This document shows, one piece after another, positions 1-64,000 of a stretch of DNA of 64,000 nt. Location: assembly GCA_907165135.1 (NCBI GenBank), contig OU015568.1, positions 11,966,001 to 12,030,000 of the forward strand, in the 5' to 3' direction. A program made the translations under genes and the position numbers. The notes under the pieces were generated by a model. That model saw only the letters and a program-made list of their open reading frames with translations, did no database searches and was not told where the DNA came from. Origin of the DNA: Oikopleura dioica (taxonomy: Eukaryota; Animalia; Chordata). Position 1 is the stretch's first letter. Every line of letters begins with the position of its first letter.

Positions 1-1966
1 CAAAAATCAAAAACATCTTCTATTTTATCTTTATCTAAGCTTCTTTTTTACTATGTTAAATTCTCTGGAAATGGTTGGAGACCACAAAATGCTAAAAATC
101 CTCTGCCTTTTTTAAAAATATTTCTTCAAGTAACCCTAATCGCGATCGGAAGTAAAAACTTCCTGTGGCACCATTTTTTTTTTCGTTAAATATTCTTGGC
201 GATCTTCAACACACGCGATGGCACCTCGCGGTCGGCCAGAAATAACTTGGGAGGAAGCGGCGGCGGTTGACAGGTAGCTCGATAAGGGGAGAGGATTGAG
301 TTGCAACCGCTTGATTATTATTTTGAACTTGTGCCCTTTTTAGAGGCGCGTTATGGTTACGGATTGACCCGGGGATTATGGGACTGATACCCGGGGAAAG
401 TGTGACTCTAGCAGGTGCATTTTAGCCGCCTGTCTGACCCTTAAGCTCTTCCGATTAAAAAAACGGCAGAAAATTGATAGTTTATCGGTCAAGAGAGGGA
501 GGCAAAAAAAGGATCAAAATGGCGACCGCCGACTTCCGATAAATTTAAACACATCAAGTGTTGGTTTGAGCAAACTCTTTAGGGACTCGCTAAAGGACTA
601 TTTTTCGCAAATAGAGTTCAAAACGCTCCTCGTAGCGCGGGATTAGGGGAATTAGGTTTTGCGTATTTGTATTTGATCAAATGGGACTCGCAAATTGTTC
701 ATTGGATAAATGTTTCGGCTTATCTTTTGAGCAAGATTGAGGGTTTTTTCTCAACTGGTGTGGGTTCAGGAGAATACGTTGATCCCTGTATATCACTCGG
801 GAAAAATTCAGCAAGGAAAATCTGGACCATAAGGAGCTACGTTCACTTCCCAAAAAGCGTGACATGAATTTTTCATGTAATCGTGCGCATATATTCCCCA
901 GGCCGGAAAAGGCCGGTTTCCAAGGAAATCATTCTGACATAATCTTCCCTAAGTAACACTTATGAATCGACTTGTCAGAAAGCTGGCACTAATCGCTGCG
1001 GCTGAAAAATGTATAGTCTGAATGCATCAAGTAAAAATTGAACGAGGGAAATTGGAGTTGAAAAAAAGTTTCTTTGAGAAAATGCTGATATAATGGTTCT
1101 TAGTGGTTACTCTGGCACGAGTGCCCGAGAATCTGATAAGAGCATGCAGATTGCTTCCCGATTAGTTTCGAGCACTAAAATATCCCGCTGAGTCTATTTC
1201 TTTATTTCACCTGGAAGAAAAACTAACCATCCAATTTTGAATGATTTTGGAAGCCCAAGTCTGGAGTTATGAAAGCATGGCCTGCTTGTTTAGGCTCAAT
1301 AAAGCATCATTCTATTTATGAACTCAGCATAACTCTTGTTGAAAAGAGCGCTGGCTACATTCTTGGTTTATTTTGAGATGCAAATTACCTTGACATGATT
1401 TGAGAATCTCTCTATTTACTTTTGCAGCCGCGTTGTTGGTAAATTAAGAGGCATTGGAAAGCCCTAGCTCATCCGCAAAAAGAAGATAGACCTAAATGTC
1501 TGTAAATCTTTGCTAATCCCGGACATTGGCATTCTGGTGGCTTCATAATTGTGAAAATTGGTGAAGACCTTAATCCGGCTTTGGCGAATCTTTGGAATTG
1601 CCAGAATCGATGAAATCATTTTCCACAAAGCCATACTTTCAAATCGACGCCCCATATGGCTCCAGGACTCGAGCAGGACCTGGACGAGCTCGAGCGTCGA
1701 TCCCAGAGCTCAATCCGCGGGGGTAGCTCCTGCGCGACATCTCCGATCTGCGCTAAATGACGCAACAGCGCCATATGCGCCGCCGTGGCCGAGGATGCGC
1801 GAAATCGAAGCTGAATAAAGCGCATTCGAAGTTTCAACTTGTACCAAAAACACAATCATACAAAAAGTTAAAGTTTCGAAACTTTCCTTTTCAAAAACAT
1901 ACGAGAGCTAAAAATAGAAGAAAAATAACACAGAGATTTAAAAGAAACCTTCACTACACAAACAAA

Positions 1967-4900
1967 ATGGTAAGAAATTACAATCATACACGGTCCTCCA
2001 ATTTGGGTTTTCTTCCGGCACCGAAGTTTTTTTGAACAAAAAGTTCTAAACGATACAAAATATTATGTTTCTAAAAGGACCACTAGAAAATTCGGGGATC
2101 TTTTTTCACAGGGAATTATCGAAAGGTCTGTCCTATTAGCGTCTCAAGATCAAACGTGCCCAAATATTCTCCGTTTAGGGATTAGCGGCGGGCCCCCGCC
2201 TCGCACATGTCTTCTTAGGCAGCCAGGGCCAGGAAGTTTGTCTAACAAGTAAAAAGGGATACCGATAAAGATTACACATTCGTCTAGAGTTACCAATTTC
2301 ATTTATCCCCTTCAGCCTTAGCCGGATTTGGCGAGCACAAGATAGGGCAAATTTTGATTTCAGTCGCGCCAAGAGTGACTTATCCCGCCCTTGATCGTAT
2401 TTATCTTTTCATTCTTGTTAACTTGTGAGAAAATCGAGCGGCACGGATTAACTCACTCACTGGAGCTATTCTGAAAAGATTGCGTGAATAAGCAGAATAT
2501 GCATGGGAACTTGCCTGGAAAGATAAAGCTACCTCCTCTGATAAACGTTTTACTGCCGGATTTTGTTTTTGATAGGGAAGGAAAACAAAACCAAACAAAC
2601 TGTCTGCTCCCTCAAATTAGCCCGTTAGCGTAAACACAAATCACCGAGATCGAAACCGACAATATCTTACGCGGCGGAATGTGTGCCCCTTACTTGACCG
2701 CAATCAAGCGAAATGTTTAATTATATAGTGAAATATTTCGCCTTTTTCGGCGTTTGCGGTTCAACCCCTTAATACCTCCGCCGCCGCCGTGGCGTTGAAT
2801 TTGGCGCCAAAATCTTAACAAATTAGGCCCCACTTCCGTTTTGCATTTTGTAAGTGGCTAACCCTTCTCTTTCAGAAATCGCTGCTCATCACACTCTGTG
2901 GGATGGCCGCTGCCTGCCCAAGTATGTGCAGGTGCACTGCATCCGGACGCGTCTTCTGCCAAGACAAGGGACTCACCGAAGTACCCGCCAACATTCCTGC
3001 CGACGTCAAATATCTCTACCTGCAGGATAACAAGATTTTGAACTCGCCCGAGCTCAACGAGCGTCTCGCCAGACTTCCACGACTTGAGCGACTCTTTCTC
3101 TACAACAACCTTCTCGAGCACGTCCCCAGCTTCGATTCTTCCACCCTCAACGAACTGGTCCTTTACGGCAACCAAATCCGAAGCGTGGACGGCCTTGGAA
3201 ACCTCCTAGCCTCAGGACTCTCAACCTTGAGCGAAACGAGCTGAGTGGTACTGTCGGTGACTTCTCTTCCCTTCACTCCCTGGAAGTGCTCTTTCTCCGC
3301 AAGAACTCGATCTCGACCTTCCCAAAACAACTGCCCGCCAGTCTGGAGGAGCTTTATTTGTCCGACAATCGCCTCAACCAAATGCACTTGGAGTCTGTCC
3401 GTCACTTGAGCAATTTGAAAACTCTTCACCTTGACAGCAACCAGCTCAATGACCAGGTAAATACAAAAACTTTTAAATGATGGATACTTGGAACTAGTTT
3501 AAAGAACTTCAAACTTTGTTTGTGTGAAAGGCACCTTGCGCGGCGTAAACGGAGCGCGTAAGATAATGTAGCGGCAGGCAAGTGCTGCTTATCGCATTTT
3601 CAAAAGTATTTAGCTCTGTTTGGGAACCTACCACTCGAGATTGAATTCACAATTGATTCCCCCAATGACCTCTCATACATACTTAGAACCTGTAGTTTAC
3701 GTTTTCTTCTTCAAATATCTTACTTTTATATTAAGTCTTTCGAGCAGGATATCTTTGGATACCTTGTCAGCCTTGAAGAGCTCGATCTCAGCCAGAACAA
3801 CCTGCGAACGTTTCCTTCCGGTCTCCAGACTCGAGTCGAGAGCGTCAACCTGGCCCGAAATATGATCGAATTCGTGGAAAAGACATCCGTCCACGGACTC
3901 CAGGCACTTCGACGTCTCGACCTCGCATTCAATCGTCTCCGATCGATCGAAGACGGTGCCCTTCAAGGTCTCGCCCAGCTCGACTCAATCGACTTTTCCG
4001 GCAACAATTGGTCTTGCGACTGCTACCTCAAGTCCCTCCACAAATTCATCGCCAAAGGCTACCACCGAGGTCAGCAAGGCGATCTCCTCTGCGGCGAATC
4101 TGGTGAACTCACTGGTGTTGAAATCGAGAAGCTCAGCGAATCCGATCTGTCCTGCGACGCCGTCGAGTTTGAAGTTCTTCAACCACGAGAAGGCGAGCTC
4201 TTCATTCAAGTCGCTGATTTTTACAGCCCATCGTACGCTTCTTTCCAGATCAACATTAGCGGCGTCACCCAGTCAGGTAATAAAGCAACCCTAGAACGTC
4301 TCTTTTCCTGTTGTAAACTCTTTTGAAAAAGAGCTTCCCAGGAAATCATAGTACACATTATTTTATTGACCAATTATTTACAAGCTATTTCAGGAAACGT
4401 CAACCTCATCGAATCGAAAAGGATCACTCCCGGAGCCACTCGAACTATCGCGGGCCTTGGAGAATACCCTGAGTACAAGATCTGCATCGAATCCCCCTAC
4501 ACCTGGGACCAGGAAGGCTTCACCTCCCCGTGCCAATCTGCCACTCCTCGAGTCTTCTCTTCCACCCAATCCGAGAAAGTTTCTACTGTTGTCACTGACG
4601 ATGTCGAAACTATCATCGGATTGGTCACCGGTGGTCTGATCGTCATTCTCTCGCTCATCATCGTCGGCGTTCTCTTCTACAAATCCAAGCGATTCCCTTC
4701 TTCCAAGTTTTCTGAAACTACCTTCCTCCCCTCCGGCTCGCTTTCTTTCAACTCGAAGTACGAAACTGGCATCACTCGAACACTCTATGGTCAGCCTGGT
4801 ATGCTCTATCATCCATACACTGTCGGCACTAACTACGGAAACGTCCACCCTGCTACTCTCAACCAGTCTCAACAATCCCAGCAAACTGTCGATGCCGGCA

Positions 4901-5013
4901 GCGAGTTTGCCGTACAGCTGATTCCAAGCGGCGCCGGTGCTCCGCCACCTTACCCGAGTTACGCCAACAACACTACTGGAAACAACAACAACGAGGGCGG
5001 AGTCTTTGTGTAA
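1967..5013 (+). CDS. FLRT-like type I membrane protein (signal peptide, LRRNT, LRRs, LRRCT, FN3-like, TM); exons ~1967-1969, 2876-3456, 3736-4276, 4394-5013
   Basis: ATG|gtaag at 1967 joins ttcag|2876 to give MKSLLITLCGMAAACPSMCRC. LxxLxLxxN repeats, NNWSCDC LRRCT and TM IIGLVTGGLIVILSLIIVGVLF follow. A one-base frameshift near 3205 restores NLPSLRTLNLERNEL. Confidence 0.8.
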
Positions 5014-5277
5014 ATATTTCTAAATTTCCTGCCCTGCCCAGATTTTCTTTAACTAAAATCAATATTTTAAACTATTTGTACATTCCTGCATAAATATACT
5101 TCAACACAAACTTTCAATTCAAAAGTCTCCTTTCTTTGAATATCAAGCAGCTTTATTTTAGAAAAGATATTGCACCTAGATTTATTCATCGTCCGCGTAG
5201 CCTAATTAGATTTTTAAATTAGAATAACATAAGATTCGAAAACAGAATGAAGTTGAGTTGAAGAAGCGTCGTGTTAT

Positions 5278-7558
5278 TTACGCCATATAGTTTCGCTCGT
5301 TATGCTTAACAAATCTGTTAGTTGATGAATAATTAAAGTGAGACAAACCTGAGGATGGCCGTTTTCTTGAAGCGGTGAGCTTTGTCGGAAAGCAGGAGGG
5401 GCTTGAGACATTACTGGTGGTTGAGGAGCGATGTACTGTGGATAGGAATTCGGAGGAGCTCCGGAATGAGGTGGAAATTGAACTGGTGGGGCTCCAGGCA
5501 TTTGAGGAGGCATGGGTGCCATTGGCATCTGTTTCTGCTGTAAGGAAGGTCTGGGCTGGTTCAGTCCAGCGTTGCCATGAATCGGACTCAACTATTAAAT
5601 TTGTGAAACCGCACGTAAAATTTATTCAAAGCTAAAAGACACGGTACCTGTGGAGAATCATGATAGAGCAGCTGCTGCTGTCGTTGAGCATGACTAAGAT
5701 TGGGTGCTGGGGGTCGTTGGACGAGTGGGGCAGGGCCTCGCGGTCTCGGTCCGTTCATCACTCGACCAGTTCGACGAGCTTCCTCCCCTTCAGGACCACG
5801 CATTCGATGCAGCATTCGGTCGCGCTCTTGGCGAGCTCGCATCTCCATGATTTCTTGGTGTCGTTTCTAGGATTAGTTTTATTACGCTGGGAAATGTCAC
5901 AGGAGGACTTACCGCAGCTTTTCGCTCTTGGCGGACGTGAATTTCGTGAATCTCCCGCTCCAAGCTAGTTTTCAACTCTGCTTTACGAGCAAGCTGATCC
6001 TGGAGGGATTTCGATTCGCGCTCGAGATCCTTCACTTTGCGATCCGTCTCCCTCCATTTTAACCAGGTCTCATGAGCTTCGCGTTCCACTTTCTACAGAA
6101 CAAGTAAGCAAAGAAACATCGTAAGACTCTAATTACATTGATAGTTTGAGAGCGTTCGCGGCTTGCGATCTCGTGGCGTTTTGTGAGATCAGCACGCGTT
6201 TTCTTAAACTCAGCGAGTTCGTTGTTCAAAAAAGTTTCTCGATCTTTGAAAGTTGCGTAGTCAGACTCGATTGCAGCTCGGAGCTCTTTTTCTTTCGCCA
6301 GTTCTTGTCGAACTAAACAGAGTTTATGACTAACTGATGAGAAAATCGGCTGAACCTTTTACATCTTTCTTCGCAAAGAAATCCTCAATAACACCAATTT
6401 TCATTTTGAGAGTCTTTTTCTGCTTCTCAAGTGATTTGATGTCCTCCAAATATTTTTGTTTTCATTCGTTCTTGAAATCAATCTAAAAATTTTGTTATCC
6501 AAGAAGGTAGGGTGTTCTTACTGATTTTCTTTTTCTTTCAAAGCAGCTTCCTGAGCATTCAGACTTTCTTGAGTTTTGTTAACAGCATTCTGAGCAGTTT
6601 CGACCTCAAACGCTGCTTTTTCGACATCAAAGAGCTCATCAACGATTTGATTTTTCTCTTTGTCTGATGCCCCCTCTGCCAATTTTTCTAGTGCCACTTG
6701 AAGAACATTTGTGTTTTCTTGAATATACGCAATTGCGGAATTGAATGCATCTTCTTCTGCTTTAAATTGCTCCTGGCTAGCTTTGTAAGCATTTATCTGT
6801 TGTTGCATTTTTTCCCGATCAGTGGTAATTTTTTCGACCTCCTTTCGAAGCTTGTCGTTTTGCTTGGCAGTTTTGTCGCGCTTCCTTTTTGCATCGGCAA
6901 AGTCTCGTTGAAGTTTTTCTAAACCGAGTTTTCGCTGCTCCAGTTCCTCTGTTCGATCCTAGGGAAAGGTGAGTGATAGCGGGAAAGAATAGAATGTACC
7001 TGATAAGCGAGCTGCTGTTGATAAGCCTCCCGCATTCGGGCGAGCTCTTGTTCTTTGTACGCCACTTGTTGGTACATTTGCGTGTATTCATCATTTGCCT
7101 TTTGAACTATTGCTTTGTACTCAGGATCTTTCGCTTGAACTAGAATCATTTTTGAACACTGAAATCAAGGAAGAGGACCGACCTGCATGACACGCGCGCT
7201 CGACCTGAGTGTGCTGGTCTAGGAGCTTTTTCTTTTGCTCTTTTAGCCTTTCCAACTCAATTTTACTCTGCTCGAGTGCAACGTTTTTCGTCTGTGGCTT
7301 ATTCGCCTCGTCGATTCTAGCTTTCATGCGCTTTAGAAGTTCCATTGATTTCTCTTCCGAGAGGGCGCGGAATTTCGCATCGCGGGAAGATGATGCATTG
7401 GCAGCAATGAAGTAAAGGAGAAAATGAACGATAAGGAACCCACCCACTAAAGAATACGAAAAAGTGGCTTCGTCGATGCCCAGCTCGTCAGGGGAGATCC
7501 CGAGGTTGTGGGACAACTTGACGACCTTTTCATTGACAAAACCAAGTATTTCGTCCAT
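5278..7558 (-). CDS. cTAGE5/MIA2 (TANGO1 family) ER-exit-site protein, multi-exon
   Basis: N-terminal TM, long coiled coils, motif EREAHETWLKWRETDRKVKDLERE (cf. EKKAHDNWL in cTAGE5/TANGO1) and a proline-rich C-terminus. The 3' end is approximate. Confidence 0.75.
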
Positions 7559-8019
7559 CTTTATCTGAAAGAAAAATACATGAAAAATTTTCCATTTTAT
7601 ATATTTTGTTGAACTTGATTCGGTTACACACCAGAATGAAATTAGAAATCATGGGAAGAGAGATACTTTCTCCGACAGGACTAGATAATAAATATGTGAA
7701 GACCAGCTTTGCCGGGAATAGAGGAACAAATCTTTGATAGGAAAGAGCCCTATCAAGTGATGAATTTCAAGCAACTTTTAAAGGAAACAAAATAGCTCGC
7801 GGAGAAATATAAAAGAATAGTAACTGTCGTTAATTGAAGACATCAGTAAGATATCCAAAAAACTTAAAAGAAGCAAAAGAGAGGTACGGAAAACGATTTT
7901 TAGGTAAAGATCGGTAAATGGGATTAATAAAAGCCCAACTGCGGATCTACGAGCATCAGTCTTCTTTCAGTTCAGAAACAAGTTAGAAAGCGGGCGAGCG
8001 TGTGAGCGAGATAAACGTT

Positions 8020-9144
8020 TTAGACTTCCATATTGGAGTCAGCAGTGGCGGAATCTGCATCCGGACAGAGGGACTTCTTTGCAGTCTTTTCCAGAAGACT
8101 TTGAAACATGGACTGATCACGGGAGTCAATTGAGGCGAGCGAATCACTAAAGATTTTGTTAACTTGAAAAATATCGAAAGTAAACCTTGAGCCGCGACGA
8201 GAGTTGACAGGAGTGTCAACAGACTGAGCGCATGAATTATCAGACAAAGAGTGAAGAAAAAGGCCTTCTTTAGGCGGGAAATCGTTATTTTGGGAACTAA
8301 AAGATTCACTTCGATTTTTCAATGGTGAATCAGCTTTCACCTGTTTTGGGATACTTCGGAATACACTGAGCCATCATGGCTTGAACTGATAGACGAAATG
8401 GACATCGAGCGATTGATGCCATTTATACTCGGGCGGCGCAAATCCATACATGACGAAAAATCATTCAGCAAGCGCTGCAAAACATCTCTATAAAGATCCG
8501 AACAGAAATAAATACCTTTGGTTTGGGCTCTTCAACAGTCTCAGACGGAAACCGTCGCTTGCCCCTGAAAGCGGTGAGAGGACTCTCCGCTCGTCTGCTG
8601 ATAACATCACCGCTTCCAGGCTTGGTAACGAATTTGCCCCGCTTTGGACTGCCAGGACAAGGACCGAATTCGCTCCTTCGAAGAATCGAGCTTGTTCCAG
8701 TCGGTGAGCTCGAGATCGGCCCGATCTGAGCTGCACCCATTGTATCGCCAATTTTTGATATGAAGTTCGTTTCATTTTCGTGCGTTATTTCATCCTGACT
8801 GAATCCATCGATTGAGTCACGGCGACGAATGTCAATCAATCGAGGGGATAAAGTGCCAGAGTGGCGGCGCTGGTGGTGTTTTCCGTCAAATTGGGTGTCG
8901 ATAGAGACGATAGATGAGTCAGATGATTGGAGGCGGAGCTTTTGCGGCTTTTCAAGCAGAGTCAGTTCTTTGTCGCTCTCAACAAGAGAGGAAGAATCAT
9001 TTAATGACTAAAATTCGTATATTTATTGTTGAATTATTTGTTGAAAATGGGATCAATTACTTTTGTGAAAGGGCAATCCTCATCCGGCATCCGTTTATTT
9101 TCCTCAACGGATGAGTCCGAATCCGAGTCGTCTTTCGAATCCAT
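8020..9144 (-). CDS. FAM122/PABIR-like PP2A-B55 regulator (divergent)
   Basis: RRHSGT...SPRLIDIRRRDSIDGFSQDEITHENE resembles FAM122 RRNST...SRLHQIKQEE.D...E..HERE. SP-rich with RRAESP...KRR. ATG preceded by ttttag. Confidence 0.5.
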
Positions 9145-9380
9145 TCTAAAACAATAGTTGTTTCAGTATTTTTCGGTAGAGGAGAAAAAAGTTCAATTTT
9201 CCTAAATTCAGTAGAGCACACTGAAACGTTCAATCATCGGTCTGCTTCTTTGCATGTCAGGCCGTTAACGAATGGAGGATGAGAAAAAGATACATGTAGT
9301 GATGACCAAAGGGCAATGAGTTGTCATCGACTAGTTGAAAGAATTTAATCCGGCAGTGGATAGTTGGAACGCGAACGTTC

Positions 9381-12300
9381 TTATGCGTGCAGCACGCGGA
9401 ATTCCTTGAACACATTGAGTGCTGGCTCAACTGTGCCTTGGGTGAACAGGAGCTCGCTCAGCTGCTTATCGTAACTGAGGACAGCCTGGAAAGAGGTTAA
9501 CTATGAATCGAAAGAAGATGACCTACAGTTTCGTTGCGAAGGAACACTTCCTGGAGACGCTCACAGGTGCACTGGAGCCAATGTCTGTTCTTCGCCTGTA
9601 CAAGAGTCTCTTGCGTATCCATCATTTCATCCTCTTCGATCGGAAGTCCGTGCTTGGCCACGTGCTCCGAAATCACTCCAATAAATCTCTAAACAAATCA
9701 TTGCAAATGAAAATTGAAAAAACAAACCTGGAAAATAACCAGGAAAAGGTTCTTCTGCTCTACTTTGGCATTCTCTAACTTCTCTCTGAACGTCTCAACT
9801 TCTGACTCTGACGGCGCAAACGCAGCGTAAGAGTCCATCATATCCTGAGTTTCTGCAGCCTCCGTTCCTACAGATTGAAAATGTATCAAACTTCAAAATA
9901 ATATCAAACCTTCTTCAAGCTTAATTGACGCCTGGTGCAATCGAGACTTGATACTTTCGTATTCATCTGTAACACGGTCGACGTGAGACTTCATTTTCGA
10001 AATTGTTCCATGAAGAATCTTGGAAAGAGTTAAAACTCCAAGATAAAGATGAAGGATCTCACCTCCCAAACAAAATATCTTTGGAAGTTGCTGGACATTT
10101 CCACTGAAAAGATCCATTGTGCAACTGAAGCTGGATCGACAATTTGAGCTCGGATGCACTTGTCGATCAAAACCACCTAGAAAATTTTGAGTCTGAGTCA
10201 GAATATCCAATATAATAGTAAAAGAACTTACGATCATTTGAGGATGATCCTTCCACATATCATACAAGATCTGGAGAAGCTTGACCTTCGCGCCTTCGTT
10301 CTTAGCGAGTCGCTTCAGCATAATATGATATTTTGATAGCGCTACAATATTTTTAAAAATAAACAGTTGAGATAAATTTACCGGCGAAAGAATGAGAGAA
10401 CGTCTTGGAAGCGATGAACATCAGAGTTTGAAGAAAAACGTCAAGTGCATTCGGGTTGTAGTCTAATAAAATGTTGATGAGATTTTCTGTGAATAATTTA
10501 CCCGGATTTTCTTCATTATCGGGCTCAGTAGGCTTTGGCACATCCTTTAGGATGTCAAAAATCTCTTCTGCCGTCGCCTTCGATCTAATGGCGTATTCTA
10601 ACTTTCTGGAACATGCAACAGCTGGATTCTCAGACATGCCATCGTCGTCATCGTGCTTGTATTTGAATCTAATGATAGGCTCGCTCGGAAGCAATGGCTC
10701 GAAGTCTTGTGGTACTGTCTCGTTGATCCTCTGATGGTAGCACAAACGTCTACATTTTTCGAGCACTTCTCGGATGAAAGCAGGTCGCGAAGATTCTAAG
10801 TCTTGTTGGAGACAATCTGCCCACTCATCCCAGGACCATCGGAACTGGAAATTAGACAAGTGATGAGCGAACCAGTTAGTAAATCGGTCAGCAGTTGGTC
10901 GAGTCAAATCGTCCAGCTTTTCAAAGATCAATTCTGTTGCCAGCGCGAGAACTTGTGGCATAAACTGGGGCTGTAGTTTGCAAAGCTCAATGAAAATCGT
11001 CGCAAAACAAATGTCAGGAACAATCGGAGTTGGGACTCGGAAGATGTACGAAAAGATGACCTCGACGATCATGTGATAGATCGGCACTTTAGATTTGTTC
11101 GAGTAGCTCAAAAGACGAGTCGCGCATTCTTTTCGCTCTCTATAATAAGTGAAGAAAAGAGTGGTTAGGTTCTCTTCGACGATAAATCGACCAATTGAGT
11201 CATTGGCTGGAAGCGGGGCTCCATCTTCTTCGCCAACCTCATCCATCTTGAAGAGGCGGAACATCATGAACGGCTTAGGGTAGATAAATTGAGGCTCATG
11301 AGGAGGAAGGACGAATCGAGGAAGGTTCTGTCGAACAGCTTCTGCCAAGATACCTTCGAATCCTATGTAAGGCCTTAGGATAAAGCCTTCGTCGTCCCAG
11401 TTGTTCTTTGCAAGATTTTTGATCTGACTCCAAAGAGAGTCGACATTGTCTTCCATTCGCTGCTGTTTTTCCGTTCTCCAAACACTCAAGAGGCTGAAAT
11501 GATCACGGTTTCGTTGAGCTACGTAGTCCCCCATCGTATTCATCAGGCGATCAACTTCTGCGGACTCGTCATTGTAAAGCTTTCGGCCACACCAAGGGAG
11601 AGATGAGAGACAGATGTAAACAAGGGCATCCTTTCGTCGCTGGGATGCATTTTCTTCGTCAAGGCAGTCAAGGAAGGAGTCGAAGAATGTAATGACGGTG
11701 CTGGCAGTGATCACACCACAGTTGCTAAGATCTTTATAGATGGTGGCAAGTTGATGCCTAATTGGAAGCAAATATGAACTATCGTAAGCGAGCGAACATG
11801 CGTCTACTGCTGGTAACCAGGGTAACCGGCAACCCAGGCGACCCTTAATAGGCGCGATAGATAAATATTAATCTGTGGGACTTTTTGGAATTAGGCTCCG
11901 TCAAGGTCAGGTCGTGTGTGGTGGGGTGTGGTCCTTGCCCCCACCATACAACTTTCATGCGGCGGAGGAGCAATGCCCCACGATGATCAGGAGCATAGTT
12001 GCTATGGGGAACGGTTTCCACGGAAATCTGAGCCAGTAAGGGAGTTTATGAAGCTCCGACTCTTTGGCAACAGAAATGTTCAAGAACACCTTCCAGAGCG
12101 GATTCCTGTCGATCCTTTATTCGATCGGCAGTAAGCCACTGCTGATCTGGGACAAAAAGGTTCGAAATGGTCACATCAAGAGAATCACCGATAACGACAT
12201 TCAATCCCTCGTACTTGAGATCGAAGGCACCAATGTCTCAACAACTTACATCACCTGTCCCGCAGGTATTTCGGTGATCTTCTCTGAATGAATTATTCGA

Positions 12301-13273
12301 CCGCTTTAGATCCAAAGAAAACGCTGGGAATCAAGCTTCCATTTCTCGTCATGATCATCAAAAACTTGAAAAAGTACTTCACATTCGAAGTCCAGGTAAA
12401 TTTAAGAAATTAAAAGTAATGGCATTAAATTGTGATTTTACAGGTGCTTGACGATAAAAACGTACGTCGAAGATTCCGCGCATCAAACTATCAATCAACA
12501 ACGCGTGTAAAACCGTTTATTTGCACAATGCCGATGCGATTAGACGATGGCTGGAACCAAATTCAATTCAACTTATCAGGTAATCCTTGAAGGCAGACAT
12601 TGCTCTTATCGACCGTTCAAGATTTCACAAGAAGAGCTTACGGAACTAATTACATCGAGACATTGCGTGTGCAGATCCACGCCAATTGCCGAATCCGCCG
12701 CGTTTATTTCTCGGATCGATTGTACTCAGAAGACGAGCTACCTGCTGAGTTCAAGCTGTATCTCCCTGTACAAAATAAAAAATAAACAGCTAGATAAAAA
12801 ATCAGTGTCACCATGTTCCTGTGATAAAACGAAACATAAAACGCACAGTTTCCCAGCGACAGGCGATAACGTTGTCACGAAGGTCGGCCATGATGTACTT
12901 CATGAATTCGGAACCGAACGAGTCGCTCTTCGAGTTGAGCCAGCCGACGAGCGTTGAGTAAATGGTGACCTTTTCCGGCATCTAAAGTTGAAAGATCAAA
13001 TTCTGACCCTTCATAAAGCTCGATTACCTGAACAGCAGCACATGCAAGAGTCTCAATAATGAAATCCTTGAAATTCGCCAAATCTGATTTCAAAACCTTC
13101 GCCAATCCCTCCAAATTCGACTCCAGCGATGAAGTGGACTTCTCGCCGATACGACAGATGAGCGACTCGAGCCTAGTTTCAATCTCACCGTGAGATTCCT
13201 GAGGCAATGATCGACCGCGATCGTCGTCCGAGGACGAAGAAGAGTCACTATCGGAATGACGTCTTCGGCCCAT
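9381..13273 (-). CDS. NCBP1: Nuclear cap-binding protein subunit 1 (CBP80), multi-exon
   Basis: [43 protein letters not shown] and FSHSF...MWKDHPQM are characteristic CBP80 segments. Confidence 0.96.
11813..12027 (+). promoter_or_regulatory. Cluster of RFX X-box-like sites upstream of CFAP20
   Basis: GTAACCAGGGTAAC (11813-11826), overlapping GTAACCGGCAAC (11822-11833), GTTGCTATGGGGAAC (11998-12012) and GTTTCCACGGAAAT (12014-12027) versus consensus GTNRCC(N0-3)RGYAAC. Also TCAAGGTCA at 11901-11909. Confidence 0.65.
12076..12785 (+). CDS. CFAP20: Cilia- and flagella-associated protein 20 (BUG22), 4 exons, nested antisense in an NCBP1 intron
   Basis: Near-invariant sequence [22 protein letters not shown]...[32 protein letters not shown]. 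Confidence 0.98.
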
Positions 13274-13431
13274 TCTGATTCTTACAAATATTACAATAGG
13301 TTGTTTTTTATTGAAATATATTTATACAGAGCAAGGTAGAAAAATATAAAGTGCAACTAAAATAGACATTCATAGAAAAATATAGTAAATCGCAGTAGAT
13401 AAAGTAAATTTCGTTCTAAAGTCGTAAATTT

Positions 13432-16400
13432 TCATACAGAAGATAAGAAAAGAGCCGCGCCAGAGAGAAGCCATGGTGATGCGTCAGATCCAAGACCGCT
13501 GAGGACTGCTGGGCATATAAGATTATCGCGGTGTTGATCTTAAAACCATTAATTTCGGCTAAATAATTTTTTATACCGGAATAAAGAGGGAGCGAAGCTG
13601 AATTATCATCCGCAAAAGAGACTCCCATCGGCGGGAGCTCCACAGTTGACTTTGTGTTGATATCGGCATGGGAAAGCTTCGATCTAAAATCAGCGCCAGA
13701 CAAGACAATCCCCGACACTTTGAGCTTGGCACTAGAAGTTGACAGAGTCAACACGGCGTTAGCAGGGGCGTTTTCGTGCAATTGCAAGGCAGCTATCAAC
13801 GCAGACGGGCGGAACATCATGCTAACATTGAGTGACGACGATGATACTGAATAAATTTGATCATTACAAAGGTCAACAATGCGATGATTTTTACCGGAAG
13901 TAATTAAGTAATTCGTTATTTTCGCCAGCTTGTCCAGGAAGGCTATCGGCTCTTCGGGGCCATCCGAGAACGCTCTTAACCAACTTGAAGGCGTTTCTGC
14001 ATCGAGAATTGCTTGAGCTTCCGCTTTAGCTTTGGAAGTCACTAAACCCCGCAGAGCAGATTCCATGCCATTTATTGAATCGTTGACGACTTTGAAAACT
14101 GACTTCAACAAGCGCTTTTCACCGATTAAAAAGCTCTCTATCGGCTGAGGAGAGGATTGAGACACATCAAGAGCGGATATAGCTTCAATGGTAGATCGAC
14201 TGAATAACCTAGTATTGGGATCTTAGATTCGTTAGACTCCCTCGTCCCCTAAGGTCACTTGCTTATCTAGATCGAGCTTTGCTCGGTCGCCGCCGTGTCA
14301 AAGATACTTTACTCGTTTTCTTCACTCGTCCAGATATAGAGAGCAGGCAAACTACGCTAGAAGTGGGAGATTCAGCAGAAGCTAGGATCCCTTCAGTGGT
14401 ATCAGAGTAGTCCCGTTGGAGAAAAGGTAAATTTTCCGCCATCGACAACCGAAGTTTCGCAACTTGGACGCTGATTGGCCGTCAGCGGAGTCGAGGGGAA
14501 CCGAATCACCAACCGCCACCGCGCCGCCGGAGAAACTCCACTCAGAGAATTTTCCGCGCCGCACCACACCAACACCACCCCGAGCGAGCGCCACCACACG
14601 AGCGCCACCACGACCCACGCGCCGAAAGTCGCGCCCACGCAACCACGCACGCACGCCGGGGAAAACCTAAAATACTCAGAAAAACAGAATTCTTTCGCCA
14701 CTTTTCACCAAAAATCGAGAGAAGTTTACGAAGAATCGACCCTTGGACCAGACCTTGAAATTTCGACAATCGCTGGACAGAGAAATCGTCGGGCGTTTGC
14801 GCAAAAAGGCACCTCAGCTCATCATATTGCGACTTTTAGTCGCAGTATTTTCTGAGGGCCTGAAAGGTAATCCAAGGCCCATAAACCCTTACTGCCGATA
14901 TATTTCGAGCTATGGCGGCGAACAAATCACTGCTAGAAACCGTCACCGAAATAAGAAGCATAAACGATCGAGTAAACTACCTCGAAGAACAAGTGCGAAA
15001 TGACGAATCACTTAAGCCAAGCCTAGAGCCCTTGATCACAGAAAGCAGAGTAAAATTAGAACAGCTCAGTACAACGCTTCTTACCTGCGAGCTCGATCAA
15101 GGAAAAGAATCTACGAATGCTACAATGAGAGAAGAAGCATGGGTGGCCACTACCTGGTCTCGTCACGTCCAAGACTTGCCGAAGCTGGACGCCGCATGCA
15201 ACACATCTTTCAACACCTTCTTGGGCAGAGCCGACATTTATCACCGCGCCTACGTCCGCGACAGACCTTCACGTGAACAGCCTTTCATCGCAGCAGTGTA
15301 CAGCCACTTCGACTTGAACATCGAACGCTCACTTGGAACCGAATTTCTGAATTGTCAAGACTGGAAATCGGCCAAGGCGCTGCTAGAGAAATCATTCGCC
15401 GCGAAGAGTCACTACTTACTGAAGCTAAGCGAAGTTTTCGACGTCGAATACGACCATTCGAAGCCGTTTGCACACTACACCGCCAACGTCTTGCAAAAGA
15501 TGAACGAGGCGAAGCAAGCGACTTTGAACTCTTACCGACAAGAGAAGTCAGCCGACGCCGGGGTCGATGAAATATTCGACATATTCTCGACGATGATGCT
15601 GTACTTGAATCTTAGGAAAGAAGAACCAGACGTTTTCAACGCAATCCTTCCAAGCCTATCAAAAGTTTACGATATCAACGAACTCTGCCGTCTCGCCCAA
15701 TCCACAAGACAGAATCGAGTTGACAGCGCGACCGTCTCCCAGCACTTCAACAGAAATAAGAACAAAAAGAAGAAGAATGCTAAGCGCGCCAGCACCGATT
15801 CTAAGGATGGGAAAGACGATAAACAACCAGAATCCAAGAAGATTAATACGACTAAGAACGTCGAAGATTTCCAACCATTCGATGTTCACTTTTACACAGT
15901 GAAGAAGAAGCGACCAGGAAAGGCTTATTTCGCTTCGGCTACCATCATTACGGGCTCTAAAAGTTTTGACGTATCGATGGAAGTCGACAGCGGAGCCGAG
16001 TCCTCCTGTCTGTCCGCTGCTTACGTTCCCGACAAATTTCTCCAGATGCTGAAGCCCTGCCCCTTCAAGGTCACCGGTTTCAGCCCAAATATCCCCGCCG
16101 AGCAGCCGAGGGGTATCCTTCCCTGCCGCTTATCATTCAATGGTGGCCCTGCATTCTCCTTGAATCTCACCATCATGCCAGGCAGTAAATACCCAAGTCT
16201 ACTGGGCCGCGATATACTAGAGAATGCGATGACGGACAGCTTCACAGTCGACAATAAGAATCGTACTCTCTCATTTTGCTACAACGAAGCCTTCACACAA
16301 ACTGAGACTCAAGTGGTGAAGCTGGACGGAGTGAAGCGGACCAAAATCAAGAAATACTTGACGACTAGATCAGCGGTCAAAGACAGCGATCGGTCCCGCA

Positions 16401-19400
16401 CTCAACCACCACGAGAAGTCCCAAAGCTGGACGCGCCGAACAAGAACGCAGCCAGGTGCCCCATTCAGCTAGCGAAGCAAAAACTCGGAATAACCCTACC
16501 AGCAGACGCAGACCCGGGGCAAAAGAAGATGGTCGCCGAGCTGTGTTTGGAATTCGACGACAGATTCGGCTGCGACGGTCAAAAAATGGGTGAATTCCCG
16601 TTCGAGATCGAAATCCCGACTGATGGTACGAGTCGAAACATCAGTCAACACCCGATTCCGCAAGCTTTTCATGGTCAGGTCAGCGATCACATCTCCGAAC
16701 TGCTCGAAACGAAAATAATAGAAGAGATCAAAGACCAGAAAGGGTTTAACAGCCCGGTATTGCCTATTCCTAAGAAATCTGGGGAAATGCGCTTCTGCAT
16801 CAACTACAAAAACAGCCTGAACAAATGCCTCTCCGACAAATCCGACCCTTACCATCTCCCAAGCATGGAGGATACGATTGCGAACATTGGACCGGGCAAT
16901 AAGTTTTTCGCCACAGTTGATCTACGAAGTGGATATTGGCAGTGCCCTGTAAAGAAAAGCGACAGGTACAAGACTTCCTTCCAGTGGGGTGGGAAATCTT
17001 ACGCCTTCTGCAGACTACCATTCGGTTATCGATGCTCGGGGAATATATTCTCGCGCGTCGTAAACACAATTCTCGACTCAAGCCCCACCAGGAAAAAGAT
17101 GCTTTCTTATATCGATGACATAGTGTGTTTTGGGAAGACTTTCAGCTGCTATTACAACACTCTCCGAAACCTATTCATCGCGCTCCGCAAGTTTAACGCT
17201 AAACTCAAGGGCGAAAAGTGCTCTTTCCTACAATCCGAAGCTCACTTTTTGGGCCGAATCATCAACGAAGATGGAATCAAACCGGACCCTGCGCAAGTCT
17301 CCGCTCTTCGTCAGATGAAACCCCCACGCTCCCAAAAGGAGTTAGCTTCATTAATCGGGTCATTGAATTGGATCCGAGGTTTTCTAGAAACGAAAATGGG
17401 CGAAGCTATTTCATCCGGTTGCTTCTCGAGCAGAATGAAGCCCATAAACGATGTTCGAAATTCGGCGAACGAAACAAATTGTTTCAAGTGGACCAAAGAA
17501 GCGGATTTGGCGCTCAAGGAAATTCAACGACGACTCTCCGAGACTCCAGTCATAAGTTTTCCTAACTTTGACGAGTCTTTTCATCTCTACACAGACGCGA
17601 GCCTGTACGCAGCGGGTGGCGTCCTGCTACAAGAGTATGGCGGGAGAGTGCACCTAGTAAGCGCGATTTCCCACACCTTCAACAAAGCTGAAAGAAAATG
17701 GAACACTTCAGAAAAGGAAATGTTTAGCATTGTCTGGTGCTGCGAGCGACTGGAAAAGCTCCTGAAAGGTAGATTCTTTCAGATTCACACAGACCACCGA
17801 TCTTTGATCTTCCTACACAAAAAGAAGTTCAAGAATTCTAAAATAAGCCGATGGCAAAGCCGATTGGAAGAATTCGATTTTCACATTGTCTACATCAAGG
17901 GATCAGAAAATCAATTCGCCGACTTTATGAGCCGCAGACCTGGCGAGGACGACAAATCACTTGGATACGACTCTGAGTTTCCCGTTGGTCGCGAGTACGA
18001 AATCGACAAGAATTCACCAGTACGTGTCTTCGTCCCTTTCTGGAACGAAAATCAGTTTCCGGAGAAAATCACTTTATCAGAGGTGAAGATACATAAGGTA
18101 AACGTCAAGGCTATCGCGGCGCCAATGGAGATTCCGTTGGTGTCAGCGAATTATAATAACATTCTGGACTATCAAAGGGAGGACTCTGCTCTGAGTGCAA
18201 TCATCACTTTTCTGGAATCTGGTAAGGAGCCACTGGACATAAAATCGCTGGTGAAGGACTCCGACCACCGACAATCGTCTCTACTCAAGATGGAAAAAGC
18301 TCTGTTCCTGGATAACACTACCGGGTGCTTGATGTGTCAATTCAAATCTGGCGCGCGGGCGGTGGTACCGGAAGCGGTAAAAGTCACTTTCTCTTTCTAG
18401 CTCACGACTTGTCCGGTCATCTGGGCGAGCCGCGGACTTTAGAGCGATTAGAGGACGTTTGGTGGCCTTCATTTCAAGACGATGTTTCTAACTACGTCCA
18501 CAGCTGCGTCCCTTGCCTACGCAGAAAAGGATCTGCTGGAACTCGTACCAAACCGCCACTTGGAACCCTTCGTCGTGGAAAAACAGCTGGCGAATCGATT
18601 CAGATCGATTTCGCTTGTATGCCTCCCGCTGGCGGATTCAAGTATTATTTGGTGGTGGCGGACACTTTCTCTCGCTACACTTGGTGCATTCCGACGCGGT
18701 CCGACACTGCTATCCGCGCTGCAAAAGCGCTCATCTACAAGGTCTTCCTTCCCATGGATTTCTTGCCGAAACATCTACACAGTGACAGAGGTACCCACTT
18801 CTGCGCAAGCGTGATTGACGAAATGTGTAAGCTTAACCAGATAAAACATACAATAAGTACCGCATTTCACCCTCAATCAAACGCTTTCGCAGAAAGAGCG
18901 AATCGGACTATCAAAAACAGTCTATTCTGCATGGTCAACTCATCTTCCGGTCGAAAAACTTGGGCCGACTGCGTTCCCCACGTGATGCGCGCGCTCAATA
19001 GTGTGAAAAACAAAAGCACGAAAATTTCACCGCGAGAAGTTTGGTTTGGCCGAAAAAGTACTTTCACCCACTCTACTGGCGCAGAAATGACAGCGGAAAC
19101 ACCTCAGGTGTTTGGTCTCAATGTGGGAGCTTTAGCGAAATCGGCGGAAGCCATTGTGAAAACTGCGATGGAAGCTGCTGACCGAGCCATGGAGCACAGG
19201 CTGAAAAACGAGCCTAAGCCGAGACCAATCCCCGCTGGCGCTGTCGTGTACATTAAGCGAGAAAACCTGACCGACGCTAAAAGCAAGAAGGAACGCTGGG
19301 TAGGTCCCCTGAAAGCCGTTTCGAGCAACGACTGGGTCGTCATGGTCGAAGATAAAAAAGGACAACGTGATTTCATCCATCGAGAACACGTGGTTCACGC

Positions 19401-22400
19401 CGCAGAACGAAATCACGACTTACGCTGGATTGATTACTACGAGGCCGAGTACGTATTCCCACATTTAACCGAAATCGTTAAGTCGAAAGTCCCACAAAAA
19501 TCGCCTGTTCCTACTTCCAAACCGATGGAAAAGTCCGGGTCGAAGTCGCATGGGGGGAGGAAATCTTCTCAGGTCGCGTCGACTCCGATGGTTGCTATGG
19601 AAAAACCGCCAAGATCATCTCTATCACCTATTTTGGAAAGTAGACGCCGATTGGACATGGAAAATCTGGGAGATACAACCGCTACATCTATTTTGGACTC
19701 GTCGGTAGCTCCAGCCGAGCCGTCAGATCGCTGGTACTCTGGTGGTACTCTTTATGAAACTGCCGAGGACATGTCAGCTGATGCTACAGTGATTTCGGAG
19801 GTTGCTGCGCCCGACAATAGCCATATGTCAGTCGATAAACAAAATTCAACAGTAGTTGAGGGCTCAGCAACTGAAAACAGCAAGAAAAGAACCCGTCCAA
19901 AGTCTTCACCAGATCGTCAATACTCAGCCGGCGCCGATCCGAATGCGACTTTAACCGAAGTTGGAGCAGCTCATCTCCCGAAACATACAAAACGAGCACA
20001 CCGTGAAACGAGGCCCGTCGAACCTCTAAACATCGGCACAAACTCGGGTCAGTCATACGACTAAGCGCAAGTACTGCCCCACTCAGGTCCCCTATTCATC
20101 GACCGGGGCCTGAAAAGGTACGGAAATTATCACAGTTTACCGTCGCCGACGTATTTTGAGTTCTTCTACATGTGCAGCTACTCCTTCATGTCATCACCGC
20201 TCGGACATCACGAAAACTTCGCATCTGATTCAAGCTTTTTCCCAAAAAAGGGTTTTTTAACGCGAATCAGACTGCCTCGACGTTTCGAACCTGCCATGTT
20301 ACTCATCTTACGCTTATACTCCTGCAAAAATCACACACTTTGGCCTTAGAGGACGTTTCAGTCTCATGGGGGGTATTGGGATCTTAGATTCGTTAGACTC
20401 CCTCGTCCCCTAAGGTCACTTGCTTATCTAGATCGAGCTTTGCTCGGTCGCCGCCGTGTATTTCTCTCCATTCGGTAATTCACGCAGTTCGTGAATTAAC
20501 CTCTATTTTACTCCAGCTCGAAATACAGACGTCAAAGATACTTTACTCGTTTTCTTCACTCGTCCAGATATAGAGAGCAGGCAAACTACGCTAGAAGTGG
20601 GAGATTCAGCAGAAGCTAGGATCCCTTCACTAGTGAAATGTTTCACAACATTGGATGCAGCGGATTCCCATTGACTATCCGCATGTTCTGTTTGTCGAGC
20701 GAGAAGGTTGAGCGATCGGATCGATTCTCGGACGAGCTGCTCCGCAAGAGCTTTGCCAGAGTTCTTCGCGAGTCCAAGATGATCAGAATTACGCGAAACT
20801 GGAAGTTTTGCTGTGTAGCTCAATGCATCGGCCTTGGACTTGACAGAGATCATCTTAGGGAATTTTCCGAAGGATGGACCGTCACGTGACATCGTTTCAT
20901 TCACCATGAGTCGCAAAAGATTGCCATCAAAAGGATTGTGCATTCGACTTCCGTAGATGACTCCCTCGAGCATCTTCTCTGTGATTCCGGGGCGATTCCG
21001 CATCTTTGCAGAAACAGCAAGAGCCGCTCGGATATCGGCGACTGTAAAATCGTACTCTTGGCTCCAACCAAGAGTTCCAAATCCCTTTCGCTCAAGAATA
21101 AGTGAATGGAGAAGTGACAGCTGAAGATGATCAGAAGACATTCGAGAGGGCCATAAGTCGCTGATGCGCTCCATGCTTCTTCTGAGACCAGGAGGAGCTT
21201 CGACGCACATCTTAACTGAGCGCCGAAGAATCGCTGGTGAAAATGTTGAAACAGATTCTGAAGTTAACCACAAACGGAAATCTTCGTGAATATCAGGCGC
21301 AGCGAGGTCCCCTTCAAGCTTTTCAAGCCAGCTGGATGCCAAGTGACAGTTTTTCAACAAAAGCCATTTCCCAGAGCGCAGACATTCTTTGAACACGCTA
21401 AATGTCGCATCGTTGTCCTCTTCTAAAGCCGCCTCGACCAGTGCTTGGCCCTGTGCCTCGGCTAATCCAGCGATGTCATTGGAAGGATCAGCGCCGCCAG
21501 AGAGAATAAAAAGCTTTGGTGTGTCAGCACCACCGACTTGAGAGATGAATTCCATCGCGCCAAGGCCAGATTCAGGCATGTCTGCAATGCGCGATATTAA
21601 ATTTGAAGCAGAAGCGGCGAAACGATCAGGTCTTCGCTGAGCGATAACCGCCATTTGCTCAACCTTTAATGAGGTGTCTATTTTCAATAATATACTGATT
21701 CGATATTGAAATTCATAATTAACAAATAATATTTGTCAAATATATTCGAAATAACAGAACCTTCCCTTCGAAAAATTGCCACCTTTTGGACTTTCATTTT
21801 CTGGATATTCACCGGCGAGCCATGAAGAAAGCTCTCTTTCGCTTGCAGAGAGCTTTTGTGAGAACTCTCGATGCCCCGAAGTCATAATATTAAACCAGTC
21901 CTGACTGGGGAACTCTCTCGGGAATAGTGCTGCGACGAGATGAAGTGATGCTGAAACTTCATGATCTTTTGAAGCCATGTTTTGAACAAAACTGACTACG
22001 AGCTTGATGAATTCTGATTGTAGTTTGTCTACTGGCTTCTGATGGTACTTTTTGAGGATATGATCGAACATGACTGTAATACAGTGCAAGCCAGTTGTGT
22101 ACATGACATCCAAGCTTTGGATGTCTTAGGTGGGTTTCAAAATTACCGGGGCAAAACTACTTTTGCTGTATTTCCGACCAGAGTCATTCAAACCCAGACA
22201 TCCATATATGAGTCGACTTAGAATTTTATGATCTTTGTCTGGAACATTGGAATTTCCGATAACTCAAGAATTGTCGGATTTTTTATCGGTTTTTCCTAGT
22301 TTTTGAGTTATCGGAAAGTCCAATGCTCTAGCAAAAGAGCAGAAAATTCTGAGTCGATACATATATAGATTTCTGGGGTTTGTATGACTCTGATCGAAGC

Positions 22401-25400
22401 TAGAGGGAAAGTAGTTTTGCCCCGGTAATTTTGAAACCCACCTTGGATCTGAAAGAAACTCGTGGCTGCCGATGATGCCAGTGGCGAGTATTTGTTCCGC
22501 TCGATTGCGAGTTCTTCTTTGATTCTCGAGTTCTCATCGAGTGTTTGTTTGATCTCCTTGGCAGATTTCTTCGAGCTTTGGAGGCTGCTGATGAGCTTGT
22601 CGTTGTCAAGAATATTTCCCTCTGATTTGATGAGAGTTTCGAGGAGATCATTTTCAATTTTGATGATTTTGAGACGCAAGTCTTCTTCCTTCTTGACAAG
22701 TGTAGTCATTTTCTCCTCGAGTTCTGGCTGTTCAGCGCGCAGAGCGACGGACAATAGTTGATGTTCAAGACCTTTTCTAGTCATTGAGAAAATAACAGGG
22801 TTCGCAAGGCCAGATATTGATGGTAAATCATCGTATGTAAGAGTTTTTGATGCAAGGAGCAGTTTGAAATTGGGATTGATATCAATCACTTTGTCGCTGA
22901 TTTTGATGCTTGGTCGGGTGCCAATTGTGTGTACATTTGCTTTCAAGACTTCCACGATGAAAGCGGAAAGTTTGGTGATATTCTCAATCATCAACGTTTT
23001 ACCAAATCTTAGAGCAAGTTCGACACTTGACTGGAAAGCATCTGAATGCTCATCTACAGTTTCTATCTTTTGTTCGGCAAAGTAGGCCTTGAGGAAAGTC
23101 TGCGCCCGACCGGATTGATCGATGATCATGGGCGTTTTGGAGAATGACATGAGACTTTCTGTATTTTCCAAAGACAACTGATCGTTTGGCATGCCTTTGT
23201 GGTGATATTCAAGAAGCTTAGCTTCAGTAGAAAGGAATTCGAGGAGTTTGAAGTCTTGGCAATTGTAGCGGAGTTTCCAATCGCTAAATACTTTATTTCT
23301 CTCGACCTCGTGACGGCAAGACAGATAGACAATATGCGCTGCAGCGAGAAGAGATTGGATCGGAAGTTGAATTTGGGTCGTCTGCAGATTTTTAAGTCCT
23401 TCCTTCCATCTCGATTTTTCTTTCGACAAATCTTTTATCAACTTTCCAGCCTTGTGCAATCGCTTGTTCGCGTCTTCTAGGCGGTTTTCAAGTCTGGCTG
23501 CTTCGGAGGTTTTTTGTTCGAATTCACCGCGGAGCACGGCAACGCGTTCTTCTACAGTCGCTATTCCACTTCCTAGTTTCTCAACTTGCAATTCGGCAGC
23601 TCGGAGGCCTCGCAAGAGTTTTTGCTCCTCCTGCTCTAGCGGTGCGATGCGCTCGAGGACTGCTGCGTATTGCACATTCGCTGTTACCCATGCAGCCAGA
23701 GGGGCTGCAGCTACTGAAGCTCGTTTTGCAACGTCTGCTTGGAAAGATTTGGCTTTCTTTTGCATCAAAGCTTCAACAGCTTCTCGTGAGGAAGGAGGAG
23801 TGTTTCTCGCATCAAACTCTCGGATATCGTCCTTTACACCTCGTTTGCCAAGGAACTGCTTCATTCCTGTCCAGGAAGTATCATCATTTCCCATCAGCTT
23901 GAGTACACCTTCCAAAATATCTCGAATAACTTCAGGTGGAGCTCTCAAGTGTCGGATTTCATTGAGCGACGAAGTCTGGATATTGCCAACAGCTTCTTTT
24001 GCTTCATCAATGAGCGGCTGAACTTCACTCAATTCAGCTTCGATCTTTGCTTTTCGACGGTTGATATTTTCGCGTTCCTTGTCCGCGTCTTTCTTACGCT
24101 TCGACATTTCATCTTTTTGCGTTTCCGCGCCGCCCATCGCTTCTTGGATTGCTTGTAGAGCTGCATCAGCTTCTTCTCGTTTTAGTTTCAGAACCTTCTG
24201 CTGCTCAACAACATCCTTTTCGAGCTCTGCAACAGTCTTCCCTGCTTCTGCTAGTTTATGCAGACCAGTTTCCAGTTTAGTCGTCCGTTCAGTAAAGCTG
24301 TTCTTTTTGTTGTCGTAAATTTCGGAGATCGCTTTCAAGAACACTGCATATTGGGCTGGATTCCAACCGTGATCTCGGTGCAATTCTACCGCATGACCTG
24401 AAATTGTCTCTGTTCCTTCTCCAAGAGACAGTCTTTTGTTGGCGACGCTTCTCAGCGTCTCATGTGACCATCGCTGAAGAACGATAATTTTCGACTTTTT
24501 CGTCAGCGCTGGGCATTGATTCCAACACTCTGAGAGTGCCTTACTTCCCGTTTCTAGGGATAGAACTAGGCGGATGTTTTCTTTTGCTCGTTTGACAAAG
24601 AGATCTGTCGCAGTCATGCTCATTGCGCTTGCTTCAGCACGCAGTTGACTTTGATCTATTTCTTCCGCTGACCAAAGACCTGGGACTGTTCCCTGTGCAA
24701 GAAGAGAATTAGCGTAGACGTAAATTTGTCCATTCTCAAGGTGATGTGATTCGATAAGAATCACTACAGACTTGTTTTCAATAGAAGCAGCGCCAAGAGC
24801 GGTGCGGAAGAAATTCTTGACAGCTTTATCAGTGACATTCGTTACCGATGGGGACATTACGTCAAAATGGAGTGAATAGGCGCCTAGCTGGACAGAAGTT
24901 CGACGGCCAGATCCTGATGGACCGATAAGTACGATGTTGCCACCTTTATTTGATAGCTGAGATGTCACCGATACGATGGATTGCGTGAGTTGCTGCGATA
25001 AGACAAGCCCGCCAGTCGGCAAGTCTCGAATTTCACGTTCGAAGTTGCCTGCCGTTTCAAGCAAGCGCTTTTGCAGATCATTCATATCCATTGCATGCAA
25101 CTTTCCGTCTCTCTTAGGAAAGAAAAGCTCTTTCTCCATAGTTGCTCCTTGGAATGCTGTGTCGTAAATTCGCTCGTGATTTTCATCAATCATTCTGTCG
25201 CGGAAAATCCGATCAGCTTCAAACTTCCATATTGCCCAATGGTTTTTGCTCTTGAAGCTTTGACATGCTTTTGCCCACTGATTGAGATGACTCAAGGAAA
25301 AATTGTAGTGTGGCGCTTCCTTGGGTCCCAATTGCGCGGTCAAATTCGAGAAAGCGCGAGCAGTACTATGCGACATATCGTCGTACGGACCATTTGGAAA

Positions 25401-28400
25401 GGTGGTCTTCCAAAAGTGTCTGCAAATTTTTGGATCTCCCTGTCATTCGGTACTTCTAACACAAGCGTTTGTACAATTGAGCTGAGGCGCATGTCAACTT
25501 GGCCACGGTTAGGGTTCGAAGTGATGATGAATTTGAATTTTTCAATCGAAACGAACTCACGCTCATCGTTGTAAAACCCACCACGGGAAATGAGTTGAGT
25601 CATGAAAGCGTAGAGCATGTTCGTACCCCATTTGTCCTTCTGTGGAATGTTGACTCCGCGGACGAGAATAATCGCTTGATCAAAACCCTTTGGTCGGATG
25701 ACGCGTCCGTTTTTACCCTGGCCGATTATACCGACAGATTCAATTAAGTTCACAAGCTCAGTGGGGATTGACATACTTGAGCAATTCATCTCAACGAAAT
25801 TACATGAAGGGAATTGACCCTGACAGTATTTGACAAGCAAACTTTTTCCGCAACCATCATTTCCAAGCAATGATACGCCTCTGACACCAGAGTGGATCCA
25901 GTGCTTCAAGCTCTCGGCATTTGCAAGCAGAGACTTTGTGGCGACAATTTCGCTATCATGAGATGGAGTTGGTGCCTGTAGGTTGCCATCCTTGTCGATC
26001 GCCATCGTAAGATCGGCTGCGAGACCAATTTCTTTGTATACTTTTTCAGCAAGTTTTTGTCGACCAGCGACGGAAAGACCGCTCGAGATATTCTTAAAGC
26101 CAGCGATGACAAACTTTTCTTTTGTCACATCACTCCAATCCTGATATCGAACTGCATCAAGCAACCTTATCAGCTTGCTTCGGCGGGAGATTACATGCTC
26201 AGGATGTTGTTCGATCCAGTTTATACCACGAAGAAGAATCGCTTTAGTCCATTGAGTCGCATCGGTTTTCACTGACTCAGATGGTGATAATTTACTGATG
26301 ACAGTAGAAGCGATCTTGAAACTGTCAATTTCTTCAGTCGAAAGGAAAATAACTCCCATTCGAGAAATAGTAGCTGGTGATGCATGCCGGAGATCCGCGG
26401 TTTCGAACAAAAAGTTTACATTATTACCGAACTGAATTCGCTCTCCATTTGGAAGGGTAAGCAAGCGATTATCGTCAAGCACTGAATTTAGCGCCTCGAT
26501 CCAGTCAGGGTCGATCTCACCATCGCAAATGATCCAATGATGATGCTCAAGTTCTCTGTTGACCTGCCGAGCAGCAGCTGTCAGAATACCATCTGTCCAT
26601 TCTCTCGTGTCCGGGTCCATTTTACCCAGTAAGCGTTCACGAGAAACCGCCTTTGGATTCATGTAATGGATCTTTAGCGAGCCTTTTTCGGCAGCAAACG
26701 CGTCGCCCAAGGTTCTCCAAAGGACCGATTTGCCACTTGATGGTGGTCCGCAGACGACAACACCAATTCTTTGTTCGAGCTGTTCGCTGAGCTCTAAGCA
26801 TTTTCTCGCAAATTCAGGATAGAAATATATTCCATCCGAATCGCACACTTTTTTAATGTTTTGTTCCATTGTGGAATCGGAGAGTTTCTTATTTTTGACC
26901 TCCGGAAAGACCCGTTGAATCAGGAAATCAAACTGGACAAGATCACTGAAAGTCAGCTTTGAGGTTGTGTTGATACTGACAGCGCGAACAGCGATTTCTT
27001 TCTCGTCGATTGCTCCTCCCATAGAGGCCCTTGATCTAAGCATCTTTCCAGCAGTATTGAGAACAGTTTTCAATGCTCGAAGGCCCCAGTCGTAGTGCTG
27101 GTGCTTTTCGAGTAAATCGCGGCAGAGAAGGAAGAGCTTGACGAGTCGTTGGCCAATGATCTCCTCTTGAAATCCTTCAGCAAAAAGCATGACGGTCGCG
27201 ATTGTTGTTATGTCAGGTTTGGACATTGCCACAGGTCTAAATAGCGCCTTGAGGTTATCTGGCAGCTTTCGTCGCCCACCGTAACCTTTTCCCGCTGGAT
27301 TGAGCGTGACAAAGATAGCGGTGTGTGAGGAGAGTTCGTTGTCAATATTTTGGAGCGTAACTGCCTTTGCTTTTGTCATTAGTGCAGTTTGTATGCCTTG
27401 AATGTCCATTGACACTGCTGAGAGGACAATTTCACTCAATCGGTTGAACTCATCAAAGCATCCCCAAGCACCGCTTCTACACAAGCCCATGAAAATTCTA
27501 CCCATGCTTTTCACATCAAGACCTTCGTCACAGTTGAAAACGAGTACATGCCGGCCAAGAAGGGATCCAAGCTCTTTTACAGATTCGGTCTTTCCCGTGC
27601 CAGCTGGGCCGTAAGGATTTCCACCGAGTCCAAGACTCAGAGCTTGAGTCAGAGTAAGGAAACATTTATCGGTCAATGAGGTGTGAACAAGTCGATTTGG
27701 AATGCCTTGATACTCCCATGAATACTCTTGCACCGAGTCGATCATTTGGCCGATCACGTTTCCTCCCTTTGAGTAGAAACGGAGCTGCTTGAGCCAGACC
27801 CAATCGTCAACACTTCTGCATTTCTCATCCGTCATCTGCTTAACAACATCTCGGTGATGCACTGCATCCAAAATCAGAGCAGTCAGTCGCGCCATTGAGA
27901 CCTGGTCATGTTCATCTTTCTGCGACGCAAGCTGGTGAATGAGCTCAACCATTTCCGTGTTCAGCTTTGAAAGTGAGCCAGATGAGATTGCTTTTTCGGC
28001 TTTTGCACAAAAGTCAATCTGATTTCTCAAACATTCTATTTGTGCTGGCGCAGCGCCTTTTCCGCGAAGGTATCCTTTGAGAACGTCCTTCGCAAGAGCA
28101 TCAACCTGGCCAAGCCAGTTTTCCGGATTATCATCTATCGTCACATTCCTGGAAAGATTGACCTTCTCTCCTCCGAGCGATTTTATTCCCATCACATGTG
28201 ATTCATCTTGTATCTCGAGGGCAGCGATTCCAGCGAACAGTTTTCTCAGATGAGTTTGAATCGATAAAGGTCGGCCGAGAATCTCAAGAAGATCATCATC
28301 TCCCAAGAAAAAGAACTTCGAGAATGAGTTTCGCTTTTCCTCCAAAAATGAGCTCAATGCTCGCTGGGATGCTTGAAGCTTTTGCAAGATTCGTTCAAGA

Positions 28401-31400
28401 TTGTCTACTAGACCGCTTGTCGTTGAAAATGAAACAGCTGTTTTCATGTGAAATGCTTGTGATAGAAGTGAGACGATGTTGCTGTGAGTCGACATAAACT
28501 GGGATTTTTCTGTTGCAAAGACGCCTTTGCAAAAGACTGGTTCCAGATAGAGCCATTTTCGTTGAATCTCGCAAAAAACTGAGATGACTTGATTGGTCGT
28601 TGACAATTTTTTTCTCCCAAAGAGCGATGGCATCGGTGAAATTTATTGAGTGAGGTGATTCTTTGAGTGTCGAAATGAGGCGTTCTTGATCACCAAGCTC
28701 TCCAAGAAGATCACTCCAGTCTTTGATCAATTGGACTTGCTTTCCAGTACTGTCACGAGCTTCCAAAATGGAGAACTCCGTACTGCCAGCCCATAGTTCC
28801 ACTTCCGCCAGTGATTCACGAATGGATATCTCAACATGTGCACGCTCGTTGATTCGCTTGAGCTTTTCTTGAATAGAAGTGTCATTGAGTTCCTTCGACT
28901 TTTGCAGTAGCGACGATAGTTGAAGCTTGTCAACTGATGTCCCCCCGTTCAATTCCTATCGTACGAAAGAGCTCGAGCCAATGATCAGTGGAGAAAGAGT
29001 CGCCTCGGCAAAGTGCCAACGCTGGAACGCATTGAAGCCAGCCTCGGAGACGTTCTTTGAGCCGCGTTTGCATTAGAGTCGGAGTTCCACTGGGATTCGT
29101 AAGTTCCTCGTCGAGCCATTTTTGACCAAGCTCTTGGAACTCGTGCATTCTGGATTTTACTTGCACCCATTCTGCATTTGTAAAAATCCCAAAGGCTTCC
29201 TCGAACTTTCCTATAAGACTCCAGTTCGATTCGTACTCTTCTATTTCACTCTTGAGTTGATTATATACGTCAAGTTGCATCGCTTCGAGTTCAAATATCT
29301 CCAGCTGTTTGTTCATTTGTTCAATCTCTTCATTCAGCGCTCTCATCTCCTCTGCCTTTTCGTTGATAAATGATGATATATTTTTGATTTTGGCATTATC
29401 GCTTAGAGAGTCGACCGTATCAGAAGGCTTGCCAGAGTTCCATTTTGCGAGTACAGCTTCAATTCGTCCTGAAAGTGTTTTCTTTTGCTCAAGTGTCGTC
29501 GATTTTAGTTGTTCGATTTTGTCCTCAGTTGATGCTTCGTATGAGTCTATAATAATGCCGAAGCCTTCCCAGTCTGACTGTAAGCTGCCAATATAAATTT
29601 CTTCGCGTGTAATATTCTGATGTAACTTTATTAGCTCCTTCATCTCCTCATATTTCTTTTTCATTGCGCTGGATAATTGCTTCGTAATTTCGTGATACTT
29701 TATTTGTTGCTGCGTGATATCGTCAATACTGTTTACTCTTGCTGTAAGTGCTTCTTTTGACTCTGATATAAATTTGCTCAGCTCTTTGCTTTCTTCTAAG
29801 ACTAGGTTTCTGATAGAGATACACAACTCGTTGTAGCATCGGGTGAGGAGCCCATCGACTTGTCGCTTGAATTGTGTTAAAGATACTGTGATACAGTCAT
29901 GTTTTATGATCTCAGGTAGCTTTTCTGCTTCTTTGCCTTTTTGCTTGATTTCTCGGAGAGCTTCCTCGAAGTCATTTACGCTTTTCAGAGGAGCAAATAT
30001 CGCATCCAAGTCGACAATGGCTGGGCAAATCCACTCGGCATGATTTTCTAAGATCGACTCGACTTGATGGAAAATGCCATCTGCTCTCTCATAAGCTGGA
30101 ACAAGCGCATCAGCGTTTGCAAGAGCGATTTTGGGAAAAGATCGCGCTCTGGACCAAGTCCACGGAAGGATTGGGGAAGATTTGTGATTCTCTTGATGTG
30201 GCTGTAAAATCGGGCCCGAGCGGTTTCTAGATCAGGTCTGAAGCAAAGCCCGGCTCCGTTGAAGATGAGGTCGAGTCTGATCTCCGGTAGACGGTCAACC
30301 AGAGTTTGCAAGCTGTATTTATAATGCACGTCGATGACTTTATACAGCTGCCGATCCCAGTGAATAAGCCATGCCTCGCACTGATCTTCGCCGTATACAA
30401 CTCTGACGTTTTCGACTTTCTCGCGCAACCGGCTGATTATTCCTTTCCATTTCTCTTCTTGTCGGATTAAATCAGTGTTGAGCAATTCTAGCACAAGCTT
30501 CTTCAGTTCAATATGTTTCTGAGTTATTTGATCATTTGCTGTTTTGAATTCTTCGGAGCAGGCTTGTAGCGAGCGGGCGAATTTCTCCAGCTCATCTGGA
30601 TTCTCCCATTTCATTTGCTTCTCGTTTCTTGCTATGTTCTTAATGAGAGCTTCGAACTCAATCGCTTTCTTTAACAGCATCGGCTTCGTCGAGGGGATCA
30701 TCTTGCTGCCAATCGTGTTGTAGAAACTCGCGACTTGTTGGAGCAAAACACCCGCTCGATAAAAACGCGCTGCTTTTCGGCAATTTTGTTGCACCTTCAT
30801 ATTCACTGGGAGTCTAAGCGCATGGATTTGCTTGACCTCGCATAGTAGCGATTCCCAGCGATCCGAGAACGAGAGCTCGAGCTTCTTTGTATTTTCGTTA
30901 AAGTGAAAAACATCCGACTTTTGGTCGAAATCGATGATCATATCGTCGGTTTCATCCTGAATATCTTCTTGCCACTGATGAAACAACTCCAGCCTCCGTG
31001 CATGTTCTTTTTGGTGGCGTTCTTTAGCACGAGTAGCAATTGATTCCGAGTGAACGGCTTCTCCAAGTTTATGAATGTTCCTCGCGATGCCCTCTTGCCA
31101 GAATGAATATATCATCTTCTTGATTGGGTTAAGATCTTCGGTTTTGTCTTCCATCGTCGCTTCCAGCGCAATTTCTAGCTTCTCCGCTACTGCTGCTCTT
31201 CGGTCGGGCATGTATCTCAGAATCGAGGTGCATTGACTGCATCTACTAACGATTTGCGTTGGCGATTTCGATTGATCGAGCATTTTTCTGACGAAATCGT
31301 CTAGTTCCGATCCATATCGCTCGATGAGGCTCTTCCCGATCTTTTCAGCAGACGCTTCTGGATTACTGACGTCTACTCTTGGAACAACAAGAGCTTTTCC

Positions 31401-32096
31401 AGTGACGCTATTAATCGTGTCCACTAACTCGCGCACAGCGGACACGTGACGACAGGACTGGATAAAAGTCTTGCTCTGCGCTGCGTTTTCAGTTCCCTGG
31501 GCGCCGATAACTTTTACAAGCTTCTCCAGGACTTCAAAAAGCTCATCTCCAGCGCCGTCGATGAATATGTTGCTCGCAGATTCGACGTATAGCGCGTCAG
31601 TGTATCTTAGAATTTGGTCCTTTTTCGAATCGGACTTTACTGAGCCAAGAGTTTCAGAGAGAAAAGTCAAGCCAGCTAGAAGCTCAGAAACACTCGACAT
31701 TCCCTCTAAGTTCTTGACGAGTGCTCGACCTCTCGAGCCCAGTTCCAAAATTTCAGCTTCAAGAGCAGCACTGGTCGCACGACCGAGGGGAAGATAGGAG
31801 ACTTCTTCATTTTGTGTGAATGTCTGAAAGCTGAGAGACGTCGGGTTATCGCTCAAATTAACTCCTTGTGGTTTTGTGAAAACGATCGCCTTCGCGCCAG
31901 ATGGAAGAATATGTGTTGAATCAACCACTTGGACGGTGTCGCCAAGTTTTGTAACAATAAGTTGTTCCTTATTAAAATTATCGAAAAAGACAATAAACAG
32001 TCAATTTACCTGAGCTCCGTTAACGAACTCATCAAATTTCGAAGAATCACACTTTGAAGTGAAAAAGCTCTTTACAATCGTCTCTACCACGTTCAT
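13432..32096 (-). CDS. DYNC2H1: Cytoplasmic dynein-2 heavy chain (IFT dynein); interrupted by an LTR retrotransposon and four single-base frameshifts in this assembly
   Basis: AAA1 GNPYGPAGTGKTE/WGCFDEFNRL, AAA2 GPPSSGKS, AAA3 GNDGCGKS, AAA4 GPSGSGRR, stalk LRAPPEVIRDILEGVL and C-terminus WLLSGAALFL are dynein-2 type. Confidence 0.93.
14213..14395 (+). repeat. 5' LTR (183 bp; lacks 73 bp present in the 3' LTR)
   Basis: TATTGGGATC...GATCCCTTCA; matches the 3' LTR apart from the gap. Confidence 0.93.
14397..14407 (+). other. Primer-binding site TGGTATCAGAG (initiator tRNA-Met type)
   Basis: Starts 1 nt after the 5' LTR; classic iMet-type PBS. Confidence 0.8.
14912..20064 (+). CDS. Gag-Pol polyprotein (one frameshift at ~18380 before the integrase zinc finger)
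   Basis: Protease VDSGAE, RT DLRSGYWQ/YIDD, RNase H YTDAS...TDHRSL...FADFMSR, IN AHDLSGH...CVPC and DDE core (IDF...HSDRGTHF...AERANR). Confidence 0.93.
20374..20629 (+). repeat. 3' LTR (256 bp), preceded by a short G-run PPT (CATGGGGGG, 20365-20373)
   Basis: Direct repeat of 14213-14395 with an extra segment at 20458-20530. Confidence 0.93.
22129..22442. mobile_element. Foldback MITE forming an entire DYNC2H1 intron (PIF/Harbinger-like ends)
   Basis: Perfect 35-bp TIR GGTGGGTTTCAAAATTACCGGGGCAAAACTACTTT with imperfect symmetry continuing towards the centre; flanks TTA/TTG. Confidence 0.9.
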
Positions 32097-32297
32097 AATG
32101 ATCTCATATTTTTTTTGTATTTCTTAAAGATAAATTGATGCTCACAACATAATCTAGAATGATCTCAACTTTTTGCTCTATTTGCAAATTTTCATTTTGA
32201 AATTGAGATCAAGGAAGAGTAGTTATTAGGAATAAATAACATTTATTCATTAGCAAGTAGAAAAGAAAAAATACAGAAGGATAAAATAGTAACTTGC

Positions 32298-33794
32298 CTA
32301 ATTTGAATTTGAATGAATTTCGCACCACCTAGAGTCATGCTCACAATATTTCTTTATAAAATTTAATTGGAACTTATCAAGAGCCGTGGTCTGCAAAAGC
32401 AGCTCGCGTTGAGCACTGGGCGAGACGAGCTCGAAATTTCCGCGGTACAGCATTTCGGACGTTAATTGATTGACAGTATTGATTTGAGAAGGCGTTAGGC
32501 AATTTAGACAGAAAGGGTTTTTGTGGCAGTCGAGATTTGAGTCATTGTGACAGAAGGAAACCTCCCATGTCGCTGGGAGAAAAGTTGACGTCAGGCCGAC
32601 GAGTTGAAACATGTTTTGCAGTACCGATTCGTATATTGGGGCGTTCGGAGGATGCGCTTAATTTTTCATTATTGAAAGGCAAAGAATTACTTAGAACTTA
32701 CATTGGCTTGATAAATTTGGCGACATGTTAACCTCAAGAAGAAAGATGTTTGAATCTTCGTCGATCACAAAGTCCATTCGGAACATTTCGAACATCTGCC
32801 CCTCCTTCACCTGATAGTTCTTATAAACATTGAGAATTTTCTCCCTTTGGAGCTCCCAGACTTGCGCTACTGCTTCTTTGAACTTATTTTGAAACTCATC
32901 GATATTCTTTCCAGAGGCCTTCATGTGGCGCAAGAGAGCTTGCTTCATCGACGAACCGTTCTCCATGTAGGCGTTGAGAGTTGGAATGTCCCAGATGGTT
33001 GTGTAATCGTCGCCCACAACATAGCTATCGACATTGTTCGGGTCAAAAGGCTCGTATTCATCCTTGCAAAAGCGAATGAGCCACTCAGACTGGAGCATGT
33101 AAACTCGAAGTGGGTCAATTGAAGTGACAACAGTGTAAATTCCAATATCGAACTTTTTCTTGTCAATAATCATCGGTGGCTCGACCAGTCGCTGAACGAA
33201 CTGCTCCTTCGTTGATCGCAGTTTTAAGAAGTCTTTTGCTTCGACGATCTTTATATTGCGATGCTTGCCACTTTTAACGACCCAATGTCCTTCAGGATTA
33301 GCTTTGGCGTATTCGTTGAACTTGTTGAATTGAGAGGGTAGCTCAAAAGCAGTCGGCATGTATTTATAATTGGTAAGTTTGGAGAGGGCCTGCTTGCTGG
33401 AGACCCAACCAGTTCCAGGGATTTTGTTGACTCTGAGGCCGGCCGGAAGGGTTTTGAGAAAGTTGCCGTAGTATTTTCTTGGAGGTTCACCAAAGGGATA
33501 CAGATGGCTCCATAAGACGGACCAGGAGTCAGGATCGTAGCTTCTTGAGAATCCTGCCCGCTCGAAAACCTAGAAAATAAGCCTTATCAACATTCATTAT
33601 TCCTCATTCCATACCTTGATAACATGGCTTAAATATCCAGCATCAACATGATCTCCCGACAAATAATACGTCTTTGAACACTCTTTTGGGTTTAATTTCT
33701 GAACTGCACTCAAAATCTCCACTTGGGAGGTAAAAAACAACACCACGAAAAGAAGCGCCCCAGCAGCGGCGACATATCTGGTTCGGAGTCTCAT
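32298..33794 (-). CDS. Tubulin-tyrosine-ligase-like ATP-grasp protein of the TTLL15 type with an N-terminal signal anchor
   Basis: WVVKSGKHRNI, FVQRLVEPPMIIDKKKFDIGIY, FEMFRMDFVID...LLEVNMSPNL; N-terminus YVAAAGALLFVVLFF. Confidence 0.85.
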
Positions 33795-34061
33795 TTTGTT
33801 TTGTGAAAATTCAAACGCATTTTTTGGAGCGGCGCTGAACTTTCGATGATCTAGCGCTCTTAAAACACAAAAGGTTATTTGGATTGACTCGGTAGTTTAT
33901 TTTTGCTTTTTCATGAAGAGTTTTTTGATGAACAAAGGAGGAGTTAAGAGGGAGAGCCAGTTTTAGCTGGCTCAACTTGAGTTTAAGAACAGGCTAATTG
34001 CAAATGACAAGACTACAGTCTTATTACTGAATAAATATTGTACACCCGGGGCATCGATCGT

Positions 34062-34735
34062 TTACTCAGCCTTGCTGTAAGCAGCCATGCCGAGGGTGAG
34101 GACAACAGCGAGGCCGATGGCGGCGTAACCGGTCTAAAACTGGTTAATAACCACACCTTTTTGAAATACTTACCTGGTAGAGGACGCCGACATTCCTGAT
34201 GCCAACGGCGAAGATGTCCCAGGACCAATGTCGGAAGCCGAGGAGGATGTGGAACCAAAGTGGGAAGAGGAGGCCCATCTTGAGGGCGAAGATGCCGAAA
34301 CCGTTTCCATTAGCTCGGGCCTCAGCGCTGAAATAAGAGTTGAAGGAAAGCTTGGGATCGCAGAACTTTACCCGAAGGTGGCGATGTCAGATGCGAGCGA
34401 GCCAGAGCTAAAGATGTCCAAAATTGGAAGAAGAAGGAAAGCACCAACGAGGGCAAAGGCAAAGATTCGGTTGAGGGCCGACATGGTCATTGGAATCGAC
34501 CAGCTGTAGATCGTGAGATGAGGGGACATGGGTCGACCTGAGAAAGTTTCAACAATTCTTTCGGAAGAGACTTACCGAGTTTCTTGTTGGTAGCGAGCCA
34601 GTCGTCAACCTGAGCCTGGGCAGACTTGATGTCATTTTGGGGCTTGGCGACGTTGTACTGGATCTTGCTGGTGAGCTGAGAGCTTGAGCTCAAGAATCGG
34701 GTGTTGACAGATCGAGTGCAAAGCCTGGCCAACAT
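34062..34735 (-). CDS. SDHC: Succinate dehydrogenase cytochrome b560 subunit, 4 exons
   Basis: Spliced product contains GRPMSPHLTIYSWSIPM and FPLWFHILLGFRHWSWD, plus a mitochondrial-type presequence. Confidence 0.93.
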
Positions 34736-34822
34736 TCTTAAAATCATGATCTTTACTGACTGAAAAGTTTTATCCTTTAGTTATAAAAATACAATACAGA
34801 ATAGTAAACGAATATACATGTG

Positions 34823-37132
34823 CTACCACTTTTGACTGAATAATAGCTTTGTATCAGATTTATCAAGCGTTTTATTATCATCATAGCCGGCGAGATTTTC
34901 AAGATGGACACGTTTTTTCTCTTGCTTCAGTTTTTCTTCTGCTCGTGCTCGAGCCATGGCCAGGGCTTTTTTACGCTTAAGTTGCTCGATTAGAAGCTCT
35001 CTGGAGGATTTCGTCAGATCAACAACTTCATCTTCAGAATCCTCATCATCGTCTTCTTCATCGTCGTCTTTGGAGGAGCTTTCGCTAGAAATCTCGTGTA
35101 CCATCGCAGCTATTTTTGCGGCTTTCTCTTTTATCGCTTTTTCGCGAGCTTTTTTCTCCTTGAGCCGTTTAAGTTCTTCAGCGAAATCTTCACGGACTTC
35201 CGTTCTTGAAGATTTAGAGGTCTCCTTTTCCGATGATTTTCTCAACTGGTCCTCAAAAAGTTGCGCGTTTCTCGCCTTTTTCTCTTCTTCAGCCTCTTTT
35301 GCAAGTTTTTCCGCTCGCTCACGATCTTCTTTTTCTTTCGCTTTTTTCTCTTTCAGTCGTTTTAGTTCTGCTTCAAATTTTGGATCGATTGCATTTGATG
35401 ATTTTTTATGCGTGGATGATTTTTTAGATGACGAAGGTTCATAAATTAGCGTGTCAAAGAGTTTTTCATTTTGTGCGCGTTTATCAATTGGGCTAGCTGG
35501 GCGTTTTCGGGCGGAAGTTCTCTCCGGCGATGGAGGATAAGTTGGAATAGGTTTTTTCTTCTTTCCGAAGGCATTATTTTGCGCTTTGAGCATTTCTTCT
35601 CGAAAAATGTCTTCGTGGCTTTTTGTCGGCGTGTAAGTTGTATTTTGAGGAGGCTGAGGAGTATTTCCAGCTTCTTTTTGCGCTCTTTTGGCTTTGAGTT
35701 GTTCGCGGAATTTCCTCTTGATCTCTTCATTTGATTGTTGAGCGCTGCTCATGGCAGGTTTCGATGGCGCGGGGTTTGGTGCTTGAGCTTCCCAGGTTTT
35801 ACCAGCAGGGAACTTCGGTTGGTATGTTTCTTGTGGACGCTCTTTTGGCTTCTTGGCCTCCTTCTTTTTAGCACTCTGAGCGCGGAACATCCGGACGAGG
35901 TCTTCATCGTCCTCCGCAAAGTCCCCCTTTGAAGATGTTTTTGGGCCATCATCATCTTTCAAAAAAATATTTACCAATAGAGAGAAGGTAAACTCACCGA
36001 TTTCAATAGTTTCATCGGCATGAGGTGACTTTGAGCGTGGCTGTGGACCAAAATTAGGTCCCCTCGGTTCATCGTCATCGATAACGATTGGATTCTTGGT
36101 CGTACCGAAAGAAGTTCCCATGTCATTGATGATGATAACCTCCTAAAGATGTTTAAAGTTTAAACCCAATTGCGAGAAGATTTTAGCTTACATCGTCAAC
36201 AAATGATGGTTTCTTCCCAACGCCAAATCCGATATCCGGCTCGGGCTCCAGATTTGGATCGAACTTTGGCTGATTTTTCTTCTTTCTTTCGTCGCCCTAG
36301 AAAAAAAAGTAAAGCCTTACTTAATAGAGCATTCTCACGTCATAGTAAGAGCTAGGCGGAGCAAACTCAGTTTGAGGCCGCTTTGTGATCCACTGAACGC
36401 GAATCGGCATCGGCTTGAACTGCTTGCAACGCTTTTCAGCAACCAACGCCGTCTTGGAATCTTGAAACTCGGCAATAAAAACGCCTGGTGGCGCATTTGG
36501 CGGAGCCTGAATGTTCAGCGCCCACAGAAGACTCCGCAAGTTTCCGATGCTCATTTTAAAGCTTGGGTCCACCATGAGTTTCAACTTTGCCATTGTTCGT
36601 TGATATTTCGCCCGTTGATCGCCCTTCCAGTCGTTTAGGAGATCTTCGCGGTACTTTTGGGCTCGCTTTTTCCTGGAGACATCTTGGGCAGTTTGACGGG
36701 CGGCGAATTTGTTTTTAATCCATTGAGTGTAGTAAGCTTCGCCTCGATTTAGAGCGTCCCATTCTTCCTCGTCTGCACGAGCTTGGTTCACTCCTTTAGG
36801 ACCCGCCATATGATTGTACTACATAAGAAAGCTTAAGTGGAAGAGATAGAGAGATCTTCAAGTACCTGTGCCGAAAAAGCAGCATATCTTTGCCTGTCCC
36901 TCTCCGCTTGAACACGCTGATTATCGTATTCTGTCCTCTTCCCTTGGTCCTTCAGAAAGTCAAACGCTTCCTTGAGTTTGATAAAGTTCTCCTTCGCCTT
37001 TGGATCATTCGGATTTTTATCTGGATGCTTCTCCTTTGCAAGTTTTCTGTAAGCCTTGACGATATCTTTTTCCGTCGCTGCCTGGGTCACCCCAAGAGCT
37101 GCGTAGTAGTCTGGCTGCGATTTCGAATTCAT
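34823..37132 (-). CDS. DNAJC17: DNAJC17/Cwc23-like J-domain + RRM-like protein with a long C-terminal extension
   Basis: J domain DYYAALGV...HPDKNPNDPKA, then KYREDL, then RRM-like FIAEF...IRVQWI. In-frame GT-AG joins continue into ORF 34823-36121. Confidence 0.75.
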
Positions 37133-37363
37133 CTGAGAAAAGAAATAGATTTTGATAGAGTTTTTGAGGCACAAATTGAATACAGTATCAAAGACAGAAA
37201 AAATGGAGTAAACTGAAACTGAAGAAGATAAACGCTGCGGAAGAGACATTTTAGATAAGTTTTTTTCGCGACTTCGTTGATTAGAACAAATTATTCATCA
37301 TAATTTTCGTATTGAACAAAAATACTCTTCCTTGATTTCAAGGATCTTTGAGGGTTATTTCTT

Positions 37364-38064
37364 TTAGGCTGATCGAATGAGAAGAATGGTCATCATGCCG
37401 AGCACATAGGCGGCTATCAGTCGCTGAGCTTCGGTGAATTCTGGCAGATAATTTGACTGTGAAAGGACAGCGATACAAATCGACACTAAAAATAAGCTAC
37501 CAGGGATGCTCTACGGAAAAAATTTTGTACCGAAAAACATGTAGTAAAAATGGTTTTGGTCGGTTTTCACTTGAACTGCGGGTGTTTCTGAAACCCGCGG
37601 CACAGGGCGCGGCTCTGGCGGCTTATCGTCGTCCAATATTAAATTCACGTTTTTCGCGTTTCGTCTGCTTTTATCTGTCATCGAGTAAAACTCAACCCTA
37701 GTACAGTTTCAGAAGAAAACAAAAAAGGATTCCTACCTGAGCTTTTCTTCCGAAGAAAGTGTCAATTTCCTGGCTCTGACTGCGATGTCGATTCGTTTGT
37801 TCGGCTCAATTTCACCTTTTGAAGGCGAAATTTGAAAGCCATCTTTCGATGTACAAAGCATCTTCGGGAAGTTGTTTCATTGGGAACTGGAAATGAAACT
37901 GTACCTTGTATTTAACCGGCTCATCGTTTGCATTGAAGAGGGTCAGGATCTGTTTTGATTCTGAAGGCGAAAAGCGCAAGGCAGGTGGCAGTACTGCGAC
38001 TGTAAAAATTCATGAAAAAATGAGGAGAATTCTCATTTTCGTTTTCTCTACCTGATAGATTCAT
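37364..38064 (-). CDS. Motile sperm domain (MSP) protein MOSPD1/3-like
   Basis: KQILTLFN..., PSKGEIEPNKRIDIAVR and C-terminal QRLIAAYVLGMMTILLIR. Confidence 0.85.
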
Positions 38065-38254
38065 TCTAAAAAATTGGAAAAATTAAAGATACTTTTTTAT
38101 AAAAAAATATATTTTAACAAAAATTTGAAAATAGACTTTGTGTCAAATAGTCAAAAAGACAAAGGGAGATACAAAAACAGGTAGAGAGTAATAAATATAT
38201 AAAAATAGAGAGAGAAGATCTTTGGATCACAAGATGGCTCTTTTTCCGACGGGA

Positions 38255-38634
38255 CTAAATACCCATCGTCGCGTAGCGCTTCCTGCGCTCTTCTTTGTAA
38301 ATTTCAATTCGGCGGGCTTCTTGTTCGGGATCGTCGAGTTTTCCGATCCAGCGGATGGTTTTTGGGTCTGCGATTATCTTCAAAGAAAAATGAATAAGAC
38401 AATAAATAAGTGCAAGATTTTCTTGAAGAAAAATCTCTTGCATAATGATTTTCGTTAAAGATTATGCTTTACCTTTTCTTTATTATCTTTTGGAAGCTCT
38501 GGCGAAGTAGAATTCGTTGTATCTGTATCTAAATTCTTCTTTTCATCCTTTTTCGATTTCTTCTTCACTCTTTTCTTGAGCTTTTTCAACCTTCGACCGC
38601 TCGAACTCGGCACCGCTGGCAAAACTGCAGGCAT
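38255..38634 (-). CDS. LIAT1-like (ligand of ATE1) small protein, 2 exons
   Basis: Poly-Lys tract followed by TIRWIGKLDDPEQEARRIEIYKEERRKRY, matching the LIAT1 domain pattern SLRW.G.L.DP.AE..RI..YK.NRRKRY. Start codon inferred. Confidence 0.7.
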
Positions 38635-38775
38635 TCTTCTTTCTCTCTAGATCTTCTTGTTCTTCGGAATAAGCTCTTTTTTATCCTTTTGAGAACTTTC
38701 CCTCAATTTTTCCTTCAGCTCCAGCGGCGCGGCGGGGAGGCTCGCTGATTGGCCCGATTCGAGGCTCTTTCAGTA

Positions 38776-39056
38776 CCATGAAGTTTTACTCTTTTGGGAG
38801 AAAGCCTCTGGCCCCCTTCCCCGTATCCCGCGCAAATCAGTGTCGGGGAAGTCTAGAAAATTTCTTTAACGCTTCCTTGGCGGTTTAAAAGAATCTCGAG
38901 ATTCTGAAGAACAGAATCTGGAAAGTCCGAGCCAATAACAATGGTTTGCGCGGCTTCTCCCCCAAATTAGGCGCGCCCAGAATGAGCTACTGAAAAAGTC
39001 AGTGCATTTTTCAGTAGCTCAGATTCTCGATCTCCCTTTAGAGCTCAACTCCATGG
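38776..39056 (+). mobile_element. 281-bp MITE with TA target duplication (Tc1/mariner-like), copy 1
   Basis: TA|CCATGAAGTT...AACTCCATGG|TA; inverted copy at 49366-49646. Confidence 0.85.
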
Positions 39057-39630
39057 TATTTCTTCAACGCGAAGACCATAATGATTTTGACAAGAAGGTT
39101 CTGGAAATTCTAGCGCCGAGAAATTAGCCATAAATGTGTCCTTTTCCCCTGACTCATGTGTGAAAATGTTTTAAAATTTTTTTCCTCGGTGACTTTGTTT
39201 TGATAAAATATTCTCTCAAACAATGTTTTCATTATAAAATGTTCAAACAATTGTTACTTCTGTTATTGCAGGCTTGTCATTATGGGAATTCAGACAATAC
39301 TCTAATAACTTATTACTAATATTATTACTAAGTAATAAGAATTGAATATTTAAATTACATAAATCTGTATGTTAAAATAATTAAACATGTTTATTAAATG
39401 TTCCAAAAATTTCTTCAATGAATTCTTTGATGTTCATTAATGCGTTCCTCAGAAGTAGAAAGTATGAAAAATGTTTGATTGGTCGATTTTGAATTATAGA
39501 TTTTTTGGGCACGCGCCGCGCCGCCGCACACCAAAATGAGCCACCACTTTTGCCAACTGTGAACCTTTCTATTTCCCAAAGAATCAACATTTGAGAAGAA
39601 GAAGAGAAAGAAAAATCAAATCAGAAACAA

Positions 39631-42600
39631 ATGGAGTGGTTTGAATCTACGAAACACAGGGTCAGGCTCTGGGTAGCCGAGAAGTTTCCTACTCTTCATG
39701 AACAAGTGAGTGACAGTCTTTAAAATCGTCAAAATTAATCATCATTTTCTTAGGCACAAGTAGAAGTAAACGAGTCAAATTCGCGCAAAGTCTTTTTCCT
39801 GCACCAACTCCCCCCTGGCGAGGAGCAACCTTCAGTCCGAATCGACAATACGATTTCTTCAAACAAATACACCATCATAACATTTCTTCCTCATAATTTA
39901 TTCGAACAGGTAGAGATCTCGATTCCGGATGAATTTCTGAAGCATTTTTAGTTTCATCGAGTTGCGAATTTCTATTTTCTATTTATTTTCATCATGGAAG
40001 TCGTGATGGATTCGCCTGTTTCGCCGTATACCTCTGGTCTTCCGCTTTCCTTCGTCGTCTGTATCACTGCAATTAAGGTACGCCAATAGACAATTCGAAA
40101 ATAAACCCTTTCTTTAGCAAGCTTATGAAGATTACCTTCGTTACCGCGAAGACAAGAAGGAAAACAACAAGCTGATTTACGTAGTCCGCAGCGGCGTTCT
40201 CGTCCAAGACCGTTGCATGAACATACGCCCGGGTATAACACTCATTTTCCATATTCTACTCATCTAATATGCTCTTGATATAGGCGATATTGTGCGCGTG
40301 AGTGAAGGCGAAACAGTCCCAGCGGATTTGGTCTTGATTTCTTCCAGCGATCCGACTTATCATGCTTATTATAGGTAACAAACAAAAGGGGACAAAGCAC
40401 AGATTAGAGATTTAATACTGTTTATAGCACAGCCGCGCTGGATGGCGAGTCGAATCTAAAAGAAGCCTCGGCGCTGAAAAAGACACAGTTTTTCAATACT
40501 CCGGCTGAAATTACGCAGATCCGATGCTATTGCGAAGTTCAAGGTAGATTTTCCCCTTCGAAACAGATCTTTCAAGATACAAAATCGAAGCCACTTCCGG
40601 CTTCGTGTGATGAAAGAACGAATTCCTAAACGGCTCCACGAAAATTTTCTCTTTTCGGCGACAAAAATTTATTCTAGCGCCGAATCCCGAGCTGTATCGT
40701 TTCGCAGGACGAGCTGTTTTCAACTATGGAGTCGGAGGCGAAAACGAAGAGATCTTTCCCTAACTCCAGATCAGTTCATCTTCCGCGGATCGATTTTGCG
40801 TAATACAGAATGGATTTATGGCCTGGCCGTGTATACTGGTGTTGAAACGAAGATGGTACAGAATTGGAAGGGAAAGCGGCAGAAGAGATCGAGCGCCGAG
40901 TTGTCGATGAATCGCTTTTTAATGTTTTACCTTATTTTGTTGTTTTCGTTGTCTGGATTATCTCTTTTCGTGGAGGGGATTTGGAACATTGGGCGGAGCG
41001 AAGAGTGGTACCGTATTCTTCTTGAACCGACGACTACTGGAGCTACTTTGGTCACTTTCTTTTCCTTTCTTGTCATATATAACTACGTCATCCCGATTTC
41101 TCTGTATGTAACAGTAGAAATGCAACGATTCGTCTCTGCTTTCTACATTTCCTGGGATGAAAGGTTTGCCTATAAAGCTGCGGACGGAGAAGAACTGCGA
41201 GCGAAGGTAAATTGCTCGGATATAAATGATGAGCTGGGACAAATTAAATTCCTGCTGTCGGATAAAACCGGAACGCTGACTGAAAACGAAATGAATTTGA
41301 AAAGCTGTTCGATTGGTGGGGTGAGGTTTGATCTTGTAGGAAAGGTTTATTTTATCTCCTAATAACACTGGAAGTTATGCAAACCCTAACGGATCATTTC
41401 AAGAAAAAATTCAAATTACATTTTTGAATGAACTTTAGAACGAAATGCTCTACTTATCTATCTTCGAGATGATCGCTATCAGTAAAAGTACAAAGCATGA
41501 AAGTAAAAAGACTTCCAGCCGAGTCATATTTTTATTTGAACCTTCAAAAGGAAATCAACTCGTCCGCGCGGACACCAAAGCCGAGCTGCTCCCCCACCAC
41601 GACCCCGCCGTTTACCAATTCTTCCTCGCCATGGCGCTTTGCCACACTGTTCAAGCCAAAGTCGACCGAAAGCCAAAGTTCACCTCTCCCGAAGCTCAAG
41701 CGGGCGATTCCTTCACTCTTTCTCCCGCCAAACTCAACATACAGTACTCTGCCTCCAGTCCCGACGAGTTGGCGCTTGTCGAAGCGGCCAAAAACCTCGG
41801 AGTGGCGTTCACCGGAGCAAGCGAAGAATCCCCAAATATGATTCAAGTTCAAACATGTACAAAAGCTAGAAAATTCAGCGTAGAAGATGTCATCGAGTTT
41901 ACATCAGCGAGAAAACGTCAATCTGTTATTCTCAAGGATGAAAATGGCGTTTATCTTATCCTGACTAAAGGAGCTGATAGTCATGTGCTCCCACTAGTCA
42001 CACAGGGCCCAGTAAAGCAAATTGAGAACAGTGTGCTAGAATTTTCTATGGACGGATTCAGGACGCTTATTTTGTGCAAAAAGCTCGTAACTCAGGAAGA
42101 AGGAGACCGACTTGTGAAATCTTTATCCGAAGCAAAGTCGATCGTAAACGACGCTGTGCGAAATAAAGCACTAGAATCGATCTACGACGAAATCGAGTCA
42201 GACCTTCAGTTGATGGGAGCAACTGCAGTGGAAGATAAGTTACAGACAAATGTAGCATCAACGATGGCGAATTTGCGAGAAGCTGGAATTTTCGTATGGG
42301 TTCTGACTGGAGACAAGGAAGAAACTGCCTTAGCTGTTTCAAGAATGGCAAGACATATTGATTCATCGACGAAGATTCTAAAAATCGAAGGCGAAAATAC
42401 GACAGAAATTGGAAGATCCATCGCCGATGCGATTCGTCAACTCTCTCCTGGAAGCGAATTCGGTGGACCGATCAGGAAAAATTGCGGGCGCGGATGGGCG
42501 CTTGTCATTCCTGGCGCTGTCGTTTCCGTTGCGATCAGAGATCACAAAAAGATTCTTCAGACTTTGCTTATTCAAATCCGTCCGGAATCAGTTATTTGCT

Positions 42601-45214
42601 GCCGAATGGCGCCAATTCAGAAGGCTCAAATAGTGAAACTCGCAAGAGCACATGAAACTGGCAATGATCTGACCCTCGCAATCGGTGACGGGGCTAATGA
42701 TGTATCGATGATTCAAGAGGCCCATGTTGGTGTCGGCATTTTCGGTTAAAAACAGATTTATTTTTTGTTTTCATCATCATCTTTTAGGAAAAGAAGGACG
42801 AGCTGCTGCTCAAAATGCAGATTATGCTATCCCTCGATTTTGCCATCTGGAAAGGCTTCTTCTCTTCCATGGGAGAATGTTCTACGACCGTCTTGGTAAC
42901 CTGATTCAGTACTTTTTCTACAAGGTATTCCTCCATCAATAATTGAACAACCACTAACATCGCTAAGAACCTGACATTCGTTCTCCCACAAATTCTCTTC
43001 CAGCTCCAATGTGGCTTTTCCCAAACAACCCTCTACGATGGCATCTATCTAACAATGTACAACACGGCCTTCACTGCATTCCCAGTGCTGTTCTACGGAA
43101 TTCTTGAAAGAAATCTACCTGAAGAATCTGTCGAGAAAAAGCCACACATTTACAAAGACAACGCAAATAATAAGTAAGTTTGGTTTGAGTCAGTTTGTGG
43201 CAAAATGGGTCGGTCTTCAAGGGGGTGTAGCTCAAATGGTAGAGCGCTCGCTTAGCATGCGAGAGGTACCGGGATCGATACCCGGCATCTCCACACCTTT
43301 TGCTTTTGCTGATAAGAAGTAGTTACTGATAAGAGTCGACCTCCTTAATTTATACTACTGTTTCCTCTTTTCAATGAATAAGTGAGAGCTTTTGCATCAT
43401 TTTTCCGACAAAAATGATTCAGAGGAAATTATAATGAATTAAATGATTTCACAGTCTCATCAGTTCTACTGACAGCAGCAAATCATTATCAGTAAAACTA
43501 AAAGGTGTGGAGATGCCGGGTATCGATCCCGGTGCCTCTCGCATGCTAAGCGAGCGCTCTACCATTTGAGCTACACCCCCTTGGGGGGATGGCAACAGTG
43601 CCCCTATGATAGCGGCCCTATCTGTAACTTGCTAATTGTCTTCATTTAGGCATTTGTCCATGAGAGCGTTTGTTCGCTGGACCGTCGAAGGTTTCCTTCA
43701 TGGATTGATAATTTATTGTTGGTCTTCGATCTACTACCACGGCAGGCCGTCGGACAACTTCCAGTTTGGTATTGGCTGCTACACGAGCATTGTTCTTGTG
43801 GTCACAGCTAGACTCGCTGTTGAGACGTCTTGCTGGACGTGGCTAACGCATTTGGTTCTCTGGGGCACTATCCTTAGGTTTGAATGGCTCGCTGGACCGG
43901 GCGATATTATTCTCTTTTTTTAGCTACTTCATCTTCGCATTCATTTACTCCTCCACTGTCTGGAGCTTCTCCGCCCATGGCGGCAACGTCTACTGGCTGA
44001 TGCAGCGTCAGTGGGGCTCCGCATACACCTGGCTTCTCATACCCATCATGCTTGTAATTTGCATTTTGCCCATTATTGCCCAAAAAACCTTCATGAACGA
44101 ACTCTTCCCCAGCGAGACGCACATCGAAATGGTAATTTTTCAAGTCAAATTTTTATCAGAAAAAAGCTCATTTTAAAAACTTTTAAAATGAAGGAAAAAA
44201 AGGCGAATCGTTTGTAGAGTAGAATCATTTCGGTGTTTGTCAAAAAGACGGAAATTGTTAAATTCAGCGTCAGGTGAACATCCAGTCCTCTCACGAAGAC
44301 TACACGATATCTCCAGTTTACCAGCTCAATCGCCTCATCCGCTGGTGGCAAAGAAAACGCGGCCACGAAGATGCCCAGCCTATACCTATCCACCAAAGTC
44401 AATCTTATGACGGTATTTTCTGTAGGTCTGACGATATGAACAGATTTGGCATTTAAAAAGAATTAACTAGATTCGGAACTAGAAAGATGAATTTAAAAAA
44501 CTTTTTGCAGGCAAAATTCTGACTTGGTCTGATTTGTAGCCCTATAGAAAGCCCGTAAAATTTCGAGTCGATTCGACCAAGTCGTTTTTGAAATTTTCTA
44601 GAGAATGACGTCACAAATGACGTCAGAAAATTCCAAAAAGCCGAAACTTTGAGTCTTATTTTTACAGTGTTCCTGATCGAATTTTTCGGTGTTCTATAGC
44701 ACAAATGAAAGCTTATTAAAAACTGTACTAAGGTTTTAAGGATTAGGAAAAAAAATTTGAAAAATTTGGCTCTAGAATTTTCCGAAAAAAAAATTTCGAG
44801 CAAATGAAAATCCAAGAAAAACCTTAGTACAGTTTTTCATAGGGATCAATTTGAGCTATAAAACATGAGAAAATTCCGTCAAAAAGGCCCAGGAAAAGTG
44901 ACTCAAAGTTTGCCCGAAACGGCTATTTTTGCCAACTTCTAGCGTCATTTATGACGTCATCGTCTGATTGTTTTGGTCTGAAACTAGTCCAGTCGACTCA
45001 GAATTTTACGGGCTTTCTGATGAATATAAAAACAGGCAAAGTCAGGATTTTGCCTGCAAAAAGTTTTTTAAATTCATCAAAGCATCGTAGTCAGAACCTA
45101 GAGAAAAGCCCGTCCATCAGAGTTCATTAAATTCCGAGTCGCTTTTCCAAATTTAGGCTCACCTACACTTCTTCAACGAAAAGACCAAATAGGCATGATC
45201 TTCATCTATTGTGA
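39631..45214 (+). CDS. ATP11: P4-ATPase phospholipid flippase, ATP11 class (3' exon uncertain)
   Basis: [75 protein letters not shown]. Confidence 0.92.
43221..43293 (+). tRNA. tRNA-Ala(AGC), intronic in ATP11
   Basis: GGGGGTGTAGCTCAAATGGTAGAGCGCTCGCTTAGCATGCGAGAGG...CATCTCCA cloverleaf; T4 tract downstream. Confidence 0.96.
43508..43580 (-). tRNA. tRNA-Ala(AGC), inverted copy
   Basis: Reverse complement of 43221-43293 with one substitution; T4 tract downstream. Confidence 0.96.
44486..45078. mobile_element. 593-bp foldback MITE with GATGAATT termini, in the last ATP11 intron
   Basis: 32-bp perfect TIR GATGAATTTAAAAAACTTTTTGCAGGCAAAAT with internal symmetry (AAACTGTACTAAGGTTTT / AAAACCTTAGTACAGTTT). 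Confidence 0.88.
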
Positions 45215-45471
45215 GCATTTACTCGTTCAGTACTCTCTCTCTCTCTAGCGTGACAGTAGTTGCTGATGTATAACATACGCATTCATTTTCTTCAACCTGC
45301 ATTATTTCTACTAGTATTTCATTTTTTTCTGAAACTGTACTCAATGGATAACAAAAAAATATAACTTCGTGAAACTACGGTATTCAAAATTGATTTGTTC
45401 TCCTTACAGTGAGGTTTTTTGCAATCGAGTCGGGATGAAATAAGACTTTGCAGGAGCCTGAATTTAAAAAA

Positions 45472-47287
<1,816 letters not shown>

Positions 47288-47408
47288 ATGCAATTCGTCA
47301 TTCAATTATTTTCTTTTACTATCGTTTTACAGCTTCATTTAACTCTGCACTTGACACAATACAAAGAATAATGTTCAAAAATACTTTACGCGTTGACTTT
47401 AGAATAAG

Positions 47409-48078
47409 ATGGGAGTAACAGTTGTCTTTCAATGGGAGCTTGTCGATGGGCAAACCCACCAGCAAGCAATTCAAGAGCTACACGGAAGAATCAACAATAC
47501 AGGAGCAGTGCAAGAGGGGAAGTTTTACTATGAATCGAAATTCTACCAAGCGTCTGATTCTTCCACTACTCGAGGGAAAGTCTTGAGCTGATAGTTAAAT
47601 CTTAATTTAAAAAGTGACTATTGAAGACTTTTTCTAAAGATTTTTACACACTGAAGACTTCGGAATACCCGGTTACCGTCTTTGCCAGAGTAGATGATTC
47701 GACAAAAGTATGATCTCAAAAATGAGTAAAAAGGAACATTTTATTAGGATAAAAATTCGTGTATCCAATGCGATAGCCCGATGGAAAGTCTACTAATCAA
47801 ACTCCGCGAGTTTTTCACACCGAAACGAACTTTCGAAATCAGAGGAACAAGATTCAAACTTGCGGACTTTTGGATAAGACCTGGAATCGTCACGAGTAGT
47901 GGATCGAATAAATGTGTTACGGTTGAAATTGAATACACTCCAAGCGTAAGTTCCATGATTCGCTTTTCTAAGAGATTATATTTTCTTTTAGTACTTTGCT
48001 GATGATTGCTGGCCTTTGTTCTCTGAGCTTGGGTCGTATATTCTGAACCGGCCGATTGATGAGAAACCGCCGACATGA
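47409..48078 (+). CDS. MED20: Mediator subunit 20 (3' end uncertain)
   Basis: MGVT.V...GAVQEGKF, SEYP, EIRGTRFKLADFWIRPG, VEIEYTP...DCWPL. Confidence 0.85.
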
Positions 48079-48168
48079 ACGGATTATGAAATTTAAGAGG
48101 CAAAGAATTTTTTTGAATATTATATTTACAGGGATCATTGAACAGACAGACAGATATACATTAATAAG

Positions 48169-48516
48169 TTACTCAGAGTCAGAAGCGCTGCCAACAGAAT
48201 TGGCTTTAGTATTTGGGCTGGCTTTTCGAAGTCGGATTCGTCGGTTCTGGAACCAAACTTTGACGGTGTTGATTTCAAGGCCGAGCTGACTGGCGAGATT
48301 GTGTCGTTCTTGACCAACAAGATATTGGCATTTGTTGAATGCGATTTCGAGCTGCTCGAGTTGGAACTTGCTGAAAACGGTTCGCTTGCGAGATCTCGAC
48401 GATTTCTTTTCAGAAGTGTTTGGAAGTGGGAGGTTGTATTCAGTCGAAAGCCCGAGAATTCTGTCGATTCCAAAAGCGAGGTCGATGGATCGGATGGTAG
48501 TTGGAATGGTAGCCAT
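48169..48516 (-). CDS. Single-exon Not/Noto-type homeobox protein with eh1 motif (115 aa)
   Basis: FGIDRIL eh1 motif; homeodomain RKRTVF...QYLVGQERHNLA...VKVWFQNRRIRLRK. TATA-like sequence ~110 bp upstream. Confidence 0.8.
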   Translation of the reverse strand: MATIPTTIRSIDLAFGIDRILGLSTEYNLPLPNTSEKKSSRSRKRTVFSKFQLEQLEIAFNKCQYLVGQERHNLASQLGLEINTVKVWFQNRRIRLRKASPNTKANSVGSASDSE

Positions 48517-49365
48517 TTTTTCTTGAAAGCTCTTGTAGTTTTTGAAGAGTGTTGAAAGTTCGTTTCGATTTCGAGTTAATCGAGTGAGTCTGTGATTTGA
48601 TGATGAATCCAAATTCTGAGCGCGTTATAAAGGTGAGATACCGGTGGCGCCAAACTAATTTTTGCGCGACTTTGAACGAGCCCAGCTGGCGGCAATCACC
48701 CGGTGGCGCTGGGAAGATGGGCGTGATTGATATGCAGTAGCAATCACAGGAGTTCGAGAAATTGTGACTAATTACTCCCTACTGATTGCGCGCGCTGATT
48801 GCTTTGATGCGGCGTACCGCGCGGTCGAGTGCGAAATTGATCCAACAACTTTCCCAGAACAGTATTGACCCACTTTCCGATATGATTTTACGCGTACAAA
48901 TTTTTACTGGGGTATGAGTGTGAAAGTTAAATTTGAATTGCACCACAGGAAGCGTGTCCGAACATGGCGAGACTAATTGAGAAATGAAAAAATATGTTTA
49001 TTTTTTTTTTGGAATCAAGTCATAATTGACAAGAATAATTTTGTGACCACACATTGCATTTAGTTTTACAATTTTTAAAATGAAACGAGATACAGTCTGA
49101 GGAATAAACCAAACGCAGGGACAAAACTTATGCTAATTAATCCTTAATAAAGTAATGGAAAACAACAAGCAATTCAACCCTGGCATGATGGTCCAGCAAT
49201 ACGTCGAAATCTTCTCGAGAAAAGCCACCACTCAAGCAAATTTCCAACAACCGATGAAGCAAGAGCAAATTCAAGCGTACAACACGCAAATGTAGATCAA
49301 ATTCTATTCCGTTTACTGTCCACTGCCAGAGTAAACATAAACTGCTTGTTCCTTATTCATTACTA

Positions 49366-49646
49366 CCATGGAGTTGAGCTCTAAAGGGAGATCGAGAATC
49401 TGAGCTACTGAAAAATGCACTGACTTTTTCAGTAGCTCATTCTGGGCGCGCCTAATTTGGGGGAGAAGCCGCGCAAACCATTGTTATTGGCTCGGACTTT
49501 CCAGATTCTGTTCTTCAGAATCTCGAGATTCTTTTAAACCGCCAAGGAAGCGTTAAAGAAATTTTCTAGACTTCCCCGACACTGATTTGCGCGGGATACG
49601 GGGAAGGGGGCCAGAGGCTTTCTCCCAAAAGAGTAAAACTTCATGG
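49366..49646 (-). mobile_element. 281-bp TA-flanked MITE, copy 2 (inverted)
   Basis: Reverse complement of 38776-39056 with no differences seen by eye; TA on both sides. Confidence 0.85.
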
Positions 49647-49690
49647 TATATTCCTGCAATAAAATGAAATGTTGAAAATTCAGTGACAAA

Positions 49691-51084
49691 ATGAGTCGGA
49701 CTCTCGCTGGTAAGACGGTTGCTAGGCGGGCCAGGACACCGGTTAGAATGACGGAAGGCCAAAGAATTACAGAGCTCGTAAGAATTTATTTACTGGATGG
49801 TTCAAAAATAAAATAAGGGTTCTCATTCAATCGGATCTTCAATAACTCATCATATTTACTCTTCCGATCGTTTTCGCCCAGAACCTCTGATCGCACCAGC
49901 TCAAAAAAGAATAGTCTACGAGAACCACACTCCGACAATTCTTGCTCACAAAATGGAGGAATCATTTCACGAAAAACTCGAAGCTGCCCGAGCGAAACTT
50001 GTCTTTGGCCAAATCCGTGCAATTGTTGCATTCATTATTACCACAGGAAGTTGCATGTATTTTTATTTGAAATACACTGGCGAAAAGCAAAAGGAACGAA
50101 TTTCAAGAACTGCTTCGGATATTGGTCGTGGAGCTCTTAGGCGCGGATTTGAAATATGAAAACATTTTTATTAAAAATTATTGATTTACATCCGCGATAA
50201 AGCAATCAAGAACTAGTGGAGCAGGCGAATAAACTCTCCCTGAACATCGTGCACGGGGTTCTTAATGACCCCAAAATTAGGTCAGAAGTGACGAGATTAC
50301 TCTCCGACGTTGTGCAATCCGGTCAAGTTACAGGCATCGGCCGGCCAAATCTCCAAAATCCCAATTTCGAAGACGATAAGCAATTAAGCTACTGTTGCCA
50401 TTATTCGGGCTGAAAGATTTGTCGATCGAAATGATGAGAATCGTCGCTTATCCTTGTAAATAAAATCCTGAATGATCCAAACATTCAACAATCAGTGGGC
50501 GCCTTGCTGCATGACCAACTTTTGAAAGCACTCGCAGACGAGAAGATCCAATTAGCCGTCCAGCGACTTGTCAAGGATGTTTTTCTGTCGGAATCCATCA
50601 CGGAAACCGTAAAAACCGTACTTGGCGACGCTCTGGTCAGTGATTATGTGAAATCAGCGGCCACGGCGGCAGGAACTCATGCGACTCAAGGCAAAGGTCA
50701 CAATTAACAAAATGTAGAGTCTGCCTCGGTTTTGGGGACCCATTCTACCGATAACCGGAAACGATTTTATTTGACCCATTTAAAAGCAATCATCGCCGAC
50801 CAATCGGTGCAAGACAATTTGTCAGGTACCTATTCTACGAACTTTCGCCCTTTGAAGCTCGCTTTTATCTCTAATTACGATCATCAGATGCGATTTATGG
50901 TGCATTGAAACCGTGGCGATCGCGATCCCCGCGGCAAGTTATTACACCTTCGCCCGCGCGACCCGCCAAGAAAGCTGATGCTATCGATGAAACAGATACT
51001 GTCACTGATAAAAGAAGTTCTGCTGCAAGGACGCCCGCCGCGCGCGTTCAAAGCGAGCCGACACCCGAGCCGAGGATCGACTGA
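49691..51084 (+). CDS. Unknown single-TM protein with helical L.D..I...V repeats, possibly mitochondrial
   Basis: Chain of spliceable exons: Arg-rich N-terminus, TM IRAIVAFIITTGSCMYFYL, repeats VLNDPKIRSEV / ILNDPNIQQSV / ALADEKIQLAV / IIADQSVQDNL. Confidence 0.6.
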
Positions 51085-51279
51085 CAAGTTCAAACACATA
51101 AATCGCACCCATTAATCGGTTGTTCAATAATTTCATGGCTATAAATTAGGCTCTGAATCACACTATCTCTACGGGATATTTCTACTACCTCCTATCAAGC
51201 CTCCTTTCAAGTTCACACCGAGTTCAAAATCGATACCTTCATGTACCAAGACAATTCTAACCGGAAATCGAGCTTTAGT

Positions 51280-52715
51280 ATGACCGACGAACTCAAAACT
51301 GTCCTCCAGAATCTGGTCCTCAAGCAAAAAATTGGTGGACTTCTTGGAGTCACGATCATTGACAACTTAGGAAACGATTTACACAATTCTCGTGCCCCAA
51401 AACTGGGATCATGAGTCATTTTTGAAGAATATATGCTGGGTTTTATTTAGTCTTTAGTTTGTCCAAGAGAAATTCGGCTGTTGCTGAAGAATTCTCCTTT
51501 GACAACGTTAACTCGTCGGTTTTTTCCATCGGGAATTTCCAGTGGAGGTCGGGCACCTTGGTCATCGTTAGAGATGTTTAATTTTAAATGCTTACCGTAT
51601 TGAGCGTTAGACAAGAGAGGCGTCACTCTTCGAGTTTCTTCTTGATAAACGTTGAGGCCGCTGAATGGCAAATCTCATTAATTTGATTGTGGCGATCAAT
51701 GGCTTACCGCGATTTAGCATTTGACCTGTCATCGCGGTGAAGCTTTGGATCGTAATTGCAGTCAGCGTTGAAAATACGGTTGTACTGGCGGTTGTCGATG
51801 TTCTTTCGGGAGTGGCTCGTCGTGTCAAACTCGTAGTAGGCGTTGTTGAAGGGGCCTGATTTATTAGACAGGGATCAAGTTAGATACAAATACCTTCGTT
51901 TTGTGCCTTGACCTCATCATCTTCCAGCCAGGTTCCATTTTTCTGACCGTTTCGCATTGCGATAGTCTTAGTTATTCTCTCTTCTCGGTGACAGTACTCC
52001 ATCCACTGCCCTGTAAATTTATCCCGTAAATATTGAATTATTTAATCCAGTACTCACCCATTTTGGTGCCCGGACTGGGACTTTCTCGGCCATAATTGGA
52101 CATGCGCATCTTTGCAGAAATCTAAGTTTCCAAAACTGAGGATTTTCTCGCTGCAAACTTTGTTTAGCAGTTATGTTCTAGAAGATAACGTCAAAGTGTC
52201 TGTGTATCCGCTCTATCCATGGCTACCGCATTTGCATATAGAATCAAAGAAACTTTCGTACTTATGTTGATTATTAATTGGAAAAAACGGTAGTTCTGTA
52301 AATCGTTTTATCAGGAGTCCCAATTTTTCAGCAGCTCCATCAGTCTTTCGAACAAGCTGAGCGCAAATTTGAGCTCAGTTCGTCCAGATTTCTTTCGCTC
52401 AACTCAAACTCTTCAGGTAAACAAGCCAAATGAACTGTTCATCACTTTCTTTAGGCATTGACAAGCAAATCAACCAAGGCGAAAACCTGTATAATATCGC
52501 ATTCGGCACCAAGTACCAAACTGTTCAAATCCGAAAACATCCGCTTACGATAATCTTTCTTGCCACCTCAAGTGCTTCCACTGGTTACCCGCCCATTCAG
52601 CAAAAATAACTATTTTTTTATTTCAGGATTGATTTTAAAGGAGTCGAAAGAGCTCGATACTTACTTTTCTCAGCTGCAGACGAACGCGAGAACGCACCTC
52701 CAGATTCAAAACTAG
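51280..52715 (+). CDS. LAMTOR3: Ragulator subunit MP1, 4 exons
   Basis: Spliced MTDELK...VTIIDNL|GVPIF...KYQTVQIRKHPLTIIFLATSSAST|GLILKESKEL matches LAMTOR3 (DRDGVP, YQVVQF..LPL...ASSSANTGLI). Confidence 0.88.
51447..52093 (-). CDS. CFAP90: C5orf49/CFAP90 axonemal protein, nested antisense in LAMTOR3 intron 1
   Basis: YDPKLHRDDR.NAKS|GLNVYQEE.RR...LSNAQYGK...RVNVVKGEFF matches the C5orf49 motif. Confidence 0.85.
52213..52226 (-). promoter_or_regulatory. RFX X-box-like site upstream of CFAP90
   Basis: GTAGCCATGGATAG on the minus strand, ~120 bp before the ATG. Confidence 0.55.
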
Positions 52716-52758
52716 ACGTTAGATAAGCAAATTTTTCATACTCTTCGTTGTTTTCATC

Positions 52759-53536
52759 ATGTCCGCTGCCGATATTATTAAAGGTACGGGATGAGACATT
52801 TTAAATATTCTTTTGTTAAAGTGGAAATTAAATGTTCATCCTTTTCGTTAGAAACAGAAACTGCGCTCAAAAATTTCTTGAACAAACTTCCCGATCCGAA
52901 AAATGAAGAGGTCCGGATTTTCGACCCTTCCGCGATCATTCTTCTTCGAACTTTTCCTCGTTATCAGCAACGACTTGGCACTTTTGATGTGACCAAATGG
53001 AGCGGCAAGCCTGCCTGTTTTTCACCTACCTTCTGCGCTATCTACGGCTGGAGCTGTAAAGAAAAGGACGTGTTGAAATGTCCTGATTGTGGAGAAGTTC
53101 TCCTTGCTGAGCTACCCCCACGAAACAACGATTACTTCCCGAAGAAAGTCGATCATCTCTTGACCATGCTCCAGTCTGGCCACGCAGACTACTGTGAATT
53201 CGCCAATTCGCACGAGCCATTCGAGTTTTTGAAGAAAAACGACTCACCGTATCTGTTCAAAAAACGCCTTCAAACCTTTCCCGGAACGCTCGATTTCCTA
53301 CCGAAGGTTACATCAGGAATATCGGAAGAAGATCTGGACTTTTTGAGCAGATACTTTTCTTACTGCGTCAAAAATAAGGTGGGAATGAAACATGTCAAAC
53401 TCTTTTTCAATCAAATATTCAGAAATTACAACGCGAGATCCTTAACTTGGCCGTCAATGGATGGAGTTTTCACCACGAGGATGAGACCGACTACTTGCTA
53501 TGCGAGGACGATGTCCGCCAAATTCCGGAACGGTGA
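52759..53536 (+). CDS. ZC3HC1: NIPA/ZC3HC1 C3HC zinc-finger protein (short; 3' end uncertain)
   Basis: RLGTF...WSGKP...SPTFCAIYGW...LKCPDC...H..YC and LAVNGW. Confidence 0.82.
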
Positions 53537-54268
53537 AGAAATTCGAGACCTTTGAAAAGTGTATGTTCCTGTTCTTCTGCAAAGTCTTCACCTTGTCCAT
53601 TTTTAATGAGTATGATTATATAATTCGAATATTTAGTTTACTAATTTTATTCTCATCGCAAAAGACGCTAGAAATCTCTTCTGATTTCTGCTAACTCGGT
53701 GTAGATCTTTGCAGGAGAGCATGATGCACTTTTTCATTGAGAGCAAAAGTAGTATACAAAACAGGCACAATACAGAGGCTTTGAGGTCTCCCTATTGTTA
53801 TTTTTGTCGTTTTCATGAAGGATTTTATTGATACAGAAAATATTTTTAGAAAGCATTTTAAGCGCACCTGTACGAAATTATATTGAATATAGTTCGACTA
53901 CAGCTAATTATCAGGATGAAAAAGTTACAGTAACTTTTCAAGCGTATGTTGTATCTTGGTATATAGAATTGTTTTATTTTGCGCACGAAGTCAGAAAGTA
54001 AGAAATGGTCCAAAAATAGTGGAAGAGAATAAAAATATAATAGTTTTAGTATATAGAAGCGAAGTAAAGACTAAATTCAAACTAAACACTACTGTAGTTG
54101 TTCCCAGATACAGTTGTGTTTAATTTCGATCTCGTCTTGTGTTAGGAACAACTTTAGGCACATCAGGATATTATATGGTTATTGCACTTATTTGAACAAA
54201 AGTAAAATAAGGATTATTTTTTGCATTCAATCTTCATCTGGGCTGAGAGATGATAATAGAAATTTTAT

Positions 54269-57200
54269 CTAAAAGAAAATAGATGATAGGGAAAATGATT
54301 TCTGCTCTGCAGGCTGCTCGGCAGTTTCAGTATCGCCTGCTTCAGTGGGTGCTGGGTTAGTTTCGGTGGTGGGTTCGGCTACTTGCTCGTCTTCAGGGTT
54401 AACGTCGGGCAATTCAGATGCCTCGGTGGCTAGTGATGTGGGTTAGATGAATTACCATAAGAATTTTTTGGCCGAAAAAAATTTTTTTGAGATAAGAACA
54501 TATTCTGAAAGCCCAAGTCAAAATTAGTCGATTCCCAAATTTCTAGGGCTCAATGACATCATTATGACGTCATTTATGATGAATAAATGTCCGAAAAGGC
54601 TCCAAATTCATGAAAACTTGGAATGCTTTTTGAGGCGGTTTTTGCTGGAAATAGATTTTTCTATTGATGACATGTTGTTCGCTATCAAAAACTACGTAGG
54701 GACCCGAGGTTTATTTTTCGAACCGACAGGTTTCAAAAATTGAACCGGTCGGTAATGGTTGATATTCAATGGTTTGATCCCGGGTCCCTACGTAGTTTTT
54801 CATAGAAAATCCGAATCCGTCGAGAAAAATAAAATTAAAAAACGTTTTCGGCTCGAAAAAGCGTTCCAAAGACAAAATTTTCAATTCAGCCCGATGACGT
54901 CATAATGACGTCATCTGACCCTAGAATTTGGTGATTCTGTATAACTTTTATCGGGCTTTCAGAATATACCAATATCTCAAAAAAAATTTTTTTGCCCGAA
55001 AAATTCTTATGGTAATTCATCGTTAGTAAATGTGAAATTCTGCTGGGATTAGTTTAAATGTTTTTCTAAATTCTTACCTTCAGTACCGGCCTCGGAGGCT
55101 TCCGGCATAACAGTCTTAGGGTCGTCAATCTGTGGGGTTTCTTCTGTGATCGACAGTTCCGCATTGTCAGTAATCAGGTCTTTATTCACTAGTTCTTCAT
55201 TCACCTCTTCGTGAATTTCGGTCACATCTGCGGTCATATCTTCAGTAACCTCGCTAAGCGCGTTTGTTTCTGAGTTGTTATTCGCATTTGCGTTTTCCTC
55301 GATGTTGAGCGTCTTGTTCTCGGGAACAATGATTTCCTCTCGCGCTTCTTGGGAGCTAACTTGGGAAGCGGTCTCATCACCCTTTCGCCTGAAGCTGACC
55401 TTGGTCGCTAAAGCGTTTTCGATGAGAGTAACATCTTTGTTTTCCTCGTCGTCAGAGTCTTTCAAGTCCTCCTTGAAGTTTTCAATGACCTTCATTTTAT
55501 CCGAAACGATAGAGAATGTTCGACCTTGGGTCTCTTCAACCGGCTGTTTTCCTCCAGAGATCCAGGACCAAACTGGCCAGATGATTCCACCCTCGGCGAT
55601 GCGCTTCTCCTTTTCTTCCTCGAGGGACTTCTCGGCATTCGCGAGCGCTTCCATCATTCTTCGCTTGACCTCTTCATTTCGTCTGTATTCTTCTTCTGCA
55701 CGGATTCCGAGCTCGCAAATCGAGTTGACCATGTTTTCGATGTCAATTTCTGCAGGAATTTCATCAATAGCAATGACGATATTTTCGCCAGCTTTAGCAA
55801 GTGTGAATCCTACTCCAGAGTCGAGTTCTTTGAGACACCGGAAGACCTCTTGATTGATCACATCAGCGGGCGCGGCCTTTGGGATAATGGCGATCGCGCC
55901 AAGCTTGAGATCCTCATTCGGTTCTAAGAAGAGCTTGATATCGCTGCGGGCGCTCGTTGATCGCCACAGATCCCACGCTTGATCGAAATACGATTCTATT
56001 GATGGCAAGACAGAGTCGATGGTTTCTTTCATGAGATTGAGATCCGCTTGTTGAGCACCTATTCAAACATAATCAATTTATTTTACCGAATAATAGTTTC
56101 TATTTGAGTGGGAACCATTCAAACATCTCATAAGACGTACCCTTGAGAGCAGTGACCAGCGATCGGATTCTAATACACGATCCCTCGTCATTCATCGTCT
56201 CCTGACAATCGAGCTTGTCGCATTTGTCCTGCAGGGTCATGAGTAGCTTGTAATTGCACACGTCGAGCAGCGCGTCCGTAAACTCGTTAGTGACAACTTC
56301 GGTCTTCGGAGCCCATTGAAAGACAGTCACTAGTGGAGGGGCTGGCGGAGCCGTCAACTGTTTCATCGTATCCTTGACAAAATCACCGAAGGAGTTGTAA
56401 TCAGCGTCGCTGTGCTCTTCCACGCGTTCTGAAATTACACGGTATATTTTTCAAGTGCTTGTTACACTGAGATAAGAAGGGGCCGCGTACCTTTTACGGA
56501 AGAGTTAACATCCGCGAACTGTTTGAGTACCAATACAAGGTCGTTTGTGATTCGCATCGCGTTGTTTATCCTGTGGCGAATATTCGCCGCGCCGGAGAGC
56601 TGAAGCGCAGTCCAGACTGGCAGCAAATCGTCCTCCCAGGGTTGGCAGCGGATCGGGTTGTTGGCGGAACGCATGCAGAAGAGGCTTGGCAAGCCGAGCA
56701 TGCAGAAGTCAGACGGTTTCTAGTGAAAGTATTAAATATAAGTATAGAAAAATAATTTGTGATTTACCAAGGTAATAGAATTAGCGGCGAGAACAGGAGC
56801 GCTTTTTGATGGAATCGTGAAATTTCCAAGCATAGGAATGTTATCGCCCTCAAAGTGGCACCAGATCTGGAACTTTCCGCAAATATGGAGCAAGGATTCA
56901 ACCTAAACGCCGTTACACAAAGCTCTCTTTAGAAGATATACCTTGTCATCAATCGCACTTTCGCTTCCAAAAGAACCGATCAAAGCGGTGGGCTCTTTTT
57001 GAGGATCGTTAGCGTCAGCCTGCACTTGTTTGAAAAGCTTATTCACATCAAAAGGAGTCTAAAATTTGTGTTTCTTTTGTTGGAAAAAGCACAAATGTAC
57101 CTTGTCTCCATTTATTCCATCATTTATTCTATGGACATTAAAACACTCTTTTGGCAAGCCAAGTTCGTTCTGAAAGAACAGAATCCAAGCGGCTGGAATA

Positions 57201-57957
57201 TCGTCTGTTACATAGATAACAGGCGCTTTCACTGAATCGCCTTTGACATATCTTCTGTAACCAAGAGGCGATTCTTCGTTTTGCTGGTTGTATTTCACAG
57301 CTAAAGCGCATCTAGAATGGTTTAAGAGTCTAGTTTTCAACGATATGCGTACCTTAGAGCTTTGAGCATGGGCTGGCGAGGGTCTTTGTAAGCATTGACA
57401 GTGGCTGCCTGGAATCGGAAAATATTCCTAATCCAGTTAATAACATCGTCTTGGATTTGGTTTAGAATTTCACAGCGGAACTCTTCATCGACAAGGCCGA
57501 GACGATTTTGTAACGAGGATCCTAGCTCGTAAACGGACGGGACAGTGGGAATTCCGAGCTCTTTTCCGATGTCTTCTTCAGCTGAAAAGAGCAGGAAGTA
57601 TTTAACAAGGACGTTGGAATTATCGGGAGACAGGTCACATTTATGGTGATATTTTGAGACTTCATTTGTGAGTTACCTTTAATCAAAGGAATGTCGGCAG
57701 CTTCTGGAGTAGGATCTGCGTTGAATTGTGCAAGGGTAGCCTTAAAACGCATAGTTGCAATAATATGTTTTGGGAGAACGACAATAGATCTTTAGAAGCT
57801 CTAGAATCACCTTCAACGACTTCTCCATCTCCTGCCATTCCGGCGACGATTCGAGCTCTTTCTGAAAGTCGTCGGCGAACATCATGGGCGGCGATGTTTC
57901 GGCAATGCCCAGCCCAGAGTCTGTCATATCAGGTTCTGGGACTGTATCAGAGCTCAT
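54269..57957 (-). CDS. PDXDC1: Pyridoxal-dependent decarboxylase domain-containing protein 1, multi-exon
   Basis: EMEKSLK, IWCHFEG, LGLP, LPVWTALQ, EEEKEKRIAEGG..PVWSW...GRTF and an acidic tail. Confidence 0.82.
54446..55021. mobile_element. 576-bp foldback MITE with GATGAATT termini and GTTA target duplication, in a PDXDC1 intron
   Basis: 23-bp perfect TIR GATGAATTACCATAAGAATTTTT; inner 19-bp IR AAAACTACGTAGGGACCCG; GTTA on both flanks. Confidence 0.9.
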
Positions 57958-59344
57958 GCTGAACAACGCTCGATAAATACGCTTGACAACAATCATTTTT
58001 GGTTAATTCAATTTTTCAAATTAATTGAGAGACCAAATTTAATTTATATTTTTTCTTGGAACAAAAAATAACAAGAGGGAAGATAACATGCTAGAAATTT
58101 GTAATATCTAAAGAAGAAAAGTAGAAAAAACATCAGCTTGATGTTTTGTGCTTCAATAGAAATGCAAAAGAAAGAAAAAAGTATATGCTGGTCAGAGAGT
58201 GGGAGTTTATTTGTGTGAAAATGAGTGGTTACGGAATTTTGAAAGGAGAGTGAACCTATTATCAAGGGACGGAATGTTTGTTTCGGAGACAAAATAAAAA
58301 CTACAAAACATGAAGGTGTTTGTTTCTAAGCTGAGAAAAATGACGGCATGATTTTGAAAGAGTACCTCTTTTGCTTTGAACCGGAGCTCTTACGATGAGG
58401 GTACCCTTAACTTGTAGGAATGCAAGGCTGTAATCGTGCAAGAGTCAAGAATTCATACGAGTAATAGTGTTTTGGCGTGGTTTATTTTTCTTATTGCTAA
58501 ATCTAATTTGTTCTTGGCGAGATCCTTCTGGCGAAATTTACTAAATGAGTTGAGCCGAGTTGCATCATCTTTGAGGATTTGATTAGGCCTAATTAAATCG
58601 ATTTTGGATCAAATATATAGCCGCATCAATTGTGGGGACATTTGAGGCCGGCTTATATTCTGTGGTTTTCTGATGCAGAACTCGATTCTCAAGGATTCGT
58701 GGGATCTCTGATGTACTAAAAGATCCCTCGGAATAGGACGTTGATAAAAACCTTTCGATCTATCTATCCACAACTCGTCTAGTTTTGAAGAATTCGGCCT
58801 TATTGCACAAGAAGTTGACTACGCTGTCATTGTATTTTTATCAAATTTTATTGTTTTTTTTCAGTTTTTGGATGCGTTATAATCTCAGCCTAGAATGAAG
58901 CGAAGTAATCTATACATTTTTCAATTCGAAAATTCGTAATTAAATTACTTAAAATAAATAAATTCAACATAAATCTAGTTTTTAGATCAAAATAATCAAA
59001 AGAGTAAAAGCGAAATAGAAATTAGCCAGAATTTGACTTGAGAATGGATGTTTAGGAAATGAGCCTTTTGGAGCAAAACTTAAATTTGTTAGAAATTGAT
59101 ATCGTAAATTGTTAACTAAAGAGGGCGTTTTTTCGAAAAGAGATAGAATCAATGGAAATGTACAGTGATTAGGAGGAATCAGGCGTACAGTAAAAGACTG
59201 TACCCGTAGGATAGGGAAAATAAGAAGGAAAAGTAATGGCTGGATTTACATAAATGGAAAAAAGGAGAGGATAACAAAACGGGATGTGTGTTGGTTTGTA
59301 GTTGTTTTGTGACAGATTGTCAAATATGTAAAATGTTTGATCTG

Positions 59345-59370
59345 AGGTCAGCTCGAGGTCACGATGACCT
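59345..59370. promoter_or_regulatory. Compound nuclear-receptor element (DR5 + IR3)
   Basis: AGGTCA gctcg AGGTCA cga TGACCT. Confidence 0.45.
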
Positions 59371-59914
59371 TTGGAGCATCTCGGCTATCATAGATTTTGG
59401 ATCAGGATAGGTAAATGAGTCATCCTACGAGGGCAGCATAGGTTGAGGTAATTTCAGCTCAAAGATGTATTTTTTTGACAAATTGATAAAAAAATATTTA
59501 ATTTAGTCACGTGGTAAATTGTTTATAAGGTTGGTGGTAAAAGCTACATATTTTGTCGTATTTAAAAGAGGTTAAGAGTTAAGTAGGAAATTTGGCTACA
59601 TTAAGGCTCGTCGAAGCTCCGAAATTCGAGGTCCGGGCACTTCTGATATACAGAGACCATCACGTAATAGCTTAACAGGGCGCTTTTATGGGACTGGCGC
59701 ATATGGGGAGCGCAGCTTGTACCGCGGTTAACCGTCCCGGCGCGATATCACCAGGTGAAGCTCTTGAGTTGATCTCATGGTTTGTTTCATGAGCGAGCCC
59801 TTATCATTAAAAGACGCCGTTTAGCTGATTACGTAACAGTCGCGCGTGTTGTAGATACAGTAGTAGTTCAATTTAGTAGTCAACAATTTAGCCAGTCAAA
59901 TTCACATGGCACTT

Positions 59915-60474
59915 CTAGTGGTTCATAGCGTGGACAAGGCGGCAAGAGAATATCGAAGCTATTAAAACCAAGAGGGCGACGCCGGCTCCTTTGAGGCCAT
60001 CGGCACGAAGAGAGTAGCAGGTTGACTGGCCCAATTCATTCTTTCTCTATACAATGGTGTTAGGAAGGAAGAGCAGTGGACGAGCTTACCTCGGCTAAAA
60101 GTTCTGGGCAAACGCATTTGTCGGGTCCAGCACAGATTCCATCGCCGCAACCGCCTGGGCAGACTGGCTCGTTGCACATTTTTCCGTTGTAGCCTAAATT
60201 ATTGGATGAAAAGAAGTCACATTTGATCATTGCATACCCTCTGCACAAGCTTTCTGTTCAGCAGTATCATCCCAGCAGATTCCGGTATCGTAGTCGCACT
60301 CAGCGCCCCCCAAACAAGCTCCGCTAGAATTATCGAGTTAGTTGACAATCCAGAGGGTAGAATAACTCACCAAAGATTGCAGCCATCACGCCCGTATTTG
60401 CCTGCTGTGCATTCGGCATAGGCACCGCCTACAGCGACGAGGAAGAGCCCGAGAAGATGTTTGAGGTGTGGCAT
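59915..60474 (-). CDS. Small type I membrane protein with EGF-like Cys domains, 4 exons (~137 aa)
   Basis: MPHLKHLLGLFLVAVGGAYA signal peptide, C..GKYG..C..CG.C....C....G.C, GYNGKMCNEPVCPGGCGDGICAGPDKCVCP and TM GVALLVLIASIFSC; all joins GT-AG and in frame. Confidence 0.8.
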
Positions 60475-60616
60475 TCTATAATAAAAGAAGGGGTAAAGGC
60501 TAGTTGCGGAATAGCGGAAAATGTTTATGAAGTTGTATAAGGATTTGGAAGGTATTTGAAGTCAGGTGTGCGTATTTCGGCGAGCGCTAGAATGATTTGA
60601 GTACAGAATAGAAGGG

Positions 60617-63600
60617 CTACATTGGGTACGGGTAATCGCCCTGGGGATACTGATATGCGGAACTGTGGTTGGGAAAGTGCTGCTGCTGGTGAATCATTTG
60701 CTGACCCAAAAAGCGAGGGTCGACTGCATGCTGCGTAGACGTCTGATATGTCATTTGCGTGGCCCCGTAGCCCCATCTGGCAGCAGCGGCTTGTTGATGA
60801 GCAGCAGCAAAGCTCTGGCTCACGCTGGGATGATAAGACGATGATTGCGCGTGGCTCATACTCGGCTGCATGTCGTGGTAGAGTGGAGAACCTGAGCATT
60901 GGTTTTTTCCTTGTGCCTGGCTAATTGTGAGCCCCCGAGACAATTAATCGCGCCATTTCGCGGCTACAATTAGCCCTAAATTCTCTGTCGTTGTTGTCTC
61001 TCGCGCCTGCGGGCACTTTGCCACAGGAGCTGAACTTTCTGTCGCGGCCAATTAATTCGCCGCGTTATTTTGCTAAAATAGGAAAACCATGTGCCTGAGC
61101 TGTGTTCTTGCTTGATCGATCCGTCCCCAGTGGCACCGCCTTGTTGTTGCAAAAAGTTGTCGCTGAGTGCCGAAGGGCCGATATGCCCCGCGGCGTGTGC
61201 GCTCGTGTGCGCATGATTCTCGCTCTGGTTCGCCATGGATTGCGAGCCAAGAATCGCCACGATGTCGTCTTGCTTCAAATCGGAAAATGAGTTCAGTCTA
61301 TCCGGGTCGAGCTTCAGCTGGATCTCGTTGTCTACAAGCCCGAAGGGGGTCGGAGTCACTTGAGACTGGAACATCGGGTGAGCAACTACAGGAGCTGTGG
61401 CCACGTGACCCTTTGATTGACCAGCGCCAAACACCAAAGAATTTGCCTAAGGGAAGCGTCAATCTCTACAGGAAAGAGGGAAAAACGCGCTTACCTTTCT
61501 GCTCATTCTCTTGTTCTCTTTCATGTTTTCGCGAATCCCCTTCATAATCGCATTTTGCTCGTCAGGTCTCAAACTCGGGCTGAGCTCACTTTATATCGCT
61601 TAAATAATTTCTCCCCAAATTCCCCAGGGGAGTAATTTGAGGTTGACTGAATTTATAATCGAAATAAAAATCTATCTGATTCCTTCTCTTTCGACTATTA
61701 TGAAATGCTACTATTTTGAAGCTCGTAAAAGCGGATTTTCAAATACCAGACATTTGTGTCGCCCGGTGCCTAAGTCCATTGGAATTCTTCTCGTTGTCTT
61801 TCCTGTCCCGGCCGCTCTTGCGCTTCGTCTTCAGTTCATTCACTTTCTGGTGGTACTTCTCGGTCTCTTTCAAATCCTTGACCAGGAGATGATTGACCTG
61901 GTGATCGTGGCCGGACTCCTTGCGCTTCGCATTCTCTCTGTATTTATCTGCGGAATCGGGTTTTTGAGTTGTTCGGGCCTGTTTCTTTGGACCGCTTAGA
62001 TTAAAATCGGCTTTGGTTCATTATGACACTCGAGTAAAACGGGCCGAGTGGTATGGGTAGAGCTGCTTGGCGCTCAACAATTCCTCTCATTGTCTTTCAG
62101 CCGCGCTTTTCATTCGCAAAATTTGGCCTGGCTGCCATTGTGGCTCTCTGGCTGACAATTTGAATCAAACTTTCGCTCTCCCTCTCTTTCCATCTCTCGC
62201 GCCGGCGGGAAGACCTACTCTTGCCCCCGGCGAGTGGAACCGGCATCTCATTAAAAATCGAAAAGTAACCGGTCAAAACACGCAAGAAGTTTCTGTTTTG
62301 CGTCGATAACGCCGGTTTGAAAAGCGAAAGAAAAGAGAAGAAAAGCGGCGAAAGTTTTTTTTTCGCAAATCAGATCGATGTTCATCGATTGCTGAATGTG
62401 ATTACAAATTATATGCATCAATATTGCAAGTTTCCAAGCGTTGGATTTAGATTACACCCGGTGCATTTGCGAATGCAAAATATTCTCATACACAAGTTTG
62501 TTAATTTCAGGGCAGATGATCAATTTAGCTGAGGATGCATTTTAAATCGGTCGTTAATTTTTAATCAGATTCTAAGCTTGTTAAATAAAGAAAAAAAAAA
62601 TCGTAGTATTAAAGAGTGCGAGATTAAAGTTCAAGTCCTCTTGATTCTATTCACACGGGTTCGCTCAATTCTCTTTTATGGTGCTCTCTAAGGAGCTGTT
62701 TTGCAAACAGCGTAGTTTTTCAGCTTTTCTCGGGCGTGGATCGAAAAAATCGGGTGGACTCTAAAAAACCCGTTCCTAATCGCTTCTTGGTGCGCTCTTG
62801 AATGGCAGCTGGCGGATCGTTGAGTAGTGGGCTCGGTTGACCGTAACTCGGGATCTGAATATTCTTGCTCACTCATCCGTATCGGCATCTATCTCTCTAT
62901 CTACTGTCGACTACGCTCTGTACGCTCTGGCGATAAGAGAGCGCAGATTAAACCCATTAATAGACACTCTGCGGGAGATCGGAAGAAAAAGGGGATTTGC
63001 GCAGCGAGCATTTCCGACTTCTGATTGTCGTTTATTTCTATTGTTCTTCCCGAAAAAAAAAAGTTGAGAACGGATAAACCCACCCGGCGCGAAATCATAA
63101 CCAGAACACAACAATCGTAAAACAATTGAGTAACGCTCCAATAATCATTTAGTTGAAAAACATCATGGTTCCTCTCTTTTTGAGTGCAACACCTGAGTTT
63201 TTTGGACAAAGGGACCCCCTTCGAAATTAAAAAAAATTAATTATAGAATTTTCCTGGCAAAGACGCACCTGTTTGCATAAATTTTCTGGTCCATTACATT
63301 CAGTATCAATTACTGTTATTATCTAAGCAGCGACGAAAAAATCTCTCAAAAGCGTCAAATTCGAGCGTAAGTGGCTACCCGTGGATTAACACTGCTATTT
63401 CGAAATTGCAGAAATTGCAATTATCAAAATCCTCATCGTTAAAAATGGGAGGTTCTTCTGGGGAAATCTCTGTGTGTTTTCATTCGAAGGGGTTGCTGTA
63501 GCGCGGTGTGCTCGCTCGGTGAGGCGATTTAGAGGAGTAACTAACATTTTGCGGCGGCATGGCCATCGACCCAGGCACTGAGAATTGATTTACGTCCATC

Positions 63601-63617
63601 GTCCCACCGGACATCAT
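60617..63617 (-). CDS. Unidentified multi-exon Q/H/S/A-rich protein with basic region (regulator-like); 5' exons tentative
   Basis: Coding-like exons at ~60617-60900, 61095-61446, 61494-61588 and 61746-61935; candidate upstream exons near 62780-62855 and 63546-63617. Confidence 0.45.
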
Positions 63618-64000
63618 TGTGCACTAAAAACTTACTAAAGCTAATTAATTGCAGCCGGCGTGCGCCCAGAGAGTAATTTGCGGCTAGCTCGATGGGCAGG
63701 ACATGCAGGCTAGTCCTGTTAATCATTTCAAGTTCGAAAAATTATCAATTTACGCGAACTCTACTCGAACGCTAATGAATAAGATAGGACGGGTGGACAG
63801 ATTCGATTCCGGTAGGAGAATCGAGTTTGAAAGGAATTCCCTTACTCGGCTAATTTATTTACCCCGCCACACTATGAGTTCAAACTCAAAAGCGGGGCTC
63901 AGACTCATCAGAATAAACAGAATTGACTTTAGCTTAGATTAGCGACTTTAATCCTGATTATTTTCGGCTTATCATCTATTCAAATTTATGTATAAATATA

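What the first reader, a model, noticed from the sequence alone, without database searches (positions are those of the whole stretch)
22125..22445. Introner-type intron: a DYNC2H1 intron that is exactly one MITE plus its 3-bp target duplication
Seen: on the minus strand the exon reads ...ATC CAA G|gtggg...cccacc taag|AC ATC (FFQIQ-DIQSLDVMY, in frame). The element GGTGGG...CCCACC (22129-22442, 314 bp) has perfect 35-bp TIRs and is flanked by CAA/TAA. The intron (22125-22441) is 317 nt = element + 3. The TIR end supplies the GT donor. The second target copy plus the next exonic G supplies the AG acceptor, so splicing restores the pre-insertion sequence without a scar. Known: this is the mechanism of intron-generating transposons (introners), and GG termini with TWA-like 3-bp TSDs are PIF/Harbinger-like. 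Inference: a recent intron gain by a possibly uncatalogued introner family.
Basis: partly seen in the sequence, partly recalled or inferred. Interest (0 to 1): 0.85.

Follow-up and report, generated by a model that had tools for sequence, protein, structure and literature searches.

The report
Jumping element turned into an intron
A 314-base non-coding jumping element landed in a coding exon of the ciliary dynein motor gene of the Okinawan tunicate Oikopleura dioica and is cut out of the RNA as a new 317-base intron, a known way of making introns seen here while still recent.

Summary
A 314-bp element (22129-22442) has perfect 35-bp terminal inverted repeats and flanks CAA/TAA. It splits a DYNC2H1 exon on the minus strand. 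The GT-AG intron 22125-22441 equals the element plus 3 bases.

Evidence that it is a new intron:
- One RNA contig from a marine metatranscriptome joins 22124 to 22442 exactly.
- Two homologous dyneins align across the junction without a gap.
- A genomic contig from a sister lineage, about 80% identical in DNA, has the undisturbed site ...CAAGAC... with no intron.

The family is small: four copies with this terminus in the 64-Mb assembly. A second copy splits the tripeptidyl-peptidase II catalytic domain. A third lies 9 codons after a candidate start codon of an ankyrin gene. All have the same G|GT...NAG| geometry. This follows from a GGT terminus plus a preferred target C|TNA|G. Seven sister copies with GAG termini cannot give GT-AG, and none lies in an exon.

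No transposase was found, so the PIF/Harbinger assignment rests on TSD, terminal repeats and target alone.

The kind is known: introners, Fritillaria and Styela MITE introns, and transposon-derived introns reported for Oikopleura in 2010. This is a new, unusually well-documented member. The scan has noted similar Harbinger-type and hAT-type cases elsewhere in this genome.

The parts
22129..22442 (.). Non-autonomous DNA transposon (MITE), 314 bp, GGT-type terminus GGTGGGTTTCAAAATTA
   Evidence: A 97% identical copy lies at C5:9661688-9662325. It is homologous along its length to 253-bp GAG-type MITEs.
22129..22163 (+). Left terminal inverted repeat, 35 nt, perfect. It forms the 3' end of the intron in transcript orientation.
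22408..22442 (-). Right terminal inverted repeat, 35 nt, perfect. Its first base (22442) is the last exon base, and bases 22441-22440 are the GT donor.
22443..22445 (-). Exon-side target-site copy CAA (Gln codon)
   Evidence: The empty site in sister lineage L095 also reads CAA.
22126..22128 (-). Intron-side target-site copy TAA. It differs from the exon copy at its first base. Its last A plus G22125 form the AG acceptor.
22125..22441 (-). New GT-AG intron, 317 nt, equal to the element minus its first G plus TAAG
   Evidence: An RNA contig in run X7 joins 22124|22442, reported as 'skips 317, CT..AC' on the + strand. The site is absent from L095.
22442..23699 (-). Verified 3' part of the upstream DYNC2H1 exon (dynein stalk and AAA5). 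The open frame continues upstream to about 25442.
   Evidence: Pfam MT and AAA_9. The best solved structure is human DYNC2H1 at E 5.9e-76, against dynein-1 at 3.3e-54. Open frames are listed.
21766..22124 (-). Downstream DYNC2H1 exon
   Evidence: It aligns from its first residue to P0001 residue 1145, directly after the upstream exon plus the split Asp codon. It is colinear with L095 284-646.

Best explanation
A 314-bp non-autonomous cut-and-paste transposon inserted into a coding exon of the IFT dynein heavy chain gene (DYNC2H1) in the Okinawan Oikopleura dioica lineage. It is a Tourist-like MITE with PIF/Harbinger-type features. It is removed from the pre-mRNA as a 317-nt GT-AG intron, so the mRNA is identical to the pre-insertion sequence.

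The geometry follows from two properties of the family.
1. The terminal repeat starts GGTGGGT. Its first G becomes the last exon base, and GTGGGT serves as the 5' splice site.
2. The element prefers the palindromic target C|TNA|G and duplicates the middle 3 bases. The distal side therefore reads ...CCCACC-TNA-G, which gives an AG acceptor.

Because both the ends and the target are palindromic, the same holds for a gene on either strand.

Shown: the structure, the RNA junction (one contig), the gap-free junction against homologues, the empty site in a sister lineage, and two further copies with the same geometry in or beside coding sequence.

Inferred: that the RNA came from carriers of the insertion; that the intron-side TSD copy changed from CAA to TAA after insertion; that U1 reads GTGGGT; and that the near-perfect hairpin (-181 kcal/mol) brings the two splice sites together.
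For: - Structure.
- RNA: X7 contig 17 (243 nt, 0 mismatches) covers 21966-22124 and then 22442-22525. X7 has no depth inside the element.
- DNA of other individuals holds the insertion. An X6 contig runs 80 nt of exon plus 51 nt of element. X3 contigs run 30 and 27 nt into the element. Neither run shows an empty-site joint.
- Gap-free junction. Upstream exon residue 83 aligns to P0001 residue 1140, so Q86 is 1143 and the split Asp is 1144. Downstream exon residue 1 aligns to 1145. P0006 gives the same result at 3449/3452.
- Sister lineage. L095 is genomic, because it continues through the intergenic spacer into the next gene with an unspliced intron. It reads ...ATTCAAGACATT... at the site. 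L095 1-286 aligns to window 22727-22442, and L095 284-646 to 22127-21765.
- Purifying selection. Between lineages, 45 of 50 exon differences are at third codon positions. In X6, 7 of 8 exon SNPs are at third positions.
- Family. Four elements carry the exact 17-nt terminus. The TPP2 copy has open frames of 200 and 442 codons on its two sides. These match Drosophila TPP2 residues 46-243 and 257-699.
- Target. The base before the TSD is C at 10 of 11 complete copies. The base after it is G at 8 of 11. G000 holds an empty site CTTAG where a wild RNA contig carries an insertion.
- Contrast. None of 7 complete GAG-terminus sister copies has open frames on both sides.
Against: - The RNA evidence is one metatranscriptome contig of depth 2 from unknown wild animals. 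An allele lacking the element would give the same contig.
- The bulk RNA run X21 laid no reads, so it was no test.
- The two TSD copies differ (CAA and TAA).
- The acceptor AAG and the preceding tract are weak by general metazoan standards.
- In the folded pre-mRNA the donor is base-paired with the 3' arm.
- The same gene copy carries a 6.4-kb LTR retrotransposon in the next-but-one exon. This particular haplotype may therefore be non-functional for another reason.
Confidence: 0.82

Rival explanations
1. The element is a disruptive exonic insertion that makes a null or leaky allele and is not spliced. On this reading the joined RNA contig comes from wild animals whose allele lacks the element.
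For: - Only one RNA contig, of depth 2, shows the joint, and its donors are unknown.
- The family is polymorphic in the wild.
- The same assembled gene copy also carries an LTR retrotransposon inside a coding exon. This haplotype may therefore be degenerate.
Against: - The insertion is present in individuals from two further studies, X3 and X6, and no empty-site contig appears in either.
- The gene is under strong purifying selection within and between lineages.
- Retention would truncate the motor before AAA6.
- A second copy sits inside the catalytic domain of TPP2 with intact long frames on both sides.
Confidence: 0.08
2. The intron is real and derives from the MITE, but it is a chance one-off. 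On this reading the family has no built-in intron-making property, and the other copies are irrelevant.
For: - There are only four copies in the assembly, and one is non-coding.
- The coding status of the 9-codon piece upstream of the ankyrin copy is unverified.
- The tally of 2-3 of 4 GGT copies against 0 of 7 GAG copies in exons is statistically weak.
Against: - All four copies show C-NNA|GGT...ACC|NNA-G.
- The flanking C and G also occur in the non-coding GAG-type relatives, so they reflect target choice rather than survivorship.
- A separate family at C1:1687865-1688213 with a GGTGGA terminus has the same C-TAA...TAA-G flanks.
Confidence: 0.08
3. An older intron already existed at this position and was later colonised by the MITE.
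For: MITEs often sit in introns. One related element elsewhere in this genome is reported inside an intron.
Against: - The intron is exactly the element plus 3 bases, which leaves no room for an earlier intron.
- The sister lineage has no intron at the site.
Confidence: 0.02

Closest known systems
Introners of Micromonas pusilla and Aureococcus anophagefferens (Huff, Zilberman and Roy 2016, cited in PMC13326754) and the 548 families of Gozashti et al. 2022 (PMC9860276)
   Same: A non-autonomous DNA transposon with terminal repeats and a TSD whose ends coincide with intron ends. One splice site is carried by the element and the other is recruited from the TSD and flank. The 2022 paper describes the 'NAGgy...nag' pattern and families that carry the 5' site and co-opt the 3' site. 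Splicing leaves no scar.
   Different: This family has 4 copies, of which 2-3 are intronic. The 2022 screen required at least 4 introns per family and reports 5 to more than 2,000 copies per genome. The host here is a chordate. The main text of neither the 2022 nor the 2025 paper names Oikopleura.
MITE-derived non-canonical introns of the larvacean Fritillaria borealis (Henriet et al. 2019, as summarised in PMC11282704)
   Same: A larvacean tunicate. The introns carry terminal repeats and TSDs, sit at species-specific positions, and are taken as recent gains from MITEs.
   Different: The Fritillaria introns are mostly AG-AC or AG-AT and need a modified spliceosome. The intron here is canonical GT-AG, with the donor written into the terminal repeat.
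Transposon-insertion intron gains in Oikopleura dioica (Denoeud et al. 2010, as cited in PMC3296678 and PMC3443670)
   Same: Same species complex and same proposed route of intron gain.
   Different: The original paper could not be read here. Whether this family or this locus was among its cases is unknown. The present case is in the Okinawan lineage, which was sequenced later (PMC8008620).
PIF/Harbinger superfamily and its Tourist-like MITEs
   Same: - A 3-bp TSD centred on TTA/TAA.
- A terminal repeat starting G...GTT, compared with the G(N)5GTT motif and 3-bp TAA/TTA TSD described in PMC2213677.
- A preferred extended palindromic target. From memory, maize PIF prefers CWCTTAGWG; I could not confirm this in the library.
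   Different: - The TSD is looser (TCA, TGA, CTA and CAA also occur).
- The motif is G(N)4GTT.
- No DDE_Tnp_4 transposase was detected in the assembly.
- No copy has coding capacity.
Introners of the ascidian Styela clava (Gozashti et al. 2025, PMC12130899)
   Same: A tunicate host in which introner insertions were validated with RNA-seq and orthologue comparison.
   Different: It is a different species.

Membership tests
Introner (intron-generating transposon) | Intron boundaries coincide with the ends of a repeated element, give or take the TSD | tested here: met
   The intron 22125-22441 is the element 22129-22442 shifted by one base plus the 3-bp TSD copy.
Introner (intron-generating transposon) | The element is removed from RNA at those boundaries | tested here: met
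   One RNA contig (X7, depth 2, 243 nt, no mismatches) joins 22124|22442. The support is thin, and the genotype of the RNA donors is unknown.
Introner (intron-generating transposon) | Several near-identical introns in unrelated genes (at least 4 per family in Gozashti et al. 2022) | tested here: not met
   The assembly has four elements with the exact terminus. Two are in coding exons (DYNC2H1, TPP2), one is at the start of an ankyrin gene, and one is non-coding.
Introner (intron-generating transposon) | The intron is absent at the orthologous position in relatives (recent gain) | tested here: met
   The sister-lineage genomic contig L095 has the uninterrupted site.
PIF/Harbinger superfamily (Tourist-like MITE) | 3-bp TSD, typically TTA or TAA | tested here: met
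   All TSDs are 3 bp. They read TTA x2, TAA x3 and TCA x2 in GAG-type copies, and TCA, TGA, CTA and CAA/TAA in GGT-type copies. One empty site reads CTTAG.
PIF/Harbinger superfamily (Tourist-like MITE) | Terminal repeat with the G(N)5GTT-type motif | tested here: inconclusive
   The termini GGTGGGTT and GAGCCGTT give G(N)4GTT, one base shorter than the plant motif in PMC2213677.
PIF/Harbinger superfamily (Tourist-like MITE) | An autonomous partner encoding a DDE_Tnp_4 transposase (and a Myb-like ORF1) with the same terminal repeats | tested here: not met
   PF13359 gave no match in the 64-Mb assembly. All 28 hits to the terminal-repeat core belong to elements of 3.1 kb or less. The 3.1-kb element has no ORF over 112 aa and no Pfam match.
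Cytoplasmic dynein 2 heavy chain (DYNC2H1) | Dynein motor domains, with the best match to dynein-2 rather than dynein-1 or axonemal chains | tested here: met
   Pfam MT and AAA_9. Human DYNC2H1 scores E 5.9e-76, dynein-1 3.3e-54, and axonemal chains 1e-44 or weaker.

The most novel reading that the evidence does not exclude
The Okinawan Oikopleura dioica lineage carries active Harbinger-like MITE lineages that work as scarless intron generators. Their terminal repeats begin GGTGG, and their palindromic target is C|TNA|G. Together these make every exonic insertion, on either strand, a ready-made GT-AG intron. On this reading intron gain is going on now in a culturable chordate, is polymorphic in wild populations, and contributes to the extreme intron turnover of larvaceans. 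The GGT terminus would then have been favoured over the sister GAG terminus because it lets copies survive in the gene-dense genome.
Probability: 0.4. Interest if true: 0.7.

Novelty: new member of a known kind. Interest (0 to 1): 0.58.

Why it matters
How new spliceosomal introns arise is best answered by catching gains while their origin is still readable. Here all of the following are visible at one locus in an essential, strongly constrained gene of a chordate that can be bred in the laboratory:
- the donor element;
- its target-site duplication;
- the empty site in a sister lineage;
- an RNA junction;
- sister insertions in other genes.

Oikopleura is known for having replaced most ancestral introns. 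A transposon whose ends and target choice jointly encode both splice sites gives a concrete, testable source for part of that turnover. The natural pair of GGT-ended and GAG-ended sister families offers a built-in control.

Tried and rejected
- Raw RNA reads of run X21 laid nothing at 90% likeness, so this was no test.
- A scan of JGI metagenome contigs for the 26-nt terminus found nothing.
- PF13359 (DDE_Tnp_4) gave no match in the assembly.
- The 3.1-kb relative at C1:14371660-14374803 looked like a candidate autonomous copy. It has 322-nt terminal repeats at 97%, no ORF over 112 aa, and no Pfam match.
- Protein-database searches with the two exons, meant to find junction-spanning products, did not help. 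They returned a 58% relative and a prokaryote-style ORF call that runs into the next intron.
- The representative library held no self-lineage protein.
- Three flanks of other insertions seen in X3 and X6 were not found in the assembly.
- Rfam gave only far sub-threshold matches to long-hairpin plant miRNA models (68.9 bits against a gathering score of 230). I reject these as generic hairpin likeness.
- An alternative register (element GTGGG...CCCACCT with an exact TSD of AAG) fits two copies. I reject it because the sister family fixes the terminus 9 bases outside the shared core.
- An orientation bias of the genic copies was considered and dropped. The arm of the C2 copies matches both arms of the window element about equally, at 78% and 80%.
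- Denoeud et al. 2010 could not be read. The PIF target CWCTTAGWG could not be confirmed in the library.
Exons were searched one by one, and continuity was read from coordinates.
Full report
**1. Observation**

On the minus strand the sequence reads ...TTTCAGATCCAAG|GTGGGTTT...AAACCCACCTAAG|ACATCCAAAGC.
- The element GGTGGG...CCCACC occupies 22129-22442 (314 bp).
- Its outer 35 nt are perfectly complementary.
- The inverted repeat continues to 68 nt at 88%. A second pair of 81-nt arms (83%) makes the element nearly a full palindrome.
- The 32-nt terminus occurs only at these two places in the window. None is expected by chance.
- The flanking triplets are CAA (exon side) and TAA (intron side).
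- The GT-AG interval 22125-22441 is 317 nt. Removing it keeps the frame...SFFQIQ, a split Asp codon G|AC, then IQSLDVMY....

**2. Organism and gene**

The window's genome has 64.28 Mb in 19 sequences. This matches the published Okinawan Oikopleura dioica assembly OKI2018_I69, which has 64.3 Mb in 19 scaffolds (PMC8008620).

The upstream exon carries the dynein stalk and AAA5 domains. It matches human cytoplasmic dynein 2 heavy chain best, at E 5.9e-76. Dynein-1 scores 3.3e-54 and axonemal chains score lower.

Continuity was read from coordinates.
- In homologue P0001 the upstream exon aligns up to residue 1140 at its 83rd residue. Its last full codon therefore falls at 1143 and the split Asp at 1144.
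- The downstream exon starts at 1145.
- P0006 gives the same result at 3449 and 3452.

The junction is gap-free.

**3. RNA**

In an oligo-dT marine metatranscriptome (X7), one 243-nt contig with no mismatch covers 21966-22124 and continues at 22442-22525. The tool reports it as 'skips 317, CT..AC' on the + strand, which is GT..AG on the gene strand. X7 has no depth inside the element.

DNA runs from two other studies hold the insertion at this locus.
- An X6 contig spans 80 nt of exon and 51 nt of element.
- X3 contigs reach 30 and 27 nt into the element. That is just under the tool's 31-letter bridging rule, as expected where unitigs stop at a repeat.
- Neither run shows an empty-site joint.

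The raw RNA run X21 laid nothing, so it is no test. The RNA support is therefore real but thin, and the genotype of the RNA donors is unknown.

**4. Sister lineage**

A JGI metagenome contig, L095, encodes the same protein stretch at 94% amino-acid identity and about 80% DNA identity.

It is genomic DNA, not cDNA. It runs through the stop codon, the 3' spacer and into the next gene with an unspliced 50-nt GT-AG intron. It is colinear with the window down to 12620.

At the site it reads ...TTCCATATTCAAGACATTCAAAGT..., which is the undisturbed target with CAA.

Between the two lineages 45 of 50 differences in the last 285 nt of the exon are at third codon positions. In X6, 7 of 8 exon SNPs are also at third positions. 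The gene is therefore under purifying selection.

Third positions differ at about 47% between the lineages. The window element and its C5 sister copy differ by only 3%. The insertion is therefore far younger than the lineage split. This polarises the difference as a gain.

**5. The family**

The exact 17-nt terminus GGTGGGTTTCAAAATTA defines four elements in the assembly.

| Copy | Location | Size | Context | Flanks |
|---|---|---|---|---|
| Window | C1 (window 22129-22442) | 314 bp | DYNC2H1 coding exon | C-CAA / TAA-G |
| C5 | C5:9661688-9662325 | 638 bp | Non-coding; 97% identical ends plus about 330 bp of extra interior | C-TGA / TGA-G |
| C2a | C2:1927641-1927893 | 253 bp | TPP2 coding exon | C-TCA / TCA-G |
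| C2b | C2:10464447-10464698 | 252 bp | Start of an ankyrin-repeat gene | C-CTA / CTA-G |

The C2a copy lies between open frames of 200 and 442 codons. These match Drosophila tripeptidyl-peptidase II residues 46-243 and 257-699, and Pfam Peptidase_S8 and TPPII domains. It therefore splits the catalytic domain. The frames join as ...EETQ|LNYNF... under G|GT...TCAG| splicing.

The C2b copy lies 9 codons after a candidate ATG of an ankyrin-repeat gene, with the same geometry. The short upstream piece cannot be verified by homology.

All four copies have a 3-bp TSD preceded by C and followed by G.

**6. Relatives and target**

A shared sub-terminal core, CAAAATTACCGGGGCAA, finds 28 termini in the genome. 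Most of them end GAGCC or GAGAC rather than GGTGG.

The 253-bp GAG-type MITEs are homologous to the C2 copies along their whole length. They differ mainly in the outer 9 bases. This fixes the register of the window element's end.

The seven complete GAG-type copies have TSDs TCA, TAA, TAA, TCA, TAA, TTA and TTA.

Over the 11 complete copies the base before the TSD is C in 10, and the base after it is G in 8. The target C|TNA|G is therefore a property of the transposition reaction, not only of survivorship.

One RNA contig in X7 carries a related insertion at C4:12664238. There the assembly has the empty site ...AATA-CTTAG-CATT.... This shows both the target and an insertion polymorphism.

None of the seven GAG-type copies has open frames on both sides; the best minimum is 27 codons.

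**7. Mechanism**

- Before insertion the target reads X-NNA-G-Y.
- After insertion it reads X-NNA-[GGT...ACC]-NNA-G-Y.
- Splicing after the element's first G and after the distal AG yields X-NNA-G-Y again.

A GAG terminus cannot do this. A GA donor with the AG acceptor would delete one base, and the scarless register would need AG-AG ends.

The donor GTGGGT departs from GTRAGT only at position +4.

The transcript folds into a hairpin of -180.7 kcal/mol (z = -23.6). The hairpin juxtaposes the two sites but also pairs the donor with the 3' arm. I infer that the donor is recognised co-transcriptionally, before the 3' arm is made.

The mismatch between the TSD copies is best explained as a C-to-T change in the intron-side copy after insertion. 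The exon copy and the sister-lineage empty site both read CAA, and TAA in the exon would be an in-frame stop.

**8. Superfamily**

Three features are PIF/Harbinger-like (PMC2213677): the 3-bp TNA duplication, a terminal repeat of the G...GTT type, and an extended palindromic target. The CWCTTAGWG target of maize PIF is from memory and could not be confirmed in the library.

No DDE_Tnp_4 domain was found in the assembly, and no copy has coding capacity. Membership therefore rests on ends and target only. The mobilising enzyme is unknown.

**9. What is known**

- Introners with exactly this logic are established in algae and many other eukaryotes (PMC9860276). The element carries one splice site and the TSD and flank supply the other, without a scar.
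- In tunicates, MITE-derived introns are described for Fritillaria borealis, and introners were validated in Styela clava.
[quoted passage not shown] The original paper could not be read.
[quoted passage not shown] This family would fail that filter.
- Earlier notes of this scan describe similar cases in the same genome. One is a Harbinger-type family with terminus GGTGGACTT and flanks C-TAA...TAA-G, which I checked. Others are several hAT-type MITEs in exons, mostly without RNA evidence.

I therefore rate this as a new, well-documented member of a known kind.

**10. Caveats**

- The RNA evidence is a single low-depth contig.
- The family is tiny.
- The same assembled gene copy carries a 6.4-kb LTR retrotransposon in a downstream coding exon, with a 5-bp ACTAG duplication. 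It is absent from L095. This haplotype may be defective for an unrelated reason.
- None of these affects the structural conclusion. The first is what a targeted RT-PCR would settle.

Noticed in passing
window 14209-20634 (minus strand): A 6.4-kb LTR retrotransposon sits inside a downstream coding exon of the same DYNC2H1 gene. It is flanked by a 5-bp ACTAG duplication, and its repeated end segments are 100% identical. It is absent from the sister-lineage contig L095. Its ends offer no GT donor, so this haplotype may be a null allele.
   Followed up: partly
window 21664-21765 (minus strand): A 102-nt interruption between ...TTTTTCGAAG and GTTGAGCAA... is absent from L095. The only G*-AG register gives a non-canonical GG-AG intron. 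This may be another lineage-specific intron. I did not check it for terminal repeats or a TSD.
   Followed up: partly
L095:1-3285 (JGI contig Ga0115008_10044346): A sister-lineage genomic contig in which the last 770 codons of DYNC2H1 have no intron at all. It then shows the same neighbouring gene as in the window. Exon DNA identity is about 80%, with differences almost all at third codon positions.
   Followed up: partly
G000 C1:1475439, C4:5113774, C4:9281635, C4:11760942, C5:9842057, C5:7469514: A sister MITE family of mostly 253 bp with termini GAGCC or GAGAC followed by GTTAC, and TNA duplications. All copies are in non-coding contexts. Five further single termini share one identical 35-nt flank, so they appear to sit inside a larger repeat that multiplied.
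   Followed up: partly
G000 C1:14371660-14374803 (L059): A 3.1-kb non-autonomous relative with 322-nt terminal repeats at 97%, a TTA duplication, and internal 21-nt tandem-like repeats. It has no recognisable coding capacity.
   Followed up: yes
G000 C4:12664233-12664267 (L093): An empty target ...AATA-CTTAG-CATT... in the assembly. A wild metatranscriptome contig (X7) carries a related GGT-type terminus at this place, so the insertion is polymorphic and transcribed.
   Followed up: partly
   Followed up: partly
window 22175-22398: The hairpin core gives sub-threshold Rfam matches to plant miRNA precursor models that are themselves long hairpins (best 68.9 bits against a gathering score of 230). 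This is a generic likeness, not membership.
   Followed up: yes

What the first reader, a model, noticed from the sequence alone, without database searches (positions are those of the whole stretch)
51371..52314. Same architecture a second time: CFAP90 nested antisense in a GA-AG intron of LAMTOR3
Seen: LAMTOR3 joins as GAC AAC TTA G|gaaac...atcag|GA GTC CCA (DNL-GVP vs DRDGVP). This is a 944-nt phase-1 GA-AG intron holding the whole CFAP90 gene antisense, with an X-box-like site at 52213-52226. Both nested cases share AG|GAA donors, phase 1, ~1 kb length, an antisense axonemal gene, its stop near the host donor and its X-box near the host acceptor. Inference: two cases in 64 kb suggest a systematic arrangement, such as packing ciliary or sperm genes into introns of operon genes, or intron creation by gene insertion at AG|G sites.
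Basis: partly seen in the sequence, partly recalled or inferred. Interest (0 to 1): 0.78.

Follow-up and report, generated by a model that had tools for sequence, protein, structure and literature searches.

The report
Genes nested in GA-donor introns
In a tiny marine tunicate, a complete cilia gene with its own start site and a promoter motif known from sperm-forming tissue sits backwards inside a housekeeping gene's intron that begins with the rare GA signal, and two more such pairs nearby (one only predicted) suggest that the arriving genes likely create or shape these unusual introns.

Summary
RNA joins LAMTOR3 across 944 nt, and the only AG-ending placement is GA..AG, phase 1. The whole five-exon CFAP90 transcription unit lies antisense inside. 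Nesting and GA donor are kept in a second Oikopleura dioica lineage (75% DNA identity), and an outgroup reads through this position with no intron, so the intron looks lineage-specific.

The X-box is weak and its core is not conserved. The conserved promoter carries TCTAGA exactly 45 nt before CFAP90's mapped start, the published male-germline promoter code.

I found a third: a homeobox gene antisense in a predicted 1,076-nt phase-1 GA-AG intron of MED20, untested by RNA. That makes 3 of 3 gene-hosting introns GA against a 9.1% genome background, and 0 of 3 tRNA- or MITE-filled introns. It supports a GA link but argues against a cilia-only rule. Phase 1, ~1 kb and stop-near-donor follow largely from geometry.

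Nested genes and GA introns are each known; their coupling was not found in my searches but rests on one window.

The parts
51280..51370 (+). LAMTOR3 exon 1 (M1 to first base of G31)
   Evidence: identical to N-terminus of P0003
51371..52314 (+). LAMTOR3 intron 1, 944 nt, GA-AG, phase 1, hosts CFAP90
   Evidence: RNA joints; same donor and acceptor positions in L001, 936 nt
52315..52715 (+). LAMTOR3 exons 2-4 (52315-52416, 52455-52583, 52627-52715); introns 2 and 3 are short GT-AG
   Evidence: Pfam PF08923 34 bits on full-length P0003; PDB LAMTOR3
51447..52109 (-). CFAP90 coding region, 163 aa, exons 52109-52058, 52010-51894, 51855-51708, 51660-51596, 51556-51447
   Evidence: introns 1-3 in RNA contig X1; intron 4 from P0130/P0001 and L001; PF15074
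52137..52137 (-). CFAP90 transcription start (A in TCAGT context), mapped in the second lineage and carried over by alignment
   Evidence: 160 reads of X9 end here in adapter sequence; alignment; adapter identity recalled
52177..52182 (.). TCTAGA core-promoter element, 45 nt upstream of the CFAP90 start in both lineages, inside a gapless 68-nt block that is 81% identical
   Evidence: promoter class from PMC6389100
52213..52226 (-). X-box-like site, one good half, core not conserved
51371..51446 (-). CFAP90 3' end: AATAAA overlapping the stop, poly(A) about 20 nt later, then a conserved TGTGTAAAT abutting the host donor
   Evidence: 91 poly(T) loose ends in X9; 14 of the first 15 intron bases identical between lineages
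11732..12818 (-).
   Evidence: junction FITD-LSN in P0146, P0141, P0137; no direct read test
12076..12785 (+). CFAP20, four exons, antisense in the NCBP1 intron
   Evidence: PF05018
11813..11842 (.). X-box cluster upstream of CFAP20; holds the only two perfect matches in the window
48077..49152 (+). Predicted last intron of MED20, 1,076 nt, GA-AG, phase 1, hosts a homeobox gene (third case, not RNA-tested)
   Evidence: MED20 identity; same layout in L001, 996 nt
48172..48516 (-). Intronless homeobox gene, 114 aa, antisense inside the predicted MED20 intron
   Evidence: PF00046 E 2.6e-20; conserved in L001

Best explanation
CFAP90 is a self-contained 0.7-kb transcription unit (own start, TCTAGA at -45, five exons, own poly(A) site) lying antisense in a GA-AG intron that is spliced out of LAMTOR3, and this intron was likely created or reshaped by the arrival of the CFAP90 cassette in the Oikopleura dioica lineage. 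Shown: the splice junction, the nesting, both transcripts, conservation in two lineages, and no intron at this position in one outgroup. Inferred: (1) the cassette landed in coding sequence at an AG|G site and was tolerated because this animal's spliceosome accepts GA donors; (2) antisense orientation hides its splice and poly(A) signals from the host; (3) the donor is and stays GA(A) because it abuts the nested gene's 3' end, whose U/GU-rich downstream element reads A-rich on the host strand, so one short stretch serves both genes; (4) CFAP90 fires mainly in the male germline while LAMTOR3 is read as part of an operon, so the two rarely collide. No functional link between the two proteins is needed.
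For: Junction and both transcripts. Conserved nesting: L001 and colinear DNA contigs of X15 and X16 running from LAMTOR3 exon 1 into CFAP90. Outgroup: the P0161 cluster (7 members, contigs up to 18,970 nt) reads DRQG-API without a break and ends later in apparent intron read-through, while O. dioica-type fragments P0153-P0155 all leave the frame after DNLG. GA link: 3 of 3 protein-gene-hosting introns (one predicted) against 6,392 of 70,283 (9.1%) in the annotation (PMC7072748 supplement); 0.091^3 = 7.5e-4, at least 3 of 6 insert-bearing introns p = 0.012. 0 of 22 other tabulated introns are GA. Donor-proximal bases are unusually conserved: 14 of 17 against 5-12 of 17 in 9 other orthologous introns, and 13 of 15 at the MED20 donor. 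Nested stops lie 33-95 nt from the host donors. TCTAGA at -45 in both lineages, about 0.3% by chance. Host and nested depth swap between libraries: CFAP90 58-153x vs LAMTOR3 1.5-3.9x in X9, 2-10x vs 20-23x in X12. A MITE-made intron in the dynein gene shows that insertion makes introns in this genome. A second, near-identical CFAP90 copy is annotated on another chromosome.
Against: n = 3 from one window; two cases were chosen after the pattern was noticed, and the one independent case (p about 0.09 alone) lacks RNA support and has AT, not AG, before its predicted donor. No empty version of the intron and no un-nested CFAP90 in an outgroup was seen, so the order of events is not shown. No shared target-site duplication. 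The NCBP1 host intron seems present in another larvacean: its genomic ORFs P0008/P0128 start right at the junction, so it is at least older than O. dioica. GA donors are threefold commoner in new introns anyway (PMC4122922). Short non-GT donors occur here without nesting: MED20 intron 1 is GG in the window and GA in L001. The outgroup could have lost the intron. Tissues of X9 and X12 are unknown.
Confidence: 0.45

Rival explanations
1. Neutral colonisation. A small intron was gained first in the O. dioica lineage, happened to have a GA donor, and CFAP90 later translocated into it. The run of GA donors in this window is chance.
For: This is the standard route for nested genes (PMC3488318). 76% of mapped introns are new and GA is threefold commoner among them. 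Gene translocation is rampant between these lineages (PMC11067885); L001 itself has 2.5 kb of extra coding DNA just upstream of LAMTOR3. The 4-nt junction repeat is within the ordinary range.
Against: 3 of 3 GA is unlikely at 9.1%. Typical introns are about 47-49 nt, a small target. It does not explain the conserved donor-proximal bases.
Confidence: 0.35
2. Ciliary or sperm genes are selectively placed in introns of operon housekeeping genes under RFX control, with mutually exclusive expression.
For: Two of three nested genes are axonemal. CFAP20 has the only two perfect X-boxes in the window. CFAP90 has the male promoter motif, and host/nested depth swaps between two libraries. Broad host with tissue-specific, often testis, nested gene is a known trend in mammals (PMC11694760).
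Against: The third nested gene is a homeobox gene with no TCTAGA in 384 nt upstream. CFAP90's X-box core is not conserved. The two ciliary genes use different promoter codes. Anti-correlation was not measured.
Confidence: 0.12
3. The third case is not nesting. MED20 is split: the first part ends at its conserved stop and the last 46 codons are made from a separately trans-spliced message, leaving only two GA cases.
For: The stop codon after exon 4 is conserved in both lineages, the acceptor lies 2 nt before an ATG as at trans-splice sites, and the exon ends in AT. The last exon had no MED20 hit on its own.
Against: The GA join keeps the frame in both lineages and retains codons with synonymous-type divergence up to the donor. 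Exons 3 and 4 reach only about residue 175 of a 212-aa protein, so a C-terminal exon of about this size is expected; the last exon is 46 of 46 residues identical with 10 synonymous changes.
Confidence: 0.2
4. Artefact: mis-assembly, or a GT donor misread as GA.
For: Public annotations break LAMTOR3 and NCBP1 at these introns (P0002, P0004, P0006, P0131).
Against: RNA joints allow no GT placement, and independent DNA contigs of another lineage show the same layout.
Confidence: 0.01

Closest known systems
Intron-nested antisense protein-coding genes (flies, nematodes, vertebrates; review PMC3488318, passages read; Montibus 2024 PMC11694760, passages read)
   Same: Whole gene inside one host intron, opposite strand, broad host with tissue-specific nested gene, often the first intron, no functional link between products.
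   Different: The nested unit fills nearly the whole intron; the host intron is non-canonical and looks lineage-specific instead of being a large old intron that was colonised.
GA-AG introns of Oikopleura dioica (PMC7072748 passages and supplement rows; PMC8008620 and PMC4122922 passages; Denoeud 2010 not held, cited through these) and of Eurytemora affinis (PMC5714493, part 1 of 2 read)
   Same: GA donor with AG before and A after, AG acceptor, spliced accurately, typical of newly gained introns.
   Different: About 20 times the median intron length and filled by a gene; no link between GA donors and nested genes appeared in the passages read.
TCTAGA male-germline core promoter of O. dioica (Danks 2018, PMC6389100, passages read)
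   Same: Motif 45 nt upstream of a sharp start, TT context, no spliced leader; the paper reports such promoters inside operons.
   Different: Here it drives an antisense gene inside an intron, not a downstream operon gene; male-specific expression of this gene was not tested.
Transposon-made (introner/MITE) introns (mechanism recalled; Huff 2016 seen only as a reference line)
   Same: A DNA insertion becomes a precisely spliced intron using junction bases; an example sits in this window's dynein gene.
   Different: The insert is a host gene cassette with no terminal inverted repeats, and no common target-site duplication is shared by the three cases.

Membership tests
Nested antisense gene | Whole transcription unit inside one host intron | tested here: met
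   start 52137 and poly(A) about 20 nt past the stop, both within 51371-52314; ends mapped in the second lineage
Nested antisense gene | Host is spliced across it and both genes are transcribed on opposite strands | tested here: met
   joints and stranded depth in X9, joints in X12, X1, X2
O. dioica GA-AG intron class | GA donor with upstream AG and downstream A, AG acceptor, RNA support | tested here: met
   for LAMTOR3; NCBP1 by protein only; MED20 has AT upstream and no RNA test
O. dioica GA-AG intron class | Newly gained intron position | tested here: inconclusive
   absent in one outgroup; loss in that outgroup not excluded; absence in human is recalled, not tested
CFAP90 (PF15074) | Profile match above curated cut-off | tested here: met
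   82.4 bits vs 32.6 on P0130, identical to the window's protein; SNYG motif at the N-terminus as described in PMC10973386
CFAP90 (PF15074) | Located inside ciliary doublet microtubules | not testable with these tools
   reported for mammalian CFAP90
LAMTOR3 (PF08923) | Profile match and alignment to solved LAMTOR3 | tested here: met
   34 bits vs 25; PDB 5y39_C E 7.5e-9, both on full-length relative P0003
TCTAGA male promoter | Motif 40-50 nt upstream of a sharp, non-trans-spliced start | tested here: met
   45 nt in both lineages
TCTAGA male promoter | Male- or testis-specific expression | not testable with these tools
   library tissues are not given
RFX X-box promoter (CFAP90 site; consensus recalled) | Two good half-sites, above chance | tested here: inconclusive
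RFX X-box promoter (CFAP90 site; consensus recalled) | Conserved between lineages | tested here: not met
   core differs, zone 60% identical against 81% for the TCTAGA block; a differently spaced X-box-like reading in L001 is possible
Introner/MITE-made intron | Terminal inverted repeats | tested here: not met
   self-comparison of the window shows no repeat in 51371-52314 at E 1e-8
Introner/MITE-made intron | Target-site duplication supplying the splice sites | tested here: inconclusive
   4-nt AGGA repeat, kept in both lineages, but 1 of 23 other introns has 5 nt and 6 have 3 nt
Operon gene (host) | Short same-strand spacing, polycistronic RNA, spliced leader | tested here: inconclusive
   43 nt to the next gene and 14 X12 reads bridging both genes; no spliced leader among the loose ends shown, 45 of which were not displayed

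The most novel reading that the evidence does not exclude
In Oikopleura, nested genes arise mainly by a gene cassette landing in an exon and becoming the intron itself, with the cassette's 3' flank supplying a GA donor. Gene-hosting introns would then be strongly GA-enriched genome-wide, and one permissive splice rule would link genome scrambling, intron gain and gene nesting.
Probability: 0.3. Interest if true: 0.8.

Novelty: new variant of a known kind. Interest (0 to 1): 0.52.

Why it matters
How new introns arise and how nested genes arise are normally treated as separate questions, and nested genes are assumed to colonise existing introns. If gene-hosting introns here are GA-enriched and lineage-specific, a single insertion can do both. 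Chromosome-level genomes of several O. dioica lineages make this directly testable. Practically, public gene models are broken at these introns (LAMTOR3 and NCBP1 seen here, MED20 predicted), so such nested pairs are probably under-counted. If the enrichment fails, this is an ordinary nested gene in an ordinary Oikopleura GA intron.

Tried and rejected
No whole genome is held, so no genome-wide count. A GT donor for LAMTOR3 intron 1: rejected. A GT donor for the MED20 host intron: none in frame anywhere in exon 4 of the window; L001 has one GT option where the window has GG, rejected because it drops 9 conserved codons. X-box as the main CFAP90 element: not conserved. Phase 1 as a signal: 264 of 610 AG-ending coding positions are phase 1. 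AGGA repeat as proof of target-site duplication: within range. Searches for the last MED20 exon and exon 4 alone found no MED20 match, so its assignment rests on position, size, conservation and recalled resemblance. The extra ORFs in L001 1352-3868 had no Pfam hit (3 of 3 tested). The metagenome scan gave 1 locus from 97 candidate stretches. Both read-laying runs went to the LAMTOR3 region before the MED20 case was found, so NCBP1 and MED20 junctions have no direct read test. Literature: 'Oikopleura' + 'nested genes' gave 3 papers (passages of 2 read, neither on this link, the third seen as a listing only); a search with the four gene names gave nothing relevant among 10 listed of 15; Denoeud 2010 and its supplement were not available and may bear on GA introns by length or nesting. 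Earlier scan notes: nothing relevant. The intron table is my own selection of mappable genes; one CFAP20 intron end is off by one base there, and the L001 start for LAMTOR3 intron 2 is off by one in the 17-nt comparison.

Full report
Organism. The window's proteins are identical or nearly so to models that their source names as Oikopleura dioica Okinawa annotation (P0002, P0130, P0146). No whole genome was held, so all counts come from this window, one related locus, public reads and papers.

The junction. LAMTOR3 exon 1 ends at 51370 and the frame resumes at 52315. RNA skips exactly 944 nt in 7 reads of X12 and in one mismatch-free contig of X2; the other two runs laid show no joint there. 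Because AGGA occurs on both sides, the joint fits five placements. Only GA..AG ends in AG, and none begins with GT. Full-length proteins P0003 and P0005 read DNL-GVP; P0003 matches PF08923 and solved LAMTOR3. Public models of this gene are cut or mis-started at this intron (P0002, P0004, P0150).

The nested gene. CFAP90 (PF15074) has five exons on the minus strand. Three introns are seen in RNA contig X1; the fourth, 39 nt and in frame, follows from P0130 and L001. In X9, 160 reads stop at one position and continue into what I recall as the template-switch adapter plus one cap-derived G, placing the start at the base aligned to 52137. 91 reads carry poly(A) about 20 nt past the stop. Both ends were mapped in the second lineage and carried over by alignment. 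The whole unit lies inside the intron and shows no spliced leader.

The promoter. TCTAGA lies 45 nt upstream of that start in the window and in L001. Danks et al. (PMC6389100, passages read) report this motif 40-50 nt upstream, preferably 45-48, in 71.6% of male-specific promoters and 73.5% of testis-specific genes. With 16 sites in 64 kb, a hit in that 11-nt slot has about 0.3% chance. The 68-nt block from -67 to +1 aligns without gaps at 81%, like the exons (80-94%) and above the introns (55-69%). RFX input is possible but not shown. Male-specific expression is inferred from the motif only; depth of host and nested gene swaps between X9 and X12, whose tissues are unknown.

Conservation and age. 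L001, about 75% identical in DNA, has the same nesting, a 936-nt intron, the same GA donor and the same AGGA on both sides. DNA contigs of X15 and X16 run from exon 1 straight into CFAP90. If the window is the Okinawa lineage and L001 another, the arrangement is about 25 million years old (12-41; PMC11067885, passages). A more distant relative (P0161 cluster, 7 members, about 40% identity, taken to be another larvacean by inference) reads through this position without a break on genomic contigs and leaves the frame much later. The host intron is therefore most simply a gain in the O. dioica line; loss in the outgroup is not excluded.

NCBP1 has a 1,087-nt phase-1 GA-AG intron (12818-11732) holding CFAP20 antisense. 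The junction is present in P0146, P0141 and P0137, and N-terminal fragments from two lineages read through the same donor. CFAP20 has the only two perfect X-box matches in the window and no TCTAGA. ORFs P0008 and P0128 from another species start at this junction, which suggests this intron is older than O. dioica; whether it is filled there is unknown.

A third case. MED20 has an intronless homeobox gene antisense between exon 4 and a conserved 46-codon last exon, in the window and in L001. No GT donor keeps the frame in the window. The join that keeps all conserved codons in both lineages is 48077-49152: GA-AG, phase 1, 1,076 nt (996 nt in L001). It is untested by RNA, has AT before the donor, and a split gene with trans-splicing remains possible (about 20%).

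Is GA linked to nesting? Background is 6,392 of 70,283 introns, 9.1% (PMC7072748 supplement); non-canonical introns are 11-12%. Gene-hosting introns: 3 of 3 GA. Introns filled by a tRNA pair or a MITE: 0 of 3 (one read by eye). Of 24 tabulated introns, the only 2 GA are the gene hosts; outside that table MED20 intron 1 has GG (GA in L001) and two donors in the upstream membrane-protein gene read as GC. The nominal chance is 7.5e-4 for 3 of 3 and 0.012 for at least 3 of 6, but two cases were picked after the fact and the independent one alone gives about 0.09. GA is also threefold commoner in new introns (PMC4122922, passages). I read this as suggestive, not established. Phase 1 adds little (43% expected). 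Length and stop-near-donor follow from fitting a small antisense gene into a tight intron.

Mechanism. Shown: splicing at GA, autonomous antisense transcription, conservation, absence in one outgroup. Inferred: the cassette arrived in coding sequence and was tolerated as an intron, and the donor region doubles as the nested gene's downstream 3'-end element. The first 15 intron bases are 14/15 identical between lineages at LAMTOR3 and 13/15 at MED20, and nested stops lie 33-95 nt from the donors. Against a single insertion mechanism, the junction repeats are not shared. Neutral colonisation of a small new intron remains a close rival.

Novelty. Nested genes, GA-AG introns and TCTAGA promoters are each described. 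My searches and the passages read showed no report that gene-hosting introns are GA-enriched or born with the nested gene; Denoeud 2010 and its supplement could not be read. Verdict: real, new variant of a known kind, interest 0.52; about 30% chance of the stronger reading, which would merit 0.8.

Noticed in passing
window 47412-49295 (+), with 48172-48516 (-): MED20 with a homeobox gene antisense inside its predicted last intron (GA-AG, phase 1); a long, highly conserved non-coding block (about 48600-48900) lies upstream of the homeobox gene. A Not-like assignment is recalled only.
   Followed up: partly
window 22125-22441 (-): A 317-nt GT-AG phase-1 intron of the dynein heavy chain gene consists almost wholly of a palindromic MITE; it looks like a transposon-made intron.
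   Followed up: partly
window 14212-20629: An LTR retrotransposon (RT, RNase H, integrase) sits in a coding exon near the 3' end of the dynein heavy chain gene, with an apparent 4-nt target duplication; its two LTRs are identical except for a 71-nt segment.
   Followed up: partly
window 43174-43649 (+): Two tRNA-Ala(AGC) genes in inverted orientation inside a 476-nt GT-AG intron of a P4-ATPase-like gene.
   Followed up: partly
P0129 (source name chr1.g3941): A second annotated CFAP90 copy on another chromosome differs from the nested copy at 2 of 163 residues; its DNA context could not be read.
   Followed up: no
L001 1352-3868: About 2.5 kb with several ORFs lies between the membrane-protein gene and LAMTOR3 in the second lineage and is missing from the window; no Pfam hit in 3 ORFs tested.
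   Followed up: partly
window 38774-39058 and 49364-49648: A 285-nt sequence occurs twice, inverted and 100% identical, about 10 kb apart; the right copy is absent from L001.
   Followed up: no
window 49955-51110 (+): An unidentified predicted membrane-protein gene with two GC-donor introns by my placement of RNA joints.
   Followed up: no
window 44486-45078 and 54446-55021: Two more palindromic MITE-like elements; the second lies in a GT-donor intron of a PDXDC1-like gene.
   Followed up: partly
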